Source of the DNA: Candidatus Saccharimonadota bacterium | GTDB lineage: Bacteria; Patescibacteriota; Saccharimonadia; Saccharimonadales; UBA10212 | Direction of reading: 5' to 3' | DNA length: 64,000 nucleotides | Assembly (NCBI GenBank): GCA_016187125.1 | Contig: JACPKF010000002.1 | Span: 1,469 to 65,468 of the forward strand | In this document: positions 1 through 64,000 of the stretch, one piece after another | How the letters are laid out: each line of letters begins with the position of its first letter | Position numbering within the stretch: position 1 is the stretch's first letter | Notes under the pieces: model-generated | The model's database searches: none | What the model was told of the DNA's origin: nothing | What the model saw: only the letters and a program-made list of their open reading frames with translations | Program-made: the position numbers and the translations under genes

Positions 1-1181
1 CAAGCCACGAAAAGATTAGCACTGGCGTAGCGGCGGCGGGTACCGCTATCCACTAAATAGTTCTCGGGACTGGCACTGGTCTTGATTGAATAGATCAGAT
101 TGCCGGAATTTATCGGTAGCTGAGCTAAACCCACAATTACGTTACTGACGGCACCGGCGGAAAAGCCCCAGGCATCCATCATTTGCGGCGAGGTAACTCT
201 ATAAGATTTACCACTGTCTACAAAATAAATATCCTGACTGCCACTGGGTCGCATCAACCTGCCAAGTGGCGGTCCTTCGGGTATAGTACCTAGGTAACCG
301 CCAACCATTGTATTGAGTGTCACATTCTGCAAACCCCAAGCCGTTTTTACATCTTCGTTAGCGATATGCTGGCGGATACCACTTTGGAGTACCCACTGGC
401 GCGGATCGCCGTTATCGGCTATTACCAGTGTGAAGTTGTCGCCCTGAGTCGGGCCAAACCAAGAGCTAAAGAAGTTTATAAAATTATAATTGCCGTAATA
501 ATGACTGCCATTGCCAGCTGTTTCGTAACCGCTGTCTGGGCGGTGCGGCGTGTAGGCGTATAAGGCGCCGGTGGCGCAAGTCTGAATCAACGTGGCTTTA
601 TCATCAACGGTTGTGGTATTGCCCAGACGCCACCGGGCATCAACGCTCCAGCCTGGATATGAAGATGAGTTCCCACAGTTGCGATCAACTCCGACTCTCA
701 GCAGCTTAGTGCCTAAATGAATTTGATTGGTAAAGCCAAAGTATTGGGAATCACAGACCGATTGTGATTCCGGGCAACCATAGCCCATGGCCGTTTGGTA
801 CTGACTTTCCAGGGGAAAATCATCAGTCACTAAACTTTGCTCTTTTTGCAGGGTAACTAAAATAACCTGGGGGTTGATACTAAATTCGATAGCTTTGTCA
901 TAAATTATCTGAGCGGCTGACTTGCCATTTTCCGTAAAATTTTTAAGACAGGTGTAGCCAGGGCGGCAAGACGGCACTTTGGCGTTTAAAAAAGCCTGGA
1001 TCCCCGCCGCCGACATCGAGCTAGTCTTGGTAAAAATATCATCGTCAATTATCCTAGCGTTATAGGACGGATCGAGTGGGGTTTTATGTATGCCGTGAGC
1101 CAAAACACTGCCGACCGGCAAGATGGTCCAAACCGTGGTCAAAAAAAACAGACCGAGCCCCAAAAATACCGCCTGCTTCAT
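1..1181 (-). CDS. secreted protein of unknown function; C-terminus cut by the window edge
   Basis: Absent from the ORF track because no stop lies in the window. My reverse-strand translation from the ATG at 1181..1179 stays open to base 1 (MKQAVFLGLGLFFLTTVWTILPVGSVLAHG...TLQKEQSLVTDD...). It has an N-terminal signal peptide, and its start overlaps the stop of ORF 1178..1672 (ATGA). Confidence 0.6.
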   Translation of the reverse strand, partial: MKQAVFLGLGLFFLTTVWTILPVGSVLAHGIHKTPLDPSYNARIIDDDIFTKTSSMSAAGIQAFLNAKVPSCRPGYTCLKNFTENGKSAAQIIYDKAIEFSINPQVILVTLQKEQSLVTDDFPLESQYQTAMGYGCPESQSVCDSQYFGFTNQIHLGTKLLRVGVDRNCGNSSSYPGWSVDARWRLGNTTTVDDKATLIQTCATGALYAYTPHRPDSGYETAGNGSHYYGNYNFINFFSSWFGPTQGDNFTLVIADNGDPRQWVLQSGIRQHIANEDVKTAWGLQNVTLNTMVGGYLGTIPEGPPLGRLMRPSGSQDIYFVDSGKSYRVTSPQMMDAWGFSAGAVSNVIVGLAQLPINSGNLIYSIKTSASPENYLVDSGTRRRYASANLFVA

Positions 1182-1672
1182 CCGGCTATTAACTCCAGAT
1201 CTGTGGCCTCAGCTTTGGCACCATCAGCCATGGTATACAGTTCAAGATAGAGAGTTTCGCCAGTTTTGGGACTTTTTTCCAAAATAATCTCAAAACTAAA
1301 AGCCTGGTTAGTCTTACTACTTGGAGTAATTTCCAGTGAATAATCAGTTAAGACCCCACTGCGCGAGCCTTTGACGATCACGTACAGCTTACCGTCGGAA
1401 CTTTGAGCGCTGCCGGCAATTTTCGTTCCATCCATCAGAATAGCGCCTTTTTTAGGAGCGGTAATCACTATCTTGGGACTGGCAACCAGCGGGCCGGGCG
1501 GCGGTATACTGCTGGAAGGTGGCACAGACTTTTCGGCATCGGATGACGAGCTATTGTTACTAACTGGGGGGCTGTTGTCTTGGCGGTTTAATAAAATAAT
1601 CGCGCCGCCGGCCGCCAGGCCAGCTAGGATAACTAAAATTAAGATTTTTCTGCGGTTCATCATCCAGTACAT
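1178..1672 (-). CDS. membrane-anchored protein with a Ser/Pro-rich linker, function unknown
   Basis: ORF track, 164 aa. N-terminal TM segment ILILVILAGLAAGGAIILL is followed by an SSSS/PPP linker and a beta-rich domain. It sits in the operon downstream of the ABC exporter genes. Confidence 0.6.
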   Translation of the reverse strand: MYWMMNRRKILILVILAGLAAGGAIILLNRQDNSPPVSNNSSSSDAEKSVPPSSSIPPPGPLVASPKIVITAPKKGAILMDGTKIAGSAQSSDGKLYVIVKGSRSGVLTDYSLEITPSSKTNQAFSFEIILEKSPKTGETLYLELYTMADGAKAEATDLELIAG

Positions 1673-1713
1673 TCCAGTTTATTTTTTAGTGTCTGTAGTT
1701 CAATTATACCGCT

Positions 1714-2922
1714 CTAATCGGCTTGACTCCAGCTGCCACTGATATAAAACTCGCCGTTTTGGGTTGATGAGCCTTCCAATATTGTAATAATAGGTACCTT
1801 AATGTCGTAGCTTGTATCAAGTACATCAATCAGCTTGGAGGCGTGGTTATAGACAGCCGCATTTACAAAATAATCTCCCTTGGTTAGCTGGCCGGCTTTT
1901 AGGCGGCAGGTTATCCGGTTTTTACCTTCTTGAGGCTTAAACTGACCAAGGTCGGAAGTGGTATTAATACCGGCCAAATATCGGCCATCGGGACGAACTA
2001 AGAACAGATTAAACTGGACTGGCTCGTTTAAGTTATGGACTCTAAAATCGATATCTACCAAAATATCTTCGCCACGTTCAAAATGCGACGTGGCCTTTTT
2101 TGGCGAACGGGTCTTGAGGTTCAGAAGCTTGAGCGGCGGATTGAGCGGGCGAGATGATTTTGTAGGGCCGGTCTGAACAGACTGCTCAGAAGCTGAGTTG
2201 GCTACTTCATAACGCAGGGCTACTTCCCGGGGTTTACCTATTATCAACATGTGGGAATCGGCAATCATCATGGCCCGATCGCAATACTCCTGAACAGCCC
2301 CCATGTCATGGGTTACAAAAATCACCGTTTTGCCATGGTTTTTAATATCTTTAAAGACGCCGAAGCATTTGCGTTGAAAAGCGGCATCACCAACCGCTAG
2401 GACTTCGTCTATCAGCAAAATGTCGTTATGAGCTTGGATAGCGATTGAAAAAGCCAAGCGCACTTGCATACCGGATGAATAGTTTTTAAGTTTCTGATCC
2501 ATAAATTTTTGAAGTTCGGCAAAGGCTACTATCTCATGATATTTGGCCTTAACCTCTTTTCTGGTCAAACCAAGGATGGCGCCGTTAAGAAAAACGTTTT
2601 CGCGGCCGGTTAGTTCCGGATTAAAACCGATCCCTAGTTCTATAAATGGTGTTAGTGATCCATGAACCTGAACTCGTCCGCTGGTGGGCTGATAAATCCC
2701 GGCGATAATTTTCAAAAGAGTACTTTTGCCGCTACCATTGCGGCCAACAATGCCAAAAAATTCGCCTTTCTTAACTTCAAAGTTAATATCTGATAGTGCT
2801 TGCAGTCTTTCATAAGTTGGCCGTTTAAAATGGACTACCCATTCTTTGAGTGAATTCTTACGCTCATGCGGCAGCTTAAATTCTTTGTAGAGGTTTTTGA
2901 CTGATACGGCTATATCATCCAT
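1714..2922 (-). CDS. wzt: polysaccharide/teichoic-acid ABC exporter ATP-binding protein (Wzt/TagH type) with a C-terminal extension
   Basis: Walker A GRNGSGKST, ABC signature YSSGMQVRLAF and Walker B ILLIDEVLAVGD. About 150 aa follow the NBD, as in Wzt-type exporters. It is adjacent to an ABC-2 permease. Confidence 0.85.
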   Translation of the reverse strand: MDDIAVSVKNLYKEFKLPHERKNSLKEWVVHFKRPTYERLQALSDINFEVKKGEFFGIVGRNGSGKSTLLKIIAGIYQPTSGRVQVHGSLTPFIELGIGFNPELTGRENVFLNGAILGLTRKEVKAKYHEIVAFAELQKFMDQKLKNYSSGMQVRLAFSIAIQAHNDILLIDEVLAVGDAAFQRKCFGVFKDIKNHGKTVIFVTHDMGAVQEYCDRAMMIADSHMLIIGKPREVALRYEVANSASEQSVQTGPTKSSRPLNPPLKLLNLKTRSPKKATSHFERGEDILVDIDFRVHNLNEPVQFNLFLVRPDGRYLAGINTTSDLGQFKPQEGKNRITCRLKAGQLTKGDYFVNAAVYNHASKLIDVLDTSYDIKVPIITILEGSSTQNGEFYISGSWSQAD

Positions 2923-3061
2923 CTAAGCCTCCGGAGGCAATTACCAATTTACAATTCTGCAATTTACAATCAATTTTCAATGACTCAATTTCCAAAGCCT
3001 TGCTTATTTGACCTTTTGGTTCTTGAATGAAAATTGAAAATTGAAAATTGAAAATTTTCAT

Positions 3062-3907
3062 TTAGAGTTCCTCGGCAAAATTACGAGAACTACGGCGGAA
3101 ATACCAAATCGATATAGCTGCCAGAACCAGAATAAAAATTACCGGCCAAACCCGGCCCAAAAACTGAGAATTAAATACCTGCTTGGTTGTCAGCGTTTGG
3201 GGAGTAATAGTTATCGAGCGCATATCCTGAATAATTTGAGTTAAGGGATTAATGCTCAGGAGCTCACGTATTGTTTGGGAGCTGGGATAAGTTAATGGAT
3301 AGAGTATTGGTGTGGCATAAAAAAGGGCTTGCAAAATTACTTCCCAAATGTGGCTAATGTCGCGGAATTTCACGAACAGCGCCGAAAGCGTGAACGAAAC
3401 TGCCAGACAAAGCAGCGCCAACTCGACAATAAGCAAAGGTACGAATACTAAGCTAGCTCGAAAAGGCACGTGGCCTATGATCATAAAAATAATCACTACC
3501 AGCAAGTTAAGGGAAAAGTTGATAAAGGCTGAAAGGGTCGTACTAATGACAATAATGTGTTTGGGGACGGAGACCTTACGAACCAAATCACCACGGCCGG
3601 TAATAGCGTTCAAGCCGCTCATTGTAGATTCGGTAAAGAAAGTCCAAAGAACTATGCCTAGCAGAAGATATGACGGAAAATATGGAACGTCTTTACCGAC
3701 ATTAAATACTTGGGTAAAAACTACATAAAGAACGCCGAACAGCATCAACGGCCGGAGCAGCGACCAAAGATACCCCAGCACCGACCCTTGGTAGCGCAAC
3801 TTAAAATCGCTAGCCACTAGTTCCCTCAGTAAGCTGCGGTTGCTGGCTTTAAAAAATTGCTGGGTTGAATTCACGCTAAACCACCTCCGAATAGAATTTT
3901 TCGGCAA
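3062..3907 (-). CDS. wzm: ABC-2 type polysaccharide exporter permease (Wzm/TagG type)
   Basis: 281-aa polytopic membrane protein with about 6 TM segments, located immediately upstream of the Wzt-like ATPase. Its start overlaps the upstream glycosyltransferase gene. Confidence 0.8.
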   Translation of the reverse strand: MPKNSIRRWFSVNSTQQFFKASNRSLLRELVASDFKLRYQGSVLGYLWSLLRPLMLFGVLYVVFTQVFNVGKDVPYFPSYLLLGIVLWTFFTESTMSGLNAITGRGDLVRKVSVPKHIIVISTTLSAFINFSLNLLVVIIFMIIGHVPFRASLVFVPLLIVELALLCLAVSFTLSALFVKFRDISHIWEVILQALFYATPILYPLTYPSSQTIRELLSINPLTQIIQDMRSITITPQTLTTKQVFNSQFLGRVWPVIFILVLAAISIWYFRRSSRNFAEEL

Positions 3908-5948
3908 TCTTCATTATGGCATCCCAGCGAAACTGGCGGGCGGTTTTTAGGCCCTCAGCTGCTAAACGCTGCCTCAGGGCATGACTCGACTGGAGTTTTT
4001 TAATTGCTTCTGATAAAGCTTGTTCGTCGTCTTGTTCAACCATTAGGCAGTTTTTGCCAGCCAAACTAAAGTCACGATTGCCATGGGCATCGGTACAAAT
4101 TACCGGGCAGCCGGCGGCCATGGCTTCCAGAATCGGTAAACAAAAACCTTCGTGGCGGCTGGTTTGGACAAAAAAAGTAGCTTGGTTGTAAAGCTTATTT
4201 ACTTCACTGTTCTGCGGTTTTTTAAAGTAGGTAATTTTTCGGTCAAGTCTAGCCATTTCTGGCTCCGCGCCATAAAGCCACATCTCGGGACGCTTGTCAC
4301 CCAGCAGTTTCCAACCTCTAAAAGTCATCGGAAAGTTTTTTTGGAAAAAGCTGCGGCCGACTGCCAGCATCACATTGGCTTGGCGCTCGACATTTTTCAG
4401 CGGATGGTAGATTTTGTCGTCATAGCCACAGGGCAATAGCGTGGCCTCAAGACCTATGGCCCTAAGTTCTTCCTGGTTGGAAGACGAGATGGTTAAATTA
4501 CGAAATTCCTTACGGTAACAAGAGACTACTACCGACTGGGCTACGATATCATCTGGATAAAACCATGTTTCGAATTCCGAAACCATATATACCGGAATAC
4601 CCCTTTTAACCGAAGCTAGCCAAACCGGAAAGGCTGTTTCCCACCAAGTGGCGACTTTTATGGCGTCTTCATGAGACAAAGCTTGGGTTAGGCGGTCATA
4701 ATTTTTAAAAGTTCGAATTTTTATCTTATCGGAGAAATCCCAGATGGGACGATCTCTGTCTAGCCCCCAAATTTCAATGTCAAAATTACGCTCTGATAAG
4801 CGGTTAGCCTGCTCAAAAATATTCTTTATTCCCCCAGACAAGCCAAAGGTTTGGAGCACAAAAATAATTCGGCGCTTCCCTGCAGCGTTTGTCACTCTTC
4901 GTTTATCAAACCAGTCGCCCCATTTGTTCCAAAAATAATCGATTGATTGTTTTTCTTTGACGGACATGGTTTTGTGTTTTGCCCTAGTAGCTGACTCCAC
5001 GTGGGTCAGGGTGGCTGAAGGGAAGTATAAGGTTCGATAGCCAGCTTCCCAACCGCGCAGGCACAAATCAACATCCTCAAAAGCAAATTCAAAGTTGGTA
5101 TCAACCCCGCCAACGTAATCCAAAAGTTCCCGTTTTATATACAAACAGGCACCAGTCATAAACAGACAATAATGCGGCACGTTGGCCGGGCCATAATTAG
5201 ACTCTTGGAAACGATAATAGTGGTCAAACCACTTCGGCTGATCGGTGTTACGATGGCCGCCGGCGCTCTGGATACGGCCATCCGGATAAAGCAGTTTTGG
5301 CCCAACGATGCCGGTATCAACACCAAATTCATAGGCTCCGTATTGCAGGGCTTCCAGCCAGCCTTGGTGGGCGATGATATCGCTGTTGAGCAGCACTACG
5401 TCGTGTTTTTTGTCAGCTGCTTCCAGACCGCTATTGACGGCTTTGGCAAAACCGCCATTTTGTTTGCGGTAAAGCACCTTAACTTGTCCGTCTTCCAAAG
5501 TTTTCAGATACTGGCGGCTGGCGGACGTACAATAATCATCAACTATCAAAATCGATACCATCTCAGGGTCAGTAGTTGTTTTAAGGCTGTCGACACAAGA
5601 AGCCAGTACCTCAAAGTCGTTATAGCTAGGGATAACGATAGTTACTGGTTTGGCATGCTTGGCATACCAGGGTGTTATCGCCTCAGACGATACGCCACTG
5701 ACCAAGCCGTTCGGCAGAGCCCAGCTATCACCAAGTCCCGATGCCCGACGGTCAAAGCTAATTAGCTCATGCTTGAATTTACGTATAAAAGCCGAGGGGC
5801 CAAAGCGAAATAAATATAGGGTAGCCAAAAAAATCGTCCTGATGGGTCCTTTACCTCGGTATTTAAAGTTCCCGTGGGCGGCTCTTCTGAGAATTTTTTT
5901 AAAGACTCGGAATAGTATTTTAAACTTATTCATCCCGTTAGATCTCAC
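3876..5948 (-). CDS. two-domain glycosyltransferase (N-terminal GT2-like, C-terminal GT4/GT1-like)
   Basis: The N-terminal half has VTIVIPSYND...ILIVDD...LLNSD (GT2-type). The C-terminal half has RHEGFCLPILEAMAAGCPVICTD (GT4 E-x7-E region). Confidence 0.8.
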   Translation of the reverse strand: MRSNGMNKFKILFRVFKKILRRAAHGNFKYRGKGPIRTIFLATLYLFRFGPSAFIRKFKHELISFDRRASGLGDSWALPNGLVSGVSSEAITPWYAKHAKPVTIVIPSYNDFEVLASCVDSLKTTTDPEMVSILIVDDYCTSASRQYLKTLEDGQVKVLYRKQNGGFAKAVNSGLEAADKKHDVVLLNSDIIAHQGWLEALQYGAYEFGVDTGIVGPKLLYPDGRIQSAGGHRNTDQPKWFDHYYRFQESNYGPANVPHYCLFMTGACLYIKRELLDYVGGVDTNFEFAFEDVDLCLRGWEAGYRTLYFPSATLTHVESATRAKHKTMSVKEKQSIDYFWNKWGDWFDKRRVTNAAGKRRIIFVLQTFGLSGGIKNIFEQANRLSERNFDIEIWGLDRDRPIWDFSDKIKIRTFKNYDRLTQALSHEDAIKVATWWETAFPVWLASVKRGIPVYMVSEFETWFYPDDIVAQSVVVSCYRKEFRNLTISSSNQEELRAIGLEATLLPCGYDDKIYHPLKNVERQANVMLAVGRSFFQKNFPMTFRGWKLLGDKRPEMWLYGAEPEMARLDRKITYFKKPQNSEVNKLYNQATFFVQTSRHEGFCLPILEAMAAGCPVICTDAHGNRDFSLAGKNCLMVEQDDEQALSEAIKKLQSSHALRQRLAAEGLKTARQFRWDAIMKIAEKFYSEVV

Positions 5949-6009
5949 TCAACTTCCGTATCTCAATAGACGTCTGAACACCTATGCCTGGTTCGACGTA
6001 TAGATAAGC

Positions 6010-7047
6010 ATGGTAAGACTTTTGAGATCTAACGGGATTCATCGGTTGATTAACTCTTCACCACTATACCATATGGGGTGGTCTCTGCCGTACAATGAAG
6101 CTATGGCTAGTACAGTTTTAATAACTGGGGTTAACGGCTTTGTTGGCAAGCACCTGGCGCGTGAACTTAAAAAACGAGGTGTTAAAGTTATTGGCGTTGG
6201 TCGGGAAGTCTCACTGGCGCCCGAGTTGCAAAATACGCTTAGTGATTACTGGGTCTGTGACCTTACCCATAAAGCAGCGGTTACCAAACTTCCCTTAAAA
6301 TCTATTGAGGGGCTAATAAGCCTGGCAGGACTAGCCCGGGTTGGTGATTCTTTTGCCGACCCGGAAAAATATGAAGCTGTTAATGTCGGTGTTTTAGCTA
6401 ATCTTTGCCAGGATCTGCTTGGCAAAAAACTAAACCCAAGAATTATAGCTGTCAGCACTGCTGCGGTTTATGAGCCAAATCAGCCTTTGCCTCTGACCGA
6501 AAACTCCAAACTAACCAAAGACGGTTCGCCTTACGCTATGAGCAAACTTTTAATGGAGCGCTCGGCCAGCCAGTTTCGCGCCCGAGGCCTAGAGTTAATA
6601 ATTGTCCGGCCCTTTAATCATATCGGGCCGGGGCAGGAAGAGGGTTTTTTGGTGCCTGACTTGTTCGCCAAACTCAGGGCGGCAAAATTTTCCGGCGAGA
6701 CTATAAAAGTTGGCAACTTATCAACTAAGCGTGACTACACGGACGTGCGCGATGTAGCTAGAGCTTATGCTGATTTGGCGCTGGCTGGTTCACTGGATTA
6801 TGATCTTTATAACATTGGCAGCGGCAAAAGTGTGGCCGGCCAACAAATGCTAAATCTCTTGCTGGAGAAAACCGGCAAAAGTGGTCAGATCAAGATTGAG
6901 ACCGATAGTTCGCTACTCAGGCCCAACGATATTGCCGACATATTTGGCAGTTACCAGCGCTTAAACCAACAGACTGGCTGGAAGCCTCTTATTCCGCTGG
7001 AAAAAACTATTGAGGATTTTGTTAATTCATTCGACTCATCCGCCTGA
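6010..7047 (+). CDS. NAD-dependent epimerase/dehydratase (extended SDR); candidate GDP-4-keto-6-deoxy-D-mannose reductase (Rmd-like)
   Basis: Rossmann motif ITGVNGFVGKHL and catalytic YAMSK (YxxxK). It is convergent with gmd. The real start is probably the ATG at 6103 (MASTVLITG...), 7 nt after a TACAAT hexamer. The Rmd assignment is by context only. Confidence 0.7.
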   Translation: MVRLLRSNGIHRLINSSPLYHMGWSLPYNEAMASTVLITGVNGFVGKHLARELKKRGVKVIGVGREVSLAPELQNTLSDYWVCDLTHKAAVTKLPLKSIEGLISLAGLARVGDSFADPEKYEAVNVGVLANLCQDLLGKKLNPRIIAVSTAAVYEPNQPLPLTENSKLTKDGSPYAMSKLLMERSASQFRARGLELIIVRPFNHIGPGQEEGFLVPDLFAKLRAAKFSGETIKVGNLSTKRDYTDVRDVARAYADLALAGSLDYDLYNIGSGKSVAGQQMLNLLLEKTGKSGQIKIETDSSLLRPNDIADIFGSYQRLNQQTGWKPLIPLEKTIEDFVNSFDSSA

Positions 7048-7181
7048 GGGCGGACTTGTTCAGCATTAATCTCTTCGAGCCTGAGCTGATTCGGTCTGGG
7101 CCTCAGAGCCGAAGGCTTGAGCTAGTCGCCCGTTCGATAAACTCAGGGCGACCCTGAACGATAGTCGAATGGGTCGAAGGG

Positions 7182-8222
7182 TTAAAAGCCGGGCTTGAAC
7201 CGTTTTAGGTCGGCATCAACCATCAACTTAATTAGTTCGGAAAATGTGGTTTTTGGTTCCCAGCCCAGCTCCTTTTTAGCCAGCGAGTAGTCGCCTTTGA
7301 GTTCTTTGATCTCGGTCGGGCGAAAGAATTTTTTATCCTCGATCGTATAATCTTTCCAATCCAAGCCAACATGGGCAAAAGCCACGGCCAAAGCATCTTT
7401 GACTGAGTAAGAAGTGTTGGTCCCAATAACATAATCTTTTGGGATTTTATTTTGCAGTATCAACCACATGGCCTCGACATATTCTTTAGCATATCCCCAA
7501 TCGCGCTTGGTACTGGTATCACCCATATGCAGCTTGCCGTCAGAGTCAATCAGCGGTTCGCCGGCTTCATTAATCGGCGGATTTTTAACCTTGTTTTTAA
7601 TGCAGGCCACCCCAGCCGTAATCTTGCGGGTTACAAAATGCAAGCTACGCCGCGGACTTTCATGATTAAATAAAATACCGCCGCAGGCAAACATGCCATA
7701 AGACTCGCGGTAACAGCGGGTTATCATATGGGCGTAAGTTTTAGCAATCCCGTAAGGATTATTGGCATCAAGCGGCGTTGATTCGTTGGCGCTGGCGGCC
7801 TTTATATTACCGAAAATTTCTCGGCTGGTGGCTTGATAAACCCGGGCACCCGGCGCAAAATTCCGCACTGCTTCAAAAACTCTCACCGGTCCTAGGGCCG
7901 TAACTTCACCGGTATAAATCGGGTGCGTCCAGCTATCAGCCGGTATTGATTGGGCGGCGATATTATAAACCTCATCCGGCCTTACTGACTTTATAACTTC
8001 ATTTAAGCTGGTCTGATCAATTAAATCGGCCGCTTGTATTTTTATTTTGCCGTAAAGATGAGCTAGATTGGGGTGCTGATAACCAGTTGTGCGGCGAATG
8101 GTACCGGTAACTTCGTAGCCTTTGGCCAGCAGAAGATCTGCCAGATATGACCCATCTTGTGACGAAACTCCAATAATAACTGCTTTTTTAGCCACCATTG
8201 CTCCCTTAGTTACTGCAACCAT
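7182..8222 (-). CDS. gmd: GDP-mannose 4,6-dehydratase
   Basis: Motifs IIGVSSQDGSYLADLLLAKGYEV, NPYGIAKTYAH (YxxxK) and GILFNHESPRRS are hallmark GMD sequences. Confidence 0.9.
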   Translation of the reverse strand: MVAVTKGAMVAKKAVIIGVSSQDGSYLADLLLAKGYEVTGTIRRTTGYQHPNLAHLYGKIKIQAADLIDQTSLNEVIKSVRPDEVYNIAAQSIPADSWTHPIYTGEVTALGPVRVFEAVRNFAPGARVYQATSREIFGNIKAASANESTPLDANNPYGIAKTYAHMITRCYRESYGMFACGGILFNHESPRRSLHFVTRKITAGVACIKNKVKNPPINEAGEPLIDSDGKLHMGDTSTKRDWGYAKEYVEAMWLILQNKIPKDYVIGTNTSYSVKDALAVAFAHVGLDWKDYTIEDKKFFRPTEIKELKGDYSLAKKELGWEPKTTFSELIKLMVDADLKRFKPGF

Positions 8223-8238
8223 TCTACCAAACCTGCTG

Positions 8239-8265
8239 CTGCTGCAAGGCTAGGCCTTGCAGCAG
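8239..8265. repeat. perfect 12-bp-stem hairpin (ctgctgcaaggc-tag-gccttgcagcag) beside the RAYT-like gene
   Basis: Read directly; the two arms are exact reverse complements. It lies in the divergent spacer between gmd and the transposase gene. Confidence 0.8.
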
Positions 8266-8291
8266 TGAGGTGAGTTTAGTACTATTATCAG

Positions 8292-8906
8292 ATGCCCGCT
8301 AAAAATCGAATAAAGATCTATGTGCCAGAGGCTTTTTATCATGTATACAACCGGGGGCTCGACAAACAACTGATCTTTATCGACAATACTGATTATTCTG
8401 TCTTCCTTAGTTTGTTTAAACGATATTTGGCTAATGAAACTGTTAAAGATCCCTCGAGAAGAACCTACGAAAAATTAGCCAACGAAGTAGAACTTCTGGC
8501 CTATTGCCTGATTCCTAACCACTTTCATTTACTTATTTACCAGATTGATTCAATGGGTATGCCAAAACTTGTGCAACGGGTCCTTACTTCATACTCAATG
8601 TATTTCAATAAAAAGTATAAGAGGACTGGACCGTTATTTCAGGATACCTATAGGGCGAGTCAGATCTCTTCGGATGAGTACCTACAACATGTATCACGCT
8701 ATATTCACCTCAACCCTAAAAATTGGCGGCATTGGGACTTTTCAAGTCTAAGATATTATCAGGGCAGTCAAAAAGCCGACTGGATAAATGTAAGCCGTGT
8801 CTTAAGAATTTTTCGTAATAATAAAGAATATTTGGAATTTGTTGCCGATTATGAAGATTATAAAAGATCAATTGATGAAATCAAATACGAATTGGCAGAT
8901 CATTAA
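8292..8906 (+). CDS. IS200/IS605-type Y1 HUH transposase, REP-associated tyrosine transposase (RAYT)-like
   Basis: Motifs YHVYNRG, CLIPNHFHLLI (HUH) and SRYIHLNP (catalytic Tyr region) match the Y1_Tnp/RAYT family. Confidence 0.8.
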   Translation: MPAKNRIKIYVPEAFYHVYNRGLDKQLIFIDNTDYSVFLSLFKRYLANETVKDPSRRTYEKLANEVELLAYCLIPNHFHLLIYQIDSMGMPKLVQRVLTSYSMYFNKKYKRTGPLFQDTYRASQISSDEYLQHVSRYIHLNPKNWRHWDFSSLRYYQGSQKADWINVSRVLRIFRNNKEYLEFVADYEDYKRSIDEIKYELADH

Positions 8907-8958
8907 TTCGCTGCAGTCCATAGCCTAAAAAGCTTATAAAAATAGCTATAATTATGAG

Positions 8959-10009
8959 ATGAAGATTGTGATTGATGCCCGTGAATCTGGCACCAGTACT
9001 GGCCGCTACATAGATAAGCTAGTTGAGTATCTACATAAGCAAAAGCCGGACTTCGACTTTACGGTCCTAACAATGCCAGGGAGAGTTAGTTATTTAAAAT
9101 CGGTGGCACCGGACTTTAAAATTGTGCAGTCTACTTATAAAGAATTTAGTATGGCGGAGCAAACCGGGTTTTTAAAACAGCTAAAGGCCCTTAATGCCGA
9201 TTTGGTACATTTTGGCATGACCCAACAACCGATTTTTTACCAGGGCAAGGTCGTAACCACCATCCACGACTTAACAACCGCCAGATTTACTAATCCGGCC
9301 AAGAACCGGCTGGTCTTTAAAATCAAGCAGATGGTATACAGATGGGTTATAAAGAAAGTTGCGCGTAAATCATATGCGCTTATTACGCCAAGCAATTTTG
9401 TAAAAAGCGATGTCGCACAATATGCAAAAATCGATTTAGACAAAATTGCCGTAATTTACGAGGCCGCCGATAAAATTAATAAGCTTGCTGAGCCGTTACC
9501 TAATTTGGTAGGTAAAAAATTTTTGCTGCATGTTGGCCGGCCTTTGCCGCACAAGAATCTCAATCGCCTAATCGATGCTTTTATTAAACTTAAGGCGACT
9601 CATCCCGATTTACAGCTGGTTTTAGCCGGGAAGTTTGACGATAATTACCAGCTTCTTAAAAACTACGCCGTAAAAAAATCGGCTAAGGACGTTATTTTTA
9701 CTGACTTTGTAAGTGAGGGCCAACTTCGCTGGCTGTATGAACAGGCTACAGCCTATGTTTTTCCATCACTTTCCGAAGGATTTGGCTTGCCAGGGCGATG
9801 CCACATGTTTACCAGAAGTTTATAAAGATGGGGCTCTGTATTTTAACCCGTTAGATGCTGACGATATGGCCACCAAAATCAGCGAAGTCCTGGATAGTCC
9901 GCAGCTATGCCACAGTTTAGTTACGGCTGGTAAAATTCAAGCCGCCAAGTACTCTTGGGACAAAACCGCCTCTCGAACACTCAACGTTTATAAGTCAGTC
10001 TTGAGCTAA
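8959..10009 (+). pseudogene. GT4 glycosyltransferase disrupted by a frameshift or internal deletion
   Basis: ORF 8959..9825 ends just after SLSEGFGLPG. The homologous C-terminus (ATCLPEVYKDGALYFNPLD...YSWDKTA) continues in the +1 frame as ORF 9713..10009. The expected LEAMAxGxPV segment between them is missing. Confidence 0.65.
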
Positions 10010-10356
10010 GCGGCGACCTCTACTGGTATAACTGCGATCGGGATTGGCGCAATCCCTCTAGGGAGTCTAGCATTGTTGCAGGCAACACTACCTGCGGCAA
10101 ATTCAAGGCAGGCTCTTGGCCGATTCGGGTTTTCATGGGCAGAACATTGAAGCCAACCGTCTTTTTTCTGTAAATATCCACAATCCGTAGTTAGCACAAA
10201 AACACCTCGGATCTCAGGCTGGTCCAGAGGTACTGGTACTATTGAGCGAAGTCCACCGCCACCTTCAGATATAAAATCGGCCTCGGCTCGATTTAGTTCA
10301 ACTCTCATGCCTTGACGACAGCAAGCCCCCACACAACCACTACATATTTCACTCAT
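10006..10356 (-). CDS. YkgJ-type cysteine-cluster (zinc/iron-chelating) protein
   Basis: N-terminal CSGCVGACC cluster with additional Cys residues, 116 aa. Confidence 0.55.
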   Translation of the reverse strand: MSEICSGCVGACCRQGMRVELNRAEADFISEGGGGLRSIVPVPLDQPEIRGVFVLTTDCGYLQKKDGWLQCSAHENPNRPRACLEFAAGSVACNNARLPRGIAPIPIAVIPVEVAA

Positions 10357-10370
10357 CTAAATATACTATA

Positions 10371-10880
10371 TCATTTTTGGTTACTTTTATCAATTTCAAC
10401 TGGTTTTAGGACGATGTGGCGTTCCAGGCCCTCTCCCACCGACTCCGTTTGCAGACCATAATCGGTGGCTGCTTGATGGATTATGCGCCGGTCAGCGGCG
10501 TTCATTGGTGATAAATCCTTAGACTTGCCGCTGCCTTGAACCTCTTTAAACCAGTCCTCGGCTTGCTGCAAAAGTCGCTGGGCTCGATGCTTCTTATAAT
10601 CAGCTACATCAACATTAACCCTGGTATGAGAAAAGTTTTGGCTTTTAAGAGCCGAGCTGATGGTGTACTGCAGAGCCCGCATTGTCTCCCCATGGGCGCC
10701 GATTAAAAAGCCGTTGAGGTGTGTTGAGGGCACATTAAGTTCAATTACCTCATGATCCTCGGTGGTGGCGTAAATGTCGGTGTTAAGCCCAAAAAACGAC
10801 AGCAGGTCTTCTAAATACTTTTTGGCATACAAGATCGCCTCTTCGATATCATTATTTGAGTTAGTGATATTGTCGCTCAT
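10371..10880 (-). CDS. jag: RNA-binding protein Jag/KhpB (KH + R3H domains)
   Basis: C-terminal R3H motif (NAADRRIIHQAATDYGL) and its position downstream of yidC. Confidence 0.8.
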   Translation of the reverse strand: MSDNITNSNNDIEEAILYAKKYLEDLLSFFGLNTDIYATTEDHEVIELNVPSTHLNGFLIGAHGETMRALQYTISSALKSQNFSHTRVNVDVADYKKHRAQRLLQQAEDWFKEVQGSGKSKDLSPMNAADRRIIHQAATDYGLQTESVGEGLERHIVLKPVEIDKSNQK

Positions 10881-10910
10881 GGGTAATAAATCCCTAGGCT
10901 TTCTTGCTCA

Positions 10911-10991
10911 GAGGTCTATCCTTGGTGAAAAAGAGGTAAAATTTAGTAATTTTTATAAAAAAATACTTTGCTTTCACCAAGGATAGACCTC
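10911..10991. repeat. 81-nt palindromic element P1 (perfect 20-bp arms, 41-nt AT-rich loop with promoter-like hexamers)
   Basis: The arms gaggtctatccttggtgaaa and tttcaccaaggatagacctc are exact reverse complements. It is homologous to the element at 12805..12886 and lies 30 nt upstream of the jag start. Confidence 0.8.
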
Positions 10992-11006
10992 CAACAACAA
11001 GTTGTG

Positions 11007-11921
11007 TCATCGTCTCTTCCTTTTATGATGACCCCGCTTAGCCGTTTTTTTACGAGGGGAGGCTTTGGAACCTAGTCTATCAGCATCAACAACTGGCGAG
11101 CTTGACATCACCGTTTCAGCTTCGGACACATCCTCTCGCAAAACCTTTGATTGCTGGATCAAGGCTACGAAGCTACTGGTTAACCAATAAAGCGGCAGGG
11201 CTACTGCAAAATTCAGTCCAACGACCAGCACGATAAAAGGTATAAAGATCAAAGTGCCTCGACCGACTGCGGCGCTAACCTCTTGCTGATCAGCTTGCTT
11301 GCCCTGCCCAGCCTCCTTGAGAATTGAGCGCAGACCCCGGCTGTCTTTAGCGGTTGGCATAAGTTGCTTGCTTTGGATGTATTGAACCAGGGCTGAGGCA
11401 GCTACAATAATAACTGCCGGCCAGTAGGTTCCCTTTGGCCCGCTGGCGGTGCGGCTCAAGTCTACCATCCCGAACAAAGTATTATCAAACTGATGAATAT
11501 TATGAGCCAGCGTATCAAGCCAACCAAAGTGCAAAAAAGAGTATGAAAAGTTTATGAGTTGGTTGGGGTCTTTAATGATTTTCTGCAAGCCGAAATATAA
11601 ACCAATTAGAATCGGTGCTTGTACAAGCGCTATACCGATGGTTGCCAGCGGATTGATTTCCCGCTCTTTATACAGTTCCATCGTCAGTTGTGACTCTTTG
11701 CGCCGATCACCTTTAGCCGCTAACTTAATTTTTCTGAGTTCCGGCATTAGTAATCGTATAGCCTTGGTGTGATGGAGCTGTTTTTTAACTAGCGGCCACA
11801 TTAGCAGCCGCACAACTATGGTGAAGATTATGATAGCCAGGCCAAAGTTATGGCCCGGCACTATGTTATAAATCAGCACCAGTAAATTAAAAATCGGTTG
11901 GACTATAAAGGTATCAAACAT
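11007..11921 (-). CDS. yidC: membrane protein insertase YidC
   Basis: Polytopic 304-aa protein (LMWPLVKKQ...MPELRKI...) with a basic C-terminal tail. The rnpA-yidC-jag synteny supports the call. Confidence 0.85.
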   Translation of the reverse strand: MFDTFIVQPIFNLLVLIYNIVPGHNFGLAIIIFTIVVRLLMWPLVKKQLHHTKAIRLLMPELRKIKLAAKGDRRKESQLTMELYKEREINPLATIGIALVQAPILIGLYFGLQKIIKDPNQLINFSYSFLHFGWLDTLAHNIHQFDNTLFGMVDLSRTASGPKGTYWPAVIIVAASALVQYIQSKQLMPTAKDSRGLRSILKEAGQGKQADQQEVSAAVGRGTLIFIPFIVLVVGLNFAVALPLYWLTSSFVALIQQSKVLREDVSEAETVMSSSPVVDADRLGSKASPRKKTAKRGHHKRKRR

Positions 11922-12122
11922 ATCAGCAACTTACCTCTTCCGAACTACTATATCACGCCAGAGGTACTTCCTTCCTTAACCTGGCGTTTTAGCAATTACC
12001 CACGCACCAGAAAGCCTCGAACTTTAGTTCGGGGCTGAATGCCAGTTCTGGCTTTTAAGTGCGGGGTTCCACGCTCCGAAAGCCGTAAGCCTGAAGCCAC
12101 GGACTTTAGTCCGTGGAGCGCT

Positions 12123-12485
12123 TCACTTTTTTATTCGTTTAGCTAGAACGCCGGCAGCAGACAGTTGTTTTTTTAGCTGGCTAGTTAGAGACTCGACAGG
12201 TTCATCAATAACACTGTCGTGAAAAACCGTTAACACGATATCGTAGGCTTTTAATATATCGTTTTCATTGGTACGCACAACCTCGTAAAGTCTCCGGCGT
12301 ATCCGGTTACGAGCCACCGCCGATTTATTGATCTTACGAGCTACTACTACTGCCAGTCGGTAACTATCCCGCTTGGGATTCTCTAAAACTTTTAGAGAAA
12401 ATGAAGGACCCCGCGTGGTTACACCATGCCTGTAAACATGACGCAAGCTGCCATAGTCATGAAACCGATGCTTCCTTGAAATCAT
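12123..12485 (-). CDS. rnpA: ribonuclease P protein component
   Basis: 120-aa basic protein located downstream of rpmH. Confidence 0.8.
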   Translation of the reverse strand: MISRKHRFHDYGSLRHVYRHGVTTRGPSFSLKVLENPKRDSYRLAVVVARKINKSAVARNRIRRRLYEVVRTNENDILKAYDIVLTVFHDSVIDEPVESLTSQLKKQLSAAGVLAKRIKK

Positions 12486-12642
12486 AAAGATATAGTAACT
12501 AGGAAATAGTAACTAGGAAATAGTATTAAAAAACTTCTGGTTCGAGGTCTTTGCATCCGGAAAATAGCCCGAGATGCGGATTCACTCCGCACCCGGTGCG
12601 ATAAGAAACCGCGAAGGGGTTTCTTATAAGGCGTAAGCCGCA

Positions 12643-12780
12643 TTAGTGCGTTAAACGCACTCGGCCTCTGGCTCGGCGTCGCTTCAAAACCTTACGGCCG
12701 GCTCGCGTGGCCATACGGGCAAAGAAACCATGCTCCCGGCTACGTTGACGCTTTTTGGGTTGGTAGGTTCTTTTTGGCAT
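12643..12780 (-). CDS. rpmH: 50S ribosomal protein L34
   Basis: Too short for the ORF track. My translation is [45 protein letters not shown], a classic L34 sequence. Confidence 0.9.
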
Positions 12781-12804
12781 GATCATACCTTAACATAGTT
12801 CTCT

Positions 12805-12886
12805 GAGGTCTGTCCTTGTAAAAAAGTTAAGTAAAATCTAGTGATTTTTACTAAAAAATACATTGTTTTTTACAAGGACAGACCTC
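12805..12886. repeat. 82-nt palindromic element P2 (perfect 21-bp arms, 40-nt loop), paralog of P1
   Basis: The arms gaggtctgtccttgtaaaaaa and ttttttacaaggacagacctc are exact reverse complements. It lies 25 nt upstream of the rpmH start, in the rpmH/dnaA divergent spacer. Confidence 0.8.
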
Positions 12887-12935
12887 CCAACCGGTACGTA
12901 GAATTCACAATAGTAAACCACAAATGAGAGGGAGT

Positions 12936-13134
12936 TTTCCACTTTTATCTAACTTTTGTCCACGTTTTTACAGATGAGCGGGCCGGCTGTGTACAACTTT
13001 TCCCTTCTGGGCGTTGGCTGGCTGGGTAGTATAGTAGTTTAGGCATAAGCTGTGGAAAAGCTCGCAATGATCAGCTATATTAAGAACTGCATTGTAAACA
13101 ACCAGGAAGAGTTGAAAGAGGGTTTTAGTCCACA
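12936..13134. other. candidate oriC part 1: DnaA-box cluster upstream of dnaA
   Basis: Boxes close to TTWTNCACA are TTTTCCACT (12936), TTGTACACA (rc of 12988..12996), a perfect TTTTCCACA (rc of 13051..13059) and TAGTCCACA (13126..13134). Confidence 0.55.
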
Positions 13135-14519
13135 TGCAGGAAAATACACTGTGGCAGGCTGTGCTAGGCGAGATTGAGCTTAGTGTTAGTAGAGGCAACT
13201 ATGTAACGTGGTTCAAAAATACCCAACTTATTCGCTATAAAGATGATGTTGCTGTGGTAGGTGTGCCAAACATTTTTGTTAAAAATCAGCTAGAGCGTAA
13301 ATTTAATGACTTAGTAGTTAATATACTTGCCAAAAATGGTATCCAGCCCTCAAGAGTCGAATACAAAATTCACTCCGGCATTGCGCCAACCACCAAACAC
13401 AACGACGAGGGTATTCTGAAAAACCCAGGCGCTATAACAGGTTTATCAGAGGTAAGCACAGGCCCTAAGTTGAGAATAGCTAATGTTACTCACTCTTACC
13501 GCCAAGGTTTAAACGACCGTTATAGTTTCGAGAATTTTGTTGTTGGCGCTGGTAATGAACTGGCCTACGCTGCTTGCCAAGCAATTGCCGGCAGCCCCGG
13601 TACTCGGTACAACCCTCTGTTCATATATGGAGGTGTAGGGATCGGTAAAACTCATTTAATTCAAGCTGTCGGCAGCGCTATTTTGGCAGCCAAACCAAAC
13701 GCTCGCATTATTTACGCTTCAACAGAACAATTTGTCCAAGAATTTGTGGATGCTCTGCGCTTTAAAAAAAATACTACTGATTTTGCTGGATTTTACCGCG
13801 GCGCCGACGTCTTAATTGTTGATGATGTACAGTTTTTGGCAGGCAAAGAAAGAGTTCAGGAAGAATTTTTTCATACTTTCAATGCTCTTTATCAAGCCAA
13901 CAAGCAAATTATTCTAACCAGCGACAAACCACCCAAGGAGATCCCAACCCTAGAGGAACGACTTAGATCGCGCTTTGCCTGGGGTATGTCTATAGATATG
14001 CAAACTCCGGATTTTGAAACCCGTTGCGCCATCCTGCAAAGTAAAGCTGCGATTCAAAACATAAATTTATCCCAGGCCGTAACTGAGCTTTTGGCAACCC
14101 ATATCCACAGTAATATTCGTGAACTAGAGGGAGCTCTAAACCAACTGTTGGCTTACTGCGAAATGAGAGGTGTCGAGCCAGATATTCAGGTTGCAACCGC
14201 CATGTTTGAGAATGTAAAAAACCGGCCAAAACACATTAACGCTCGCCAAATTATTGAAAGAACTGCTAAACATTTTCATGTTTCTATGGAGGATATTTTA
14301 GGACCAAAGCGAGATAAAGATATAGTAGTCCCCCGTCAAATTGCCATGTATATGCTCAGGTGTGAGTTGCATTTGTCTTTTCCCAAAATTGCTCACGAGC
14401 TTGGCCGCAAAGACCACACCACCGCCATTCACTCTATTAATAAGATCGAGAAGGAAACCGGTTTAGACGGCCCCATCAAGCAATATGTCAGTGAGTTGAA
14501 GGAGAAATTATATGTTTAA
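13134..14519 (+). CDS. dnaA: chromosomal replication initiator protein DnaA
   Basis: Walker A GGVGIGKTHL, then VDDVQFL, and a C-terminal DNA-binding helix region (HTTAIHSINKIE). Confidence 0.95.
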   Translation: MQENTLWQAVLGEIELSVSRGNYVTWFKNTQLIRYKDDVAVVGVPNIFVKNQLERKFNDLVVNILAKNGIQPSRVEYKIHSGIAPTTKHNDEGILKNPGAITGLSEVSTGPKLRIANVTHSYRQGLNDRYSFENFVVGAGNELAYAACQAIAGSPGTRYNPLFIYGGVGIGKTHLIQAVGSAILAAKPNARIIYASTEQFVQEFVDALRFKKNTTDFAGFYRGADVLIVDDVQFLAGKERVQEEFFHTFNALYQANKQIILTSDKPPKEIPTLEERLRSRFAWGMSIDMQTPDFETRCAILQSKAAIQNINLSQAVTELLATHIHSNIRELEGALNQLLAYCEMRGVEPDIQVATAMFENVKNRPKHINARQIIERTAKHFHVSMEDILGPKRDKDIVVPRQIAMYMLRCELHLSFPKIAHELGRKDHTTAIHSINKIEKETGLDGPIKQYVSELKEKLYV

Positions 14520-14839
14520 TGGCTGTGTACAAGGATTGTTTATGTTTGGTAAAAAACTAGCACAACTAATAGGTTTATGCACGCTGTACACAGTTTTGGG
14601 GTTGGCTGTTAATAAACTGGGGTTTTTTATACGCCAATTAATAACAGTTTATACATTGTTAGTTGAGTTTTATACACCTAAACAGTTTGGGTTTTTAAGT
14701 TGTTTAGCTAGGGTTTTTGCACACTTTCCACAAAACCTATATCTACAACTAAATAAAAGATTTGTATTAATAGACCCACTTAAAACCCTAGCTATCTTCC
14801 AACCTTCAAACAATCGTAATACAAACGGACTGTAAAGGA
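14520..14839. other. candidate oriC part 2: dense DnaA-box cluster plus AT-rich stretch between dnaA and dnaN
   Basis: Boxes are TTGTACACA (rc of 14524..14532), TTATGCACG (14575), TTATACATT (14649), TTATACACC (14669), TTTTGCACA (14715) and CTTTCCACA (14724). An AT-rich run lies around 14750-14775. Confidence 0.6.
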
Positions 14840-15931
14840 ATGAAGCTACAAACTACCCAAGAAAACCTAGCTAAAGCCCTAAACACGGTTGCTAAAGTTG
14901 CTACCACTCGTAACACACTACCAATTCTGGCTAACGTCCTTCTTAAAACAACCAACAATAGATTAAGTATTAGTGCTACTAATTTGGATATTGCCATAAC
15001 CCACACTATTGGTTCAAAAATCGAAAAAACTGGCTCAATTACTGTCCCAGCCCGCTTAATGCAAGATTTTATCTCAAGCCTTCCAGGAGGGGTGCTGCAA
15101 TTAAAACAAGACGACAATAAACTCCACATAACCACCGAAAAATACAACTCCACCATAAATGGAATAAGCGCTGAGGATTTCCCTGTAATGCCAGCCATTA
15201 AAGGTGGTGTAAATTGGAGAATGCCGGCAAGTGAGCTTAGAAAGGGTCTACAAAAAGTAGTACTAGCTGCTAGTAATGATGATGCCCGTCCTATCCTAAC
15301 GGGTGTCTATTTCCATAACCAACCCAACTCGGTCATGGTGGTCGCCACGGATAGTTACAGACTTGCCGAGTACAAACTATCCAAACAAAAGGCGCCAGTA
15401 AACTTTTTAGTGCCATCCACAGCAGCCAGCGACCTCCTAAGAATTATCAGCGATTCTAACCTAGAAGTGTTGATTACCCACGATGAACAACAGGTGCTTT
15501 TTCAATCCGGTGACATAACCTTAGTGGCTCGCTTGATTGAAGGCAATTATCCCGATTATCGTAAACTCATACCGGCTAAGTTTGCGACTGTGGCCAAGCT
15601 TCGCCGTGAAGATTTCATTAATATTGCTAAAGTATCGGCTTTATTCGCCCGCGAAAGCGCCGGCAGTATAACAATTAAAGTCGACGAAAATGACAAAAAA
15701 GTCAGTATTAACGCTGTAGCTTCCCAACTTGGGGAAAACACTGCCACCGCCGATGCCGAAGTTAGGGGCTCTGGTGAAGTAACGCTAAACTCTCGTTATT
15801 TAGTTGAAGCCCTAAACGCCTTTTTTGGCGAGGAGATCGAGCTTTGTTTCAATGGCAAACTAGAACCCTGTATTTTGCGCAGTAGCGACGACGTAAACTA
15901 TTTACACCTAATTATGCCCCTGCGGAGCTGA
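14840..15931 (+). CDS. dnaN: DNA polymerase III beta sliding clamp
   Basis: 363 aa, typical N-terminus (MKLQTTQENLAKALNTV...TLPILANVLL), dnaA-dnaN-recF synteny. Confidence 0.9.
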   Translation: MKLQTTQENLAKALNTVAKVATTRNTLPILANVLLKTTNNRLSISATNLDIAITHTIGSKIEKTGSITVPARLMQDFISSLPGGVLQLKQDDNKLHITTEKYNSTINGISAEDFPVMPAIKGGVNWRMPASELRKGLQKVVLAASNDDARPILTGVYFHNQPNSVMVVATDSYRLAEYKLSKQKAPVNFLVPSTAASDLLRIISDSNLEVLITHDEQQVLFQSGDITLVARLIEGNYPDYRKLIPAKFATVAKLRREDFINIAKVSALFARESAGSITIKVDENDKKVSINAVASQLGENTATADAEVRGSGEVTLNSRYLVEALNAFFGEEIELCFNGKLEPCILRSSDDVNYLHLIMPLRS

Positions 15932-16015
15932 AAGCTCAGCAGCCCCTAGTTACTAGTCATTAGTCTATGAGATAGTAGTTAAGAAACTAAACTAATCACA
16001 GGAGGATAGAGACTA

Positions 16016-17074
16016 ATGATCGAAAATATTCGCTTGCAAAATTTTCGATCATACCACGATGGTTCTTTTGAGTTTGATAAAGGTGTAAATATCGTGGTGG
16101 GCCCCAATGGCAGCGGCAAAACCAATCTTTTAGAAGCCGTGCTGGTTTTAGCAACCGGCAGTTCATTTAGAGCAAAAGACGCGGAGCTTATTGGGTTTGG
16201 CGGATCTTGGGCTCGACTCGATGGCTGGTTCGGACACAGCCAAAGGACGCTTAAAATTATCTTGCAGGGGACCAGCTTGCAAAAAAGCTTTGTAATTGAT
16301 GAAAAGCCATACCGACGCTTAAGCTTGGAACGTAGCCTGCCGGTCGTTTTGTTTGAGCCAAATGACTTACAGCTTTTAGGCCATGGGCCGCAAAGACGCC
16401 GCGATTATTTTGATGATATCTTGCAGCGCACCCAGGCTGGTTATAAATCACTAAACGTCAAATACTACCGGGCTCTGGTTCAGCGCAATGCTCTCCTTAA
16501 ACAACCAGCCGCCGCGGCAGCTCAGCAGATGTTTGCTTGGAATATTCGCTTAAGCGAACTCGGCGCCCAAATTGCCAAGACTCGCCGTCAACTTATCGGC
16601 GATATTAACAAAACTATTGGCGAGACATATAGTAAAATTGCTCACCAAAAAACGGCCGTGAACCTTGTTTATAAATCGCCTTTTAGTGACGCCAATTATT
16701 CCAGTAAACTGCTCTTAAAACTGGAGGCTTCCGCCACACTAGACCTTCAGCGTGGCTTTACGTCGTACGGTCCGCACCGTGAAGACGTCATTATTTACTT
16801 GAGCGATCAAGTTGCTAGTTCTATGGCTTCGCGCGGTGAAACCAGAAGCCTGCTGCTAGCCCTAAAAATATTCGAGTTGCAGTTGTTGCAAAAAGTTCAT
16901 GAGCAAAAACCGATTTTCCTATTGGATGATGTGTTTTCTGAACTTGACGCCGCCCGTCGCCAACACTTAGTCAAGCACCTCAAAGGTTATCAATCGATCA
17001 TTACTACCACCGACGCCGACGCTGTCTTAGAGTACTTCGCCGGCAAGCATAACCTTATACCGTTACAAAAGTAG
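16016..17074 (+). CDS. recF: DNA replication and repair protein RecF
   Basis: Walker A GPNGSGKTNLLEA, signature region SRGETRSLLLALK and Walker B LLDDVFSELD. Confidence 0.9.
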   Translation: MIENIRLQNFRSYHDGSFEFDKGVNIVVGPNGSGKTNLLEAVLVLATGSSFRAKDAELIGFGGSWARLDGWFGHSQRTLKIILQGTSLQKSFVIDEKPYRRLSLERSLPVVLFEPNDLQLLGHGPQRRRDYFDDILQRTQAGYKSLNVKYYRALVQRNALLKQPAAAAAQQMFAWNIRLSELGAQIAKTRRQLIGDINKTIGETYSKIAHQKTAVNLVYKSPFSDANYSSKLLLKLEASATLDLQRGFTSYGPHREDVIIYLSDQVASSMASRGETRSLLLALKIFELQLLQKVHEQKPIFLLDDVFSELDAARRQHLVKHLKGYQSIITTTDADAVLEYFAGKHNLIPLQK

Positions 17075-17075
17075 C

Positions 17076-18686
17076 CTAGCTATCTTTACCCCAAAAGAAA
17101 TTGAGATTGAGGCGCAAATCTTTCAAAAATACTACATTATCTGAGGGTATATTTTTTGATTTAAGATAAATCTTGGCCTCATCAATTCTCTTTTCGACTT
17201 CCTTGCTTTGTAAGCCTGGATTGGCAAAAAGCGGGTCTTTTATATCACCGGTGGTAGCGACAAAATAGACTTTATCTCCTAAGACGTCGAGTGTGTAATC
17301 GCTGGCTACATAGGGCAGATTACCAAGGACAGCTTGGTTATCCGCCGGCTGGCTAAGGTCTATTTTATAAAGTATTAAATTGAGGTCCAATAACGGGCTG
17401 ACAGCGAAAGTCTGCCCGCCTTGACCGCTATTTGCTCTGGTTGTTACGAATAAAGTATCACCGTTTTTCTCTAACCCTTCGTAGTCTAAAATCGCATTTG
17501 AAAAGACCATACTACTTGACTCGTTTTTAATGTCGAGTCTCTCCACGCCTTTATTGACGTCAAATGTTAAAAGTGTGTTATTGTTTTGCCAAAAGAATTT
17601 AGTGGGCCGCTTAACCACAAAGTCTGTAACTAGTTTTTTGCTAACAATATTGTAGATTCGCAAGCTGCCTTTATTGGTAACTAAACCGATTTTTTCATTA
17701 TCGGGGGAGGCTGTCATATAATTGATGGCTAAATCATTGACTTTAAAATTTATGGCCGGTCCTTCCTGATTTGAAACAGCATTAAAAGGAGTAATCGCCA
17801 AGTTATTAGAAGATTTACCTTTTCTTTTAGCCGGTATTTCTGACGAGGCTTCTTCAACGCTCGATATCGGGCCCTTATATAGGTAAAGGTTTTTGCCCGT
17901 GAAACTGGCTATCGGTCCGTTATCGCCAAAGCTATAGGAGTCACTCTTAACATCTAACTTAACAGGGTTAGCCTCGGTGTCTTTTAAGTAATAAAAATCT
18001 TTACTATCGAAATAAACTAGGCCGCTTTTATCGGCGCTACCTACTAATATAAACAGTTCACCAGCTGATGTATTATTGGACAAGCTGCGGATGTTATTAG
18101 TAACAGGATCGTAAATGGCTGCAACTGGTCCTATGAGGGATGTTTGGGTACCTATATATTTGTTATCGTAAACGACCATTGGGCTAAACGGTGCCGGTAA
18201 TATATGTAGAGAATTTTGTACAAAGGGAATATTGGGTAAATTACGGTGAAGCTCTACGGTAGTCTGCTGGCTTCCTTCATTCATGGTATAAATAACTCCT
18301 TTTGCTTCGGCGTGCAGCAAGCGGGTGTTGTTAGCTATTTTTTGGGCTTTTGCTTGACGGGCTAGACTGGGTTTAAAGCTGGTGGTCTTAAGCCATCCAG
18401 AGGACTCTAAATGGTATCTATAAATATCAGAACCCTTCGTGAAAGTGATAATTAATTTACCACTCCGGACAATCTGGGGGTTTTTCCTAATTAGTGTTTC
18501 TTTAGCACTGGCTTCTTCTCCCTTCTGAATTGTTACTTTGTCCCAGTTGGCTATATCAGGTATTGATAGCCGACCGTGTGTGGCCACAAAGATAGTAATA
18601 AGAACAATCAAAGTTAGTAGACCTACTAAAGCCAAACGCCGCGCTAGCCGGCCGTTTATTATTCTGACAATATCTCCTCTGCTCAT
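17076..18686 (-). CDS. membrane-anchored beta-rich protein, last gene of the T4SS-like operon (function unknown)
   Basis: 536 aa with one N-terminal TM segment (LALVGLLTLIVLITIFVAT). The remainder is repetitive and beta-strand-like, possibly a propeller. Its stop lies 1 nt from the convergent recF stop. Confidence 0.6.
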   Translation of the reverse strand: MSRGDIVRIINGRLARRLALVGLLTLIVLITIFVATHGRLSIPDIANWDKVTIQKGEEASAKETLIRKNPQIVRSGKLIITFTKGSDIYRYHLESSGWLKTTSFKPSLARQAKAQKIANNTRLLHAEAKGVIYTMNEGSQQTTVELHRNLPNIPFVQNSLHILPAPFSPMVVYDNKYIGTQTSLIGPVAAIYDPVTNNIRSLSNNTSAGELFILVGSADKSGLVYFDSKDFYYLKDTEANPVKLDVKSDSYSFGDNGPIASFTGKNLYLYKGPISSVEEASSEIPAKRKGKSSNNLAITPFNAVSNQEGPAINFKVNDLAINYMTASPDNEKIGLVTNKGSLRIYNIVSKKLVTDFVVKRPTKFFWQNNNTLLTFDVNKGVERLDIKNESSSMVFSNAILDYEGLEKNGDTLFVTTRANSGQGGQTFAVSPLLDLNLILYKIDLSQPADNQAVLGNLPYVASDYTLDVLGDKVYFVATTGDIKDPLFANPGLQSKEVEKRIDEAKIYLKSKNIPSDNVVFLKDLRLNLNFFWGKDS

Positions 18687-18716
18687 ATCGTTATTTTAAC
18701 CCCCATCGACCCCCAG

Positions 18717-20099
18717 TTATAATTGATTTTCCCCACATCTATTATTCATCGGCAAAGGATCCCAGTGCCATGATTCCGCGGAATATTGCTTGAAGCCAAA
18801 CTTTTCGGCATTCTCATAAAGCCATACCCACTCCTTGCTACTCCTATCGGTTATTCTCCCGGAGCAGCTGGTAGTATTGGAGCCTTTGATATATGTGTTG
18901 CCGCCAAAATCTATGGCTACCCCAAGTTGATGCGGTGATTGGCCCGGGCGGGCACAATAATCACCATCGCCAGTGCCACCGCAAGAATTAGCCAGCCTGA
19001 AAGAACTGGTCGCCAAAAAATTCATTCCTGCCGCCTTAGCCGCTTCGCCTAAAGCAAACCAGGCTCCAGACACACGGGAATTAACCGTTACGCCGCCGCT
19101 AATTTGGGTACCAGAGACATCATTACCAACGCCAGGGATGTTGGGTATTTGGCAAAGTCGTATTTTAAGATCCCCCTGATCTTTTTTAAATGTTCCGGTG
19201 TATTGGCTAGTTACAACACCCAAGTCTTTTGTTCCAGTCGCACAGGCTACAGAATCTGAACTCAAACCTATGTCGCCGACAATTTGTGAACTATCGCCCG
19301 ATGTTGTTGTACCGCCACCACATAAAGCTCCATCTCCCGTACCTCCAGTCGGGGAGCCTACCGGCGGTACATTAAATTGAATCTGAGAAGAAGGCGTAAG
19401 AATTTTTGCATCAGCATTGAAATTGATAATTTCTTGAACTATTGTTCCCACTGTTTGGGCATAGTCAGGAGCAGTTGCATACCCCCCTGCGGCTACGGCA
19501 GTAATAAACTGGATAGGATTGTTTGAGTACTGGAACGCTGATGAATAGTTAGAGTTTGTACGTAAGAAGTTTGAGTGGTCATTAAAACTTTCTTGAGCCG
19601 AAGCATAAACCCTGAATTTGGCTTGAACACGCACTGAGCTTCCATTAATTACTTCAGTCGTCCACAATAACTGTGTGGGGCCAGTCCAGCTACTGCTAGC
19701 TTTGATTCCAAAGAAGTTATTGCCAGGTGCGCTATCGCCAAAAGCTGACTCGACAATAGCTTGAGCTTGCGTCACCTCCCATGGGACACCCGATTGTATC
19801 GCATCATTATAAGCCATCTGCCCATAGGCTTTTACAAAGGCGGCTACTCGTTCGCTTGGCGATAGATTGCTAGGTATACTGGTAGATCCGCCAGGCGAAC
19901 TATTAGCACCACAGGCTTGTAGTGTTTCTTCTGTATTGAAATAATAAATTCCAGATTGGAAAACTTTTTTTTGAGCATCCGACAGGGCACTTACCGGAAC
20001 AGGAAATAGAACAATTAAAATCCCGACTCCGTACAACAACTTTGTTAAAATTCTAGCAGTCTTTTTCCCGGCACTTATATAAGAGAGTTCAGCGGTCAA
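18717..20099 (-). CDS. bifunctional peptidoglycan hydrolase: N-acetylglucosaminidase/muramidase-like domain plus M15 (VanY-like, LAS) peptidase domain
   Basis: The N-terminal half has AQAIVESAFGDSAPGNNFFGIKAS...FRVYAS...DHSNFL (glucosaminidase family). The C-terminal half has SPHQLGVAIDF and ESWHWD (SxHxxGxAxD / ExxH zinc peptidase). An N-terminal TM or signal segment is present. Confidence 0.7.
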   Translation of the reverse strand: MTAELSYISAGKKTARILTKLLYGVGILIVLFPVPVSALSDAQKKVFQSGIYYFNTEETLQACGANSSPGGSTSIPSNLSPSERVAAFVKAYGQMAYNDAIQSGVPWEVTQAQAIVESAFGDSAPGNNFFGIKASSSWTGPTQLLWTTEVINGSSVRVQAKFRVYASAQESFNDHSNFLRTNSNYSSAFQYSNNPIQFITAVAAGGYATAPDYAQTVGTIVQEIINFNADAKILTPSSQIQFNVPPVGSPTGGTGDGALCGGGTTTSGDSSQIVGDIGLSSDSVACATGTKDLGVVTSQYTGTFKKDQGDLKIRLCQIPNIPGVGNDVSGTQISGGVTVNSRVSGAWFALGEAAKAAGMNFLATSSFRLANSCGGTGDGDYCARPGQSPHQLGVAIDFGGNTYIKGSNTTSCSGRITDRSSKEWVWLYENAEKFGFKQYSAESWHWDPLPMNNRCGENQL

Positions 20100-20100
20100 T

Positions 20101-23100
20101 TTAATGTCCTCCTATGGAATAGTGGTAGTGGCCAGAGTTGCTACAGGTTTCTCCGGTTAGATCGGAAATATTATACTTTGTGCCGATTTGATCTGCTGAA
20201 AAGGCGTTAAATGGACAGCCAAAATCAACAGCCTTACCTTGATAATGATTTGATGTTATTTCTCCGTGGCACTGGCCGGCAAGGGCGTTAATTTGGATGT
20301 CTTGGACTTGGCTGAGCTCTTGGATAAATGCCAGTAGGTTGGTGCTTAAAGCAACCACGCTAACAGGAGCTTGGGCGCCACGCCCGCTGATCCCGCAGCT
20401 AGAAGTAGTATGGGCGAGCTGTCCGTTGGCTGTCTGTTGAATATTTTGCTCTGGTGTTGAACCGTCAGTTATATCTGAGCTACTAAGCACATTAAATTTA
20501 ATGTGCCCGGCCTTTGCTGAATTTAGTATTTGTTGGGCTAGTTGAGTAGCAGTCCCTGATGGAGTTGTACTGGGAGCTGTTGTCGAGCCAGAGCCTTGGA
20601 AATAAGTCTTCAGCTCGGCGATTATATTAATAATTGATTGTTGGTTGGAGCTGAAACTGTTGCCAATACACCAGCTTTTGGGATTTGGAATAAGACATTC
20701 ATTGACAACTTCTTTATCGACGAAGAAAAAGCCAGTTGCCGAGTCGCGTAACAGCAGAGACTTTTGCAGATCACCTGAGGAGTTAACTGCTTTATCATAT
20801 TCAGGATCACCTTGGGGATGGCCGGAAGCAGTACTTACCTGCCCCAAAATATCTTTTAGGTTGCTGCCTGGATGCAATTCCTGAGCTTTGGCAATAACTT
20901 CTGAAGCGGAAGGATTGGGTACTTGTACGGCAGCAAGACCAACTTGCCAGGCATAGCCAGGGGGACAAACATCAGTAAAGTTAATATGCGTATTGCCGCT
21001 GCCAGTACCACAGTTTGAATAGCCAATCGGGTTGTCGAGGCTTAGTACGCCTTCGCGCAGCGACCACCATGTACCGTTGGCGGCCATGGTAGCGTTTGCA
21101 TCAGCGCTACCACCTAGGTTTGGTACCACGTTTTCGGCTATATATTTTATCCACTTAGTTTGAGTGGCGTCTAGTTGTTGGCCACCCAAGCTTGTAAGAG
21201 GCGGAGCTGAAACAGAAGGGGTCGTGGAAGGCGCCGTACCAGTTGAGCCAGAGGTTTGGCCAAAACCGACTTGGGTACAAGAATCTTCGTCACCTTCCCA
21301 ACAGGCCATAGCATCCGCGAGGCGCGAATCAGCAACAAATAACATAATTCTATGCCAGTTTTCGCTACCATCGTCGCAACTAGCACTAGTGTAATCGCTT
21401 GAGCCAGGATTGACGTCGTCTTTAGCTATTACACTCCAGACACCGGAATCCTTGCTGATATCAACACCAAAGCAGCTTTTCGCACGGCTTATATAACTAC
21501 TATCTGCAGCTAAAAGCTTAGCTACCTCTTCACCATTGGCATACGGGTTTTCATATTTAGGGTCTTCGGCTAAACTCTGCGGAATGCCATAACGTGCAAA
21601 TCCCCAGTCATAAGGCTGTGGCTCAGCGTGAGTCAATGGTGTAAAGAGCTTGGAGGCTGTCGAGAATATACTACCGAAATTTGTAAACACAGAGCCCAGC
21701 TTAGCTATATTCTGCTGGATACTTGGGCTGTAGCCATCCACTACCTTAGATGCCAACGAACGGTAGTCATGAACATCGAATAATTTGCTGGCCAGACTTT
21801 TCGAATTGAAATCTTGCTGATCAGCCAACCTTTGCTGGCTGTCAAGCATAGCGCTCTCCGAATCACTTAGCTCAACGCCGCCAGAACTACGAGCGACTAT
21901 ATTACCCAACTCCCGGCCACTATACGCCAGTATGTTGCCGCCTAACGGGCCGCTAAGGGTTTCTGGAATCACTGCTTTATCTTCTAATAAAGGCGCTAAT
22001 TGCTGGTGAAGAACAAACAGTACGGTAGCAGTTGCCGCCAAAGCGGCGCCTTGCTGAGCCGCATATAAGCCCCAGCTGCCACCGAAGGTAAAGGCTCCTG
22101 CTGCAAGCAGTACTATACTGGCAACGCCTTGTACAATTAGCCCAGGAGTGCTGCAAAGGAAGCCGGTAGCATCAACCCCACTAACTTTTATTTGAACCTC
22201 GTTTCTTATCTTATCGGCAGTTGTACTATTGGAAAAAGCTGCCCCGATGCCGGTGGGTAAATCAGGCCCCGTCGGGTTAGCCGTACCAGCAGTGGCTTGG
22301 AGTGCCTTAGCTTGCCATATTGATTGGCCATTTTCATCAATAAGACTATTAGCCACCGCTCCGAGTTCAGTCGACGTGAAACCTCCCTGGCCCGACTGGC
22401 CTTGCGAACCCACTGCTATTTTGTCTGTGGCGTTTACTACCCCGGGTAGGACAATTACGCCTCGGTTGACGGTTACGGCGTCGTCCGCAAGTCCCCTAAC
22501 TTCACACAGCAAAGCCGACGCAGCCAAGGCGGTCGATGCTCCTATTGCTGCTACTTTACCTTTATTCGATTGTAGAAAACCTTTTACTTTTGCCCGGGCT
22601 CCGGAAACTTTTTGTGCGCCGGGCTCTTGTAGTTTCGCTTGGCGTTCCCTCTCAGCCTTAGCAGCATCGGCTGCCGAAAACTGGGCGCTTACTTTGGCTT
22701 TAACACGGTTAGACAGCGGCGAAAATAGCTTTGGTAAACCAAAAGCCGTTCTCACAAACCTAGTTTGCATCGCAGAGGTTATTGCTCCGTCACCCAGTTT
22801 TCCAATCGAAGTCTTAACCAGCATTTTTGTAAAATTCATCCCCTTTACGCTAGTGGCGTCAAGTTTTATGCTCCAGCGATCAGAGTCTACTTGGGTTAAT
22901 ATGCTAGCATCCTTGATCTCAAAATCACTCAATAATCTCTCCCTTAAGGTTAAGTTGCGTATCCCCTTATATTCATTTTTGGACGTATCAATGATAAGCT
23001 CATTCGGTACCCCAAAAGAGTTTTTCCTAAATTCAAAGCCCAGGTCCCTCAATTGCGACAGTGTGCCTCGGTAAATCCTACTCCCAACTAGATTAAGGCG

Positions 23101-23751
23101 GGTTTCGCCAATATCGCCGCTGCGGGCGTAGCGGAATAAACCTTTATATCTGGTTGAGGAAGTTTGTTGATTGCCAAAAAAATTTTTACCTAAAATCTGC
23201 GACAGATGAATAAGCTGCAGCGGTCCCTGAAGAATGGAAAAACCAAAAAATAGGCCAATGATGGTGCCGGTAATCCCACCAATACCCAAAATTTTCCGTC
23301 GGCGGGTACGGAAAAGATTTTTAAGTCTTGAAGTCTCAGATGAGGCTCCCGGACTTGGCTTATATAAACTACGTTCAGCCTTTGGAACCGCGGCGCCGGT
23401 TTTATCTGCCGCGCCTTTGTCGGTTGAGTCTTCCTTGTCTTTGAGATTTTGGGCGGCTTGTTTGGGACTTTCCGGGCTGCCCGACTGGCCACGATTCCAA
23501 GGTCTCCACGGTGTCTTCTGAGTAGGGTGTTGGTCGGTGGCAGTTTCGGGTACATTGCCCGGTCGGTCATAGGTCGGCCTTTTTTCCTCTACGGGCTGCT
23601 TGGAGCTATCTTGCAGATGATCTTTGCTTCTTGGTGTTGTTTGCCCTTGGCCGTCAATGGCTTTTAGGTCTGGGCGGTAGCCGGTACCAGAAGACTGTTC
23701 ACCGGGTTCATTATAGTCATCCGGCTCTAATTTTGGTGCTGGCTGTGCCAT
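20101..23751 (-). CDS. 1216-aa polytopic membrane protein with a C-terminal LAS-type (M15-like) zinc-peptidase motif; T4SS-associated
   Basis: Disordered N-terminus, TM segments near aa 165 and aa 540-600, and Thr/Pro/Ser linkers. The extreme C-terminus carries SNHYQGKAVDF (HxxGxAxD) and SGHYHYS. It is tightly packed between the VirB4 and hydrolase genes. Confidence 0.6.
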   Translation of the reverse strand: MAQPAPKLEPDDYNEPGEQSSGTGYRPDLKAIDGQGQTTPRSKDHLQDSSKQPVEEKRPTYDRPGNVPETATDQHPTQKTPWRPWNRGQSGSPESPKQAAQNLKDKEDSTDKGAADKTGAAVPKAERSLYKPSPGASSETSRLKNLFRTRRRKILGIGGITGTIIGLFFGFSILQGPLQLIHLSQILGKNFFGNQQTSSTRYKGLFRYARSGDIGETRLNLVGSRIYRGTLSQLRDLGFEFRKNSFGVPNELIIDTSKNEYKGIRNLTLRERLLSDFEIKDASILTQVDSDRWSIKLDATSVKGMNFTKMLVKTSIGKLGDGAITSAMQTRFVRTAFGLPKLFSPLSNRVKAKVSAQFSAADAAKAERERQAKLQEPGAQKVSGARAKVKGFLQSNKGKVAAIGASTALAASALLCEVRGLADDAVTVNRGVIVLPGVVNATDKIAVGSQGQSGQGGFTSTELGAVANSLIDENGQSIWQAKALQATAGTANPTGPDLPTGIGAAFSNSTTADKIRNEVQIKVSGVDATGFLCSTPGLIVQGVASIVLLAAGAFTFGGSWGLYAAQQGAALAATATVLFVLHQQLAPLLEDKAVIPETLSGPLGGNILAYSGRELGNIVARSSGGVELSDSESAMLDSQQRLADQQDFNSKSLASKLFDVHDYRSLASKVVDGYSPSIQQNIAKLGSVFTNFGSIFSTASKLFTPLTHAEPQPYDWGFARYGIPQSLAEDPKYENPYANGEEVAKLLAADSSYISRAKSCFGVDISKDSGVWSVIAKDDVNPGSSDYTSASCDDGSENWHRIMLFVADSRLADAMACWEGDEDSCTQVGFGQTSGSTGTAPSTTPSVSAPPLTSLGGQQLDATQTKWIKYIAENVVPNLGGSADANATMAANGTWWSLREGVLSLDNPIGYSNCGTGSGNTHINFTDVCPPGYAWQVGLAAVQVPNPSASEVIAKAQELHPGSNLKDILGQVSTASGHPQGDPEYDKAVNSSGDLQKSLLLRDSATGFFFVDKEVVNECLIPNPKSWCIGNSFSSNQQSIINIIAELKTYFQGSGSTTAPSTTPSGTATQLAQQILNSAKAGHIKFNVLSSSDITDGSTPEQNIQQTANGQLAHTTSSCGISGRGAQAPVSVVALSTNLLAFIQELSQVQDIQINALAGQCHGEITSNHYQGKAVDFGCPFNAFSADQIGTKYNISDLTGETCSNSGHYHYSIGGH

Positions 23752-23757
23752 TGGGGA

Positions 23758-25713
23758 CTAAACTCCGCCGGGCTGTTGTGACGGAGGGCTGGCTTGTTGC
23801 ACCGCGGACGCTGGCTGGTCTTGCGTCTCAAGTTCATCCTCCTCACCGGTCTCAGTCTCATCTATATCCTCATTTTCCAGGACCTCCTCCGCTTCGGGAT
23901 TTGGGCTAATTAAGCTGGCTTCGGTGGGACTGGCGATCACCTGAATGTGCACGTGATTCTGGCCGGCAAAAAACAGCCCTTGGCCAATCGGAAACTGGCT
24001 TAAGCGTTTTTTTTCTTCCTCAGTCAGCTTAAACACATCGCTCAATACATCGACGGCGCTAACGCTTTGTTTGAGTAAAATCTGGACACTGGCGTTGGCC
24101 ACAATGGCCCGTCCCATGCGCGAGGCCATGAAATCTTCCACGTCTTGAGTCACGGTCGTCAGGCCCAAATTATATTTGCGGGCCCGCTTGGCCAGACTAA
24201 ACATAAAGTTGGCGCTATCTTCAAAACGCATCAACTGCCAGGCTTCGTCAACGATCAGCAGCCGCCGCTTTTTATCGGCTTTGGTTTTATTCCATATAAA
24301 ATTCAGCACGATGTACATGGCCACCGGTCGCAGTTCGTCTTCCAGATCCCGGATGTTGAAAACAACCATGGAGTTATTGACGTTAATGTTGCTGGGCTGG
24401 CTAAAAATACCGGCAAAAGTTCCGGATGTGTACTTGCGCAGGCGCTGGGCCAGCTGCGGTCCGGTGCTGCCCATGTGCAGCAATGTGTCATATAAGTCAT
24501 GAATGGTTGGCGGCATTGAGCCGTGAGTCAAAGGATCATTGGTGATTCCGGCTTTAGCATAAGTTTCAATCAGTGCCGCGTCCAAATCGGCTTCTTCAAC
24601 CGGATTAAGAGCCGGCGCCATGGTCAGTCCGGTTTGCAGCATCTGAGCCTGAGCGCCGCCCATCATCAACCGGAACAAACCGTGCAAAGTAATGAGATTG
24701 CTTCTCAGGGCATTATCGGCTTCTTCGTCATCCACCACTTGCGGCAAGTCAAAGGGATTAATGCGCGTCGAGCTATTTAAGCTGAGTCGGACATAAGCGC
24801 CACCAACGGCATCGCACATTTTTTGATATTCGTTTTCCGGATCAATAATAAAAATTTCGGTGCCAAACATCATGCTGCGCAGAGCTTCTAGCTTAACCAT
24901 AAAGCTCTTGCCGGCGCCGGATTTGGCAAAGACTACGCTGTTGCCGTTTTCCAAAGAGAAACGGTCAAAAATAACCAAGCCCGAATTATGCATATTAATG
25001 CCGTATAAAATGCCGTTTTCCTGAGTCAGGTCAGCTGAAGTGAAAGGAAAGCTGGTGGACAGGGCGGCGGTATTCATGTTGCGGTAAATCTGCAGCTGAT
25101 CAACAAACTGCGGGATGACGCTGTTTAAGCCCTGTTCTTGTTGAGCCGTGGCCGCCTTGGAATAAACCAGCTGCTGTCCCAGCATCGATTCCACTTTATG
25201 GCTAATGAACTCTAATTCCTCATCTGAACCGGCGTAAATTGTAAAATAAAAGCCAAAGCGGAAGAAGCGTTCTTCGCCGACCTGCAGCTTATCGCGCATT
25301 TCTTCAGCGTCTTGGATAGCAGCTTCTTTGCCTGGGTCTCTAACCCGGCCTTTTTCGCTGTCAATTTGGATGCCGGCCTGCAGCTGAGAAACTTTCTTGC
25401 GCAGATTATTTAATACTACCTGGCTGTCTACCGGTTGAACGATCATAGACAGATCTATAACTTCGTCCAAATTGACCATGCCGGAAAGCCAGCCGGTATA
25501 AACTTGGCGAGGATAGCCATAAACATAATAAGTTCGGGCAAAGCGGGTGCCGATTCTGAAATTGTTACCGTTAAATTCCAGCGAGCTGGGGGCGATAAAA
25601 TCGCGCAGGGCGGTAATGCCTTTTTGAAAAGCCGTGCTAACCTCTTGAGCTTCGACTGCTTGCTGCCCAGCTACCGGATCGTCCGGTTTTTTCTTGCCAA
25701 AACCTAGCATCAA
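23758..25713 (-). CDS. VirB4/TrsE/PrgJ-family T4SS ATPase (ATPase-bearing part)
   Basis: Walker A FAKSGAGKSFMVK and Walker B RRLLIVDEAWQLM. The N-terminal region DFIAPSSLEFNGNNFRIGTRFARTYYVYGYP is typical of Gram-positive VirB4 homologs. The ATG at 25710 behind a GGAGG is the likely start. Confidence 0.85.
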   Translation of the reverse strand: MMLGFGKKKPDDPVAGQQAVEAQEVSTAFQKGITALRDFIAPSSLEFNGNNFRIGTRFARTYYVYGYPRQVYTGWLSGMVNLDEVIDLSMIVQPVDSQVVLNNLRKKVSQLQAGIQIDSEKGRVRDPGKEAAIQDAEEMRDKLQVGEERFFRFGFYFTIYAGSDEELEFISHKVESMLGQQLVYSKAATAQQEQGLNSVIPQFVDQLQIYRNMNTAALSTSFPFTSADLTQENGILYGINMHNSGLVIFDRFSLENGNSVVFAKSGAGKSFMVKLEALRSMMFGTEIFIIDPENEYQKMCDAVGGAYVRLSLNSSTRINPFDLPQVVDDEEADNALRSNLITLHGLFRLMMGGAQAQMLQTGLTMAPALNPVEEADLDAALIETYAKAGITNDPLTHGSMPPTIHDLYDTLLHMGSTGPQLAQRLRKYTSGTFAGIFSQPSNINVNNSMVVFNIRDLEDELRPVAMYIVLNFIWNKTKADKKRRLLIVDEAWQLMRFEDSANFMFSLAKRARKYNLGLTTVTQDVEDFMASRMGRAIVANASVQILLKQSVSAVDVLSDVFKLTEEEKKRLSQFPIGQGLFFAGQNHVHIQVIASPTEASLISPNPEAEEVLENEDIDETETGEEDELETQDQPASAVQQASPPSQQPGGV

Positions 25714-25852
25714 TCGGCCTCCGGCCTTCCATTAACCATTAACCATTTACTATTTACCACACATTTACCATTTGCCATTAACCACTGACCATGGATAACT
25801 GTAAAAGTAGAGAGTATGGTGAAAGGTGAAAAGTGAAGGGTAAACGGGTTTG

Positions 25853-26815
25853 TCATGACAAACCTTCCTTGCCAAAGTGCGGTTGGTGGGCATTACCCTT
25901 GCCTTTGGTTATAATCGGCACGTTCAAATCGCCGGCGTCGCCCAGTTGCTGATTGGCAGCGGTGTCGGGATTATAAGCCTCATAATAAAGCTCAATTAGC
26001 TCCTGCGTATCCAGCGGTATGCTATTGACTCCACACTGCAGCAGTCCCTGCATAACGGAATTTACCCGGTTGCGCAACTCTGTCTTGGCTTTTTCCAGCG
26101 TGCCTTCATCTATAACTACATGCGGTGTTTTGGTACCGCCTAGAAGTTCGGCCACTCCGGTAAAAAAGCCAGTACTTTGGCGAAGAGCCCGCCGGATATC
26201 GGCGTTGGCGTCGGGATAACCAATAACTATGTAAAAACGCTTATCCATGATGTTGGTACTCTGGGCAATTTGGGCTAAAAAATTAATGTAATCTTCCATA
26301 AGTACCCCCAGCAGCATGCTCTCTTGCTGCATACGTAGTTTGTCCAATTTGTCGAGGTAGGGGTCAAGATCTACCTTCTGAGAGCGCATGTATATCTGGA
26401 TCGGAAAATAAAGCGAATTCAAAAAGCCTTGGTAAGCAAATTCCACAGCTTCTCGTTCACTGGAATTCATCAGATCGAAGTTGATGGATTTACACATTAC
26501 TACTGCTCGGAAGGAACCGTCATTTAAAATAGCCAATCCGTCGCGGATTTCGGCGATTTGCAGAGTATTTTGAGTACTGTTCAGGTTGGCAACACCGGTC
26601 TTATCGGGCGTTTGCTTGGCTGGTATAACCTGGGGCGAGACCGCAGCCGCTGGCATTGGCGGCATTATCGGTTGAGTAACATTGTCAGTCGGCAGGGATT
26701 GCGGCGGGGGTTGGGCAGGCGCAGGTGCCGCTGGCAAAGGCGCAGCCGAAGAAGTTGGCGGGGGCTGACCACCCACGGTAGGGGTTATGATGTTCGGCTT
26801 TTGACTAGGATTCAT
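25853..26815 (-). CDS. proline-rich protein whose ordered part resembles the extreme N-terminal domain of Gram-positive VirB4 proteins (possible split VirB4 N-fragment)
   Basis: The first ~70 aa are Pro/Ala-rich and no TM segment is present. The remainder (IAEIRDGLAILNDGSFRAVVMCKSINFDLMNSSEREAVEFAYQGFLNSL...ELIELYYEAYNP) is recalled from memory as VirB4 N-domain-like and has not been verified. Confidence 0.45.
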   Translation of the reverse strand: MNPSQKPNIITPTVGGQPPPTSSAAPLPAAPAPAQPPPQSLPTDNVTQPIMPPMPAAAVSPQVIPAKQTPDKTGVANLNSTQNTLQIAEIRDGLAILNDGSFRAVVMCKSINFDLMNSSEREAVEFAYQGFLNSLYFPIQIYMRSQKVDLDPYLDKLDKLRMQQESMLLGVLMEDYINFLAQIAQSTNIMDKRFYIVIGYPDANADIRRALRQSTGFFTGVAELLGGTKTPHVVIDEGTLEKAKTELRNRVNSVMQGLLQCGVNSIPLDTQELIELYYEAYNPDTAANQQLGDAGDLNVPIITKGKGNAHQPHFGKEGLS

Positions 26816-27031
26816 CCCAGGCCTCCTTCGGAGGCAATTATCAATTTACAATTTACAATTTTCATTAAATTTACATTTAACAGTCTCCAAACATAGCTTA
26901 GGGCTTGAAGTTGAGTGCAAGAATTTTTTTTGGGCTGTGGACTGTTAGCTGTGGACTGTGGACTCATTTTTCTCCCACCCTCTTTGGTTATGCGGCTTGC
27001 CCGCCTAAAATCTCTAAGAAATTTTGATGGG

Positions 27032-27949
27032 TCAGTGCAAAGATATGACTACTTCGTTAGGACCGATCTGCTGCACGGCGTTTTTACGATTGGCTAATCT
27101 GGCAATCGAAGCCACACTTAAATCATTACCGCTTTGGGCTAGCTCCAGTTTATCAGCTCTAGCGGTAGCTGTCACGGGAGAAGAACTGGCCGAAGCTCCG
27201 GCTTGATTTTGGTCATTGCCATCAGCCGCCGCGGCGGTCGTTGAAGCCGAGTCAGCCGTAATAGTTGGCTCAACCGGCAAGGCCGCCTGAGTTCTGGCAG
27301 CCGAAATAGTATGAGAAATTTTTTTCCGGCGCTGATCATCTTGCTGCTGCATCAAACCGCTAAAATATTGGGCCGTCGGATTATTTTTCTCGTCCATGAT
27401 GTCATCGGCCGGATTTATATCTACGTCAATTGCCGCTTGGTTCAAGGTATTGGGGGCCACCAGGCGGTCGCTCATAGCTTCAAATGCCGGGTTGGGTTGA
27501 AGGTTCAGATTTTTTATAGCCCAACCCCGGCTATCCAGTGTCGCCGTTAAAGTCTGCAATCGGCTGCGAACCTCGGTCTCGCTGAGGCCCTTAGTGTGAA
27601 GCTTGGCGATTTTTTTAGGCGCTGTTATACTCACCAGTTTACTAATTCCGGTCTGATCCCAGAGGCGCTGGCGCGGTTTAACTAAAAAGCGTAGATGAGC
27701 CAGCAGCCAAACCTCCGTCGGCTGCTGCCGCCCTAAAGGCGATGCCAGTACGCCAAACAAGGCCATGGGAAGTACTAAAAGCAGTATCACCAGCCAGCGC
27801 CAGCTACCGACATCTGGGGCCAAAACTAGTCTAAAATCAATAAAAGCGCAAAGCCCGGCAATAACAGCGTAAATAAAGCCCTTTAGCGTCAAAGGTCCCA
27901 GGAGCTTATCTTCGGACTCAATATCTTGTATTACTTTATATACGGCCAT
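27032..27949 (-). CDS. PrgI-family (VirB3-like) T4SS membrane protein with a long C-terminal extension
   Basis: The N-terminus YKVIQDIESEDKLLGPLTLKGFIYAVIAGLCAF followed by two TM segments matches the PrgI family signature (..DI..EDK..GPLT.KQF.Y). Confidence 0.7.
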   Translation of the reverse strand: MAVYKVIQDIESEDKLLGPLTLKGFIYAVIAGLCAFIDFRLVLAPDVGSWRWLVILLLVLPMALFGVLASPLGRQQPTEVWLLAHLRFLVKPRQRLWDQTGISKLVSITAPKKIAKLHTKGLSETEVRSRLQTLTATLDSRGWAIKNLNLQPNPAFEAMSDRLVAPNTLNQAAIDVDINPADDIMDEKNNPTAQYFSGLMQQQDDQRRKKISHTISAARTQAALPVEPTITADSASTTAAAADGNDQNQAGASASSSPVTATARADKLELAQSGNDLSVASIARLANRKNAVQQIGPNEVVISLH

Positions 27950-28092
27950 AAAAATAGCTCGTAGCTGCTAGCTCGTAGCCGTTAGCTTAATCCTTTTTAG
28001 CCTTTATCATTTTTCTTGCTATTAGCTATCTGCTAATCGCTAACCCTCAGTATCTAACAGATTAACGCTTATGGCAATAATTACTGGCAAGG

Positions 28093-28353
28093 TTATTTTC
28101 TATAAACTTCTCTGCGATGATCAACGGCCAATACGCTAATTTTTTTATTCCCGGCATCAAAGAGTATCCGGTAATTACCAACTCGCCACCTGTATTGCCC
28201 GCTGCGCTTATCGGTAAGCTTCGCAGCGTAACTTAGCGGGTTTGGTTGCGCTAGGAAAAACTTAATTTTCTCACCAATCCTGCTACGGACTACCGGGTTA
28301 AGTTTCTCTAAGTCTTTTCTAGCTGTTTCTTTGAATTCAATCTGCCAGTTCAC
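28093..28353 (-). CDS. type II toxin, RelE/ParE family
   Basis: 86 aa ending YRWRVGNYRILFDAGNKKISVLAVDHRREVY. It overlaps the upstream antitoxin gene by 4 nt. Confidence 0.8.
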   Translation of the reverse strand: MNWQIEFKETARKDLEKLNPVVRSRIGEKIKFFLAQPNPLSYAAKLTDKRSGQYRWRVGNYRILFDAGNKKISVLAVDHRREVYRK

Positions 28354-28628
28354 AGACCGTCGCCAAATACTTCTTCAAAACTGTATGTCTTAGTCTCGCG
28401 ACGGGCCCTGGCTATCTTTTTTATAAAACGGGGGTTCTGGCTGGTCAGAAAATCTTCTAATATGTCAGTATCCACTAAGGCAATATCTGGTTTCCCGCGG
28501 CGCTTAACAATCAGTACGTCGCCTGAAGACACATTGTTGAGTGCCTCGGCCATATTCTCGCGGAGTTTCGCGGAAGTTATTACTGTTGTAGTCATATCTT
28601 CTCCTTTTTGTACATCAATAGTGTACAT
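28350..28628 (-). CDS. type II antitoxin, Phd/YefM family
   Basis: Sequence TTTVITSAKLRENMAEALNNVSSGDVLIVKRRGKPDIALVD. The likely start is the internal Met (MTTTV). Confidence 0.75.
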   Translation of the reverse strand: MYTIDVQKGEDMTTTVITSAKLRENMAEALNNVSSGDVLIVKRRGKPDIALVDTDILEDFLTSQNPRFIKKIARARRETKTYSFEEVFGDGL

Positions 28629-28862
28629 TATATCAGAAGGTCAGTCAACGATTTTTCGGCTAAAAGCTGTTAGCTAACAGCTCATAGCTATTTTCTGCAG
28701 GGTTCTGCAGGGATTGTCCCTGCAAACGGGGGAAATATTGTATAGTATATAGTCTTCGGGTTATTACCTTATTGTTTCCAGGGTGGTACCCTGTAAATGG
28801 GTCTCGGATTTCCAAGATTTCCAAGGACGGTTCTTGGAAAAATGATGGAGTAAATGGATCTC

Positions 28863-29198
28863 TTAAACTAGGCCTAACAGCTGTGCCAGCCTGCGCCTGA
28901 CTTCGGCCATTATTTTGGTGCTGACTTTGCCAACTGAGCGATCAATAATAAACGCCTCAACGGTGTAAATTTTATCTGGTCTAATGTAGCTATTAATCCG
29001 TAGGCCGCCTTCAATAAAATCTGTGTTGCGCAGTGTGATAGCACTTTGAGAAGCCAAGTCTTTGCTGGTTATTTGGCAAATGATATAGTTGTCAAAATCA
29101 GCCAGGCCAATTATTAAGGCCGGTCTTTTTTTGTATTTTAGGTAGTTGGAGTATGGAAACTCAACCGCTACGACATCGCCTACTGCAAGTACGCCCAT
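28863..29198 (-). CDS. type II toxin, MazF/PemK family
   Basis: Motifs GDVVAVEFPYS...KKRPALIIG...ICQITSK are typical PemK/MazF sequences. Confidence 0.75.
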   Translation of the reverse strand: MGVLAVGDVVAVEFPYSNYLKYKKRPALIIGLADFDNYIICQITSKDLASQSAITLRNTDFIEGGLRINSYIRPDKIYTVEAFIIDRSVGKVSTKIMAEVRRRLAQLLGLV

Positions 29199-29437
29199 GC
29201 CGCATCTTCTTCAGGTGTATCCCAGTCTTTAGCTAAGGCTGAGTAGCCAGGCCCGTAAGCCTTGATCATAGCCATTTTTTTAGCCTTGCTGGCAGGTCTT
29301 TTTTTTGCAGGCTCGATAAAAATCTTGCCATTTTTTAGCTTAAGCTCTAGCTCGGTACCCAGGCCAGCTTCTTCAATCAAGACTTTTGGTATGCGCACAC
29401 CTCGGGAGTTGCCAATTTTTATCAGACTTGCTTTCAT
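29180..29437 (-). CDS. type II antitoxin, AbrB/MazE/SpoVT family
   Basis: LIKIGNSRGVRIPKVLIEEAGL forms a looped-hinge-helix motif. It overlaps the MazF-like gene. Confidence 0.75.
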   Translation of the reverse strand: MKASLIKIGNSRGVRIPKVLIEEAGLGTELELKLKNGKIFIEPAKKRPASKAKKMAMIKAYGPGYSALAKDWDTPEEDAAWAYLQ

Positions 29438-29480
29438 AATTACATTGTATGTACATAGCCGATAGCTGTCAAGTGTTCTT

Positions 29481-29524
29481 TCAAGGACGGTTCTTGAAGA
29501 TCTTCTTTCAAGAACCGTCCTTGG
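29481..29524. repeat. hairpin made of two inverted copies of CAAGGACGGTTCTTG; a third copy lies at 28821..28837
   Basis: Read directly: tcaaggacggttcttga ... tcaagaaccgtccttgg. Together with the copy at 28821..28837 it brackets the MazEF cassette. Confidence 0.75.
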
Positions 29525-29557
29525 AAGTTTGGTAAATTTCTAATGCTTAATTATGGA

Positions 29558-32500
29558 CTAACGAGGTAAATTACCAGGGTCATTAGGCCCGCGAACTTCC
29601 GGAGGTGGTTCATTGCCTGGTATTGGTGGATTGGTTGGTGGTGTGGTATTGGCTCCTTGGCGTTTTCGTTGTTCGACGGCTTCGGCTCTATAAGCTCTCC
29701 TCGTCTCACGATTTATCAAGTCAGCCAACCTATCCTCGGCGGCAGGGTTGTTGTGCGAAATCCTCAGTTCACTTGTATCCACCGATCCCCCTCCGCCGCG
29801 CAGACTGCCTGTTGATACGGAACCCGTATTGTCAGATTGAGAGAGCGTTCTCACGCTAGACGCCGGAGCGGCGGTTTGGTTAACAACTGTCTGCTCGACC
29901 TTAGTTACTTGAGGAGCCGGAGTTGCAGCGAACAAGTTAGGATTTGCTGGTGGTGCGGCCGGCATTGGAATGAATTGTGCTGTGGGCGCTGCGTGAGCAG
30001 GTGCAGTCACAATCTCAGGTTGGTTAGATACCGGCTGAGCTTGAGGTGCTGGTGCTGTGGCGGCGGCTTGAGGAGCCCGAGTTGGTGTTGCAGTTGGAGC
30101 AGCTACAGCAATCGCCGCAACCTGCGTGCGAGGGCCGCTTGCTTGGCTAAGCGGAGTTGCTTCAAGTGCCTTCATTTCAGCCTCAAGGCTGTGTACATCA
30201 TCAGCAGAAACCAAGGCGCCGGGTTTAAGAGCATTCATTTCACCTTCCAGATGGAGTATTACATCAAAGGCTACCTCGCGTTCCGCCTCACTGGCCGCTT
30301 TAGCCGCCTTTTCAAAAGTACTACGGATTTGAGCGCCGGTGGCCTTAACCTTAGTTTCTACTTCTGGTCGCGAAGTTGAAGTTGCCTGCGGGGCTGGGGC
30401 TACTCCTTTAGCCGCTAAACTAGCCTCAGCACGTGCACCGCCTGCGGCCTGCATATGTCCAGGGCCAAGGTATTGATCTTCGGCTGCCGGACCAGGTCCG
30501 CCAGACAATGCCTCGCCGCCAGGGCGAGGATTAACTGGGGGGACACCGCCGCGACGTGCACCAATCCGCGCCTCAGCAGCCGCACCTCCCGAAGCCATAG
30601 CTGGACCGCCAATGTCGCGAAGGCTGAATCTTCTTATTTCTTCAGGGGTGAGTGGCGGATTAGGCGGGCCGGGTTTAAAATCATCCGGTAATGCATCGAA
30701 ATCAGCCGGAACTGCCGGCTTAACACCCTTAGGATCTTTTTTGCGATCCCAATAAGCTCTGACTGTCTCAATATCCGCTTGAGGATACCATTCCTGAAGC
30801 TGAGCCATATTTTCCATAATGAATAAATCTCTAAGCTCGTTCGGCCGTCCATCGTAACGATCAATGCCCATTAGATCTCTTAGCTCAATGGCCTTTCTTG
30901 AGGCTGCTGCATAGTATGGCCGATTCTCCGGAATTCTAAGCGCCTTGGGCACCATCTTTTCTAAAATATTCTTTGGATTCCAAGTATTTTCTAGTACTTT
31001 TTCATAGCCGCGGGCGGTGCTGGGCACACCCCGCCAGCTAGCTATTACCTGCGATGTAGAGGCATCGCGGTGTCCAATGTCTTTCACTGTTTCTTCCAAA
31101 AACTTTGTGCTTTCTCCCAAAGCCAAGCCGTAGTTTCCATCAGCATCCGGTATATTGTCATGGCCGATTAAGCCAATATCAACGTTCTCGATATCTTCCG
31201 CAGCTCTTTCAGCCATAGCATATACCGATCCTTCAGACATCGAAGCTTTAGCCGATGGAGGCGAGTGGTCTGTATCGGCATATTGGCCTATGTCACCTCT
31301 ACTATACTTCCCTTTACCAATGAGGGCATCGGGGTCATTAGTGGACTGGTAATGTCTTAGTGTTCCTGGAACCAGCATGGCGTCAAATTTTGAATGGACA
31401 TTGGCGTTGGCGTACCGGTCAAGCTGCTTTAGACGTTCATTCAATTCAGGTGTTGAGGCTGATTTCATGGTTAAACTAGGATCATTCGTTAAAGTTTCCA
31501 TATAAAACTCTTCACCGGGTTTCTTAATTTCATCAATTACTTTGCCAAATGGGGTATTATCGACCGGCTCCAGCGCCCATTCTCTGGTTTTTCTAAGGTA
31601 GTCGATTTTTTCCCTCATTCTCTTGGTCCTACCCCGGCGAGTCTTTTTGACTCCTCCCTGCCATAACTCAAACATTACCTGAATTTCTTCCATTTCTTTC
31701 TGTTCTTCAGGTGTCCTATCCCTGCCCTCAGTCTCGGGAATGGCATGTAGCTCCTCGAACTTATTCATGTCGTCAGCAGCTTCTTGAGTCGATTGCTTTG
31801 CATCATAAGGCCTTCGTTTTTTACCCGGGTGGCGTTTGTTCCACAAATGATTCAGTGCTCTAAACTCAAGGTCATCTGGATCAAGCTTGATGCCATCACC
31901 CATATGGATTCCTACCTCTGGGTGGGTTCCGGCGGCTAGAGCTGCTGCCTCACCAATGCGGTCATCTTTTTTCCTGTCAGCATTCAGCAGTGGCAAAGCG
32001 GCTGCGAAACCGGCGTCGTAACTCGGATTTTTTTCACCTTTAGGGAAAGCTTTGCGTTGCCATTTGCCGTCTTTTTTGAAGTATTTTAACGCCGGTATAC
32101 TACCAGCACGTGCAGCCTCTATAAGTCGGGAAAATCTGGTTTTTCCACCTTCATCAGTTGTACCTTTGTGTTGTTCAGACCGTCTGAGCATGCCCTCTAA
32201 TTGTCGGCGTGATTCCCACAGGGCACCGCCGCCAACGCCGACAATTTTTCTACCTTCCCAACCGAAAAGATTCCTGCGGCCGACTAATCTTCCTTCGGCA
32301 TCTCTCTCTCCCTTGGTCGTAGCAAATGCAAGCGGGTTGTATTTACGAGAACCTCTTTGCCACCACCTACCTTGTCCGTTCTTGCCCGTGCCGAATGTTT
32401 GGCGTTTTAGGTAGTCATCCTTCTCGTTATAATACCTGCCAAAGCGAAGAGCCGAGCGATCGCCAAACATATCTTTAATAAACTGGTTGCCCAGGCCTTT

Positions 32501-34666
32501 GCCTTGATTGAGTAGTTTATTCTCGCGGACAGCTTGGTTGACTCCTGCCAGAATTGAGCCGCCCCACTTAAAGGTTTTAGGCAAGAAGAAGAGCGGGCCA
32601 AAAAAAGCAATCAAAACCACCAGGTAGTCAATCGGTCCCGGCAAACCAATATTGCCCCCCAGCCAGGCGGCGATACGACCGGCGTAAATCATGGCTATTA
32701 CCAGCGGAAACAGTAGCAGCAGTTTTATAAAGTTGTCGGTGTATTTTTTCCAATATCCTTGAAAGGTTTGTCCCGGCAGCACCCAAAGCAGCAGTGCCAA
32801 AGGCGAAAATATGACAGCCATTATTATTAATATATTTCTGAAGACTAAAGTTACCAGCGCCACAAACAGCGCCGAGCCGACTGCCAGCGCAATAAACAGT
32901 ACAGCCGGCAAAATAAACGTCTTAAAGGTAAACAGCAAAGTTAACATCACACCCATGATCGCCCAATTAGCTACTGGTGGATATTCTGGATTCAAATGGT
33001 GCATTATGCTCGGTAAATCCAAATTACCACCACCGCCAAACGGTGCCAGCATAATTTGTTTAAGGCCTACGCCCAACTCATTAGCAAAGCCAATCATGTA
33101 CTTAGTCAGCACCCAAGAAAATTGCATGACAATTACCGCAATCACTAATTTAGGCAAGACTTTTTTGACCGTATAAGGATCAAAAGGCCCCTTGTCAATG
33201 GCTTGAGAAATAACCATCACCAGCATAATAATTACCAGCAGGGCGGCCACGATATTTTTAATGATGCTCCAGGCCCTATTAACTTGACAATCTTGATCGC
33301 TGCTGGACTTACTACAATCGGGCAGCATGCTGTCTACCCTAAAATGCAGCTGGTCTTCCACGTAACCATTAATCACATCTGCAAACTTGGACATTGAAGT
33401 CATCAGCGGGCAGGCAAGCCATTCGAAGCCGGTTTGACTATCAGCTGCGCAGGCCGAAGAATCCGGTCCTTCAGTGGTGTTTAAGCAAGCAGACAGATCC
33501 CCGCAGGCGCCAGGTACCTCCCCGGCTTGTAAGGCGGCATCTTGGGACGACGGGTTAGCCTGACCAGCCACCACTACCTCGAACGGATTGATTACAGCAT
33601 TGGGTTGGCCGGCGTCAAACTTACTTATAGTTACGTTTTGCTTACCAGCGCCAATGGCTTTAATATCCTGCTGTGAGCCATGCAGCCATAAATCCGAGCC
33701 ATTACAGGCTTTATTTAGATACTTATCACCGCACAAAGTGAAAGTCCTTGAATCTCGCATTTTTTCGGAAACGTGCTGGATAACCAGGTTATTAGTACCA
33801 GTGGAATCCGGCCCGACGGTATAAGTTATATTAAAGTTTTCTAAATCTTTAAAATTATCCAAGCCAATCTGAAAACCCTTGACCCCGCCCACGGGACTAT
33901 CACTAAAACCAAGTGCGCTATCATCCGATCCACTGTTATGGCACTCCCATTTTGGGGTACCGCCATCGGCCAAAGTGAAGTTTGAATCACTACCGTTACA
34001 GTCGTAGCTAATTATTGCACTGCTCGACTCAAAAGACAGGGTGATTTCCGCCTTTTGCAGGTATTGCTTCAGATCATTGATGTCAACTATTTTATCTCGT
34101 CCACCAGCACCATCTTCGGGAATACTAAGCCCAACCAACTGGTCAATTCTGGTATCATCGTCGGAGTCATCACCCGATGTGCGGTCACGGTATTGCCACT
34201 TGTTACCATCCGTGTTGTTTAGGTTGTCATTAGTTAAGAGTAGGATATTGTCTTGGCCGCTGATGTTTTTAAATATCTCGGCAAATGTAACGTTACCGAA
34301 AAAAGTAGCCGAATTTGTAGTAGCCGGAATTTGACAATTGCCCTTGGCATGGTACTCGATCTTAATTTCCGCCCTACTAACAAAACTAGCGCTCAGCCAA
34401 TCTTTAACCGCGTGATGGTTGTTATCAGTGCCGCCCTGATATTGCGGTACGCAAATCTCGTCACGATTTTTAATACTATCCGCTAGAGCTTTATGCGGCA
34501 AAGCCAAAAGCGGCAACAGGAACGCCAACGCGTAAAGCAGGATAAGACCTAGACCATTTTTTTTGAAGATTTTCATTTTAGGGGTACTGCTAGATCGTAA
34601 TATAGCATAAGCGTAAAGTGGTGTACAGATGTTTGTTGCCTTTTTGCCTGCCGCCCCATATTGCAT
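29558..34666 (-). CDS. giant VirB6/TrbL-like polytopic T4SS membrane protein (1702 aa in the ORF track)
   Basis: A signal peptide (MKIFKKNGLGLILLYALAFLLPLLALPHKALA) suggests the true start is the ATG at 34576. A Cys-containing extracytoplasmic domain of ~400 aa is followed by about 7 TM segments (aa ~470-700). The cytoplasmic tail of ~1000 aa is charged and Ala/Pro-rich. Confidence 0.65.
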   Translation of the reverse strand: MQYGAAGKKATNICTPLYAYAILRSSSTPKMKIFKKNGLGLILLYALAFLLPLLALPHKALADSIKNRDEICVPQYQGGTDNNHHAVKDWLSASFVSRAEIKIEYHAKGNCQIPATTNSATFFGNVTFAEIFKNISGQDNILLLTNDNLNNTDGNKWQYRDRTSGDDSDDDTRIDQLVGLSIPEDGAGGRDKIVDINDLKQYLQKAEITLSFESSSAIISYDCNGSDSNFTLADGGTPKWECHNSGSDDSALGFSDSPVGGVKGFQIGLDNFKDLENFNITYTVGPDSTGTNNLVIQHVSEKMRDSRTFTLCGDKYLNKACNGSDLWLHGSQQDIKAIGAGKQNVTISKFDAGQPNAVINPFEVVVAGQANPSSQDAALQAGEVPGACGDLSACLNTTEGPDSSACAADSQTGFEWLACPLMTSMSKFADVINGYVEDQLHFRVDSMLPDCSKSSSDQDCQVNRAWSIIKNIVAALLVIIMLVMVISQAIDKGPFDPYTVKKVLPKLVIAVIVMQFSWVLTKYMIGFANELGVGLKQIMLAPFGGGGNLDLPSIMHHLNPEYPPVANWAIMGVMLTLLFTFKTFILPAVLFIALAVGSALFVALVTLVFRNILIIMAVIFSPLALLLWVLPGQTFQGYWKKYTDNFIKLLLLFPLVIAMIYAGRIAAWLGGNIGLPGPIDYLVVLIAFFGPLFFLPKTFKWGGSILAGVNQAVRENKLLNQGKGLGNQFIKDMFGDRSALRFGRYYNEKDDYLKRQTFGTGKNGQGRWWQRGSRKYNPLAFATTKGERDAEGRLVGRRNLFGWEGRKIVGVGGGALWESRRQLEGMLRRSEQHKGTTDEGGKTRFSRLIEAARAGSIPALKYFKKDGKWQRKAFPKGEKNPSYDAGFAAALPLLNADRKKDDRIGEAAALAAGTHPEVGIHMGDGIKLDPDDLEFRALNHLWNKRHPGKKRRPYDAKQSTQEAADDMNKFEELHAIPETEGRDRTPEEQKEMEEIQVMFELWQGGVKKTRRGRTKRMREKIDYLRKTREWALEPVDNTPFGKVIDEIKKPGEEFYMETLTNDPSLTMKSASTPELNERLKQLDRYANANVHSKFDAMLVPGTLRHYQSTNDPDALIGKGKYSRGDIGQYADTDHSPPSAKASMSEGSVYAMAERAAEDIENVDIGLIGHDNIPDADGNYGLALGESTKFLEETVKDIGHRDASTSQVIASWRGVPSTARGYEKVLENTWNPKNILEKMVPKALRIPENRPYYAAASRKAIELRDLMGIDRYDGRPNELRDLFIMENMAQLQEWYPQADIETVRAYWDRKKDPKGVKPAVPADFDALPDDFKPGPPNPPLTPEEIRRFSLRDIGGPAMASGGAAAEARIGARRGGVPPVNPRPGGEALSGGPGPAAEDQYLGPGHMQAAGGARAEASLAAKGVAPAPQATSTSRPEVETKVKATGAQIRSTFEKAAKAASEAEREVAFDVILHLEGEMNALKPGALVSADDVHSLEAEMKALEATPLSQASGPRTQVAAIAVAAPTATPTRAPQAAATAPAPQAQPVSNQPEIVTAPAHAAPTAQFIPMPAAPPANPNLFAATPAPQVTKVEQTVVNQTAAPASSVRTLSQSDNTGSVSTGSLRGGGGSVDTSELRISHNNPAAEDRLADLINRETRRAYRAEAVEQRKRQGANTTPPTNPPIPGNEPPPEVRGPNDPGNLPR
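34599..34607 (-). promoter_or_regulatory. candidate extended -10 (TGcTATATT on the minus strand) for the VirB6-like gene
   Basis: Read by eye; located about 23 nt upstream of the ATG at 34576. Confidence 0.3.
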
Positions 34667-34704
34667 AACTAAGCCCCTTGGATCTCAATCCAACTAAGCG
34701 TAAA

Positions 34705-34740
34705 CATAACAAAATCCAGCGATCGCTGGATTTTGTTATG
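34705..34740. promoter_or_regulatory. perfect 36-bp palindrome in the divergent T4SS/pilin control region
   Basis: cataacaaaatccagcgatcgctggattttgttatg is its own exact reverse complement. It lies between two genes that diverge from it, so it is not a terminator. Confidence 0.6.
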
Positions 34741-34879
34741 GGTTCTGAAGATTGCTCCTTTTCACTCCATTAGAAGTTGGTTAATCCTATCGGAAGGCCA
34801 CGGGTTTAGAGCTTGAGTTTAGGAAATGACATTAGCTATTGTGGCGTCGGCTAAACGCTAACGGCTTTTAGCTAAATCG

Positions 34880-34888
34880 TGCTATAGT
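34880..34888 (+). promoter_or_regulatory. candidate extended -10 (TGcTATAGT) for the pilin operon
   Basis: Read by eye; located about 27 nt upstream of the ATG at 34915. Confidence 0.3.
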
Positions 34889-34914
34889 TGTAGATGTTAA
34901 GCATCTAAAAAGAC

Positions 34915-35496
34915 ATGCCAAAAACAAAATTGCATAATCTCACCATGGCTCTGGTCTCTGTCTTATTCTTTGCAATATTATTTTTAGCGCCAACTGCTCC
35001 AGCTCAAGCCGTCCAATGCACAGATACCACTTGTGACAGTAGTGGCAATCCCAACCCGCCAAGCTCGGGAACTTCTCAAGCCGCTAGTAATAGTGGACTC
35101 TGTGACCCCGCGAAAATCAAAGACTACCCGGTTCCTGATACGGAAAAAGATCGAATAACCAAAAGCTGTAACTGTGATGGTACCCCAAGCTTAACCACCG
35201 ATCAGATAAAGAGCTGTGAAGCCTGCGCAAAAGGCGCTGAAAGCTGCCTGAAAAATAATGGGATTATAAAAAAATTCATTCAGCCGATCGTGAATTTTTT
35301 GAGCGCCGTGGTGGCGGTAGTAATTGTCGGTTCGATTATGTTCGCCGGTATCCAATATGCCCTAGCCGGCGATAAGGCCGAGGCCGTCGGCGCCGCTAAA
35401 AAACGCATCGTTAGTAGTCTTTTTGCTTTTTTGGTCTTTTTGTTAACTTTTGCCTTTTTGCAATGGCTTATACCCGGAGGAGTTTTTAAGACGTGA
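34915..35496 (+). CDS. VirB2/TrbC-like T4SS pilin paralog 1 (Cys-rich N-domain)
   Basis: Signal peptide, then a Cys-rich ~90-aa region, then two C-terminal TM helices separated by a short loop (FAGIQYALAGDKAEAVGAAKKRIVSSL). Confidence 0.65.
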   Translation: MPKTKLHNLTMALVSVLFFAILFLAPTAPAQAVQCTDTTCDSSGNPNPPSSGTSQAASNSGLCDPAKIKDYPVPDTEKDRITKSCNCDGTPSLTTDQIKSCEACAKGAESCLKNNGIIKKFIQPIVNFLSAVVAVVIVGSIMFAGIQYALAGDKAEAVGAAKKRIVSSLFAFLVFLLTFAFLQWLIPGGVFKT

Positions 35497-35888
35497 CAGC
35501 GCTAGTTTTTGCTTTTGCTAAACTTGTCTCACCGGTCCTGGCGGTTTCCTGCGAGGCCAAAAAATTCTTTTTTTTCCCACCATGGTGGGAATACTTACAG
35601 ACCGGCGATGACGGCGTAGGCGGCTGCAGGCTTATCACCAATGGCTTTCAGTTTGGCGATGTTTTGGCCGTCGGCTTGGCGGTTTTGGACATCTTGCTTA
35701 GAATTGCTGGTTTTGTGGCGGTAATTTCTATAATTTGGGCCGGCGTAAATTATATAACCACCATGGGCAATCCCGAAAAGGCCGCTGCCGCCAGAAAAAG
35801 GATTTACAATTCTTTGATTGGTCTAGCCATTGTCTTTGTAGCCACGGCTCTAGTAACCTTCTTGGGTAATAGTTTAGCGAGCAAATAG
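35493..35888 (+). CDS. VirB2/TrbC-like T4SS pilin paralog 2
   Basis: GTG start overlaps the previous stop (GTGA). The two-TM core is AGVNYITTMGNPEKAAAARKRIYNSLIGLAIV. Confidence 0.65.
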   Translation: MTALVFAFAKLVSPVLAVSCEAKKFFFFPPWWEYLQTGDDGVGGCRLITNGFQFGDVLAVGLAVLDILLRIAGFVAVISIIWAGVNYITTMGNPEKAAAARKRIYNSLIGLAIVFVATALVTFLGNSLASK

Positions 35889-35889
35889 A

Positions 35890-36159
35890 ATGAATGTACT
35901 TGCACAATTGATCAGCGGTGATAACTTACCTAAAACTTCAGACCAAAGTCTAAAGACCGGCCTGACTATTACCTTTTCAGTTATCGGCGCTGTCGGTTTT
36001 TTGTTCTTGGTCATTGCTGGTGTGCGCTACGTTTTTGCCCGCGGTGATACCAACAAACTTGCCGAAGCTAAGAATATGATTCAACATATCATAATCGGCT
36101 TAATTATTGCCGCCTTGGCAGCCTCAATTGTCGCTGTTGTGGTCAGCAGGGTCCAATGA
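35890..36159 (+). CDS. VirB2/TrbC-like T4SS pilin paralog 3 (short, no Cys domain)
   Basis: The two-TM core is AGVRYVFARGDTNKLAEAKNMIQHIIIGLII. Confidence 0.6.
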   Translation: MNVLAQLISGDNLPKTSDQSLKTGLTITFSVIGAVGFLFLVIAGVRYVFARGDTNKLAEAKNMIQHIIIGLIIAALAASIVAVVVSRVQ

Positions 36160-36626
36160 AAAGCCTGACTACATTAAAAATATTTTTGATAAGCCTAGCC
36201 ATGCTTTTAGGCACGTGGGTATTTACGCCGCTGGCTTTAGCTCAAGGCTTTGATCCATTTTGCAGCAAAGTTGATCCCTCTACAGGAAAATGCACTGAAG
36301 GTGTCTGCGTCGGCGAAGCGGCTACCGGCCCGGTCTGTCAACAAAAAAAAGCTCAGCAAACAAAAAAGGATAACCCGGCTATAAGAGTTATCCACACCGC
36401 CACCAACATTTTAGCTCTGGTGGCTGGCGTAGGCGCCGTAATTATTATTATTTATAGCGGCTATGTGTTTGTAACGGCCGGCGGCGCCATAGGCGGCCAA
36501 CGTTCCGGCGATAATCCTACCAGGGCTCGCCAAGCTCGCTCAAGCTTGATCGGAGCTCTTATCGGCCTGATTATCGTGGCTCTTTCTTGGAGCATTATCA
36601 CCTTCTTTACAAATCGGTTACTATAG
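36156..36626 (+). CDS. VirB2/TrbC-like T4SS pilin paralog 4
   Basis: Signal peptide, Cys-containing region and two TM helices. Its start overlaps the previous stop (ATGA). Confidence 0.6.
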   Translation: MKSLTTLKIFLISLAMLLGTWVFTPLALAQGFDPFCSKVDPSTGKCTEGVCVGEAATGPVCQQKKAQQTKKDNPAIRVIHTATNILALVAGVGAVIIIIYSGYVFVTAGGAIGGQRSGDNPTRARQARSSLIGALIGLIIVALSWSIITFFTNRLL

Positions 36627-36630
36627 ACTT

Positions 36631-37077
36631 ATGACTGGCAAAATCAAAAAATTAATACTTCTGACGGTCTTAAGTCTTATCCCAATACTAATTCCCGCTT
36701 CGGCTTTGGCCGCTGTCGACTGCAGCCAGCCCAATTTATCCTCTAAACAGGCCATACAATGCGGCACTCAAGGAGCCAGCGGCAGCGACCAGGATCCCTC
36801 CGCTGCCGGAACCAACATTGATAATACTATCGCCAAATTTGTTAATGTCTTCTCGGTCATAATCGGCGTAATTGCCGTCGTCATGATTATTGTCGGTGGC
36901 TTCCGCTATATTACCAGTGCCGGTAACACCGAAAAGCTGACCCAGGCCAAAAACACTATTATGTATGCAATTATTGGCCTGGTGGTAGTAGCCTTAGCCC
37001 AAGCTATAAGTAGCTTTGTACTATCTAAAACGACCGATTGTGTAAAAGGCAAAACCAGCACCGGCCAAAAGTGCTAA
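36631..37077 (+). CDS. VirB2/TrbC-like T4SS pilin paralog 5
   Basis: GGFRYITSAGNTEKLTQAKNTIMYAIIGLVVVALAQ, a motif shared with paralogs 6 and 7. Confidence 0.7.
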   Translation: MTGKIKKLILLTVLSLIPILIPASALAAVDCSQPNLSSKQAIQCGTQGASGSDQDPSAAGTNIDNTIAKFVNVFSVIIGVIAVVMIIVGGFRYITSAGNTEKLTQAKNTIMYAIIGLVVVALAQAISSFVLSKTTDCVKGKTSTGQKC

Positions 37078-37087
37078 TTGCCATAAG

Positions 37088-37157
37088 CCCAGCACTTAGC
37101 TCCGCGTGCTTCGCAAGTATCTTCCAAAGGAAGATAGTCGCGGAGCTAAGTGCTGGG
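37088..37157. terminator. strong bidirectional hairpin (perfect 19-bp outer stem plus inner hairpin) between convergent genes
   Basis: cccagcacttagctccgcg ... cgcggagctaagtgctggg, with inner hairpin atcttcc-aaa-ggaagat. It lies between pilin 5 and the convergent GIY-YIG gene. Confidence 0.6.
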
Positions 37158-37167
37158 TAAGTAGGGT

Positions 37168-37422
37168 TCACCCCCTGGAATCAGACTTGAGGCGCTTATC
37201 AAGAAACATTTTCCCATAATGCGTCTTGAGATATTTTTCTCTTCGTAACGCATCTTTGTGAGTACGACAAGCTTCATAATAAATCAACTTAAGCGGTCGT
37301 CGATAAACTGTTGATGTCACGAGGCCCTTTTGGTGAGACTCAAGTCTGGCTTGTAAATCTGGAGTACAGCCTATGTAGTGTTTGCGGTCTTTAACACTGT
37401 ACAAAACATATGTGTAATACAT
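37168..37422 (-). CDS. GIY-YIG nuclease family protein
   Basis: YYTYVLYSVKDRKHYIGCTPDLQARLESHQKG...ALRREKYLK matches GIY-YIG/URI motifs. It lies antisense within the pilin array. Confidence 0.8.
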   Translation of the reverse strand: MYYTYVLYSVKDRKHYIGCTPDLQARLESHQKGLVTSTVYRRPLKLIYYEACRTHKDALRREKYLKTHYGKMFLDKRLKSDSRG

Positions 37423-37451
37423 AGCTTATATTTTACGAGCATTCCAGGGGG

Positions 37452-37479
37452 TTGACTAAACTATAACCACGTATATACT
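37452..37479 (+). promoter_or_regulatory. candidate sigma70-type promoter (TTGACT-N16-TATACT) for pilin paralogs 6-7
   Basis: Read by eye; located ~40 nt upstream of the ATG at 37518. Confidence 0.35.
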
Positions 37480-37517
37480 TATGCTTATAAAATGAAAATA
37501 ACAAAGGAAATCTAAAA

Positions 37518-37946
37518 ATGCTTCAAAAAATAAAAACTTTAATTATGTCTTTGTCGCTGCTCTTTGCTTTTGCTGCGCCTGTTTCTCTGCCGGTTGCTGT
37601 TTCGGCTGTATCACCCGATGTTCAAAAAAGTGTTTGTGAGGGCGCTAAAAAACTACAAATTTCCCCTGATAATCCCACTGGCGAACCATGTGCAGAAGAT
37701 ACAGATGGTGGTGGCACTACTAAAGTAAATCTTCTCTTGCAAAAAATCATCAATATTTTCTCAGTAATTGTCGGCGTAGTAGCCGTCGTCATGATCATCT
37801 GGGGCGGCTTCAAGTATATAACCAGCGGCGGTACCTCCGAGAAAGTGACTACTGCCAAAAACACCATTCTATACGCGCTTATTGGTCTGATCATTGTGGC
37901 CTTGGCTCAAATAATCGTCCGCTTCGTACTAGCAAAATCCACTTAA
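37518..37946 (+). CDS. VirB2/TrbC-like T4SS pilin paralog 6
   Basis: GGFKYITSGGTSEKVTTAKNTILYALIGLIIVALAQ, with a signal peptide and a Cys pair. Confidence 0.7.
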   Translation: MLQKIKTLIMSLSLLFAFAAPVSLPVAVSAVSPDVQKSVCEGAKKLQISPDNPTGEPCAEDTDGGGTTKVNLLLQKIINIFSVIVGVVAVVMIIWGGFKYITSGGTSEKVTTAKNTILYALIGLIIVALAQIIVRFVLAKST

Positions 37947-37991
37947 ACTTTCTATTCCCGCGTTGGCTTAGCCACTGCTATACTTACTAGC

Positions 37992-38402
37992 GTGAAATAC
38001 TTGTCTAGCTTTGCCCTTATCTTGAGTGTATGGCTGGTTATGGCCTTGGGCCAGGCACCGCCGGTTTTTGCTCAGAATGGCCAGCAACAAATCAACCGAG
38101 GCTTATGCGCCGGCGCCAATTTGCAGTTCACCGAAGGCGGTGCCAGCTGCCAAGGCGGAGATGATGCCACCGCCAAGTTTAATCAAATCATTAAGGTTGT
38201 TATTAATCTGCTGTCAGTCATCGTCGGCATAGTTGCCGTCATCATGATTATTGTCGGCGGCCTGCGCTATATTACCAGTGGCGGTAGCGACACCAGTGTT
38301 ACCAGTGCCAAAAACACCATTCTTTACGCTGTTATTGGCTTGATTATCGTCGCCCTCGCCCAAGTATTAGTCCGCTTTGTCCTTCGCAAAATTACCCAAT
38401 AG
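37992..38402 (+). CDS. VirB2/TrbC-like T4SS pilin paralog 7
   Basis: GTG start; GGLRYITSGGSDTSVTSAKNTILYAVIGLIIVALAQ. Confidence 0.7.
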   Translation: MKYLSSFALILSVWLVMALGQAPPVFAQNGQQQINRGLCAGANLQFTEGGASCQGGDDATAKFNQIIKVVINLLSVIVGIVAVIMIIVGGLRYITSGGSDTSVTSAKNTILYAVIGLIIVALAQVLVRFVLRKITQ

Positions 38403-38446
38403 CTAAGCCTAGGCTTAGCTAGTCCCTAGTCCATAGCCGATAGTCC

Positions 38447-38791
38447 TTAGCTATAGCTTATTGATAAAGTTATTGAGCAGTTTGTAAATTTCGTGAACTT
38501 TATTAATTGAATTTCTTCTTCGGAGCTGATGTAACTGAGCTTAGTAGCAATTACTAACATTGATTCAACTTCGGCGGCTGAGCCTTTGGCTATGAATAAG
38601 AAGTTTCGAAATGCCTTATCACTGCGTCTGGCATAACCCTCAGCAATATTATTGGGAATGGATAGTGCAGCACGCTGGATCTGATCTCGGAAGCTAAAAT
38701 CTTTGGATTTAGAGAAAGTTTTGTATATCTCAATGGAAAAATCGCTTGCTTTCTGCCAAACTACTAGGTCTCTAAAAGAGTAAACACTCAC
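38447..38791 (-). CDS. four-helix-bundle protein (23S rRNA intervening-sequence protein family)
   Basis: FRDLVVWQKA...QIQRAALSIPNNIAEGYARRSDKAFRNFLFIAKGSAAEVES. Confidence 0.8.
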   Translation of the reverse strand: MSVYSFRDLVVWQKASDFSIEIYKTFSKSKDFSFRDQIQRAALSIPNNIAEGYARRSDKAFRNFLFIAKGSAAEVESMLVIATKLSYISSEEEIQLIKFTKFTNCSITLSISYS

Positions 38792-38853
38792 AGCCCCATC
38801 CTACCAGGCTAAGTGCCAAGGACTAAGTGCTAATGGCTAATCGCGTTTGGCGA

Positions 38854-39333
38854 TTACATTACCGGTATTTTCTTTACTGTGTCTTGTTTAACTTTAGGCG
38901 AGCTGATGGTTAGTACGCCGTCTTTCAGCACAGCTTCGATCTCTTCTTCCTTGACCGGCACCGGCAGCACAATGCTGCGGCTAAATTCGCCCCAATAACA
39001 TTCCTGCAAAAAATAATTCTCGACGTCGTCTTCGGCACCCGAACTCAGCGTGCCTTTAATTGTCAGCGTATTATCAGAAATACTGACATCTAAATCAGCT
39101 TTATTAACACCGGCTACGCGGCCTTTAACATAGAGCTTTTCTTTAGTTTCGTAAACGTCTACGGCTAGTTGTCCGGCAACCGGCTCCTCGCCGTCCCAAT
39201 CTTGATCATCGGCGCTAGCATCGGAGCCAGCCGCATCGTCATTAGTAGTTACGGCCTCGTCCTCACTCAAGAAAGCCGAAGTTATATCATCGCCCATTAA
39301 AAGATCATCTTGCTGTTGGCTACCTCGAGCCAT
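38854..39333 (-). CDS. Hsp20/alpha-crystallin family small heat-shock protein
   Basis: Alpha-crystallin domain (LAVDVYETKEKLYVKGRVAGVNKADLDVSISDNTLTIKG...GEFSRSIVLP...KDGVLTI). Confidence 0.85.
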   Translation of the reverse strand: MARGSQQQDDLLMGDDITSAFLSEDEAVTTNDDAAGSDASADDQDWDGEEPVAGQLAVDVYETKEKLYVKGRVAGVNKADLDVSISDNTLTIKGTLSSGAEDDVENYFLQECYWGEFSRSIVLPVPVKEEEIEAVLKDGVLTISSPKVKQDTVKKIPVM

Positions 39334-39526
39334 AGCTTTACCCTCCTTGTCCGCCTAAAACCTCGCAGAGAATCTGTGCGGACGAACCCGCCGGTTCTTT
39401 GAAATTTTGGCGAGCGAGCTTAAAAATTTATCCGAAATTGCCTGTTTGTGTTAATGTCAGTATAGCTGAGCACTATCTTTATACGCAACATGTTACAATG
39501 AACATTTACAACAGAACAATTACAAC

Positions 39527-40219
39527 ATGGGTGTCTTTGAAACAGCAATTGGGTGGTTGGCGCCACCGCAGTGTATTGGCTGTGATATTGAAGGCACTGC
39601 CTTGTGCGAAGCTTGCTCCACCTCTGAAATTGTGGCTTACGGCGAGCGTTGCTACTTGTGCGGCGCGGTTGCTCCGGGTGGCCGGACTTGCCCGAGTTGC
39701 CGGCCCGGCTCACCCCGCTTTGTGTGGATAAGTACTAACTATGAAGGCCCAGCTAAAGACTTAGTTAAGCTATATAAATTTAGGCATCAACGTGCGGCTG
39801 CCTCGACTTTGGCACAGCTGATGAATCAAACTATGCTGGATTTTAATACCAAAGCCGATGTTGCGCGAACCGACTATTTGGTTGTACCGGTGCCTACAGC
39901 CACCAGCCGTATTCGGCAGCGTAGTTTTGATCATTCAACTTTGTTGGCTCGAGCTTTAGCTAAAAAACTTGGCCTCAAAGAGGCTGCAGTTCTAGGCCGG
40001 CTTGGCCAATCCCGCCAACTTGGCGCTCCCAGAAGTACCCGGCTCAAACAAGCCGATGGCCAATACTATGTCCGTCTTCCCCACTTGGTCAAAGGCCGCA
40101 ACATTCTGCTAATTGACGATGTTGTCACCACCGGCGCGACTATAAAAGCCGTAACTAAGCAGCTGCGGCGGGCTGGCGCCCGCCGCATTGATGCCCTAGT
40201 CTTCGCCAAACGGTTGTAG
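39527..40219 (+). CDS. comFC: ComF family protein (ComFC-like phosphoribosyltransferase-fold competence protein)
   Basis: N-terminal zinc-finger cysteines (CIGCD...CEAC...CYLCG...CPSC) and the PRTase motif ILLIDDVVTTGATI. Confidence 0.8.
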   Translation: MGVFETAIGWLAPPQCIGCDIEGTALCEACSTSEIVAYGERCYLCGAVAPGGRTCPSCRPGSPRFVWISTNYEGPAKDLVKLYKFRHQRAAASTLAQLMNQTMLDFNTKADVARTDYLVVPVPTATSRIRQRSFDHSTLLARALAKKLGLKEAAVLGRLGQSRQLGAPRSTRLKQADGQYYVRLPHLVKGRNILLIDDVVTTGATIKAVTKQLRRAGARRIDALVFAKRL

Positions 40220-40220
40220 C

Positions 40221-40886
40221 TTAACTGGTATCCATTTTCCCTCTGATAGGAATATCGTGCCATGGCTTGTCGGCCATGCCCACCAAATCCACAGCCCAAC
40301 TAGGGTCTCTTCGCCCTACTTCACTGTCCAGAATCCTTTGATCCGATATTAGCGTGCCATTAGGTCGAGTGGGATGGCTAACATCTAAACCCCAAGGCTC
40401 CATTTTAAATTGTACTTGATCAAGAATTGGTGCGCCCTTTTCTCTATTTGGACTAGGTGTAAACTTCATACCCTTCGCAACTTGTTTTAATCGTAAACTG
40501 GCAAGACCGCCAATGTTATCAGTGTTATCCAAAGGGGTGTATTCAGCCACAAAACGACCTATGGCATATTCAGGACTAGCCACCCGGTTTGGATGTTTGG
40601 GGTTCTTTACTCTGGGTATCATCACGGGGTTAAAATAGGTAGTTTCCCCGTCTTTTACTGTACCTCTGTAAAGTATGACTGGCTCCCCAGATCTAAGCAC
40701 CCTAGCTGCTCGTGTGGTTAGTACTTCTATAGGAATAAACTGTTCGTGCCCGGAAACATCCTCTATGTTTGATCCTCCAATTACAGGGCTCGGTTTTGCT
40801 TCCACCCTACCAGCTAGAGTTGCCGCAACGCCTACTGCAGCAGCAGTGGCGGCAATGTTACGGATGGTTTTTCTTCGTTCTGACAT
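40221..40886 (-). CDS. secreted hypothetical protein
   Basis: 221 aa with N-terminal RRKTIRNIAATAAAVGVAATLAGRVEA (signal peptide, possibly Tat-like). Confidence 0.55.
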   Translation of the reverse strand: MSERRKTIRNIAATAAAVGVAATLAGRVEAKPSPVIGGSNIEDVSGHEQFIPIEVLTTRAARVLRSGEPVILYRGTVKDGETTYFNPVMIPRVKNPKHPNRVASPEYAIGRFVAEYTPLDNTDNIGGLASLRLKQVAKGMKFTPSPNREKGAPILDQVQFKMEPWGLDVSHPTRPNGTLISDQRILDSEVGRRDPSWAVDLVGMADKPWHDIPIRGKMDTS

Positions 40887-41025
40887 TTTTTGATTTCCTT
40901 TTCTTTAACCTGACACCATACTACCATACTTGTGCTAAAAAGTCAATATTGATGTCAAATCCTCCATAGCTCCAACACAAGGCCGGAGCAACGGAGGATG
41001 GCGGAGCCAGATACAGTCTTGTACC

Positions 41026-41115
41026 TGGCGGAGAGAGTGGGATTCGAACCCACGATACCGTTGCCGGCACACCAGTTTTCAAGACTAGCGCCTTCAACCA
41101 CTCGGCCATCTCTCC
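41026..41115 (-). tRNA. tRNA-Ser (anticodon TGA), CCA encoded
   Basis: Folded by hand: acceptor GGAGAGA/TCTCTCC, anticodon loop CTTGAAA, long variable arm, T-arm GTGGG-TTCGAAT-CCCAC. Confidence 0.85.
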
Positions 41116-41198
41116 GCCATCGATTATACCAGTGAGCCTAAAAACAGAGGTTATTTGTTATTATGTATTAGCTATTCTAGAAAAGCGTAGCGATACCC

Positions 41199-41250
41199 AA
41201 TTTTGCAAAATCGTGCTTAGCAGATGTTTGCAAAATTGAAGAGGAGGAAG
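41199..41250 (+). promoter_or_regulatory. conserved hairpin leader motif, copy 1 (upstream of tRNA-Ser GCT)
   Basis: aattttgcaa-N19-ttgcaaaatt followed by gaagaggagg. Related copies lie at 42396..42447 and 47662..47710. Confidence 0.6.
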
Positions 41251-41314
41251 TGACCCGAGATTGAAAGTAAGCAAGCTTTACGCGCTTACGGAAACCGAGT
41301 GTCGATTCCGACGA

Positions 41315-41407
41315 GGAGAGGTACCCAAGTGGTTGAAGGGGACGGTTTGCTAAATCGTTAGGGGTGCGCAAGTGCCCGCGAGAGTTCGAATCTCTCCCTC
41401 TCCGCCA
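41315..41407 (+). tRNA. tRNA-Ser (anticodon GCT), CCA encoded
   Basis: Hand-folded: acceptor GGAGAGG/CCTCTCC, anticodon loop TTGCTAA, long variable arm, T-arm GAGAG-TTCGAAT-CTCTC. Confidence 0.85.
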
Positions 41408-41669
41408 GCTTAAGTCGTGACTCCAGCTTCCGTAAAACAGCGGAAGCTGTTTTACTTCCAGCTTACTCGTGCCTTTAAGCTACGCCCCATGAAGAATCCT
41501 CTTTTCGCAGGGACCCCTTAACACCCCGATATCTCGGTGTGTTTTGTTGAGACTGCGCTACAATAAACATAAGCATGAATCCCGTTAGACCCCAAAAGAC
41601 TCACAAGCATCGTATGTCGGTTGAATCTCGGCATAGTTTATCAATCGTTAACCAGCAACAGAAGGTTAA

Positions 41670-42257
41670 GTGGGGTCTAACGGGATGAATGATGACGAAA
41701 ATGGGTCTTGGGATTATAAACCCGACGGCCAAAATGTTTCCAAGCAGCCGGAGCTGCCCAGCACCAAGTCTGGAAAAACTCATCGTAGGCAGCCAGAACT
41801 AAAGCCGGTTAGTTGGACAGCTTCGGAATACATTGACCATAGCCGGGGGCCGGTTTGGTATATTTTACTAAGTTTCATCACCGTGTTACTAGCCGCTGCA
41901 GTTTATTTTCTTACCAAAGATCGTTTTGCAACTGGCCTGGTTGCAGTTGTTGGCATAATTGTAGCTGTTTATAGCCTAAAAAAACCTCAACAACTTACAT
42001 ATGAGCTATCTGAGTCCGGCTTGAGGGCCGGTGAGAAGGTCTACACCTACAGACTTTTTAAATCGTTTGCCATTATCCATGAAGGCGCTCTGTCCAGCAT
42101 AACTTTTCTGCCCATCAAAAAATTTATGCCGCCACTTAGTATCTTTTTTGACGCAGCGGACGAAGAAAAAATAGTCAAAATTCTTGGTCAGCACCTGCCC
42201 TACGAGCAGCGAGGACTGGACAGCATGGATCGTCTTACCCGTCGCCTCCGCTTCTAA
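41670..42257 (+). CDS. membrane protein with two TM segments and a C-terminal ~90-aa domain (bacterial PH-like?), function unknown
   Basis: 195-aa ORF; the likely start is the ATG at 41685. TM pair VWYILLSFITVLLAAAVYFL / GLVAVVGIIVAVYSL. Confidence 0.55.
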   Translation: MGSNGMNDDENGSWDYKPDGQNVSKQPELPSTKSGKTHRRQPELKPVSWTASEYIDHSRGPVWYILLSFITVLLAAAVYFLTKDRFATGLVAVVGIIVAVYSLKKPQQLTYELSESGLRAGEKVYTYRLFKSFAIIHEGALSSITFLPIKKFMPPLSIFFDAADEEKIVKILGQHLPYEQRGLDSMDRLTRRLRF

Positions 42258-42395
42258 GTAATGAGACAAAACCAATGGTTTTTTCTCATCAGACCTGACG
42301 AAATGAATTCGTCTCCGCTAATAGCGGATCGGTCCGGCTCTTTTTCCTCTATACATCTTAAAGCCCTAAATGGTAAAATAACCCCTGTTCTTACC

Positions 42396-42447
42396 AATTT
42401 TACAAGATCGTGCTTTAGCAGATTCTTGCAAAATTGAGAGGAGGAAG
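42396..42447 (+). promoter_or_regulatory. conserved hairpin leader motif, copy 2 (upstream of tRNA-Arg)
   Basis: aattttacaag-N18-cttgcaaaatt followed by gagaggagg. Confidence 0.6.
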
Positions 42448-42507
42448 CAACCAAAGGCTGAAGATAATTTGTTATCTGACAAATTAAGGAAGCCAGTCCG
42501 TCGATTC

Positions 42508-42695
42508 CGACCCGTTCGACAAGCTCAGGGTCGTCCTGAGTGAAATCGAATGGACGACGAGCACCCGTAGCTCCCGCCTACGCCACCCCCTTCGTTATCT
42601 CCTTCGCTGAAGCTACGAAGATCAAGGAAGCTTCCTCCTTCGCAAATGCTTCGGAGAACAAATCGGAGGTCAAGAAGGCTTCGGCGGGCAGGCAG
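42508..42695. repeat. composite of two dispersed repeat families in the tRNA-Arg leader
   Basis: 42508..42562 resembles 7125..7181 and 49957..50013. 42581..42695 is ~90% identical over shared blocks to 55939..56029 inside murE. Confidence 0.7.
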
Positions 42696-42719
42696 CTGGA
42701 TCGCCCTAGCACTTATCAA

Positions 42720-42794
42720 GTCCCCATAGTTTAATGGATAGAACACTGGCTTGCGGAGCCGGCGATAGAGGTTCGAATCCTCTTGGGGGCACCA
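42720..42794 (+). tRNA. tRNA-Arg with genomically encoded GCG anticodon, CCA encoded
   Basis: Hand-folded: acceptor GTCCCCA/TGGGGGC, anticodon stem CTGGC/GCCGG, loop TTGCGGA, T-arm AGAGG-TTCGAAT-CCTCT. Confidence 0.7.
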
Positions 42795-42885
42795 AAATCG
42801 GTCACATTAAGGAGAGTCGTACCATAAGGTTTGGGTCTGATGATGAGGCCGGGGATTCTCATATATCCCTAAAGGGTACATTTTA

Positions 42886-43164
42886 GTGAAAGAAATCTTA
42901 AAGCAGACTTTAATACTGGCTTACGCTGGAGTTGGCGTTGTCGGGCTTATTGCCTATTGGCCAACTATCAAAGACTTGTATCACCATCAAAAACCGAGTG
43001 CTAATGTATCTTCATATGCGATATGGACGGCAACTTCTGGTACTGGGTTTCTGTATAGCTTATTTATTCTCCCCGATTTGCTTTTTAGGATTGTGTCAGG
43101 GATTAACTTTGGAGCCTGCGCCTTGGTACCCTTTTTGAGTATCAGACTCAAGAATAATCGTTAA
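42886..43164 (+). CDS. small 3-TM membrane protein (PQ-loop/SemiSWEET-like?)
   Basis: 92 aa with three hydrophobic segments. The family assignment is a weak guess based on size and topology. Confidence 0.4.
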   Translation: MKEILKQTLILAYAGVGVVGLIAYWPTIKDLYHHQKPSANVSSYAIWTATSGTGFLYSLFILPDLLFRIVSGINFGACALVPFLSIRLKNNR

Positions 43165-43303
43165 AATATTATTCTAACCTTAAGTACTTGTAAATCTGGT
43201 TTACCGCGCCGGATAAATTTTTTTGACTCGTCTAACATCGGTTTGGCCCATTTACTAATTTTGTTAGAGCAAGACTAAGCTTACAAATCTATCCTCCGAG
43301 TTG

Positions 43304-43756
43304 TTACGTATCTGGAAATGGAGGGTACGTAACGTCCATAAGCCCGTCAGGAGCGGGGAGAGTCGTAAAAGGTTGTACCAAATGAATAAGTCTGTGGTCG
43401 CCGAGAGTGCGAGCTTGTCCGTTAGTCACTCCGCCGCTTAGAGGAACCACGGTTATCTCATCCGGGTTAGTTGGATCTTCATGGATTTCTATTACAAACC
43501 CGGGTAATATCCCCCGAGGATCGTAGTGGGTGGAATCATACATCACCCATGGTCGCAATAATCCTGGAACTAAGGTTCCTGAAGAGGGATCTATCACGTC
43601 CACTTCATGTCCTGGGGCAACTTCTACTTCCTCGGGCACTACAACTTTTTCCCGAGGATATACAACTTCGGCTTCTCCAAGAGAATCTAGAAATGCTTGC
43701 GACTCTGGCGGTAATTGCCAACCCCGGCTACGGTCTTCCACTTTTTTATTTGCCAT
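43304..43756 (-). CDS. hypothetical protein
   Basis: 150-aa ORF with no recognisable motif. Confidence 0.45.
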   Translation of the reverse strand: MANKKVEDRSRGWQLPPESQAFLDSLGEAEVVYPREKVVVPEEVEVAPGHEVDVIDPSSGTLVPGLLRPWVMYDSTHYDPRGILPGFVIEIHEDPTNPDEITVVPLSGGVTNGQARTLGDHRLIHLVQPFTTLPAPDGLMDVTYPPFPDT

Positions 43757-44020
43757 AAATACTCTTCTTTATTTATATCATTAAAAATTATTTATCAAGC
43801 TCTAGTTTAGCATCATTCTAAAAAAAAGTCAATCAGCTATCCCTGAACCTCAAAACCTCCGTCAAAGTCCATCGCCCAAGGTACAACTCATCCGTTGTTT
43901 ACAAGTTGTTTACAAGGAGCCTCCTTGTAAACGGCAAAAATATTGTCTAATAAATTATGTTTTGAGATTCAGGTAGCTATGGCTTAAATAAGAACTCTGA
44001 ATTGGTATTATAGAAAATGC

Positions 44021-45232
44021 ATGTTAAAAAGCGCTCACAATTTGGTTAAAAGTGTTGGTAAAAAGCTGAAGCTTGACGATGCGACCGTAGAAAAGCTTCT
44101 GAAGGCGGACGCGGAGCACCAGTTTGAAATTAGTTTGAAAAGTGGGAAGCAGTTTAAGGCTTACCGTGTCCAGCATAGCAATAAACTAGGCCCCTATAAA
44201 GGCGGAATCAGATTCCATCCTCGGGTGAATCTGGATGAAATAAGAACTCTGGCAACTTTAATGAGTCTTAAAACTGCCGCTGTGGGGCTGCCGCTTGGTG
44301 GCAGCAAAGGCGGCGTGACGGTGGATCCAAAGGTACTTACTCAAGACGAACTCGAGGAACTAAGTCGTAAGTATGTACAGCACCTGCAATCTCATATAGG
44401 ACCGGCTAAAGACGTCCCTGCTCCTGATGTAAATACCAATGCCCAAATCATGGATTGGATGATTGACGAATACCAAAATCTGACTGGCAACCTGAGCCAG
44501 GCTAGTTTTACCGGTAAAAGTCTGACTAGTGGCGGCAGTGAAGGCCGTGATGAAGCCACCGGCCGCGGCGGCGTAATTGCCCTGCGCGAACTCCTTATGC
44601 TACAAGGATTATCCTTGCAGCATAAGGGGGATCAGGTATTGCGTTTTGCCGTTCAGGGATTTGGCAATGTGGGTTCGAATTTTGCAATCGTCGCTGAGCA
44701 GGAGCAGCCCAACTGGAAGTTAATTGCCGCCAGTGATTCTGGTGCCACTATTTTTGACTCAGAAGGACTTAGTGCCTCTAGTCTGGCGGCCTTTAAAAAA
44801 CAAGCTGGCCGCTTTAGCCAGTACAAAAATGCTCAAGTCCTAAACAGTGACGCAATATTGTTCCTGGAAGTTGATGTTTTGGTCCTAGCGGCCCTGGAGG
44901 ATGCCATAACAAATAAGAACATGCAGCAGGTTAAGGCCCGACTTATCGTTGAGCTAGCCAATGGGCCGATTAACGAAACCGCCTATGGTTACTTGGCCAA
45001 AAAAGGCATAACTGTTTTACCGGACATTATCACCAATGCCGGAGGCGTTATTGTAAGTTATTTGGAGTGGCTACAAAATAAGGCTGATGAGCGTTGGACG
45101 CGCGCCAAAGTTAACACCGAGCTAGAACAGTACATGATTAAAGCCATAAGCGAGGTTTATAAAACTTCTAGTTCACAAAATCTGACACTCAAAGAAGCGG
45201 CAATTATGCTAGCTCTCAAACGCCTGACTTAA
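44021..45232 (+). CDS. gdh: Glu/Leu/Phe/Val dehydrogenase family (glutamate dehydrogenase-like)
   Basis: Catalytic region KGGIRFHP...LPLGGSKGG and the Rossmann motif AVQGFGNVG. Confidence 0.85.
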   Translation: MLKSAHNLVKSVGKKLKLDDATVEKLLKADAEHQFEISLKSGKQFKAYRVQHSNKLGPYKGGIRFHPRVNLDEIRTLATLMSLKTAAVGLPLGGSKGGVTVDPKVLTQDELEELSRKYVQHLQSHIGPAKDVPAPDVNTNAQIMDWMIDEYQNLTGNLSQASFTGKSLTSGGSEGRDEATGRGGVIALRELLMLQGLSLQHKGDQVLRFAVQGFGNVGSNFAIVAEQEQPNWKLIAASDSGATIFDSEGLSASSLAAFKKQAGRFSQYKNAQVLNSDAILFLEVDVLVLAALEDAITNKNMQQVKARLIVELANGPINETAYGYLAKKGITVLPDIITNAGGVIVSYLEWLQNKADERWTRAKVNTELEQYMIKAISEVYKTSSSQNLTLKEAAIMLALKRLT

Positions 45233-45393
45233 ACAATGTTCGATGTCTCATAGAATAAGGCGAGACCAAAAGCAATGCAGTATTGCTATTTATTTGCTAC
45301 AAGGATAATCCTTGTAGCAAATCTTGTAGCAAATAAATAGTCTCTAGACTACTGACGGAGAGTGCTTTTACAGTTAATAAATTTAGTAGTCTG

Positions 45394-46530
45394 TTATTGG
45401 ATGATGATCTTTTTCGTAGGCTTCTTTTTTGGCTTTGGGGCTGGAGCCCGTGGTATAGTCTCTGGTTTCGTGACAGCCGCGGGAGTCTCAACCGGTTGCT
45501 CTTTATCCGAGGTTGGCTCGGAACGTTGCGACTTCCCTTTGCCTAAAACCATCGGACCAGCAATGGCTAAGACACCCAGAGCAGCATATGTACCGCCAAA
45601 AATATAGTAAGTTTTGTTTATGTTAGCTATGATGTCGGCGGCCAAGGTTGTTATTGTTTCCTGCATAGCCTTATTCTCTATCTTCAGCTGCGGCAGTAGC
45701 TTTTTATTAACACCCCAGTTCAGGGTGTAGGCCGAGATTAGTAAGAAGACGCCAATGGTAGTAAGTGTGACGCCTAAACGGCGCAATCCCCGTGTCCGGC
45801 TGGCGCTCAGGAAGATTATGCCAAGGGCGGTTAACAGACTCAAAAGTGCCAAATAAAGCGGTGTCTTTTTAACCTGCTGATAATAGTTTGGTACGTCTTT
45901 TAGCTGGTCGGCAAAAACCGATTGGCTAGAGCCTGATAACTTAACAATGTCGGCTGTGATAACCGGGTCTTTTAAGAAGCCCTCGCTGCTGCTCAAGCTG
46001 TTTCGTATTTGCTCGGCTACGCTGGCTGGCGTTGTACCTTTGGGCAAACAAGTGGCGCTGAACGGTTCATATGAATCGGCGCTGCCAGATAATCCCGCCG
46101 GACAAGCAGGCAGCGTAGCGGCCCGGGCCTGAGCTGCCTTGGCGGTTTCGGTGGCAAAGGTCTCTTTGAGTCCGGATAAGTCAAGCTTAAAGTCAGGCAC
46201 CTTTGTCTTACCATCCAGCCATAAAAAGACACTATCTAGTACTTTTTCGGTGTTTTCCTGCAAAAACTGGGGTGTAAAAGTTTTTTCGGCTACCGCTTTA
46301 ATGTTTGGATCGGTCAGAGAGATTCCTTCACCTTCCCCACCAGAAGTCTTAACCTGATCCAGGGTACTGGAGATTAGGGAATTATAAATGTCGCTGTCAG
46401 ACAGAAACTTTTTTATATTCCCAGAGCTGCCGGCCGTGCGGATAATACCGGTGTCTATAGCCAGCGTAAACAAAAAAAGCGGCAATATAAGCGCCAAAAA
46501 AAACACTAAAGTCTTCCGCACAAAACGCAT
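45394..46530 (-). CDS. membrane protein, function unknown
   Basis: 378 aa with an N-terminal TM segment, C-terminal TM segments and a Lys/Pro-rich tail. Confidence 0.55.
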   Translation of the reverse strand: MRFVRKTLVFFLALILPLFLFTLAIDTGIIRTAGSSGNIKKFLSDSDIYNSLISSTLDQVKTSGGEGEGISLTDPNIKAVAEKTFTPQFLQENTEKVLDSVFLWLDGKTKVPDFKLDLSGLKETFATETAKAAQARAATLPACPAGLSGSADSYEPFSATCLPKGTTPASVAEQIRNSLSSSEGFLKDPVITADIVKLSGSSQSVFADQLKDVPNYYQQVKKTPLYLALLSLLTALGIIFLSASRTRGLRRLGVTLTTIGVFLLISAYTLNWGVNKKLLPQLKIENKAMQETITTLAADIIANINKTYYIFGGTYAALGVLAIAGPMVLGKGKSQRSEPTSDKEQPVETPAAVTKPETIPRAPAPKPKKKPTKKIIIQ

Positions 46531-46531
46531 A

Positions 46532-46658
46532 CCTAGTAGTAGACTTTCTGTTTGGCTATCGCCAAGCTCTTAATAACTACGCCTATCTTGAACCGAGTAT
46601 GAGATTTTATCTCATCCACTGTTGTACTGCGAAGCAGTACAGAAAGCTTACTACTAGG
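46532..46658 (-). ncRNA. candidate structured 5' leader (20-bp outer stem enclosing three hairpins) abutting the start codon of the 378-aa gene
   Basis: cctagtagtagactttctgt (46532..46551) pairs with acagaaagcttactactagg (46639..46658) at 18 of 20 positions. Inner hairpins are atgagat-ttt-atctcat, tgtactgc-gaa-gcagtaca and ttggc-tatc-gccaa. Confidence 0.4.
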
Positions 46659-46752
46659 CATAAGCGTTATTGTAAGCTATTAATTCTAGCTATGCCAGAG
46701 TAACGGTACTGACTCTCAAAAATTCCGGCCGGGCTGGGTCCAACGTAACTTT

Positions 46753-47532
46753 TTACCAATCGTGTTGATTGTTGGGTATATTCCAGTATTTTGTTTGGGC
46801 AGCATAATTCGTCAACCAGTCTATTTGCCACTGTGGGGCACCAATTTCAGTTAGTGCATCAGCTTGTATTGCTATACACTCCAGCTCAGCTTTTTCGCCA
46901 AAAAACACATCCTCTGGCACCACTTGGCCTGGATGTTCTTTCTCGTACTTACGATACTGCAATGCATGGTTACCATCATGGACCATTGTGCTTGCAAACC
47001 AAGCCGTGCCCGCTTCAAACAGCCTATCGCTAGCAAAAAATCTAGGCGGTGTTTTTTCTACTTGTATACTCGATCCACTTTTTACGCGTAATATTATTCC
47101 CATATTATCAACAACCATTTTAAAATAGTCGGGCGCTTTAGATTGCAACAGATCAAGTGCTGCTTTGGTTTGTTCAATAAAATTATCATTACCAATGATT
47201 TTTATTTCGCCGACAGGACTTTTGTAAATTTCAGTATATACCGCATTTATCTCCTCCCGCATGAATTTACTGGGGCGATTGGCCACTAAACTAAGAGGAT
47301 GATTGGGTTTAGGTCCGCCCTTGTTTATTAATGGTGCATTCGGACCACCTTCAAATATTCTGGCGTGAGCCACTTGAGTCTGATTAGGCCCACCCATAAG
47401 CGTAATAGTAGCAACACCACTGCCCGCAGCCGCGAGTACTTTGTGACCAAGGCCTCCTAATTTGCGTTTCTTTTTTTCTGGTGCTGGGTGTTTTTCTGAC
47501 ATTTTCAATGCTTTCAGTATTGAATATAACAC
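46753..47532 (-). CDS. hypothetical secreted or anchored protein
   Basis: 259 aa with a basic N-terminus and a hydrophobic segment. Confidence 0.5.
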   Translation of the reverse strand: MLYSILKALKMSEKHPAPEKKKRKLGGLGHKVLAAAGSGVATITLMGGPNQTQVAHARIFEGGPNAPLINKGGPKPNHPLSLVANRPSKFMREEINAVYTEIYKSPVGEIKIIGNDNFIEQTKAALDLLQSKAPDYFKMVVDNMGIILRVKSGSSIQVEKTPPRFFASDRLFEAGTAWFASTMVHDGNHALQYRKYEKEHPGQVVPEDVFFGEKAELECIAIQADALTEIGAPQWQIDWLTNYAAQTKYWNIPNNQHDW

Positions 47533-47553
47533 AGGTAGCTTAAAAAGTCAAAT

Positions 47554-47641
47554 TGGCGGAGAGGGAGAGATTCGAACTCTCGGTACCTTGCGGCACACTG
47601 CTTTTCGAGAGCAGCGCCTTCAACCACTCGGCCACCTCTCC
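47554..47641 (-). tRNA. tRNA-Ser (anticodon CGA), CCA encoded
   Basis: Hand-folded: acceptor GGAGAGG/CCTCTCC, anticodon loop CTCGAAA, long variable arm, T-arm GAGAG-TTCGAAT-CTCTC. Confidence 0.85.
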
Positions 47642-47661
47642 GCGTCGTCCGCCTAGGCGGA

Positions 47662-47710
47662 CTCCCTTTCAATTTTGTAAGAGTCTACTACGCACGACCC
47701 TACAAAATCG
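47662..47710 (-). promoter_or_regulatory. conserved hairpin leader motif, copy 3 (upstream of tRNA-Ser CGA)
   Basis: Minus strand reads attttgtagg-N18-cttacaaaat followed by tgaaagggag. The stem keeps pairing through compensatory changes relative to copy 1. Confidence 0.6.
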
Positions 47711-47772
47711 GGAAGACTAAGAAACAGAGGTAATTATACCCCGATTAAGACAGTTTTTGATATCATGGACTT

Positions 47773-47943
47773 ATGGGGAAAGGTTTTATTAGTTTTTTGT
47801 TGACGGTCGGGGCCTGCACCTGGATTTACGGTAAGTTCCAGCGCTACAGTGGCAATAACACCCAGCAATCCCTGACAGCAGTCGGCGTGGCCGGAGTACT
47901 GATTTTTATTGTCAGCTTTGTAGTATTAAGTCTTATCCTATGA
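47773..47943 (+). CDS. possible 56-aa two-TM membrane peptide
   Basis: Below the ORF-track cutoff. My translation is MGKGFISFLLTVGACTWIYGKFQRYSGNNTQQSLTAVGVAGVLIFIVSFVVLSLIL. No clear SD sequence is present. Confidence 0.3.
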   Translation: MGKGFISFLLTVGACTWIYGKFQRYSGNNTQQSLTAVGVAGVLIFIVSFVVLSLIL

Positions 47944-48058
47944 TGATTCGTTCCACTCACCATCAGCTAAAAGTCCTTAGCTCAGAGTCCTTAGCCACCT
48001 CATTTAGGTTAATAGCTAACAGCTCTCAGCTTTCAGCTACAGCGACGGAAGGAGCTGC

Positions 48059-48460
48059 TTGATGTCGGATAGTATTTTCAGCCGAATTATTAAGGGTGAG
48101 CTTCCCTGCCATAAAATCTACGAGGACGAGTTAACCTTCGCTTTTTTGGACATCCACCCTAAAACTCCGGGCCACGTTTTGGTAGTTCCAAAATCCGAAG
48201 TGGACAATTTATGGGACTTATCGGATCAAGATTACCAAGCTGTAATGCGAACGGCCAAGAAAGTCGCCCAGAAGATACAAGAAATTCTGGCGCCCAAGCG
48301 GGTAGGCCTGATGGTAGAAGGCATAGCCGTACCCCATGCCCACATCCATGTTTTTCCTTTTAATTCCTTAGATGAATTTCACCACGTGCCGGACATGCAG
48401 GCCGAGCCCAACCACCAAGAACTGGCCGAAATGGCCAAGAAGCTTGGCTTCGGTAATTAG
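48059..48460 (+). CDS. HIT-family (histidine triad) nucleotide hydrolase
   Basis: Histidine triad VPHAHIHVFP. The likely start is the ATG at 48062. Confidence 0.85.
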   Translation: MMSDSIFSRIIKGELPCHKIYEDELTFAFLDIHPKTPGHVLVVPKSEVDNLWDLSDQDYQAVMRTAKKVAQKIQEILAPKRVGLMVEGIAVPHAHIHVFPFNSLDEFHHVPDMQAEPNHQELAEMAKKLGFGN

Positions 48461-48541
48461 TTCACTTTCTAGCCTTCTAATGCTATTTTCTAGTTCCTAA
48501 TTTCTATTTTCTGGTACTATAGTGCTAGATGAGGTGGCGTT

Positions 48542-49408
48542 TTGGGTAGTGTTACCAATGAAACAGAATTGGGTAAAAAATTGCAGCTGGCTCGCAAACG
48601 TGCCGGCTTAACCCAACAACAGCTATGCCAAAAAGCCGGTCTGTCTTATTCAACCCTGGCCAAAATCGAACGCGGCGCTATTCGTTCCCCCTCGGTATTT
48701 ACGGTTGCCTCCATAGCCAGCGCCACTAGTACGCCTTTAGAAGACCTGCTTGATTTAGATACCCAAAGTGGCGGCTCCCCTGCCCCGCCGAACGCCAAAA
48801 AACGCTCCAAAACCGGAATCAGATTTGTTTATTTTGATATTGACGGCGTTTTGATAAGGTTTGTTATGCACGCCTTTCCTAAAATAGCTCGGGACCACGG
48901 GCTTCAACCAGACGTCGTCGAAAATGCTTTTTGGCGTCACAACGACTCGGTTTGCAGGGGGGATATTAGCCTGGAAGAGTTTAACTCAGTCGTTGGCCAA
49001 GAGCTCGGCATAAGCGGCTTCAGTTGGCTAAAATATTATTTTGAATCAGCCGAACCAACTCCCGGAGCCATCGATTTTTTGAAATGGGCAGCCCAACACT
49101 ACGACGTCGGCCTTATCAGCAACCATATGCCCGGTGAGACCGAAGAGTTATTCAAACGCCAGATTATCCCTGAGCTGGACTTTAAAACCGTGGTTGATTC
49201 TTGCAAGGTGGGAGCTGTCAAGCCAGAGGCCAAAATTTATGAAACCGCCACTGAGCTGGCAGCCGCTACGCCACCAGAAATTCTGTTGATTGACGATAAC
49301 CGGACCAATTTAACGGCTGCCGACCGTGCCGGCTGGCAAATATCCTGGTTTGACCAGTTTCAACCGGCCGAGAGTATCGAGCGGGCCAAAGCTCAGCTGG
49401 AGTTTTAA
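48542..49408 (+). CDS. fusion protein: N-terminal XRE-type HTH domain plus C-terminal HAD-superfamily hydrolase domain
   Basis: HTH region LGKKLQLARKRAGLTQQQLCQKAGLSYSTLAKIERG. HAD motifs are FDIDGV (I), LISNH (II), K-containing (III) and LIDDNRTN (IV). Confidence 0.7.
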   Translation: MGSVTNETELGKKLQLARKRAGLTQQQLCQKAGLSYSTLAKIERGAIRSPSVFTVASIASATSTPLEDLLDLDTQSGGSPAPPNAKKRSKTGIRFVYFDIDGVLIRFVMHAFPKIARDHGLQPDVVENAFWRHNDSVCRGDISLEEFNSVVGQELGISGFSWLKYYFESAEPTPGAIDFLKWAAQHYDVGLISNHMPGETEELFKRQIIPELDFKTVVDSCKVGAVKPEAKIYETATELAAATPPEILLIDDNRTNLTAADRAGWQISWFDQFQPAESIERAKAQLEF

Positions 49409-52251
49409 ATATTTTTGACAGCTGTTTGGAAAGCCGCGATTTCGTGTTTGATAGCTTCTAAAAGTTGCTGCTCTTCGACTAATTGAGTTTTTGTTTGTTT
49501 GACTAATTCCTTCGGCGCTTTTTGAGTGTAAGATTTGTTAGATAGGCGCTTTTGCAGCAGCTTTATGGCGGCTTCTCGCGCCTTTTGGGAGGTTTTTAGC
49601 CGGCCTAAGTAGGCTTGAGCGGTTTCCCGGTCAATGTCCAGCCAAGCGGCGTATTTAGTGCCGGTTAGTCGTAAGCCCTTAGCTGCTTTAGCTTCTTTTA
49701 CCTGGCTTAAGCGTCCTAAACTTTTGACTAATTCTTTATTTTCATCAATCAGCGGCGCGGCTTTATAAAACAGCGCCGGTTTAGTAACACCAACATTGGC
49801 GGCTATTTGCCTGGACTGGGTAATAATTTCTTGGAGCTCTTTGAATTGGCTAACCTTAGCTAGATCAACTTTCTGAAATTTTGGCCAAAGCTGCGAGGCC
49901 AGCAAACTCTCCTTTTCCAAGGCCAGGCCTTGGAAAAGGTTTTTATCCTGAGCAGAGTCGCCCATTCGACCTTGCTCAGGGCGGTCCTGCCCATTCGACG
50001 AGTTCAGGGCAGCCTTAGTGTTAATCGAAGGCTGAGTTTTGTCGAACGGATCGAAGGATTGCCAGATGGTTTCGGTAACAAATGGAGCAAATGGGTGGGC
50101 TATTTTTAGAGTTGATTTAAGCACGAAGGCCAGCACTTCTCTGTTGGGCGTTGTTTTGCTGACTTCTACGTACCAGTCGGCAAAATCATCCCAAACAAAA
50201 TGGTACAGCGCGTCATAAGCTTCGCTGAAACGGAAATTATCCAAGTCCTCAGAAACAGCCCTCGCCGCAATACTTAACTTGTTAAGTATCCAATGATCGG
50301 CAACCGATTTTGGCATAACACTACCCCTGTTATGACCTAAGGGTACGACCCTTAGACTTCTTCTACCTATGTTGTTCTCCTCGCCCTCTAAGGGTCGTAC
50401 CCTTAGGTCGTCTATGTAGCGGGCGATGTTCCAGAGCTTGTTAACAAAATTACGGTTGGCTACGATCTTTGACTTTCTTACTCGCTGGTCAGTTCCTGGA
50501 GAAGTGCCGGCTATCAAAGCCAAGCGCAGAGCGTCAGTGCCGTATTCATTTATAACTCCAACTGGATCAACGATGCTGTCTGGATCACTTTTGCTCATTT
50601 TCTTGCCGGTTTCTGTCCGCACTAGGCCATGCAGATAAACGGTTTTAAATGGTACTCGGCCAGTAACATAAGTAGTGGCTAGAATCATTCGGGCAACCCA
50701 GAAAAAGAGAATTTCATAAGCTGTTTCTAAGACATCAGTCGGGTGGTAAGTTTGATAGTCAATACTTTTGGCTAAAAGATCATCCAGCGATAGCGAAAAG
50801 TCCTTTGTCAGTTCTGGATCGACTAAGGTGCTCCAGGTCCAAAGCGCCGAGGAAAACCAGGTATCCAGCGTGTCCGGATCTTGCTGCCAGCCCTCTTCCT
50901 GCGGCGGCCTAACGCCTACATAAACACTGTCTTTGCTGTGGACCGCGGACTGTGGACTGTGGACTGATTCCTGTCTGTACCACACCGGAATCTGATGTCC
51001 CCACCAGATTTGACGGCTGATGCACCAGTCCCGCAGATTATCAATCCAGTGGTAGTAAATTTTCTCGAACCGTTTAGGCACAATCTTAATATCGCCATCT
51101 TCAATAACAGCTCTCATGACTTCCTTGAGGCTGCGTTTTTGACCCTTCCAATCTACCGCCGGCCGGTTGACATCAATAAACCATTGCAGTTTGATTTGTG
51201 GTTCAATAACACCTTTGCCGCGGCTATTTAAAGCGATGTTATGGGTGTATGTCTTGTCAATGCTGACCAATAAATTTTTCTGACGCAATTTTTCCACAAT
51301 TTTAGGCCGGGCTTCATCTATTTTTATAGCTTCGAATTCGCCGGCGATAGCTAAAAGCTTTCCATCAAAATCAATAATTTGTTCTTTTTCCAGACCGTGC
51401 CGCTCGGCGATTTCAAAGTCAGTGCGGTCGTGCCACGGCGTGATGGTCATCACCCCTGTTCCAAAGGCTGGGTCCACGGCCTCGTCTTTAATAATGGTGG
51501 CGGTAACTGGGCCATTGATCCATTCACATTCAAAAGTGTCGCCGGTTTTATATTGAGCGTAGCGTTTGTCACCGGGATGCATAACGACGTATTTGTCGCC
51601 AAACTTGGTTTCGGGACGGGCCGTGCTTATCTTAAAAGGGCCGTACTGTAAGGTGTAAAGTGGCGACTCCTCTTCTTTGTAAATAACTTCATCGTCAGAA
51701 ACCGTAGTTTCCAGATTGGGGTCCCAATTAACTATCCGATGGCCCCTGTAAATTAGCCCGTCTTGGTACATTTTTATAAAGACTTCGTTAACGCAACGGT
51801 TAAGTGCCTCGTCTAAGGTGTATCGCAGCCGGCTCCAATCGGCGCTGGCGCCCATAGCCCGCATTTGCTTAAGCATTGTACCTCTGTTACGATCGGCAAA
51901 CTCCTTGACCTTGGCAACAAAGGCTTCGCGGCCCAGTTCGTGTTTATTGGTCCCCTGCTCTGCCAGTTGTCGCTCAACTACAGAATTTGTAGCAATCGCT
52001 GCGTGGTCGGTTCCCGGTAACCAGAGAGCGTCGTAACCCACCTGGCGCGCATGCCTGATTAGAATGTCTTGAAGCGTTATGAATAATGCCCCGCCAAGGT
52101 GGAGGGTGGATGTTTCATTGGGGGGTGGCATGGCTATAGAGAAATGAGGTTTGGAGCTACTCGGATCAGCTATAAAGACGCCGCTCTTCTCCCAAAGGGC
52201 ATAAATATCGGCTTCATAATCACCTGCAACATAGGCTTTAGGTAATCCCAT
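49405..52251 (-). CDS. valS: valine--tRNA ligase carrying several repeat-derived in-frame insertions
   Basis: PPPNETSTLHLGGA (HIGH region with an HLGG variant), LWLPGTDHAAIAT, KMSKS (GKKMSKSD) and a C-terminal coiled coil; 948 aa. Confidence 0.9.
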   Translation of the reverse strand: MGLPKAYVAGDYEADIYALWEKSGVFIADPSSSKPHFSIAMPPPNETSTLHLGGALFITLQDILIRHARQVGYDALWLPGTDHAAIATNSVVERQLAEQGTNKHELGREAFVAKVKEFADRNRGTMLKQMRAMGASADWSRLRYTLDEALNRCVNEVFIKMYQDGLIYRGHRIVNWDPNLETTVSDDEVIYKEEESPLYTLQYGPFKISTARPETKFGDKYVVMHPGDKRYAQYKTGDTFECEWINGPVTATIIKDEAVDPAFGTGVMTITPWHDRTDFEIAERHGLEKEQIIDFDGKLLAIAGEFEAIKIDEARPKIVEKLRQKNLLVSIDKTYTHNIALNSRGKGVIEPQIKLQWFIDVNRPAVDWKGQKRSLKEVMRAVIEDGDIKIVPKRFEKIYYHWIDNLRDWCISRQIWWGHQIPVWYRQESVHSPQSAVHSKDSVYVGVRPPQEEGWQQDPDTLDTWFSSALWTWSTLVDPELTKDFSLSLDDLLAKSIDYQTYHPTDVLETAYEILFFWVARMILATTYVTGRVPFKTVYLHGLVRTETGKKMSKSDPDSIVDPVGVINEYGTDALRLALIAGTSPGTDQRVRKSKIVANRNFVNKLWNIARYIDDLRVRPLEGEENNIGRRSLRVVPLGHNRGSVMPKSVADHWILNKLSIAARAVSEDLDNFRFSEAYDALYHFVWDDFADWYVEVSKTTPNREVLAFVLKSTLKIAHPFAPFVTETIWQSFDPFDKTQPSINTKAALNSSNGQDRPEQGRMGDSAQDKNLFQGLALEKESLLASQLWPKFQKVDLAKVSQFKELQEIITQSRQIAANVGVTKPALFYKAAPLIDENKELVKSLGRLSQVKEAKAAKGLRLTGTKYAAWLDIDRETAQAYLGRLKTSQKAREAAIKLLQKRLSNKSYTQKAPKELVKQTKTQLVEEQQLLEAIKHEIAAFQTAVKNI
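50336..50407. mobile_element. 72-bp MITE-like element with perfect 20-bp terminal inverted repeats, inserted in frame in valS
   Basis: cctaagggtacgacccttag ... ctaagggtcgtacccttagg are exact reverse complements. 72 nt is 24 codons, which encode LRVRPLEGEENNIGRRSLRVVPLG in a variable part of ValRS. Confidence 0.65.
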
Positions 52252-52823
52252 CCTGTTAGAAGTCCTTCGGATTAGCTTGAATAAGGTAAACTAAATTAAA
52301 CTCGCAAATCGAGGTTTTTGATAAATTAACATCTGGAAGACTCCTAACGGGACCCATAGGGGTAAGTATACAATAAGTAGCTGACGGCAAATAGCATTAG
52401 AATACTCGTTTATAATTTCAACCGGCTACCGTAAACCATACTACTGTCAACTTGCTAGAACCCATTTCAATACCTCCTTCGGAGTTCGAGAGACTCAATT
52501 CCAGGTTAAAGATGACTGATTTCTTGCCACAAGCTGTACCCATTGGTACATCGCGAAGCAAAAATCAGTTAGATTGCCTGGAATCTGGTTCGCAGAACAA
52601 AAAACGGCCTTTCATATGAAAAGGGTTACCCTCAACTCTTCTGTTAACGCGTATCACAGAAGAACAGATCCGAATTGATTTATTTTTACCACCCGTGTTT
52701 GTTTTCAAATTAAGTATACCCAGTAGTGAGCTTTCAAGTCTACCCCAAAAGTGGTGTATAACTCGAGGAGCTTGAAAGTCTACTACCGGGTAGAACAGGT
52801 AAAAGAGTAGGGGACAAGACTAT

Positions 52824-53597
52824 CTAAGATTCAACCAGTACCAATAAAGGATGATGGTCTGATGGGCCTCTTTCGGCCACTTCCAGGCTAGTTTTATCAG
52901 TCAAATCGGGGGTGACCAGTACATGATCAAGCTCGAATGTGCCAAGAGGTATTCTACCAACGCGAAGCGGCCAAGTAGTTCGACGAGTGCTGCTTTGGAG
53001 GTCTCTCCACCCTTGTTTATTTGCCTCTTTTATTAACTTCTTGTTAACCCCAGTATTCAAATCTCCTAGAAGCATTTGTCTGCCTACTGCGGGGCCAATT
53101 TGCCTTAATATCGCCTGTCTTTCAACTGGGGGAGGGGAGTGATAGGAAGCATGGGTAGTATGAACTTTTAGTCCATCTACTACTAGTGTTCCAAGTTTGC
53201 GGGTATGGAATCTTGACTTTCTTCTTAAATGCTCAATTTTATGAAAATGAGCCCACTGTAAATGAGTGCTAACAAATCTACTACCTCCTATGAGAGTTAC
53301 AAAATCCGGGTCACGGCTGGCAAAACTCAGACCTTCAAATAAAGGTAGAGTTTTAAAGACTGTGGTGAGGCTGATATTAACTTCAAACCCCTCTTGCTCT
53401 AGTAACTCAAGAAGGGTTTCGCCATTGTAGTTTGATCTTGTTAAAGGTGCGGTTACTTCACTCAAGCTTAGTAGTACAGCTCTCGCTCCGGCCTGTCTTA
53501 ATCTTGCTTCTTGTAGCTCGATATGGCGGAACTGATCAGCTGGTTGGGCTTTATCGCAGACGTTCCAACCAATAACACCAAGAATTTCGGCAGCCAT
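52824..53597 (-). CDS. endonuclease/exonuclease/phosphatase (EEP) family protein
   Basis: LLGDLNTG and PSDHHPLLV are terminal EEP motifs. Confidence 0.7.
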   Translation of the reverse strand: MAAEILGVIGWNVCDKAQPADQFRHIELQEARLRQAGARAVLLSLSEVTAPLTRSNYNGETLLELLEQEGFEVNISLTTVFKTLPLFEGLSFASRDPDFVTLIGGSRFVSTHLQWAHFHKIEHLRRKSRFHTRKLGTLVVDGLKVHTTHASYHSPPPVERQAILRQIGPAVGRQMLLGDLNTGVNKKLIKEANKQGWRDLQSSTRRTTWPLRVGRIPLGTFELDHVLVTPDLTDKTSLEVAERGPSDHHPLLVLVES

Positions 53598-53691
53598 TTA
53601 ACAAATAAAACACTTTTTAATGCCTATCGTCAAGCCTAACATTGACAAATAAATATAAGTATTTTAATGCTAAGATGTTAAAACAAACTGG

Positions 53692-54891
53692 CTACATAGA
53701 TAGACCTGGATTAACCTCGAGGGAGTACGGATCGGCGGGTTTTTGTTTTATAGCGGCTTTAAAGTAGCCTAAACTGGCTACCATGGCGGCGTTGTCGGTG
53801 CAAAGTTTGATATCAGGGAAAAAGACCGGAGTCTTGGCGAATTTTTTGGCCACTGTTTGGCGCAAAAGCTGATTGGCGGCAACACCGCCGGCGATAACGA
53901 TAGAATTTGGCTGGAATTCTTTCTCAGCTTTCTTTAATGACTCAACCAGTGTTTCAATAGCAATATACTGAAAACTGGCGGCTATATCGGCTTTCTGGGT
54001 CTCATTTAAGGCTTCAGGCAGCTTAGTAGAAGGAAAGGTGTAATCATGACCACTTTGTTCTTGAGCTACTCTTAAAACCGCTGTTTTTAGGCCGGAGAAA
54101 CTAAAAGGATAAGCATTAGTGTGATAGGTTGAACCTATCACATTGTCGAATTTGGCTTTGGGGAACTTAAAAGCGTGAGGATTACCTTTGGTAGCAACTC
54201 TAGCGACGGATTGGCCACCGGGGTAGGGCAGGCCGAGCATTTTGGCTACTTTATCAAAAGCTTCGCCTACGGCATCATCTGTGGTTTGGCCTAAAACTTG
54301 GTAATTCATATGGCTTTTCATCAACACCAGCTGGGTGTGGCCACCGCTCACAATAAGCGCCAGAATAGGAAATTCTGGCTGCTTATTGTTCAAGCTAATA
54401 GCTGTTAGCTGAGAGCTGTTAGCTTTTTCGGTGAGGAAGGCGGCGTAAATGTGGGCCTGGACGTGATCAACAGCATACACGGGTTTGTTTTTGGCAATAG
54501 CTAGAGTCCGGGCCGTTAAAACGCCAATCAGTAAACTGCCAAGCAACCCTGGGCCCTGAGTAACGGCGATAGCATCAATCTGCGACCAAAGGTCGTCAGA
54601 TTGAGGAATTAGCAATTGGGAATTAGCAATTAGCTTTGATTTTTTACTATTTTCTAATTTCTGATTTCTATTTTCTCCGAAAGCATCCCGTAGGGCTTTG
54701 TCTATCACCGGGATGATGCTTTCTATGTGGCTGCGGGCGGCGATTTCTGGCACCACTCCTCCGAAGGCGGCGTGCAGATCTACCGAGCTGGCCACCACAT
54801 TGCTGAGCAGTTTAAGCCTCCGCCGGCCGGCGGATTCAACTACTGCCGCGGCCGTCTCGTCACAACTGGTTTCTATTCCTAAAACCTTCAT
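53692..54891 (-). CDS. tsaD: tRNA N6-adenosine threonylcarbamoyltransferase TsaD with two low-complexity insertions
   Basis: MKVLGIETSCDETAAAVV, VSGGHTQL and GLPYPGG. At 399 aa it is ~60 aa longer than usual. Confidence 0.9.
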   Translation of the reverse strand: MKVLGIETSCDETAAAVVESAGRRRLKLLSNVVASSVDLHAAFGGVVPEIAARSHIESIIPVIDKALRDAFGENRNQKLENSKKSKLIANSQLLIPQSDDLWSQIDAIAVTQGPGLLGSLLIGVLTARTLAIAKNKPVYAVDHVQAHIYAAFLTEKANSSQLTAISLNNKQPEFPILALIVSGGHTQLVLMKSHMNYQVLGQTTDDAVGEAFDKVAKMLGLPYPGGQSVARVATKGNPHAFKFPKAKFDNVIGSTYHTNAYPFSFSGLKTAVLRVAQEQSGHDYTFPSTKLPEALNETQKADIAASFQYIAIETLVESLKKAEKEFQPNSIVIAGGVAANQLLRQTVAKKFAKTPVFFPDIKLCTDNAAMVASLGYFKAAIKQKPADPYSLEVNPGLSM

Positions 54892-54995
54892 AGGTTACAG
54901 GTTACAGGTTAGAGGGGATAGTGTACAGACCAGACAAATATTGCATACTCAATACCTAATACCGCATACTTTATACTGAAGATGAGTTTTAGGCG

Positions 54996-56396
54996 TTGGT
55001 TAACGGGATGAATCCGAAAAAGCTGGCTCGCAAGGTCTTGCCGCGGCGCGGCGTGCGCCTGGCCGAGGAGACCTATCGGAAGGGCAGGGTATATAGCCTC
55101 CAAGCTCTCAACCTATTTCCGGCCAGAGGCCTGCGGGTAATAGGCGTAACCGGAACAAATGGCAAGACTACAACCTGTAATTTTATAAACGAAATGCTGA
55201 AAAACGCCGGCTATAAAACGGCTCTGTACAGCACAGCCATCATAGAAATTGATAGCCAAAAGCGACTTAATGAATCTCACCGGACGGTGCCGTTGACCGC
55301 TGAGCTGATAGGGTTTTTCAAAGATGCCGCTAAAGCCAAGGTGGATTTTGTGGTTATGGAAGTCACCAGTATGGCTCTTGACCAGCATAAAATGATCGGT
55401 ATTCCGGTGGAAGTGGCGGTTATGACAAATCTTAGTCAAGAACACCTTGATTACCACGGGACTATGGAAAATTACGCGGCGGCCAAAGCCCGGTTATTTA
55501 ACAAATATATGCATCCCAAATATGCAGTGCTAAACCGTGACGAGCAGTGGTATGAGTATTTTGCCGGGCAAGCCTCCGGCGAAGTTATTTCTTATGGCAA
55601 AGACCAGGCCAGCTCCGTCAGGATTGTTAATATAAGCCCTACAACTAACGGCAGCGATTTCAGTCTGGAAATTGATGGAAAAAATCTGGATGCTCATAGC
55701 CAATTAGTTGGCGAATTTAATGTTTATAACGCCGCGGCGGCAGCTGCCGCGGGCTTGGCGATTGGCCTAGATAACCAACAAATCACCAGCGGTATTGCAA
55801 CTCTAAAAGGGGTGCCTGGGCGCATGGAAAAAATTGAAGCCGGGCAAGACTTTGAAGTGATTATAGACTACGCTGTTACACCCGACGCTCTAGCCAAAGC
55901 CCTGCAAGCTACAGCTCAAACCACAAAGGGCCCTCCATCGCCACCTCCTTCGCTGAAGCTACGAAGATCAAGAAAGCTTCCTCCTTCGCAAGTGCTTCGG
56001 AGGACAAGAAGGCTAGGGAGGGCAGGCAGGGTAATAGTTGTTTTTGGCGCGACGGGAGACCGTGATAAGTCTAAGCGGCCGCTTATGGGTGAAGTGGCTG
56101 CCAAATATGCTGATCGGATTTTTTTAACTGATGACGAAACCTATAGCGAAGATCCGGCCGCTATCCGCCGGGCCGTCTATGAGGGCATTTTGGCAGCTGG
56201 TGGCGCCACAAAAACCACCGAAATTGGCGATCGCCGCCGGGCGATTAAAGCCGCTTTTAATGACGCCAAACCAGGCGACACCGTGCTGCTAACTGGTATA
56301 GGCCATCAAACGACTCGCAATATGGGCGGGCACGAGGAGCCCTGGAATGAGCACGAAGTTGCCAAAGAGCTATTGAGCCAATTAACTAAAACCTAA
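54996..56396 (+). CDS. murE: UDP-N-acetylmuramoyl-L-alanyl-D-glutamate ligase (MurE) with a repeat-derived insertion
   Basis: GVTGTNGKTTT, DYAVTPDAL and VFGATGDRDKSKRP. The amino-acid substrate (DAP or Lys) cannot be told by eye. Confidence 0.85.
   Translation: MVNGMNPKKLARKVLPRRGVRLAEETYRKGRVYSLQALNLFPARGLRVIGVTGTNGKTTTCNFINEMLKNAGYKTALYSTAIIEIDSQKRLNESHRTVPLTAELIGFFKDAAKAKVDFVVMEVTSMALDQHKMIGIPVEVAVMTNLSQEHLDYHGTMENYAAAKARLFNKYMHPKYAVLNRDEQWYEYFAGQASGEVISYGKDQASSVRIVNISPTTNGSDFSLEIDGKNLDAHSQLVGEFNVYNAAAAAAAGLAIGLDNQQITSGIATLKGVPGRMEKIEAGQDFEVIIDYAVTPDALAKALQATAQTTKGPPSPPPSLKLRRSRKLPPSQVLRRTRRLGRAGRVIVVFGATGDRDKSKRPLMGEVAAKYADRIFLTDDETYSEDPAAIRRAVYEGILAAGGATKTTEIGDRRRAIKAAFNDAKPGDTVLLTGIGHQTTRNMGGHEEPWNEHEVAKELLSQLTKT
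55939..56029. repeat. dispersed repeat copy inside the murE coding sequence (paralog of 42581..42695)
   Basis: Shared blocks are ctccttcgctgaagctacgaagatcaag[a/g]aagcttcctccttcgcaa[g/a]tgcttcggag and caagaaggct...ggcaggcag. In murE it is translated as a basic/Pro-rich segment (PPSLKLRRSRKLPPSQVLRRTRRLGRAG). Confidence 0.75.
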
Positions 56397-56442
56397 CTAA
56401 GACTGCGTTGCAAATTGGATTAAACTGTGATATAATACATAC

Positions 56443-57117
56443 GTGAAAAAAGGCCCCGGCGAACATCAAGCTCCTCCCCCCTTAGACCCAGGCGATTTAT
56501 CGGCAGGTCACTTTGAATCTGTCTTCGAACATTACTTACCCCCAGGGGCTATATACCGTATTTCCCGACGAGGCTATGAATTCGTTACTATAGATCCTAC
56601 AGTTCCCTATCCAGATTCGAGAGCTCTATCCGGGCCGGTAAGAGAACTTTTGCTTGATGAAGAGTCCTTACCAAGTGATCTAAGGACTTTTCGACTGCCC
56701 CCAAACACCATACTGATGGGCATGGCTCTTAATGAAGCAGCTGGTACTCAAGCCCAAACTGGGCGAATATTAAGACACCAAAGGGATAAACCACTGGATC
56801 TACTATTTAGAACTTTCGGAGCTATGTTTAGCCAAATTGGAGATGCTTTGAATCAGGGTTATACATTTAGCGGTCTTGATTATCGTCAAGTATTAGTGCA
56901 AAAGGATGTGCTTAAAGTAAGGTTGCTTCCGCCGCTAGAAGTGACAACTTTACCAGCTGAAGCAAGTGTGGCGTCTGAGGAGCAGCGTCTGGCTGATGGT
57001 TTTGTGGAAAGCCTACAAAGGGGCATTAAAACCCCTAGTGATTATGCGTTATACTCAAGGCTTAAAAGCCGGCTTGACGAGGTAATAAGGCAATCACTAG
57101 AGAAGGCCCGCAAATGA
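56443..57117 (+). CDS. hypothetical protein, translationally coupled to the downstream kinase-like gene
   Basis: 224-aa ORF with a 4-nt overlap with the next gene. Confidence 0.5.
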   Translation: MKKGPGEHQAPPPLDPGDLSAGHFESVFEHYLPPGAIYRISRRGYEFVTIDPTVPYPDSRALSGPVRELLLDEESLPSDLRTFRLPPNTILMGMALNEAAGTQAQTGRILRHQRDKPLDLLFRTFGAMFSQIGDALNQGYTFSGLDYRQVLVQKDVLKVRLLPPLEVTTLPAEASVASEEQRLADGFVESLQRGIKTPSDYALYSRLKSRLDEVIRQSLEKARK

Positions 57118-57923
57118 CCAACAGATTAAGGAAAAAAGTAGTTCCAGAATCAACACATAACGAACGTTATGCGGCTTTGAATCCTCAGTTTACTCCGCTG
57201 CCTGGATTAGCGCTCGGTGCAACTGATTCGGCACACGGTGTCTTTTTCGGCCGCGAAAATGGGCGGGATGTTGCCGTCAAGCCATACGTTAACGGGGATG
57301 ACCCGCATGGTAAAGCCGAGCACGAACGTAGAATGTACGATATTACGGCTGGGCTAGGTTTTCTTACTCTCAAGCCTGTCAAAGTTATTTTTGACGGAAC
57401 TCGACACGCATATTTAGTAACCGAACATGACCCAAACCTAGTTTCATTGCTTTCGGTTTCTCCGGGCTCCCAGGGCTACTTCGGTCTTATCCGCGGAGCT
57501 GCGGCCACGCTCGGTCGTTTTCATAGTGCTGGCATGATTCATGGCGATGCTCAAGTTAAGAACTTTGGTGCTAATAGAGGTCAAGTTGAGGAAGGCCTTC
57601 CCGGCCAAACGATGATTTTTGATTTTGAACGAACAGGGCCAACTGAAAGTGTTAGTGATCATCGTACCCACTCTTATGACCTTGGCAAACTATCCGAGTC
57701 TTTGGCTTTCACAAACTTTGGCAATACTTATAATCTCGATTTGGCTAGCGCTGCTCTCGAACATCACGTGCTTGATCCCTGGGGCGAGCAAGCTAGAGTT
57801 ACTATCCCACAAAAAGAGATTGATAGAGCAAAAGCCGAAGCTTACACGAGGTTTATTGACCGCTTTACAGCCCGCTTGCGCGAAGGCAGACATACTTCCA
57901 GGCGCCACAACCGCGCAGCATAA
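57114..57923 (+). CDS. protein-kinase-like fold protein (Kdo/WaaP/RIO/APH-like)
   Basis: VAVKPY (VAIK-like Lys), catalytic MIHGDAQVKNF (HGDxxxxN) and IFDFERTG (DFG-like). Confidence 0.55.
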   Translation: MTNRLRKKVVPESTHNERYAALNPQFTPLPGLALGATDSAHGVFFGRENGRDVAVKPYVNGDDPHGKAEHERRMYDITAGLGFLTLKPVKVIFDGTRHAYLVTEHDPNLVSLLSVSPGSQGYFGLIRGAAATLGRFHSAGMIHGDAQVKNFGANRGQVEEGLPGQTMIFDFERTGPTESVSDHRTHSYDLGKLSESLAFTNFGNTYNLDLASAALEHHVLDPWGEQARVTIPQKEIDRAKAEAYTRFIDRFTARLREGRHTSRRHNRAA

Positions 57924-58047
57924 TTGTGAGAAATATTCTTGACGAGAAGTTGGCACTCGGGTATTATGAGTGCTAATAATAGCTAATAGCCCATAGCTCT
58001 TAGCCGATAGCTAACCGCTAATCGCTATAAGCTACCAGCTGGAGAGA

Positions 58048-58329
58048 GTGAAAGGAGTGATTATGACAGTTCAATTGCAGCCCTTGGCTGATTGGGTGGT
58101 TGCCGAGCAAGAAGAAGCCGTTACTAAAACCGCTAGCGGCCTATATTTGCCCGACAAAGCGGCTGAAAAGCCCAAGATCGCCAAAGTTTTGAAGGTCGGT
58201 AATAAAGTCAAAGACGTTAAAGCCGGCGATAGAATTGTTTACAAAAGTTACAGCACGACTGAACTGAAAATCAACGGCACTGAATATGTGCTGGTTAAAG
58301 AGGAAGACGTGCTAGCTACTGTTAAGTAG
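58048..58329 (+). CDS. groES: co-chaperonin GroES
   Basis: LQPLADWVVAEQEE...TASGLYLPD...GDRIVY. The likely start is the ATG at 58063, behind AAAGGAG. Confidence 0.9.
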   Translation: MKGVIMTVQLQPLADWVVAEQEEAVTKTASGLYLPDKAAEKPKIAKVLKVGNKVKDVKAGDRIVYKSYSTTELKINGTEYVLVKEEDVLATVK

Positions 58330-58459
58330 CCCATTAACCATGATCCATTCACCATTTACCTTGCATTATCAATCAACCATTAACGGTGAACGGAACACGG
58401 AACATGCACGGAAAACGGTGAACAGTGAACGGTAAAAGTTAACAACGAAGGAGTTATAG

Positions 58460-60100
58460 ATGGCCAAGAAAGTTTTTTATGATGATGACGCCCGCCGCCG
58501 AGTGCTAGGCGGAGCCGAGATTTTATATAACGCTGTAAGAACAACCATGGGGCCCAAGGGTCGCAATGTGGTTATCAGCAAGAGTTATGGCAATCCCACT
58601 GTTACGCACGACGGCGTGGCTGTGGCCAAGGGCGTAGAATTGGACGATGTTGATGATGAGACATTAGGCTATAAAGTTGGCGCCGAGCTAATCAAACAAG
58701 CCGCCAGCAAGATGAATGATGTAGCCGGCGACGGTACGACAACCGTAACGATCTTGACTTATCACATTTTGAACGAGGCCAATAAACTGATCGCCGCCGG
58801 CCACAACCCGATGTTGCTTAGAAAAGGCCTGGAAGCCGCGGCCCACGATGTACTGGCCAAGCTCGGCGGCCTGAGTGAAAATATTGCTAGCAAACCAAAA
58901 CGGGTAGCCGAGGTAGCCACAATTTCGGCCGGTGATCCAGAAATTGGCGAACTGATAGCCGGCGTTATGGCTAGTGTCGGCAAAGACGGCGTGGTAACGG
59001 TAGAAGAAGGCCAGGGTCTAGCACTGGAAAGCGAAGTAGTCGAAGGCTTTACCATGGACCGCGGTTACGTCAGCCCCTATATGGTGACTGATACTGCCCG
59101 CATGGAAGCGATTTACGATAAACCGGCCATTCTGATCACCGACCAAAAAATCGCTGCCATTGCCGAATTTTTGCCGATGCTGGAAAAACTGGCTACTGCT
59201 GGCAAAAAAGATTTAGTTTTGATCGCCGACGAAGTTGAGGGCGAGGCTCTTGGCACGCTGATCCTTAACCGTCTAAAGGGAGTGTTTAATACTGTGGCCA
59301 TCAAGGCTCCGGCTTTTGGTGATCGCCGCAAGGAAATTCTGGAAGATATTGCCATTTTGACCGGTGGGGAAGTCATTAGCGAAGAAACCGGCATGACGTT
59401 TGAAAACGCTGATGTTTCGGTGGTTGGCTCGGCCCGCAAAGTAATTGCCACCAAGGATGAAACCACTATTATTGAAGGCGGCGGTTCCGCGGCAGCAATA
59501 AGAGCGCGCATCGAACAAATTAATAAGCAGATCGAAGCTGCGACTTCCGAGTATGATAAAGAAAACCTAGAAAAAAGGCGGGCGGCGCTGTCTGGCAAAG
59601 TGGCCGTTATTAAAGTCGGCGGCGCTACCGAGACCGAAATTGAAGAAAAGAAATTCCGGGTTGATGATGCCGTAGCCTCTGTTAAATCGGCGCTTGATGA
59701 GGGAGTGGTACCAGGCGGCGGCCTGACTTTAGTTGACCTTTCCAAACTTGTAAAAACCGGAGGCAGTGATTCGGTCTCAGCCGGCGCCGGAATTTTAAAA
59801 AATGCTTTGCTGGAACCGTTCAAGCAATTAATGGCCAATGCTGGCCTTAACGCCGAAGCCAAATTAGAAAAGTTACTGGAAGGCGGCAAGGGCCTGGGCT
59901 TTGATGTCAATAATCCCGACCAGCTGGTGAACCTTAAAGAGGCCGGCATAGTAGACCCAACCCGAGTAGTTAAAGAAGCGATCCAAAACGCTGTTTCTAT
60001 CGCCGGCACGGCTATGACCATGGGCGCCTTAGTAAACGACGTACCCGAAAAATCTGCCCCAATGCCCGGCGGAGCGCCGGACATGAGCGGCATGATGTAA
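58460..60100 (+). CDS. groEL: chaperonin GroEL
   Basis: AKKVFYDDDARRRVLGG...GPKGRNVV...AGDGTTT, with a C-terminal GGAPDMSGMM tail. Confidence 0.95.
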   Translation: MAKKVFYDDDARRRVLGGAEILYNAVRTTMGPKGRNVVISKSYGNPTVTHDGVAVAKGVELDDVDDETLGYKVGAELIKQAASKMNDVAGDGTTTVTILTYHILNEANKLIAAGHNPMLLRKGLEAAAHDVLAKLGGLSENIASKPKRVAEVATISAGDPEIGELIAGVMASVGKDGVVTVEEGQGLALESEVVEGFTMDRGYVSPYMVTDTARMEAIYDKPAILITDQKIAAIAEFLPMLEKLATAGKKDLVLIADEVEGEALGTLILNRLKGVFNTVAIKAPAFGDRRKEILEDIAILTGGEVISEETGMTFENADVSVVGSARKVIATKDETTIIEGGGSAAAIRARIEQINKQIEAATSEYDKENLEKRRAALSGKVAVIKVGGATETEIEEKKFRVDDAVASVKSALDEGVVPGGGLTLVDLSKLVKTGGSDSVSAGAGILKNALLEPFKQLMANAGLNAEAKLEKLLEGGKGLGFDVNNPDQLVNLKEAGIVDPTRVVKEAIQNAVSIAGTAMTMGALVNDVPEKSAPMPGGAPDMSGMM

Positions 60101-60403
60101 GAAACTTTTGCCACCTTTACCGCAAAGCTGGCGCCAAACTCTCGGACATTCGTAAACGAGACGGTTACCCAAGTCTCTAAATAAGTGAGCCTCGGCAACT
60201 CTTCGCCTTTGGCGAATCAAACACTCCTCGGCTCGGCTTATTTCTCAACTTTCACTCCCTCTGTTTTCTCGAGTCCGAACTATAAGCTCAAAGCTGCAGC
60301 AAAAAAGGAAGCGAGTTGAATACTGATTCAATTATGGTATAATTGGTTAAGTTTATTCGCCCTAAATTTCGCCGAAATTTAGGGCGGACGAAGGAGGAGT
60401 TTT

Positions 60404-60913
60404 ATGGAGCCAGACAAGAAACCGGAAGTTAAGACTGAAACAGTCGAAACCTCAAAAACTGAACCTATCACCACGGCGCCCGTAATTCCGCCGCCAGTGG
60501 TTCATGAATTCCACGAAAAGCCGGGCCGGCGATGGCCAATAGTCGTAGCCTATTTATTGGCGGCTCTGATAGTAGCGGTAATCGTGGTCTATCTGGCCAG
60601 ATGGATTTATCATAAAACTACTCATCAAACCACCAAACCAGTTCCTGCGGCTAATACTAGTAAAGTTCCGGAAGCGCCGGTGACTACGGTTACTCCCAAT
60701 CAAACCCCCTCGTCTGCGACAACTCCTAGTTCTGGTACTAGTCCGGACTCCAGCTCAGGCGCAGTTGCCAATCAAAATCAAACCCCGCAATCTGGAGCTA
60801 ACGGACAACTGCCCAACAGCGGTCCTGGCGACGTGGTAGCCATATTTTTGGGTGTCAGTCTGATATTCGGTGGCTTACACTATTTGCTTAGTTTACGTCG
60901 CTCGCGGGTCTAG
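60404..60913 (+). CDS. small Thr/Ser/Pro-rich surface protein with a C-terminal LPxTG-like sorting signal
   Basis: The C-terminus has LPNSG, then a hydrophobic segment (DVVAIFLGVSLIFGGLHYLLSL), then RRSRV. An N-terminal TM anchor is also present. Confidence 0.55.
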   Translation: MEPDKKPEVKTETVETSKTEPITTAPVIPPPVVHEFHEKPGRRWPIVVAYLLAALIVAVIVVYLARWIYHKTTHQTTKPVPAANTSKVPEAPVTTVTPNQTPSSATTPSSGTSPDSSSGAVANQNQTPQSGANGQLPNSGPGDVVAIFLGVSLIFGGLHYLLSLRRSRV

Positions 60914-61116
60914 CACGCACATACCCATTTACCGATTTTTCATTTAACAAATTAATTATCAATTTTCATTTGCCAAACTTTTAAAAAATGGTCAATGGTA
61001 AATAATTAGTAAATTGTTAAATGGTAAATTTGCAACCTTCGCCCGGCCGTCGTAGCCAGGGCTACTATGGCGGAGTCGGCTAGCCGTATTACGGCTAAGT
61101 AGGCTAAAATTAAATC

Positions 61117-62160
61117 ATGCTAGATGATCTCAAATACATACATCAAAAGGACTCGCAGGACGCTTTGGGAATTGCCCAGCGACAATGGCAACAACTCGAA
61201 CACAAATTTGAGGTGACAGGTGACAGCTTACAGGTGACAGGTGGATTCTCTAGCGTCGTGTATGCGGGTATGGGTGGGTCCGCCTTAGCAGCCCTTTTAA
61301 GTAAAAGTTGGCCGGGTTATAGTGTGCCGCTTGAAGTTTGCCGCCAGTATCATGTCCCGGCTTACGTTTCGCTGGGGACGCTATTTATAGCTGCCAGTTA
61401 TTCTGGCAATACCGAAGAAACATTGTCGGCTCTGGCGGAAGCTCAAGGCAAAGGCGCGACGATTGTGGTAATCGCCAGTGGTGGCCAGCTGCAAGAAATC
61501 GCTAAGGCTAAAAGCTATCCATTTATGATGATTCCTAAAGTTGAGCAGCCGCGCTATGCTGTTTTGTATAACCTCAAGGCGCTGGTTACGATTTTGGAGG
61601 CGGCTAGTTTGCTTGAGAAAGAGCAGGCCAGTGCGGCTATTACCCAGGCGGCCAATTTTTTGAAAGACAAAGTCACCGCCTGGATCGCCACTGTCCCAAC
61701 TAAGGACAACCCCGCCAAAAAATTGGCCGAGGATTTAGCAGGCAAGTCGGTAGTAATTTACGGCGGTCCGCTGCTGGCGCCGGTAGCTTATAAATGGAAG
61801 ATAAATTTTAACGAGAATGCCAAAAACGTGGCCTGGTGGAATGAATTTCCGGAATTTAACCATAACGAAATGATTGGCTGGAGCAGCCACCCGGTAGAAA
61901 AACCTTACGGAATTGTGGAGCTGCGCAGCAATTTAGAACATAAACGAGTTCAGCGCCGGTTTGAAGTAAGCGCCAAGCTACTTTCTGGCCGCCGCCCCGC
62001 ACCGTATATAGTTCAAGTTGAAGGCAACACTCTGCTGGAGCAACTGCTGTGGGCTTTGGCTTACGGAGATTTTGTCAGTATTTATTTAGGCATCCTGAAT
62101 GGACTTAATCCGGCGCCAGTTGAACTGGTCGAAAAATTCAAAACCGAACTTAACAAATAA
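61117..62160 (+). CDS. bifunctional phosphoglucose/phosphomannose isomerase (SIS-domain PGI/PMI)
   Basis: SYSGNTEETL, and NEFPEFNHNEMIGW is characteristic of the PGI/PMI family. Confidence 0.8.
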   Translation: MLDDLKYIHQKDSQDALGIAQRQWQQLEHKFEVTGDSLQVTGGFSSVVYAGMGGSALAALLSKSWPGYSVPLEVCRQYHVPAYVSLGTLFIAASYSGNTEETLSALAEAQGKGATIVVIASGGQLQEIAKAKSYPFMMIPKVEQPRYAVLYNLKALVTILEAASLLEKEQASAAITQAANFLKDKVTAWIATVPTKDNPAKKLAEDLAGKSVVIYGGPLLAPVAYKWKINFNENAKNVAWWNEFPEFNHNEMIGWSSHPVEKPYGIVELRSNLEHKRVQRRFEVSAKLLSGRRPAPYIVQVEGNTLLEQLLWALAYGDFVSIYLGILNGLNPAPVELVEKFKTELNK

Positions 62161-62162
62161 TT

Positions 62163-62909
62163 ATGTTTGACTGGCTGTATTTTCATGCTACTCACTTCAA
62201 GAAGCACCCCCTGGATTCCCACTATGAACCAAAGCAGGCGATCACTAAACGTTATTTTGTAAGTCACCCTAGCAATCAAAAACTAGCCGTCATTTTTCCT
62301 AATTGGCATCCGAGCGGAAAAATCTATAAAGTTCTACGCAAACGCCTCCACAGACGAGGCTGGACAGTTTTATATTACGAATTTCACTCTCAAATATTGA
62401 TGGCTAACGAGCAGCTAGTTATTCGGTCTATGCAACATATCCAAAAAACTGTTGCGGCTGAGCTATGTGAGCTTTCTGACAAAAACAGGTACCGAAATAT
62501 ACACCTGATTGGTCTAAGCCTGGGGAATGTTCCACTAACCATGGTCTCTGATAATTTTTCTGACTTTAGCGGAGCGACTTTGGTTGTGCCTGGTGATGAC
62601 CTGGCGGTTGATACTTGGCATAGCAACGTAACACAAGATATAAGAAAGTCTTTTGAAGATAATCATGTTGGAATAACAAAGCTAGATACCGACTGGAAAA
62701 ATGAAGCGCCCCGGGATTATGTCCGTAACTTTACCAATAAACCCGTCACCATTTTTATGTCTTTAAACGATAAAGTTATACGAACGCGGTATCAGAGAAA
62801 AATGGTCGAATTGATTACAAAATCGCGGGCGCGGGTGGATCTTAAAACCAGCCGGCTTGGTCACGTTCTAACTATTGTTCGATTTTGTTTAGCGGGTCCT
62901 TTGCCCTAG
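62163..62909 (+). CDS. alpha/beta hydrolase-fold protein
   Basis: Nucleophile elbow HLIGLSLGN (GxSxG). Confidence 0.5.
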   Translation: MFDWLYFHATHFKKHPLDSHYEPKQAITKRYFVSHPSNQKLAVIFPNWHPSGKIYKVLRKRLHRRGWTVLYYEFHSQILMANEQLVIRSMQHIQKTVAAELCELSDKNRYRNIHLIGLSLGNVPLTMVSDNFSDFSGATLVVPGDDLAVDTWHSNVTQDIRKSFEDNHVGITKLDTDWKNEAPRDYVRNFTNKPVTIFMSLNDKVIRTRYQRKMVELITKSRARVDLKTSRLGHVLTIVRFCLAGPLP

Positions 62910-62910
62910 C

Positions 62911-64000
62911 TTACTCGCCGCGCAGCGCAGTAATCGGATCTTTTCGGGCAGCTTTAAGGGCCGGGGCAACACTGAAAATAATGCCTACGGCGATCGATAC
63001 CCCGACAGCCAGCAGGACCACGGGTATTGATACTACGGGATCTAGGCCGGTGTAAAGTTTTAAGCCCAAATTGATTAGCAGAGCCACTACCACTCCAATT
63101 AAGCCACCGCCGACGCTCAGGGCCAAGCCTTCAACTAAAAACTGACTTAGGATTTGACGATTAGTGGCGCCAAGGGCTTTTCTAATGCCGATTTCACGTG
63201 TACGTTCACTGACGCTGGCCAGCATGATATCCATGATGCCAATGCCACCGACTAGCAGGGCTACAGCGGCAATAGCCGAAACAAATCTGGTTGCCGAGCT
63301 AACCACTCCGCTTGCTAAATTAAGTAGTTCAGTTTGTTTTAAAACACTAAAGTCTTCCTGTCCCGCATGATTTTTTAGGACCGTGGCGCGGACTTCGGCA
63401 ACGGCCGCGCTGGGGTTACCTCCATCACGGGCAACGGCCAGTATTTGCAGGATATTATCCTTATCTCCGACTAAGGCCTTGCCGGAACTGAATGGTACAA
63501 AGACGGCCGAATCAAAATCAGCTTGAGCTAGCGAGGGCAGGCCAGTGGAAGACTTCGCCAAAACCCCGTGAATTATAAAATCCTGCTCCAGAATTTTTAT
63601 CGTGTAGCCTAGAGGATTAACATCTCCGTACAACTGTCTGGCAATAGTTGCCCCAATTACGGCAAAGTTTTGACCTTCATCCTTGTCGCCAAAAAAATTA
63701 CCAGAGTCAAGGCTCGTATGCAGAATCTCCGGCAGGGCAGCGCTGGTTGCCAGCACCGCCACGTTATCCAGGGCTTGGTTGTCACTACTGACGCTGCTGC
63801 TAACAAAGTCGATAGGCGCTACAGCGCCGACGCTGCTGAGCTTAGTTAGTGAGCTTACGTCTTGAGTGCTGAGAGTAGAAGTACTAAGCAGGGCTAAGGG
63901 ATTCAAACTTTCACTACCATTTGAGCTGCTAACCAATTTTCCGGGGCGAACGGTAATCACATTGCCGCCAAGATGATTAACCTGACCGACTATTTTATGC
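62911..64000 (-). CDS. ABC transporter permease, FtsX/MacB type; N-terminus beyond the window
   Basis: C-terminal FtsX domain (ERTREIGIRKALGATNRQILSQFLVEGLALS). The frame stays open upstream of the track's GTG start (63960) to base 64000. Confidence 0.8.
   Translation of the reverse strand, partial: HKIVGQVNHLGGNVITVRPGKLVSSSNGSESLNPLALLSTSTLSTQDVSSLTKLSSVGAVAPIDFVSSSVSSDNQALDNVAVLATSAALPEILHTSLDSGNFFGDKDEGQNFAVIGATIARQLYGDVNPLGYTIKILEQDFIIHGVLAKSSTGLPSLAQADFDSAVFVPFSSGKALVGDKDNILQILAVARDGGNPSAAVAEVRATVLKNHAGQEDFSVLKQTELLNLASGVVSSATRFVSAIAAVALLVGGIGIMDIMLASVSERTREIGIRKALGATNRQILSQFLVEGLALSVGGGLIGVVVALLINLGLKLYTGLDPVVSIPVVLLAVGVSIAVGIIFSVAPALKAARKDPITALRGE

Follow-up and report, generated by a model that had tools for sequence, protein, structure and literature searches.

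The locus considered here, a 64-kb stretch of DNA analysed as a whole (the window), carries a similar inverted repeat ahead of three of four tRNA genes, which raises the question of what kind of signal this repeat represents. In the preliminary description, it was regarded as a hairpin of no recognised type, possibly a stable-RNA promoter or operator or a leader-processing signal. The repeat proves to be the first of two hairpins (HP1) in a structured 5' leader of about 120 nt. Such a leader precedes numerous tRNA genes, as well as that for tmRNA, within one Saccharibacteria group. From 5' to 3', the order is extended −10 promoter, HP1, purine linker, second hairpin (HP2), GACGN tail and tRNA +1. 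All three copies were found again where they had been placed, with HP1 at 41198–41238 and 42395–42436 on the plus strand and at 47670–47710 on the minus strand. The observation is larger than first described, while its earlier interpretation is partly supported.

Structure of the leader and its copies in the window

The HP1 stem comprises 18 bp (12 bp, a bulge, 3 bp, a G bulge, 3 bp) with a loop of 3–4 nt, and not the 9–10 bp originally given. Its tip and foot are conserved, the foot (CAATTTTG/CAAAATTG) and the repeat centre being invariant. The linker is purine-rich and contains invariant AGGA columns (alignments A3 and A4). HP2 is an irregular hairpin of about 21 bp. The GGAGG tract is partly paired with TTCC near the tRNA, and no conserved start codon follows it. 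The tail is a single-stranded pentanucleotide, GACGN, conserved in 30 aligned leaders; its last base is position −1 of the tRNA, and it carries an unpaired A at −4, which counts for the RNase P step. The string gtcgattccgac, initially listed as a separate shared element, is indeed present and constitutes the 3' strand of HP2 together with the tail adjoining the tRNA.

A degenerate 40-nt pattern matched copies 1 and 3 exactly, with no matches expected (100 shuffles); copy 2 was missed because of one extra T in the loop. A covariance model built from 12 copies scored the window copies at 67–75 bits (E about 1e-15 to 1e-17) and found no further strong match within the 64 kb.

Copy 1 lies on the plus strand. 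Its candidate −10 box (TGtTATTAT, 41159–41164) is the highest-ranking −10-like hexamer, located 32 nt ahead of HP1, and makes the weakest promoter among the three copies. HP1 (41198–41238, tip UCGUGC-UUA-GCAGA) scored 74.8 bits, and its minimum-energy fold is the consensus. It is followed by the linker AAGAGGA (41239–41245) with the conserved AGGA core, by HP2 (41246–41309; full model 125 bits) and by the single-stranded tail GACGA (41310–41314), which ends at −1 of tRNA-Ser(GCT) (41315–41407, CCA encoded). HP2 has a GGAA...TTCC closing helix, internal loops and a GTAAGC/GCTTAC upper stem, with covariation. After the tRNA comes a conserved 3' trailer module (GCTTAAGTCGT..., 41408–41489), in which the terminator scan located a terminator-like hairpin followed by TTTTAC (41424–41449). 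The reverse complement of this trailer resembles HP2 (model R2 match at 41412–41475, minus strand, 20.9 bits).

In copy 2, also on the plus strand, the extended −10 box TGgTAAAAT (42371–42379; promoter scan TATACA-18-TAAAAT with TG) is followed by AACCCCTGTT. HP1 (42395–42436, 73.1 bits) has a 4-nt loop and one A·C mismatch in the stem, a correction to the preliminary description. HP2 occupies 42443–42508 (full model 99.9 bits over 42394–42516). The extra sequence reported before tRNA-Arg(GCG) (42720–42794) lies there, spans about 208 nt (42512–42719) rather than about 190 and follows a complete leader, as seen in the alignment to ortholog L050 with the normal 63-nt spacing. Within it are another GACGAG, a fragment resembling a tRNA 5' part (CACCCGTAGCTCC) and short repeats of the CTTCG type.

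Copy 3, on the minus strand, has a −10 box TATAAT (47733–47738, promoter scan) followed by TACCTCTGTT. The arms GUAGG/CUUAC of its HP1 (47670–47710, 67.4 bits) are compensatory relative to copy 1. The full-model scan and folding identified the remainder (47642–47669) as a short form with linker AAAGGGAG, mini hairpin TCCGCC-TA-GGCGGA (47648–47661) and tail CGACGC, preceding tRNA-Ser(CGA) (47554–47641). The fourth gene, tRNA-Ser(TGA) (41026–41126, minus strand), is a leaderless comparison case and lacks the motif as described, having its own TGGTATAAT box at 41121–41129, 5 nt from the first base. In keeping with the proposed RNase P step, the window encodes RnpA (PF00825, 63 bits), whose gene neighbours yidC and dnaA. 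It also holds one or more MITE-like insertions unrelated to the leader.

The proposal that compensatory changes maintain the hairpin holds with more copies. Pairing holds in 96.3% of the cells of alignment A4 (30 leaders), and 18 of its 38 pairs are changed on both sides; none of 500 shuffles reached the observed covariation, and slid controls gave at most 43%. The same helices were recovered independently by RNAalifold. Double changes occur at five HP1 pairs, two of which show three different Watson-Crick pairs, and HP2 covaries too. While the HP1 tip and foot and the AGGA core are invariant, the stem middles covary. G·U/U·G cells are in excess over A·C/C·A (54 vs 15), so the folded strand is the tRNA-sense strand. 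Minimum-energy folds equal the consensus (z-scores −3.3 to −6.1) and are very stable, down to −54 kcal/mol. Pairing of the 5' tail with the linker had no clear advantage over composition-matched shuffles (p = 0.06).

Predicted −10 boxes, often with TG, lie 8–27 nt upstream of HP1 in 42 of 49 copies, as judged by a scan run without shuffle control. Start sites were deduced from these boxes, which place the hairpin inside the predicted transcript. The distance from box to HP1 is variable.

Distribution and proposed exchange of the leader

Pattern scans of public genomes and metagenomes yielded 52 distinct strong copies, all of them from Saccharibacteria/Patescibacteria. Among these, 42 precede tRNA genes (21 anticodon species), three precede tmRNA and three lie at contig ends. 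Where enough downstream sequence was available, 45 of 49 copies were directly upstream of a tRNA or tmRNA on the same strand, which bears out the enrichment that the preliminary description had proposed to test. To speak of a stable-RNA signal nevertheless goes further than the present evidence: the genes seen downstream encode tRNA or tmRNA only, and the fetched DNA holds no rRNA, RNase P RNA or SRP RNA genes. Two copies (L034, L036) are without any tRNA. No match to the leader was found in Rfam, viral contigs or the searched literature, in agreement with the initial impression of an unfamiliar motif.

The leader occurs in long (HP1 and HP2), short (a mini hairpin replaces HP2) and minimal (HP2 absent) forms. 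HP1 ends at a nearly constant distance from +1, 60–64 nt in the long form and 14–18 nt in the short one, which was also found before tRNA-His at two loci (L001, L048). In the minimal form (L013), ACGAG directly follows HP1, the linker and HP2 being absent. In operons (Cys-Leu, Leu-Val, His-Pro), only the first tRNA bears the leader.

The leader sequence is independent of tRNA identity. Mean identity is 0.69 between leaders of the same tRNA species vs 0.68 between different species; nearest-neighbour leaders belong to other tRNAs, and HP2 loops of identical sequence occur before different tRNAs. Depending on the genome, a given tRNA may carry variant 1, variant 2 or the short module, and leader presence varies among orthologous tRNAs of related genomes. 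Many tRNA units in the same DNA are leaderless, with the promoter 5–16 nt from +1; hence, tRNA can be produced without it. The leader would be a portable module that passes between tRNA loci, by exchange or renewed acquisition, and is not inherited together with its tRNA.

About six copies are inverse, vs 45 in the sense orientation. Two full copies (L049, L015) lie on the strand opposite to tRNA-Thr(CGT) and abut its 3' CCA end, so that the GACGN end of the module is turned to the tRNA body at +1 and, when inverted, at the CCA end. In L015, the module stands between Thr and Gly tRNA genes that are 17 nt apart in L006. An inverted leader-like trailer including an HP1-like hairpin follows four tRNAs, namely Ser-GCT of the window, Gly (L003), Ala (L008) and Met (L026). 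Scars consisting of a leader, a tRNA fragment and then another tRNA occur in L009 and in window copy 2.

Comparison with known leaders and repeats

Stabilising 5' leaders of Gram-positive mRNAs include the aprE leader, with a stem-loop and ribosome-binding site, and the STAB-SD of cryIIIA. The present leader is likewise untranslated and occurs once per transcript; its stem-loop stands close to the 5' end and precedes a purine tract (GARAGGAGG) that resembles a Shine-Dalgarno sequence. Unlike these, it precedes tRNA or tmRNA and has many copies per genome. Its purine tract is partly paired (GGAA with UUCC) and does not occur in the minimal form, and the predicted 5' tails often exceed the length that a protector tolerates. 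Leaders of rRNA operons carry boxB-boxA-boxC and form leader-trailer helices cut by RNase III. These too are structured leaders on stable-RNA precursors, discarded in maturation as proposed here, and at four loci the inverted post-tRNA module could pair with the leader. However, the present leader has no boxA-like sequence, most units have no trailer partner, and the downstream genes are tRNA or tmRNA.

Dispersed palindromic repeats cotranscribed with genes are known as REP/BIME, pneumococcal BOX, Neisseria Correia and IS200/IS605-derived elements. The module resembles them in being multi-copy, hairpin-forming, modular (long, short, minimal), exchanged among loci, present in both orientations and scarred in places. 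It differs in its fixed position and phase relative to tRNA +1 or CCA and in the strong sense bias behind a promoter, and no terminal inverted repeats, target duplication or transposase were seen. T-box leaders are also structured RNAs tied to tRNA biology. They are found ahead of aminoacyl-tRNA synthetase or amino-acid genes and contain a specifier loop, a T-box sequence and a terminator/antiterminator; the present leader has none of these features and no Rfam match. In compact genomes, mobile elements such as Ty3 and the Dictyostelium TRE elements target tRNA genes (PMC5006619). The module shares with them an association with the edges of tRNA genes, where landing would do no harm. These elements are protein-coding retroelements of eukaryotes and rely on the Pol III machinery for guidance, whereas the present module is bacterial, non-coding, 120 nt long and inside the transcript.

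Possible roles of the leader

The reading that we favour, and consider about equally likely to hold or to fail, is that of a modular structured 5' leader RNA, transcribed, portable, removed by RNase P and acting in cis on the primary transcript. The analysis establishes position, structure, strand, the link to tRNA and tmRNA genes and modularity, whereas transcription, RNase P cleavage at the junction, a protein partner and a stabilising or processing role are inferred. Inverse copies at the CCA end and inverted trailers count against it, since a cis-leader function explains neither; so do the many leaderless tRNA units and the varying presence among orthologous tRNAs. The unpaired 5' tail predicted before HP1, often 7–19 nt, is also long for a classical 5'-end protector. 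The main rival, rather unlikely, is a selfish non-coding palindromic element (MITE-like or IS200/IS605-derived) landing exactly at tRNA or tmRNA gene boundaries. RNase P on the 5' side and trailer trimming on the 3' side would excise it from the RNA and make it harmless, and the hairpins would be kept because the element moves in single-stranded DNA form and needs them, or because a leader without a fold would harm the tRNA. This would account for the GACGN end facing the tRNA on either side (L049, L015), the module separating the Thr and Gly tRNAs, the patchy presence and differing variants at orthologous tRNAs, whose nearest relatives lead other tRNAs, the scars and the tRNA-less copies. The variable distance from −10 box to HP1 is compatible with an element that inserted behind short native leaders already in place, and the unrelated MITE-like insertion in the window points the same way. 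However, the left border has no terminal inverted repeat, target duplication or conserved target tetranucleotide, and no transposase accompanies any copy in about 400 kb. The copies within a genome appear old, those of the window differing substantially, unlike a near-identical recent burst. The module is also kept at tmRNA and other loci in several species whose genomes (about 0.7–1 Mb) usually shed useless DNA, and the bias toward sense, promoter-proximal copies is strong.

It is improbable that the released RNA is itself the functional product, a stable 5'-triphosphorylated two-hairpin RNA of about 125 nt freed by RNase P from some 20 loci per genome and acting in trans, for example as a sponge for proteins or as a binder of ribosomes or RNases, whose supply would keep pace with tRNA synthesis. 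The invariant tip, foot and AGGA core amid covarying stems are typical of a recognition surface, and the independence from tRNA identity and the great stability of the folds agree with this, but the short and minimal forms without HP2 (in L013 also without the linker) mean that no single released species is conserved; there is no known target or partner, and inverse copies are left unexplained. Similarly low probability is assigned to RNase III-family cleavage, by which HP1 and HP2, each of about two helical turns, would serve to excise tRNAs from primary or read-through transcripts, or in which leader and inverted trailer would pair as in rRNA precursors. Both hairpins do have 18–21 bp with conserved bulges and internal loops, and four tRNAs are flanked by leader and inverted trailer; yet a trailer partner exists in only about 4 of 45 units, there the terminator-like hairpin precedes the HP1-like one, and RNase P alone suffices to free the 5' end. 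A site read in DNA, that is, the promoter element or dimeric-repressor operator of the preliminary description acting on stable-RNA transcription, is very improbable. The invariant foot and centre, a position just downstream of the promoter that suits a roadblock repressor and a TG-N-AAAATT string in the 3' arm resembling an extended −10 box speak for it. Duplex DNA, however, needs none of the double changes seen in HP1 and HP2, and the excess of G·U over A·C is specific to one strand, so that a folded single strand is indicated; better −10 boxes lie upstream, and the arms, spaced at 22–24 nt, cannot serve as −35 and −10.

Under the favoured reading of a cis-acting leader, the extended −10 promoter would transcribe HP1, linker, HP2 and tail ahead of the tRNA or tmRNA, once per transcription unit, and RNase P would remove the leader at GACGN|+1. 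Until then, a protein-recognised stem-loop near the 5' end may set the survival time of the precursor and its presentation for processing.

Occurrence before tRNA and tmRNA genes

The four tRNA genes of the window were located with both ARAGORN and Rfam: tRNA-Ser(TGA) at 41026-41115 (minus strand), tRNA-Ser(GCT) at 41315-41407 (plus), tRNA-Arg(GCG) at 42720-42794 (plus) and tRNA-Ser(CGA) at 47554-47641 (minus). The preliminary description placed a hairpin motif before three of them, and this was confirmed for Ser(GCT), Arg(GCG) and Ser(CGA) (copies 1, 2 and 3), on the strand of the tRNA in each case. A 40-nt degenerate pattern matches copies 1 and 3 exactly and gave no matches in 100 shuffles; copy 2 differs from it by one additional T in the loop. 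Upon folding, every copy is a long hairpin (-14 to -21 kcal/mol, z-scores -2.3 to -3.8). This hairpin (HP1) opens a structured leader of about 120 nt that also contains a second hairpin (HP2). The complete leader of copy 2 is separated from tRNA-Arg(GCG) by 208 nt, in which GACGAG recurs and a tRNA-5'-like fragment and CTTCG short repeats are present. The window derives from a Candidatus Saccharibacteria MAG; its GDH, GroEL and DnaA proteins are identical to NCBI records MBI2589020.1, MBI2589033.1 and MBI2588992.1.

The proposal that the motif is itself a promoter did not survive. A sigma-70 promoter inside it was rejected because the arms are 22-24 nt apart instead of 16-18 nt, and better -10 boxes lie upstream: in a scan run without a shuffle control, the best -10-like hexamer occurs 8-27 nt upstream of HP1 in 42 of the 49 distinct copies. 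These boxes often read TGnTATAAT, TAAAAT or TAGAAT and are frequently followed by ACCCCTGTTCT; a consensus promoter scan of copy 2 found TATACA-18-TAAAAT with TG, upstream of HP1. Judging by the predicted -10 boxes, HP1 is expected close behind the 5' end of the transcript, with 2-19 nt in front of it.

A promoter signature, a -10 box followed by (A/T)ACCYCTGTT, accompanies tRNA genes with or without a leader. It was found in the window at 41143-41154 (minus), 42378-42389 (plus) and 47723-47734 (minus) and, among the loci fetched from public genomes and metagenomes through motif pattern scans (designated by L numbers), in L008, L011, L014, L046 and others. All three exact matches in the window adjoin tRNA genes; with at most one mismatch, there are 8 matches versus 2.25 expected. 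In the leaderless tRNAs (e.g. Ser(TGA) of the window, Pro and Gly of L011), the -10 box and ACCYCTGTT are located 5-16 nt from +1. The signature may represent a discriminator or start region of stable-RNA promoters that is particular to this lineage.

Scanning one genome per species with the pattern TTTT-N6-TCGTGC-N1-2-TAG-N-AGA-N7-AAAA yielded 11 loci, nine of which belong to Saccharibacteria or Patescibacteria MAGs. In eight of these nine the motif is directly upstream of a same-strand tRNA. In the ninth (L007) it precedes, at a contig end, a sequence beginning GGGGCTGATTTCAGC; the leaders of this locus and of L058, where Rfam recognises a tmRNA, are identical. Of the two remaining loci, one comes from an alphaproteobacterium and one from a Bacteroidetes genome; neither has a tRNA in its vicinity, and both were set down to chance, about two such matches being expected. 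A slightly looser pattern gave 48 more loci in metagenome contigs from soil, rhizosphere, sediment and groundwater, and viral contigs scanned with the motif pattern gave no matches.

Searching the fetched loci with a covariance model of HP1 (R1) revealed additional, more diverged copies. Enrichment before stable RNA genes, a check named in the preliminary description, was seen for tRNA and tmRNA: among the 52 distinct strong copies (at least 40 bits, duplicates removed), 42 are upstream of a same-strand tRNA, representing 21 anticodon species, and three are upstream of tmRNA (Rfam RF00023, 79-94 bits). Three more are at contig ends and uninformative, and four are exceptions. Weaker R1 matches before Phe, Leu(CAG) and Asp tRNAs proved to be complete leaders under the full-length model. 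In the co-transcribed tRNA pairs Cys-Leu, Leu-Val and His-Pro, the leader stands before the first gene only. Rfam searches of the fetched DNA found no rRNA, RNase P RNA, SRP RNA or 6S RNA gene among the loci counted.

The distance from the end of R1 to the tRNA +1 is 60-64 nt in nearly all long-form copies and 14-18 nt in the short form (copy 3, L001, L048, L016). It reaches 111 nt in L009/L039 and 269 nt in copy 2, both with inserted material. In L013, HP1 is followed only by ACGAG and then by the tRNA.

Every complete tRNA and tmRNA gene of the window and these Saccharibacteria loci encodes the 3' CCA. Partial tRNA matches, recognised by Rfam and not by ARAGORN, are present in L001 (6734-6794), L048 (9666-9726) and L059 (1208-1268); they cover model positions 7-64 with 41-49 bits. 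The partial tRNA of L048 ends in ...GGGGTACCA, directly preceding the TATAAT box of the tRNA-His leader.

Two other features of the window were recorded. A 104-bp MITE-like insertion (41581-41684), unrelated to the leader, has 13-bp terminal inverted repeats (CCCGTTAGACCCC / GGGGTCTAACGGG) and is flanked by duplicated ATGAAT (41575-41580 and 41685-41690). It lies exactly at the start codon of an ORF continuing ATGAATGATGACG; the ortholog of this ORF in L050 (ATGAACGACGATAAC...) has no insertion. At 10371-14519, the genes are jag/khpB (with R3H and KH domains), yidC and rnpA, all three on the minus strand, and dnaA on the plus strand, in the classical origin-region arrangement; the window thus adjoins a likely replication origin.

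Structure and covariation of the leader

Alignment of 37 long-form leaders (A3), and of 30 leaders of the commonest variant (A4), gives a two-domain structure. The stem of HP1 is 12 bp long; its foot (CAAUUUUG/CAAAAUUG) is invariant and its middle covaries. Above the stem, a single base bulges on the 3' side, and two sets of three pairs, the second being UGC/GCA, are separated by a bulged G and capped by a loop of 3-4 nt. The linker UGARAGGAG leads to HP2, which is closed by the helix GGAA/UUCC; a 1x1 loop separates this helix from CGAC/GUCG, after which come a conserved C.C opposition and two pairs. Beyond a small loop lie GGCU/AGCC and an internal loop of purines (GGAA/GGA), and the upper stem of 6-7 bp ends in a loop that varies. 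A second HP2 variant (GCCGAAGCUUUUG...CAAAACGAGGC) has the same outline, and both variants occur within a single genome, UBA6824 (L005 and L006). The last five bases of the leader are GACGN, which end at -1 in the 30 aligned leaders and are unpaired in the consensus and minimum-energy folds. RNAalifold recovers the helices of HP1 and HP2, and minimum-energy folds of single leaders match the consensus (e.g. L058, -54 kcal/mol, z = -6.1).

The compensatory changes reported in the preliminary description held when more copies were aligned. With the structure specified by us for A4, 96.3% of 1123 cells are standard pairs and both sides change at 18 of the 38 pairs (93 cells). None of 500 shuffles matched the observed pairing, double-change count or covariation score, and sliding the 3' partners by 1-3 columns lowered pairing to 28-43%. 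Several pairs show three Watson-Crick types, as in columns 13-32 (AU 14, GC 9, UA 6); columns 85-98 have CG 16, UA 9 and UG 3. These counts are cells of related copies rather than independent events, and despite this relatedness selection on the leader structure is qualitatively clear. G.U and U.G cells number 54 versus 15 for A.C and C.A, which fits folding on the tRNA-sense strand and speaks against a site in duplex DNA. A DNA-level role of the leader, as operator or promoter, is hard to credit.

Other structural candidates were weighed, and most were dropped. A small hairpin GTCGATTCCGAC, considered as a third stem, is displaced by the long-range helix GGAA.CGAC/GTCG.TTCC, which is preferred because it covaries and holds in variant 2. 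As judged by eye, the strand pattern of the GGAA/GGA internal loop departs from the K-turn consensus. A possible helix between the 5' pyrimidine tail and the purine linker is present in some folds; it is more stable than a far-upstream control (p = 0.0002) but not significantly more so than shuffled tails (p = 0.06). A leader peptide was rejected, since no conserved start codon follows GGAGG and the short GTG frame of copy 1 is absent from the other copies. Rfam gave no ribozyme match that would indicate a self-cleaving ribozyme, and a 5' hammerhead would need to pair with each different tRNA, which is impossible for a generic leader.

Exceptions, trailers and exchange between loci

The four exceptions are of two kinds. 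In L049 and L015, a complete leader abuts the CCA end of an opposite-strand tRNA-Thr(CGT). The inverse leader of L049 has a TTGATATAAT box, and its junction, ...GACG|TGGA-GCCGATA, shows that GACGN is again the end turned toward the tRNA. The L015 module is placed between the Thr and Gly(CCC) tRNAs, genes which are 17 nt apart in L006. In L034 and L036, a complete leader has no recognisable RNA downstream. In the former it is followed by an FtsB-like ORF with its own TATAAT. In the latter (723-960), some 230 nt of non-coding DNA come next; they contain two strong hairpins, match nothing in Rfam and could be a small RNA of a new kind or a decayed gene.

Around four tRNAs (Ser(GCT) of the window, Gly of L003, Ala of L008 and Met of L026), the leader is combined with a conserved trailer in the order CCA|GCTTAAGTCGT, terminator-like hairpin, HP1-like hairpin. 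The reverse complement of the trailer scores 64-69 bits against the full leader model, and the partial window copy 21 bits.

A second trailer family, CGTCAC...ATCAACCCCG with an inner hairpin bearing AATTTT..AAAATT arms and then GGGGTCTTGTATTGT, follows Gly(TCC), Gly(GCC) and Met tRNAs in L011 (2494-2600), L023 (about 2700-2818, minus), L044 (from 5247) and L041 (about 1400-1519, minus). Its inner hairpin has the foot sequence of HP1 and a different tip. In L011, tRNA-Gly(TCC) is preceded at about 2290-2418 by some 130 nt of leader, which lies behind TGGTATAATTACCCCTGTT and has a first hairpin other than HP1 and the usual end GGACCGCAAGTTCCGACGAG; long structured leaders may therefore exceed the HP1 family in diversity.

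The leaders most similar to any given one belong almost always to other tRNAs. The tmRNA leader of L058 is closest to those of Ala in L029, Pro in L046 and Arg in L006 (0.90-0.91), the Met leader of L017 is closest to that of Cys in L030 (0.93), and the two copies of L003 have a unique HP2 tip in common. Mean leader identity is 0.69 within the same tRNA species and 0.68 between different species. Depending on the genome, one and the same tRNA (His, Pro(TGG), Ala(CGC), Cys) can have a leader of variant 1, of variant 2 or of the short form, or none at all. The module is portable and is exchanged among loci. L009 carries a scar, in which the leader and the first 27 nt of a tRNA-Ala are followed by a different, intact tRNA-Ala; the 208 nt behind the leader of copy 2 are another such scar. 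Despite synteny of the two loci (Ser-Ser, ORF, Arg), the window and L050 (1933-2009) have quite dissimilar tRNA-Arg(GCG) bodies, and gene orientations differ as well; this comparison suggests that the Arg tRNA was replaced inside a retained leader context.

Relation to known elements and possible role

With Rfam 15 at gathering and E-value thresholds, only tRNA and tmRNA models match the window and about 390 kb of loci. The literature search returned no description of such a leader; a study of diverged RNase P RNAs in this candidate-phyla radiation (PMC8172020) contains nothing on leaders. An intrinsic terminator or attenuator, with a U run directly behind a G+C-rich hairpin, was rejected, as the three window leaders have no terminator-like site; after HP1 comes GARAGGAG, and after HP2 comes GACGN. 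T-box riboswitches have a specifier for the cognate tRNA and a T-box sequence, and are located upstream of aminoacyl-tRNA synthetase or amino-acid genes. Here, the downstream genes are tRNAs, and the same leader with identical HP2 loops precedes different tRNAs and tmRNA; since these identical loops occur before Arg, Ala, Met and tmRNA, a tRNA-specific specifier in the HP2 loop was also discarded. An rrn antitermination leader does not apply, as direct reading of the aligned leaders (A3, A4) revealed no boxA-like string.

The aprE/STAB-SD stabilisers have a stem-loop a few nucleotides from the 5' end; the tail predicted for the leader from its -10 boxes is 2-19 nt. They also have an accessible SD-like sequence that binds 30S; the leader has a conserved AGGAGG tract, but GGAA pairs with UUCC with covariation, and L013 is without the tract. 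Like REP/REPIN and IS200/IS605 palindromic elements, the leader is a dispersed imperfect hairpin found in both orientations. It occurs in three copies in 64 kb and in no more than three per fetched contig, with inverse copies at tRNA 3' ends. Such elements have a fixed target sequence at the left border and a cognate Y1/HUH transposase; the left flank of the leader is only pyrimidine-rich (TGGTCT, TGTTCT, some CTTAC) and has no fixed tetranucleotide. A MITE was rejected, since the leader borders have no terminal inverted repeats or target-site duplication. The leader has some traits in common with 5' stabiliser leaders, with rRNA leaders and with dispersed palindromic repeats, but for none of these could the full set of defining features be found in it. 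It can be described as a structured and conserved leader, or as a repeat co-transcribed with the gene, whose tie to tRNA and tmRNA boundaries is both unusual and strict. It forms a new RNA family that is well supported: about 50 distinct members are represented, two covariance models describe it, and its genomic rule is clear.

The position, structure and strand of the leader, its specificity for tRNA and tmRNA, its occurrence as one copy per transcription unit, its modularity and its exchange among loci are matters of observation. Bacterial RNase P strips whatever precedes +1 of tRNAs and tmRNA. As in a substrate of this enzyme, the leader abuts +1, and single-stranded GACGN stands before the predicted cleavage site; the unpaired 5-nt tail with A at -4 would suit RNase P. 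The protein subunit RnpA is encoded in the window at 12123-12485 (minus; PF00825, 63 bits), and the window has no RNase P RNA gene. According to the preferred model, the leader would be co-transcribed with the tRNA or tmRNA, would fold independently and so not interfere with the tRNA, and, from what is established about RNase P, would be removed by it as a single piece at +1. Before removal, the stem-loop near the 5' end would be recognised on the primary transcript and would set the stability or processing of the precursor. That the foot and tip of HP1 are invariant while its middle covaries suggests that a protein binds it. The structural and leader part of this model is very likely correct, the specific function in precursor stability or processing is tentative, and the model as a whole stands at about even chances. 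It is very unlikely that the leader acts in trans as an RNA released from the precursor, and equally so that it serves as an RNase III-type site or pairs with the trailer into a stalk.

The main rival is a selfish element which settles at tRNA boundaries and is removed by processing. Such an element would better account for the inverse copies, turnover and scars; it accounts less well for the long retention, the old divergent copies, the missing borders and the strong sense bias, and we regard it as unlikely. A fuller version, which we rate as quite unlikely, sees in the module a self-propagating non-coding element with the tRNA maturation enzymes as its excision system. It would settle exactly at the +1 or CCA boundary, its GACGN end always toward the tRNA or tmRNA, and RNase P and 3' trimming would then delete it from the RNA; since then, the lineage may have co-opted it as the regular promoter-proximal leader of its tRNA units. 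This would be the bacterial counterpart of the safe-haven tRNA targeting of eukaryotic retroelements.

Bacterial pre-tRNA leaders are usually short and unconserved and are considered low in information. In these organisms, genomes of less than 1 Mb keep a covarying, conserved structure of about 120 nt, longer than the tRNA itself, before many tRNA units and tmRNA. Whether cis-acting or selfish, the leader family is ready for annotation pipelines, and simple assays suffice for its tests. If selfish, it would represent a new mode of hiding for a bacterial element, whose removal is left to tRNA processing; if cis-acting, it would point to a control or quality step in the making of tRNA and tmRNA that is specific to a lineage of the candidate phyla radiation.

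Follow-up and report, generated by a model that had tools for sequence, protein, structure and literature searches.

The gdh gene of a Saccharibacteria genome carries, within its reading frame, a 35-nt palindrome that is probably a member of a REP-like hairpin family; this family occupies mostly intergenic DNA of a single Saccharibacteria lineage and accompanies a RAYT-like Y1 transposase. The analysis covered a 64-kb stretch of DNA (the window), and the features on which the argument turns are collected in Table 1.

Table 1. Features of the 64-kb window that bear on the gdh palindrome
Feature	Coordinates	Strand	Description or basis
Transposase-side hairpin	8239..8265	.	family hairpin CTGCTGCAAGGC TAG GCCTTGCAGCAG, 27 nt upstream of the transposase ATG
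Y1 transposase gene	8292..8906	+	IS200-like Y1 (HUH) transposase, RAYT-like, 204 aa; Pfam PF01797, 42.8 bits (cut-off 23)
Hairpin array	28694..28842	.	three family hairpins between two toxin-antitoxin modules (TA genes by Pfam)
E1	28694..28726	.	array member with tandem left arm
E1b	28775..28797	.	near-identical to L001:6535-6559
E2	28808..28840	.	tandem left arm; near-identical to L001:700-722
Inverted doublet	29478..29527	.	type-A units, REPIN/BIME-like; 21-bp arms, 8-nt spacer, upstream of mazE
E3	43894..43935	+	upstream family element; tandem left arm TTGTTTACAAG, then hairpin GTTTACAAGGAGCCTCCTTGTAAAC (43908..43932)
gdh	44021..45232	+	Glu/Leu/Phe/Val dehydrogenase (glutamate/leucine-type), 403 aa, intact; ORF, Pfam PF02812 and PF00208
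gdh palindrome	44593..44627	+	intragenic, REP-like, 35 nt; 17-bp arms, 1-nt centre, in frame in gdh
LSLQH insertion	44609..44623	+	15 extra nt, TTA TCC TTG CAG CAT = LSLQH (TTATCCTTGCAGCAT); protein alignment, spacing counts, codon alignment
E4	45286..45340	+	downstream family element; hairpin 45292..45322 with perfect 15-bp arms
ValRS linker	49906..50055	-	50 residues, ETIWQS to LLASQLWP; linker lengths compared
valS copy	49911..49939	-	intragenic family copy within the valS frame, CCTTTTCCAAGGCC.GGCCTTGGAAAAGG; peptide NLFQGLALEKE

The palindrome, CCTTATGCTACAAGGATTATCCTTGCAGCATAAGG, had been described beforehand as near-perfect and in the gdh frame, and both points hold. Its 17-nt arms (44593-44609 and 44611-44627) are 94% complementary, with 16 of 17 positions paired, and lie in frame in the 403-aa ORF, where they encode residues L191..G203 (LLMLQGLSLQHKG). 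The sole mismatch, A:C at 44602/44618, avoids an in-frame TAG, since a perfect palindrome would read TCC TTG TAG CAT and thereby stop translation. RNA folding gives -25.6 kcal/mol against -8.8 +/- 2.2 in shuffles, and -19.8 kcal/mol for the intragenic gdh palindrome of a second genome, L001. Shuffle controls rule out a chance origin of the palindromes. An assembly artefact is ruled out by the presence of P0001 on three contigs (NCBI, Logan) and by the identical coding of P0003, the GDH of L001, in L001-L003, which come from three different ENA/JGI samples.

The window GDH aligns over its full length with 2tmg (T. maritima GDH), and its AlphaFold model has a pLDDT of 90.4. The preliminary description held that the protein is extended at the palindrome relative to typical GDHs, and spacing counts agree: ATGxGG and QGFGNVG are separated by 22 residues in 160 of 165 Saccharibacteria orthologs and by 27 only in the window protein and P0003, the extra residues in the window being LSLQH. 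These are placed in the coil between helix 176-194 and strand 207-212, ahead of the Rossmann strand, and stand opposite a gap in the 2tmg alignment. The same description had pointed out that orthologs with the peptide and no palindrome would speak for conserved protein sequence; the palindrome-free orthologs also lack the peptide, and the sole ortholog that does have it likewise has a palindrome. A conserved peptide that forces the palindrome is thus ruled out, the more so as random synonymous codons for the same peptides give only 8.6 to 9.6 (about 9) pairs out of 17. The two genomes with the insertion are also the two with the hairpin family. By GDH identity the window and L001 are not nearest neighbours; a neighbour-joining tree of GDH gave no resolution to their status as sisters, and a search for close relatives of P0003 found none. 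The insertion may be one ancient event or two independent events. Elsewhere, L085 has other palindromes within coding sequence, in gdh (10745-10777) and in tsaD, that bring no change in length, and L018 has a perfect 16-nt palindrome within an insertion of eight residues in the same GDH loop.

The hairpin family exists and is lineage-restricted. Its core reads T.CARGG-N5-CCYTG.A, with covarying outer stems, in units of 23-35 nt whose stems span 10-17 bp. Seven exact copies of CARGG-N5-CCYTG occur in the window against 0.29 expected, and three more with one mismatch bring the total to ten at six loci in 64 kb, eight of which fall within the non-coding 12% of the window. Under a relaxed motif (at least 8 of 12 stem pairs), density per 10 kb is 1.25 in the window and 1.41 in L001, where three family copies lie in 21 kb; the same motif was absent from 162 kb of 17 other Saccharibacteria loci and from 57 kb of four closer gdh relatives, and was found once in 600 kb of other phyla. 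In a set of 25 members, pairing is seen in 91% of stem cells versus 74% in shuffles, changes have occurred on both sides at 8 of 12 stem pairs, and there is little or no variation at the core positions T.CA.G / C.TG.A. A given hairpin type hardly differs between the window, L001 and other metagenome contigs, and its flanks there are unrelated; the family alignment has no conserved flank beyond the stem, the foot is TTT/AAA, and GTAG/CTAC is present only within the stem of the gdh sub-type. Different hairpin types are also arrayed together in another contig (L100 1676-2030), and two family loci lie between divergent gene starts. Scans of viral contigs for the family returned background only, and an Rfam search gave only tRNAs at gathering scores.

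Several other identities for the family were considered and set aside. Intrinsic terminators are ruled out by the lack of U-tracts and by the copies that lie between divergent starts; no terminator-like site was called on either strand at E3, the gdh coding-sequence (CDS) copy or E4, where the tails are A-rich or mixed. The type-A hairpin is not an operator specific to the toxin-antitoxin module, as only in the window and L100 does it have mazEF as a neighbour. A DNA uptake sequence is unsupported, the half-motif TTTNCARGG being rare outside hairpins. Integron attC sites, CRISPR and tRNA arrays, suggested by the hairpin spacing of about 70 nt, were dismissed by eye, because neighbouring units differ and core sites are missing.

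Two family members flank gdh itself. The E4 hairpin, ATTTGCTACAAGGATAATCCTTGTAGCAAAT, begins 60 nt past the gdh stop (TAA, 45230-45232), and the stops of gdh and of a convergent ORF (45394..46530) face each other across the element. Its right arm, CTTGTAGCAAAT, is present as a tandem duplicate (45311-45322 and 45323-45334), so that an 18-bp outer stem (45286-45303 / 45323-45340) can form instead. A recount of the 27-mers returned the 23 of 27 identities with the gdh palindrome that had been noted earlier. When the CAAGGA-N3-TCCTTG pattern from the preliminary description was searched for in the 64-kb window, three exact matches were obtained, all at gdh (43913, 44603 and 45300), against an expectation of 0.12 even allowing one mismatch. 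The first of these belongs to E3, a third gdh copy that the first reading had missed, as it had the remainder of the family; E3 lies upstream, in a divergent intergenic region, 89 nt ahead of the gdh ATG, and is the mirror image of E4. A further contig has the E3 hairpin type as well (L105:16, ATTTACAAGGAGGCTCCTTGTAAAT). On the + strand, folding yields z-scores of -4.2 for E3, -7.7 for the CDS copy and -8.3 for E4.

Comparison of these copies bears on the earlier proposal that a hairpin was copied into the coding sequence or out of it. As inverted repeats, the 25-nt cores of the CDS copy (44598-44622) and of E4 (45295-45319) are 96% complementary, that is, they match at 24 of 25 positions; the orthologous CDS copies of the window and L001 have 17 of 25 positions in common. 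The window CDS copy therefore has a far closer match in E4 than in its L001 ortholog, which supports that proposal.

The hairpin beside the transposase gene ties the gdh copies to a candidate mobilizing enzyme. This hairpin, the CDS copy and E4 form one sub-type, GCTRCAAGG-N5-CCTTGYAGC, which has exactly three matches in the window (8241, 44599 and 45296) versus 0.14 expected. The protein, annotated by NCBI as 'transposase', contains an HUH motif (NHFHLLI) and a tyrosine motif (SRYIHLNP), and NHFHLLI and RYIHLNP are conserved in three homologs. NCBIfam lists a single match for it, NF047646 (REP-associated tyrosine transposase), whose 43 bits fall short of the cut-off of 80, and the only PDB match of a three-sequence profile is a weak one to 4er8, E. 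coli TnpArep (E = 0.63); a single-sequence AlphaFold model was too poor for use (pLDDT 49). The gene is present in one copy within the 64-kb window, and no family hairpin was seen downstream of it. Hairpins accompany the homologs as well: in L111 a type-A hairpin lies about 27 nt upstream, in L016 five AAGACNGTCTT units flank the gene on both sides, and in L078 three copies of a hairpin are present, one 20 nt upstream of the homolog, one within the matched region and one past its far end. With a multi-copy, mostly extragenic palindrome family and one member 27 nt upstream of a Y1 transposase gene, the label REP-like, already given to the hairpin in the preliminary description, is supported.

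The window holds a second in-frame copy, in valS, which has the type-A arms TTTCCAAGG. It lies in a ValRS linker that is much shorter in two other genomes (7 residues in L085 and 18 in L001), and the linker region is predicted to fold into three to four hairpins (-68.5 kcal/mol, z = -4.9).

We propose that the Y1 transposase spread the repeats in trans by acting on single-stranded hairpins, as has been suggested for E. coli REP/BIME, and that local amplification or gene conversion may have followed. The gdh copy would have persisted because it entered in frame, shed its stop codon and occupies a permissive surface loop; sister copies could have kept it symmetrical by converting it repeatedly, or selection could have acted on the hairpin.

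The length of the insertion calls for a further step in this reading. The net gain of 15 nt is less than the whole 23-27-nt unit, so that a simple insertion of the whole element would have to be coupled to a deletion, which counts against it; an inverted duplication in place accounts for the 15 nt directly. A local template switch, which we regard as unlikely, would have made the 15 nt as an in-place inverted duplication of the preceding 12 nt with no mobile element, through replication that was hairpin-primed or switched strands where a CTT...AAG micro-palindrome already existed; the likeness to E4, E3 and other members would then be secondary, arising from later conversion or from a CDS copy that seeded the flanks. 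The nucleotides that encode LSLQH do supply the loop and repeat, in inverted form, the ATGCTACAAGGA ahead of them: the insert is the reverse complement of ATGCTGCAAGGATAA, it directly follows ATGCTACAAGGA, and it fits in length without an extra deletion. The MLQG before it aligns with the xHLG of orthologs, the G being conserved, and the L085 palindromes without length change and the L018 palindrome at the same loop are also in keeping with such a switch. Quasi-palindrome template-switch mutations in E. coli are reportedly the subject of work by Ripley and by Lovett; such events are isolated, point-like mutations without a repeat family. The gdh insertion resembles them as an inverted copy of adjacent sequence that turned a short inverted repeat into a long palindrome, but its arms match those of a dispersed, transposase-linked family. 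A template switch leaves unexplained why the family core is common to copies tens of kilobases away, including the transposase-side one, why the insertion is limited to the two family-bearing genomes, and why a second in-frame copy with type-A arms lies in valS.

The origin of the palindrome as a repeat-family member can be separated from the question of what has maintained it. Between the window and L001, third-position identity is 41%, yet the palindrome is kept in L001 with four compensated pair changes (P about 2e-4). Under random synonymous codons, the probability of at least the observed number of pairs is 7.5e-5 in the window and 7e-4 in L001. Compensated stems in the same GDH loop of two distant genomes, together with a forced, stop-avoiding mismatch, bear on selection versus concerted evolution of REP hairpins. 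On the side of selection, the gdh hairpin and its mirror-image neighbours E3 and E4 (690 and 697 nt away) could be a co-opted three-site module that controls gdh, with symmetry kept by selection and not by conversion; we consider this distinctly unlikely. Such a module may act as RNA or be a binding site for the Y1 protein or some host factor, and if it is real, domesticated REPs would serve as gene-internal regulators in a reduced CPR genome.

Also improbable is a selected mRNA structure of incidental REP origin, in which the gdh hairpin delays ribosomes where the NAD domain begins, serves as a site of processing or base-pairs with the copy in the 3' UTR, although it is compatible with the repeat-family explanation as a later co-option. 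Codon choice tuned to pairing in both genomes beyond the demands of the peptide, with the four compensated pairs, is consistent with it, as are the strength of the predicted hairpin in both genomes and the 25-bp duplex, with one mismatch, that the CDS core and E4 could form. Nevertheless, 160 of the 165 orthologs manage without the hairpin, recurrent conversion from sister copies would give the same compensation without selection, and there is no slippery site or U-tract near the palindrome. Finally, it is very doubtful that the three TACAAGGA-N3-TCCTTG(T/C)A palindromes are operators for a dimeric, DNA-looping gdh regulator with the family as its regulon: three exact sites surround one gene at centre-to-centre distances of 690 and 697 nt, E3 sits in the divergent promoter region and the T.CA.G / C.TG.A core is all but invariant, but the changes in the L001 palindrome are compensatory and not conservative, L001 has no flanking gdh sites, the length of the stems (11-17 bp) and the covariation of their outer positions favour a folded strand over a duplex half-site, family copies neighbour unrelated genes in different genomes, and no regulator gene is evident beside gdh.

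A REP-like origin of the gdh palindrome would add Saccharibacteria to the hosts of REP/RAYT systems and of palindromic inserts in frame, both of which have been described chiefly in Proteobacteria and Rickettsia; the very small and tightly packed genomes of this phylum are where persistent selfish repeats are least expected. It also suggests that lineage-specific inserts in housekeeping proteins of such metagenome-assembled genomes may be repeat-derived and not functional innovations. No report of REP/RAYT in Saccharibacteria was found in the literature searched.

RAYT genes are bordered by REPs, and transposition or recombination, with local amplification afterwards, may account for the spread of BIMEs (PMC3333891). 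Like the REP/BIME (REPIN) and RAYT (TnpA-REP, 'REPtron') systems of E. coli, Pseudomonas and others (PMC3333891, PMC3337134, PMC5581495), the window family consists of short, multi-copy, mainly extragenic palindromes. It shares with them the occurrence of several sequence types in one genome, an inverted doublet, mixed-type arrays (28694..28842 in the window; L100) and a Y1/HUH gene preceded or flanked by its cognate hairpin, with lineage-specific sequences (window, L111, L016 and L078). Near-identical window copies are clustered locally, as in the local amplification of BIMEs. The differences are also clear. Three reports (PMC3333891, PMC3733652, PMC6006769) describe REPs with a GTAG or CGTC tetranucleotide 5' of a G/C-rich foot; the window family has neither tetranucleotide in that position, and its foot is A/T-rich (TTT...AAA). 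Its stems are nearly perfect, unlike the substrates of E. coli TnpA-REP, which needs a stem mismatch, and one arm is tandem-duplicated at four window elements. The transposase is divergent from RAYTs (43 bits against the NCBIfam cut-off of 80) and has a C-terminal extension within its 204 aa, and the host is a Saccharibacteria (CPR) bacterium.

Intragenic members have precedents in two reports, on intragenic REPs (Di Nocera et al. 2013, PMC3733652) and on in-frame Rickettsia palindromic elements, or RPEs (PMC1779305). The window palindromes are similar in lying in frame inside conserved genes, in adding residues to proteins that stay intact and in being common to related genomes and missing from outgroup orthologs; an aminoacyl-tRNA synthetase is affected in both settings, PheT in Rickettsia and ValRS in the window. 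RPEs as presented there are sequence families of Rickettsiales, a different host, and measure 100-150 bp with no identified transposase, whereas the gdh palindrome is 35 nt with a net gain of 15 nt. The excerpts from PMC3733652 and PMC1779305 make no mention of hairpin symmetry kept by compensation across genomes. In the former, the terminal TAG of GTAG REPs is often a stop codon for flanking ORFs; in the window intragenic copies the TAG has instead been changed to CAG or GAG. The hairpin family and the transposase are probably a REP/RAYT-like system with intragenic copies, a known sort of selfish DNA.

The preliminary description had reported a near-perfect palindrome within gdh, a matching hairpin just downstream and a GDH that looked extended before its Rossmann motif, and each of these points held. 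The core CAAGGA-N3-TCCTTG has three exact matches in 64 kb, every one at gdh, compared with 0.12 expected; the observation is therefore genuine and chance is ruled out. The palindrome has 17-nt arms with 16 of 17 positions paired around one central base, and its folding energy as RNA is -25.6 kcal/mol, compared with -8.8 +/- 2.2 in shuffles. The 25-nt cores of this CDS copy and of E4, the downstream element, share 92% identity as direct repeats and 96% complementarity as inverted repeats. The exact GDH protein is present in NCBI under Candidatus Saccharibacteria.

Among the 165 Saccharibacteria orthologs, 160 have 22 residues between ATGxGG and QGFGNVG; solely the window GDH and one other protein, P0003, have 27. 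By codon alignment the extra residues are LSLQH (TTA TCC TTG CAG CAT, 44609..44623). Gaps near this segment sum to five residues in the alignment with T. maritima GDH (2tmg), and an AlphaFold model (pLDDT 90.4) places the insert in a coil that follows helix 176-194 and precedes the first Rossmann strand (207-212). The 15 inserted nucleotides consist of a loop and an inverted copy of the preceding 12 nt. The sole stem mismatch, A at 44602 against C at 44618, falls precisely where a perfect palindrome would give TCC TTG TAG, an in-frame stop; E4 carries TCCTTGTAG at the matching position. The net gain could reflect a unit whose insertion cost a few codons, or an inverted duplication made locally with the gene or a nearby unit as template. 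Separately, the same loop has eight additional residues in L018 (a CPR MAG), holding the perfect 16-nt palindrome TCCGCCAGCTGGCGGA, and four in L016, with a quasi-palindrome; L016 also carries, 1.4 kb downstream of its gdh, a RAYT-like gene.

A conserved peptide encoded without any palindrome had been the envisaged counter-reading, and the sole other insert-bearing ortholog, P0003 on contig L001, proved to be palindromic in its DNA as well. Its gene holds GCTTCTGCTACAGGGTC T GACCCTTGAGCATAAGC at the equivalent place, with 14 of 17 pairs formed and GAG at the would-be stop codon. DNA identity between the two genes is 66%, and 41% at third codon positions; between their palindromes, four stem pairs are changed on both sides with pairing intact (P about 2e-4, permutation test). 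When the same peptides were recoded with random synonymous codons, a mean of 8.6-9.6 pairs formed, and the observed pairing was reached with P = 7.5e-5 (window) and 7e-4 (L001). The nucleotide sequence therefore retains more symmetry than the peptide demands, and either conversion or selection may maintain it. By neighbouring proteins L001 is closest to the window among the contigs compared, with the membrane protein adjoining gdh 46% identical (36-41% for others), and gene order (gdh - membrane protein - ... - HTH/HAD - valS) is retained in both. The two are not paired by GDH identity alone. A single, ancient insertion offers the simpler explanation, but a permissive or targeted site may have received two separate ones.

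The gdh hairpins belong to a wider family. Its core, CARGG-N5-CCYTG, has seven matches in the window compared with 0.29 expected; three more copies with one mismatch bring the total to ten, eight of which are intergenic although the window is 88% coding. Two loci lie between divergent gene starts, and no canonical terminator was called at the upstream element E3, the CDS copy or E4. Among 25 members, chosen by motif and pairing so that the figures are biased towards structure, 91% of stem positions were paired (shuffles, 74%); changes on both sides occurred at 8 of 12 stem pairs, and T.CA.G / C.TG.A was invariant or nearly so. Four hairpins have one arm exactly duplicated in tandem ([L][L]loop[R]; period 9-12 nt), and at ~1820-1865 of L100 one hairpin is preceded by three partial left arms.

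Features of the window and of related contigs
Feature	Position	Strand	Remarks
Y1_Tnp (IS200-like) ORF, 204 aa	8292..8906	+	Pfam 42.8 bits, cut-off 23
Family hairpin	8239..8265		5' of Y1 transposase gene
Array, three family hairpins	28694..28842		between two toxin-antitoxin modules
Inverted doublet of family units	29478..29527		upstream of mazE
gdh, Glu/Leu/Phe/Val dehydrogenase, 403 aa	44021..45232	+	ORF and domain search
Family copy E3, GTTTACAAGGAGCCTCCTTGTAAAC	43908..43932		89 nt 5' of gdh start
Family copy in gdh (CDS copy), CCTTATGCTACAAGGATTATCCTTGCAGCATAAGG	44593..44627	+	in frame; encodes LLMLQGLSLQHKG
Family copy E4, ATTTGCTACAAGGATAATCCTTGTAGCAAAT	45292..45322		starts 60 nt past gdh stop codon; perfect 15-bp arms
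valS	49405..52251	-	holds in-frame CCTTTTCCAAGGCC.GGCCTTGGAAAAGG, read NLFQGLALEKE
Family copy in valS	49911..49939		
Tandem-arm elements	43894-43935, 45286-45340, 28694-28726, 28808-28840		
AGCT-rich repeats	27955-28040, 28665-28682, 54393-54410, 57982-58004; L001:19653-19687		
P0003 gene	L001 (groundwater contig)		identical copies in contigs of two other samples, L002 and L003
Y1 homolog	L111		type-A hairpin about 27 nt upstream
Y1 homolog	L016		five AAGACNGTCTT units on both sides
Y1 homolog	L078		hairpin 20 nt upstream; further copies inside matched region (one) and past far end (one)

The family also occurs on L001, where L001:700-722 (TTTCCAAGAACGGTTCTTGGAAA) matches window 28818-28840 and L001:6535-6559 matches 28775-28800. 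Individual hairpin types are near-identical, centre bases included, despite the distance between the two genomes. In metagenomes, a scan for the L001:700-722 type yielded 22 contigs, several with further recurrent hairpin types alongside and unrelated flanks. The family was not found in 162 kb from 17 other Saccharibacteria loci, nor in 57 kb from four contigs whose GDH is without the insert (64-65% identical to that of the window; that of L086 71% identical to P0003), and it occurred once in the 600 kb searched from other phyla. A second, separate family of AGCT-rich palindromic repeats (AGCTGTTAGCTAACAGCT and relatives) is intergenic in the window and L001.

That the hairpins are REP-like was borne out by a Y1 transposase gene adjoining a family member, an arrangement repeated in its homologs. 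The sole NCBIfam match listed for the ORF, REP-associated tyrosine transposase (RAYT), scored 43 bits and fell short of the equivalog cut-off (80). A three-sequence profile matched one PDB chain only, E. coli TnpArep 4er8, and weakly (E = 0.63); by eye, we take PEHMHC and YIYINP of 4er8, within the aligned stretch, to be counterparts of the HUH and tyrosine motifs. The hairpin CTGCTGCAAGGC TAG GCCTTGCAGCAG ends 27 nt ahead of the transposase ATG, and GCTRCAAGG-N5-CCTTGYAGC matches exactly three window sites, namely this hairpin, the CDS copy and E4, which form one sub-type. Homologs on other contigs each have their own hairpins. The RAYT-like gene at L111:1291-1581, beside a hairpin of type A (that of the doublet upstream of mazE), is apparently disrupted after about 75 residues, with stops following; no HUH motif was found in it, and it may be a decaying copy.

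As inverted repeats, the CDS copy and E4 agree at 24 positions of the 25-nt core, whereas the window CDS copy and its L001 ortholog agree at only 17. The CDS copy and the adjoining downstream site have therefore exchanged sequence recently, in keeping with the earlier proposal of copying into or out of gdh. E4 could have been copied out of gdh, or the gene copy could have been overwritten from an E4-type unit. The E3 hairpin type is also present on another contig (L105:16), and E3 is therefore an ordinary family member, not a gene derivative. By analogy with E. coli work, the Y1 protein would act on the folded single strand and would spread units in trans, together with local amplification. 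The hairpin centres (43920 for E3, 44610 for the CDS copy, 45307 for E4) place the CDS copy midway, at 690 and 697 nt, between elements of mirror-image orientation. This position could reflect a three-site arrangement or could be a coincidence, put post hoc at roughly 1 in 100.

A second intragenic copy lies in valS, within the linker from ETIWQS to LLASQLWP, which is 50 residues long in the window, 18 in L001 and 7 in L085. Folding gave three or four hairpins in the window insert, and L001 valS has a different palindrome, with 17-bp arms, at the equivalent place. The three copies in gdh and valS encode peptides with a common pattern, (L/F)QGLxL(Q/E); it corresponds to the core CAA GGN NTN NCC TTG translated in one frame. 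Long in-gene palindromes may be generally common in Saccharibacteria; the family-free genome L085 has them at 10745-10777 (gdh) and 16786-16817 (tsaD), the former encoding KLAGFKEAGQR at unchanged length, a peptide conserved in several orthologs.

Several other palindromes and loci were observed. The origin region (12560-15931) contains what we take, from reading the sequence rather than from a family search, to be rpmH (-), dnaA (13134..14519) and dnaN (14840..15931). DnaA-box-like repeats follow dnaA, and a large inverted repeat, GAGGTCTGTCCTTGTAAAAAA ... TTTTTTACAAGGACAGACCTC, spans 12805-12885 with the octamers TACAAGGA/TCCTTGTA inside in opposite order. A palindrome with 15-bp arms (16016-16052) starts exactly at the ATG of ORF 16016..17074. 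The type IV secretion cluster (23758-38402) encodes a TraG/VirB4-like ATPase, PrgI and seven paralogous T4SS pilins. Its continuity is broken by the toxin-antitoxin modules ParE/Phd and MazEF and by a small GIY-YIG gene (37168..37422). Between a 1702-aa gene and the pilin cluster, positions 34705-34740 form a perfect 36-nt palindrome, CATAACAAAATCCAGCGATCGCTGGATTTTGTTATG. L100 shows synteny with the window at mazEF and at the large membrane protein. The hairpin ATGAGACA...TTTCTCAT occurs in three distant genomes (window 42261-42289, L085:4888-4914 and L001:17551-17576), matched no Rfam family at the gathering score, and could belong to an unannotated RNA or be a conserved terminator.

The literature searched yielded no account of REP/RAYT or palindromic repeats from Saccharibacteria. 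The REPtron arrangement, REPs together with their RAYT gene, has been described in E. coli and others (PMC3333891; PMC3337134), and the window Y1 gene with its hairpin, like its homologs, presents the same picture. REPs within genes are documented (PMC3733652), and Rickettsia palindromic elements lie in frame in genes, one aminoacyl-tRNA synthetase included (PMC1779305). Four traits set the present family apart from described REPs: neither the GTAG/CGTC tag nor a G/C-rich foot is present, the stems are close to perfect, four elements have one arm in tandem duplicate, and the host belongs to a different phylum.

Follow-up and report, generated by a model that had tools for sequence, protein, structure and literature searches.

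The palindrome in the valine-tRNA ligase gene (valS) of the window, by which we mean the whole 64-kb stretch of DNA that was analysed, is probably a pair of short REP-like hairpin repeats set head to head, of a family that was spread by a RAYT-type enzyme. The two parts of this explanation are held with different confidence. We consider it highly likely that a dispersed REP-like palindromic repeat was inserted in frame and is translated, and the mobilisation by a RAYT-type enzyme is proposed tentatively, as a possibility that falls somewhat short of an even chance; the grade of the whole is a compromise between the two. The unit itself is a dispersed repeat of a small Saccharibacteria clade, in which it occurs as singlets and as inverted doublets.

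The palindrome in valS

The product of the host gene matched the Pfam families tRNA-synt_1, Anticodon_1 and Val_tRNA-synt_C and was 100% identical to an NCBI Candidatus Saccharibacteria ValRS. The original prediction had named valS as the host gene, which these matches bear out, and the gene lies on the minus strand. The features in this gene are as follows.

49405..52251, minus strand: valS, valine-tRNA ligase, 948 aa, host gene of the palindrome
50335..50406, minus strand: 24 additional codons (L616-G639) that most ValRS relatives lack
50334..50409, minus strand: whole palindrome (REPIN-like doublet, 76 nt), with perfectly complementary arms of 23 nt and a spacer of 30 nt
50388..50406, minus strand: hairpin unit 1 in coding order, coding strand CTAAGGGTACGACCCTTAG, encoding LRVRPL, aa 616-621
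50337..50355, minus strand: hairpin unit 2 in coding order, coding strand CTAAGGGTCGTACCCTTAG, encoding LRVVPL, aa 633-638
50357..50386, minus strand: spacer between the 23-nt arms, encoding GEENNIGRRS, which varies among genomes
49911..49939, minus strand: second in-frame palindrome of valS, CCTTTTCCAAGGCC-A-GGCCTTGGAAAAGG (FQGLALEK), of the CAAGG...CCTTG family that also flanks the Y1 gene described below

The inserted peptide LRVRPLEGEENNIGRRSLRVVPLG occupies ValRS residues 616-639, between NKLWN and DHWIL. No counterpart was present in about 115 of the 120 aligned ValRS relatives, nearly all of which have about 6-10 residues at this position (for example YIEDSGNNRGEIAPKS). The alignment agrees with the earlier placement of the insert between NKLWN and DHWI, where ValRS proteins are normally short. 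The 24-codon insert keeps the frame, as had been predicted, and its interval had been set one base off, the codons being 50335-50406. In the AlphaFold model of ValRS, a helix (593-618) is followed by a coil (619-649; pLDDT about 52-54) and a second helix (650-671), and the T. thermophilus enzyme (1GAX) has a short loop at the insert position. The proposed alignment of orthologues and mapping on a structure thus gave an insertion relative to the orthologues, situated in a low-confidence loop between two helices. This loop connects the last helix ahead of the anticodon-binding domain to the domain's first helix. The insert may be translated as an extra surface loop that is tolerated by the enzyme. 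The predicted peptides, if translated, include VRPLEGEENNIGR and VVPLGHNR.

The arms, at 50334-50356 and 50387-50409, are perfectly complementary over 23 nt. The 20-mers described earlier as exact reverse complements are so, and the real arms are longer than these; each arm also folds into a small hairpin, as had been noted, with a stem of 8 bp and a loop of 3 nt. The loop of unit 2 is the reverse complement of the loop of unit 1. Our own arithmetic puts the expected number of perfect 23-nt inverted repeats within 150 nt at about 1e-7 for 64 kb. No other match to an arm was found in the 64-kb window at up to 3 mismatches, and none of 100 dinucleotide shuffles yielded two arm matches. The fold energy of the palindrome as DNA was -23.6 kcal/mol (z = -9.0).

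The source is a metagenome-assembled genome, for which an inverted chimera or another artefact of assembly or amplification may be considered. However, an independent assembly that comes from another project (locus L001, GCA_016187175.1) carries the same two arms at this position of valS, with a spacer of only 5 nt, and the unit recurs across several independent data sets. The chance that the palindrome is an artefact is negligible.

The repeated unit and its dispersal

The repeated unit is a 19-nt mini-hairpin, CTAAGGGT-NNN-ACCCTTAG, and each valS arm contains one copy. Its consensus, yCTAAGGGT-NNN-ACCCTTAGr, has an 8-bp stem and a 3-nt loop; its length is 19 nt, or 21 nt if the bases that most often flank it are counted. 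As DNA, the 19-nt unit folds into a stem-loop with a dG of -5.8 kcal/mol (z about -5). The 19-mer was searched in 596 Gb of genomes and in a metagenome scan; the source genome was represented by the 64-kb window only, where the valS doublet was the single locus. The exact 19-mer was found at 8 loci in the 596 Gb, in which about 4 chance matches are expected overall by our own arithmetic. Six of the 8 loci belong to three Saccharibacteria genomes: JACPKG01 (3 loci, 5 units), MGCV01 (2) and JAYSLE01 (1). With 7 further loci from the metagenome scan, the exact 19-mer occupies about 9-10 distinct sites in a small Saccharibacteria clade, and 9 of about 10 are inside coding sequences, not extragenic. 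The sites are as follows.

valS: site A (window and L001), a shifted singlet (L002) and site B (L019)
Other sites: ileS, alaS, ruvC, a prmC-like gene (two orthologues), nnrD and one 5' leader

An origin of the palindrome within valS, by a template-switch or foldback replication error unrelated to the other loci, would be in keeping with the resemblance of the spacer to the ancestral GNNRG loop, and flips of a loop in place are possible, as suggested by the opposite loops at orthologous prmC sites. But the identical 19-mer is present at no fewer than 8 other unrelated sites in related genomes. This sharing effectively refutes a local replication error, which we regard as very improbable.

Many copies are singlets, and the spacers of the doublets range from about 1 to 33 nt, measured between the 19-nt units. 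All four independent doublets (valS A, valS B, ileS and the 5' leader) have opposite loops and can fold as one long hairpin. These properties bear on the proposal that the element is a classical MITE, i.e., a 72-bp non-autonomous transposon with terminal inverted repeats of 20-23 bp that is moved whole by a DDE transposase. Formally, the element does have terminal inverted repeats, perfect over 23 nt, and a true MITE-like pair exists elsewhere in the window, at 5923-6047 and 41574-41691. Against this, the search for further copies of the 72-mer, which had been suggested, returned no second copy of it or of the spacer in the window or in the genome and metagenome collections, and exact units about 33 nt apart were found at no locus in either collection. 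The orthologous site of L001 combines the same arms with its 5-nt spacer, and in the other doublets the two units are about 1 to 11 nt apart. The 72-bp MITE put forward in the original prediction is very unlikely, and the repeated unit is instead the 19-21-nt hairpin, present here as a doublet with opposite loops.

The borders of the valS element, taken at 72 or at 76 nt, showed no target-site duplication, and the flanking bases form no direct repeat. The spacer sequence AACAACATAGGT is weakly similar to the sequence after unit 2, CATAACAGGGGT; because both resemble the ancestral NNRG, this similarity is ambiguous as a target-site duplication. The 30-nt spacer is probably the ancestral GNNRG loop of the host, caught between two units, and not a part of a mobile 72-mer.

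Empty sites were available for ruvC, in which 57 of 60 orthologues lack the insertion. The net difference between filled and empty sites was +15 nt, not a clean 19 or 21 nt, and the surroundings have also diverged, so that the comparison marks no clear insertion boundaries. A variant ruvC insert, in P0258, encodes the peptide PRGTTSR. No empty-site orthologues of prmC, alaS, ileS or nnrD were among the sequences gathered. A phage origin of the unit was rejected, as the 19-mer had 0 matches in viral contigs.

Reading frame and conservation of the units

The intragenic copies are always read in one of two stop-free frames, LRV[V/R]PL or KG[R/T]TL. The third frame reads C-TAA, a stop, and is used by none of about 9 intragenic sites; the chance of avoiding it at all sites is about (2/3)^9 = 0.03. 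The restriction to stop-free frames argues for translation of the units. This also bears on whether the segment might be an untranslated intervening sequence, either cut from the mRNA as a stem (as a mini-intron or by RNase III-type processing) or bypassed by the ribosome. A perfect RNA stem of 23 bp is long enough to be a substrate of RNase III, and the palindrome as RNA has a fold energy of -48.8 kcal/mol (z = -6.3), which would suit such a cut. However, all intragenic copies keep the frame and avoid the stop frame, which would be needless if the segment were removed, and we know of no bacterial ligation mechanism for such cuts. Searches of Rfam matched nothing in the window at gathering scores, and nothing around the element at E up to 1. 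Removal or bypass of the segment has very little probability.

Comparison of the sequences shows that the units are kept identical as the DNA around them diverges. The window and L001 have the same hairpin codons at 12/12 shared positions, with a gene-wide codon identity of 44.5%. The prmC orthologues L005 and L017 have 70% identity in this neighbourhood and agree at every one of the 19 positions that surround the loop; their loops are reverse complements of each other. Several copies are old and vertically inherited, because they occupy orthologous sites shared by different genomes. The nucleotide identity between the window and L001 peaks around the insert, at 0.84-0.88. A recombination tract around the element was tried as a candidate and rejected: the flanks are equally conserved against L002, which is without the doublet, and the insert therefore carries no specific transfer signal.

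Such conservation, far above that of the surroundings, would also be expected of a functional motif that is not selfish, i.e., a binding site or an RNA structure homogenised by selection or gene conversion. The candidates include an RNase III or ribosome-pausing signal, a protein operator and a DNA-uptake signal. The compensatory stem change of the L002 unit (CTACGGG...CCCGTAG) and the doublet that in two genomes precedes a start codon by 13-20 nt point the same way. On the other hand, the host genes are unrelated and have no common regulation, the copies are held in arbitrary surface loops, and they are insertions, not substitutions. Their number is far too small for an uptake signal, and the lack of an Rfam match speaks against a functional motif as it does against an intervening sequence. 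We consider this explanation unlikely, although it deserves more weight than the other alternatives discussed above.

A Y1 transposase gene and a second hairpin family

The window contains a gene for a candidate trans-acting enzyme.

8292..8906, plus strand: RAYT-like Y1 (HUH) transposase gene with HFHLL and YIHLNP motifs
8239..8265, no strand assigned: REP-like hairpin CTGCTGCAAGGC-TAG-GCCTTGCAGCAG, 27 nt upstream of the Y1 gene

The product of 8292-8906 matched Pfam Y1_Tnp with E = 6.6e-11 and 42.8 bits (cut-off 23), which identifies a RAYT-like Y1 gene, and it scored 43 bits against the NCBIfam RayT equivalog, below the cut-off of 80. Orthologous Y1 genes have related hairpins on both sides, and at six other loci the orthologues are flanked by mini-hairpins, doublets or TIRs in the same geometry, for example CTAGAGGGACAATCCCTAT-T-ATAGGGATTGTCCCTCTAG. 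The flanking family, TTGCARGG-N-CCYTGCAA (hairpins TTGCAAGG), is different from the valS family. The association of the Y1 gene with hairpins of its own family holds for CAAGG...CCTTG, of which the window has 5 copies against 0.46 expected.

No CTAAGGGT units were found beside the Y1 genes at the 7 loci examined, i.e., the gene of the window and 6 orthologous loci. Because the Y1 flanks carry a different hairpin family, no enzyme is tied to the valS family, and a mobilisation of that family by the 8292-8906 enzyme is a possibility.

Discussion

The units would have been spread as single-stranded DNA hairpins, with a Y1 (HUH) tyrosine transposase of the RAYT type working in trans, a route modelled on proposals for REP/REPIN elements. 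In these gene-dense genomes, copies would persist only if the landing site is a permissive loop and the frame is kept. A further reading, which we think doubtful, is that in the ultra-small, gene-dense genomes of Saccharibacteria a system of REP/RAYT type has left the intergenic space and entered the coding regions of essential genes, and that the units are a long-lived, symbiont-like intragenic replicator and not decaying junk. The homologous loop of two class-I tRNA synthetases would be an example of this. The 19-nt units would be kept identical across species with otherwise scrambled synonymous sites, and this upkeep could come from ongoing enzyme-mediated copy correction or re-insertion, or from selection on the hairpin.

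The present system extends the range of REP/REPIN-like repeats with Y1 transposases to the Candidate Phyla Radiation, for which we found no earlier description; a literature search on palindromic repeats in Saccharibacteria or Patescibacteria likewise returned nothing relevant. In genomes with almost no intergenic space, the repeats settle in permissive loops of essential enzymes, in parallel with the Rickettsia palindromic elements (RPEs). They explain a part of the protein length variation of Saccharibacteria and some odd recurrent peptides (LRVVPL, KGRTL and QGLAL/AKALA). The units are simple markers for lineage tracking, and the system is a tractable case for asking whether a domesticated Y1 transposase maintains intragenic hairpins.

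Comparison with known systems

REP elements and REPINs are associated with RAYT transposases (Bertels & Rainey 2011, PMC3116915; Di Nocera et al. 2013, PMC3733652; Bertels et al. 2017, PMC5581495). The Saccharibacteria unit resembles them as a short palindrome, in the stem-loop-forming REP range of 20-40 nt, and its inverted pairs fold into one long hairpin around a variable spacer. Its copies may likewise be dispersed within one genome (at least 3 loci in JACPKG01 and 2 in MGCV01), and the genome of the window has a single-copy Y1 transposase gene that is itself flanked by hairpins of this kind. The two differ in that REPs are extragenic, whereas the valS-family copies are mainly intragenic, and classical REPs number tens to hundreds, where the counts here are 1 locus for the 64-kb window and 3 or more for the best genome. 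REP units have at one end a tetranucleotide, GTAG (or CGTC), that is left unpaired (Di Nocera et al. 2013, PMC3733652), but the valS-family units have no such unpaired tag; they end in TTAG, or in GTAG in L001 and L002, and these bases are paired within the stem. Furthermore, the Y1 gene is flanked by a hairpin family other than that of valS, and the host phylum is Saccharibacteria (CPR).

Bacterial MITEs (for example Correia, ERIC and BOX) are also small, non-coding, inverted-repeat-forming and sometimes intragenic. However, they move whole with TIRs and target-site duplications, and the valS element is not repeated as a whole and has no duplication.

RPEs (reviewed in PMC10969869) are likewise palindromic repeats that lie in frame in unrelated housekeeping genes of a reduced genome and are tolerated as an extra peptide. 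The likeness to RPEs noted earlier stood for the dispersed in-frame palindromes in other essential genes of relatives, but not for size and family: RPEs have about 100-150 bp and family-specific conserved peptides, compared with a unit of 19-21 nt (7 codons) and doublets of 38-76 nt here, and the two share no sequence and belong to unrelated phyla. Di Nocera et al. (PMC3733652) described REPs and REP dimers that lie inside genes and code for 20-30 amino acids. Since such intragenic REP dimers and the RPEs are already described, the valS palindrome belongs to a known kind of selfish palindromic DNA, of which it is a new instance, and does not represent a new kind of element.

Structure of the valS inverted repeat and its host gene

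Sequence check showed that the 20-mers of the original prediction at 50336-50407 are exact reverse complements and that, as had been proposed, each arm forms a small hairpin by itself; its stem has 8 bp and its loop 3 nt. None of the shuffled sequences reproduced the inverted repeat, and no similar sequence was present elsewhere in the 64-kb window, allowing up to 3-4 mismatches. Folded as RNA, the segment had an energy of -48.8 kcal/mol (z = -6.3); for DNA the value was -23.6 kcal/mol (z = -9.0).

Features of the valS region
49405-52251, minus strand: valS, the sole long ORF spanning the site, 948 aa
50334-50356 and 50387-50409: arms of 23 nt with perfect complementarity, 30 nt apart
50337-50355 and 50388-50406: 19-nt hairpin units
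50335-50406: 24 added residues, L616-G639

The ORF has the Pfam domains of class-I valyl-tRNA synthetase (ValRS), is identical to an NCBI protein from Candidatus Saccharibacteria bacterium, and was aligned to T. thermophilus ValRS 1GAX with E = 8e-148. The reading frame is preserved across the added residues, and the expectation of a normally short loop at this position held in nearly all of 120 aligned relatives (e.g., YIEDSGNNRGEIAPKS); the counterpart in 1GAX is the short loop FVLLSREGFQAKEDTPTLADRF. In the AlphaFold model (mean pLDDT 82), a coil at 619-649 (pLDDT about 52-54) connects the helices 593-618 and 650-671. The valS element has thus been inserted where the protein has a permissive loop. 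Two more lineage-specific inserts in valS, one of 43 aa with low complexity (aa 733-775; 49927-50055) and one of 8 aa (VHSPQSAV; 50941-50964), are modelled with pLDDT below 50. Where the second of these lies, some relatives instead have a folded domain of about 110 aa.

Related inserts in other ValRS proteins

Three ValRS relatives with related inserts were found from the 120-relative alignment and the DNA of their loci.

Related inserts in ValRS relatives
P0011 (locus L001, GCA_016187175.1): identical site, both arms, units only 5 nt apart; DD-LRVRPV-DP-LRVVPLG
P0007/P0008 (locus L002): single unit, shifted downstream by a few codons and carrying a compensatory change in its stem; CTACGGGTCGTACCCGTAG
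P0020 (locus L019): doublet in another valS loop and in the other reading frame; KGRTLGTTQGTTL

The window spacer, GAG AAC AAC ATA GGT, resembles the ancestral loop in L002, GGA AAT AAC AGA GGT, and from this similarity we infer that the spacer is probably a piece of host sequence enclosed by the two units. At the protein level, short peptides (SSSKALAEE, ASAKALAG and LQGLALLQGQSLQ) recur at variable loops of P0016, P0020, P0026 and P0063. They look like translated CAAGGC/GCCTTG-type palindromes and suggest that hairpins have colonised surface loops widely in this clade.

A dispersed 19-nt family

The exact 19-mer CTAAGGGTCGTACCCTTAG was searched on either strand in public genome, metagenome and viral-contig collections. 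The genome collection gave eight loci, six of them from three Saccharibacteria genomes; the other two, from Ferrovibrio and 'Salivita', are chance-level matches, as about 4 are expected by our own estimate (596e9 x 2 / 4^19). Seven additional loci were found in metagenomes and none in viral contigs.

Sites of the 19-nt family outside valS
IleRS: doublet, PKGTTLR-LKGRTLR, directly N-terminal to LLDKWVLARL
AlaRS: unit, LRVVPL
RuvC: unit, SSKGTTLRY; insert absent in 57 of 60 orthologues
PrmC-like methyltransferase: unit in two orthologues
NnrD: unit, SKGRTLR
Small gene ahead of a Y-family polymerase gene (Pfam IMS): doublet 13-20 nt upstream of the start codon, in two genomes

The insert-bearing IleRS segment was aligned by tblastn to the ValRS region of L019/L020, and therefore its loop is homologous to the ValRS site. 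Upstream of the doublet and the small-ORF and polymerase operon, two genomes (L004 about 2390-2430, L011 about 1065-1105) share a 39-nt block, TAATCTAAGCAGCTAGCCTTTATAAAAGCCACTTGCCGT, with 100% identity; this block may be a promoter or operator.

The unit is most often preceded by T or C (position -1) and followed by A (position +1), which gives a 21-nt, 7-codon consensus. Spacers between the 19-nt units of a doublet are about 1 to 33 nt, and the loops are opposite in all four independent doublets, so that each doublet folds as one long hairpin. One of the three unit reading frames contains TAA, and all intragenic copies lie in the two TAA-free frames (LRV[V/R]PL or KG[R/T]TL), which speaks for translation of the inserts and against their removal.

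The window and L001 ValRS proteins are 70% identical and use identical codons for only 44.5% of identical residues, while the shared hairpin codons are identical in 12 of 12. Because the segment around the insert is the best-conserved part of valS regardless, this signal is moderate. The prmC pair carries a stronger one: neighbourhood nucleotide identity is 70%, all 19 positions flanking the loop are identical, and the 3-nt loop of one is the exact reverse complement of the other. Constraint on the hairpin, its copy correction or repeated hits at the site would each explain this.

Y1 transposases and their flanking hairpins

The window encodes a Y1_Tnp protein (8292-8906, 204 aa) with HFHLL and YIHLNP motifs, whose top NCBIfam match is the REP-associated tyrosine transposase model, at a score under the model cut-off. 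Its orthologues of about 204 aa number thousands in Saccharibacteria and Patescibacteria. The hairpin CTGCTGCAAGGC-TAG-GCCTTGCAGCAG, with a 12-bp stem, lies at 8239-8265, 27 nt upstream of the gene, and hairpin-type elements bracket the orthologue in six other loci.

Elements flanking Y1 orthologues
L018: TGCAAGGC-CGA-GCCTTGCA, both sides
L026: CTTTGCAAGGA-CAA/TTG-TCCTTGCAAAG, loops opposite between the two sides
L025, L027: TTGCAGGG... units
L023/L024: AGGGA-CAA-TCCCT mini-hairpin doublets
L021: 16-nt terminal inverted repeats

The RAYT-like window gene with its upstream hairpin and the orthologues across Saccharibacteria and Patescibacteria, which have related TTGCARGG hairpins or doublets on both sides, look like a REP-RAYT system not previously described for CPR bacteria. 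The flanking doublets share the architecture of the valS element. Since CTAAGGGT units flank no Y1 gene among those examined, we can only infer, from architecture and co-occurrence, that the window Y1 enzyme, or a paralogue that was lost or escaped notice, moves the valS family. The window hairpin CAAGGACGGTTC...GAACCGTCCTTG (29478-29527) resembles the L021 repeats GCGAGGACGGTTC / GAACCGTCCTCGC, which bracket the Y1 orthologue at L021 3001-3651.

Other palindromes in the window

A second palindrome family, CAAGG-N5-CCTTG, occurs five times in the window, where 0.46 occurrences are expected.

Sites of this family, with the extended pattern GCTRCAAGG-N5-CCTTGYAGC
43908-43932
44593-44627: in frame in a glutamate dehydrogenase-type gene, LQGLSLQ
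45292-45322
49911-49939: in frame in valS itself, FQGLALEK
L001 4081-4115: in frame in TsaD of L001, LLQGLSLQQ

The window TsaD has a degenerate version of equal length.

Further repeats
5923-6047 and 41574-41691: an element of about 120 bp present twice, each copy ending in terminal inverted repeats of 21-25 nt (CATTCATCCCGTTAGAyCyCA), with interiors that are similar in part; the two are intergenic, one adjoining tRNA-Ser; looks like a genuine MITE pair
10911-10991 and 12805-12886: intergenic long inverted repeats with common GAGGTCTrTCCTTG...AAAAA arms (one 21 nt perfect, the other 39 nt with 77% complementarity); may be a further family or bidirectional terminators
34705-34740: perfect 36-nt palindrome CATAACAAAATCCAGCGATCGCTGGATTTTGTTATG in a divergent intergenic region adjoining a 1702-aa ORF; looks like an operator
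37088-37157: inverted repeat between convergent genes, with perfectly matching 19-nt arms around a 32-nt spacer, similar to the valS element in geometry but unrelated in sequence; probably a terminator

Comparison with known systems

The classic example of in-frame insertion is that of the Rickettsia palindromic elements (PMC10969869), but the valS element differs from them in size, sequence and host, and this assignment is ruled out. It is not a MITE either, because no second copy of the whole element turned up in the window or in the genome and metagenome collections and target duplication is absent. The proposal of a MITE or palindromic element tolerated in an essential gene was largely right as to a tolerated palindromic insertion; what recurs is the 19-nt hairpin and not the 72-mer. 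Our literature search brought up no account of repeats of this kind in Saccharibacteria or elsewhere in the CPR. The units have stayed identical in diverged species. Intragenic REPs and REP dimers coding 20-30 residues have been described in Opitutus terrae and Rickettsia conorii; RAYT genes bracketed by REPs or TIRs are likewise known (PMC3733652), and the Y1-plus-flanking-hairpin arrangement matches REP-RAYT of Proteobacteria (PMC3116915, PMC3733652). A REPIN is defined as an inverted REP doublet, and the valS element has this structure; however, it lacks the usual extragenic location, unpaired GTAG tag and same REP flanking a RAYT gene, and the copy number of its family is low. The valS feature is real, and the term REPIN-like doublet, built from a 19-21-nt hairpin repeat, fits it better than that of a 72-bp MITE.
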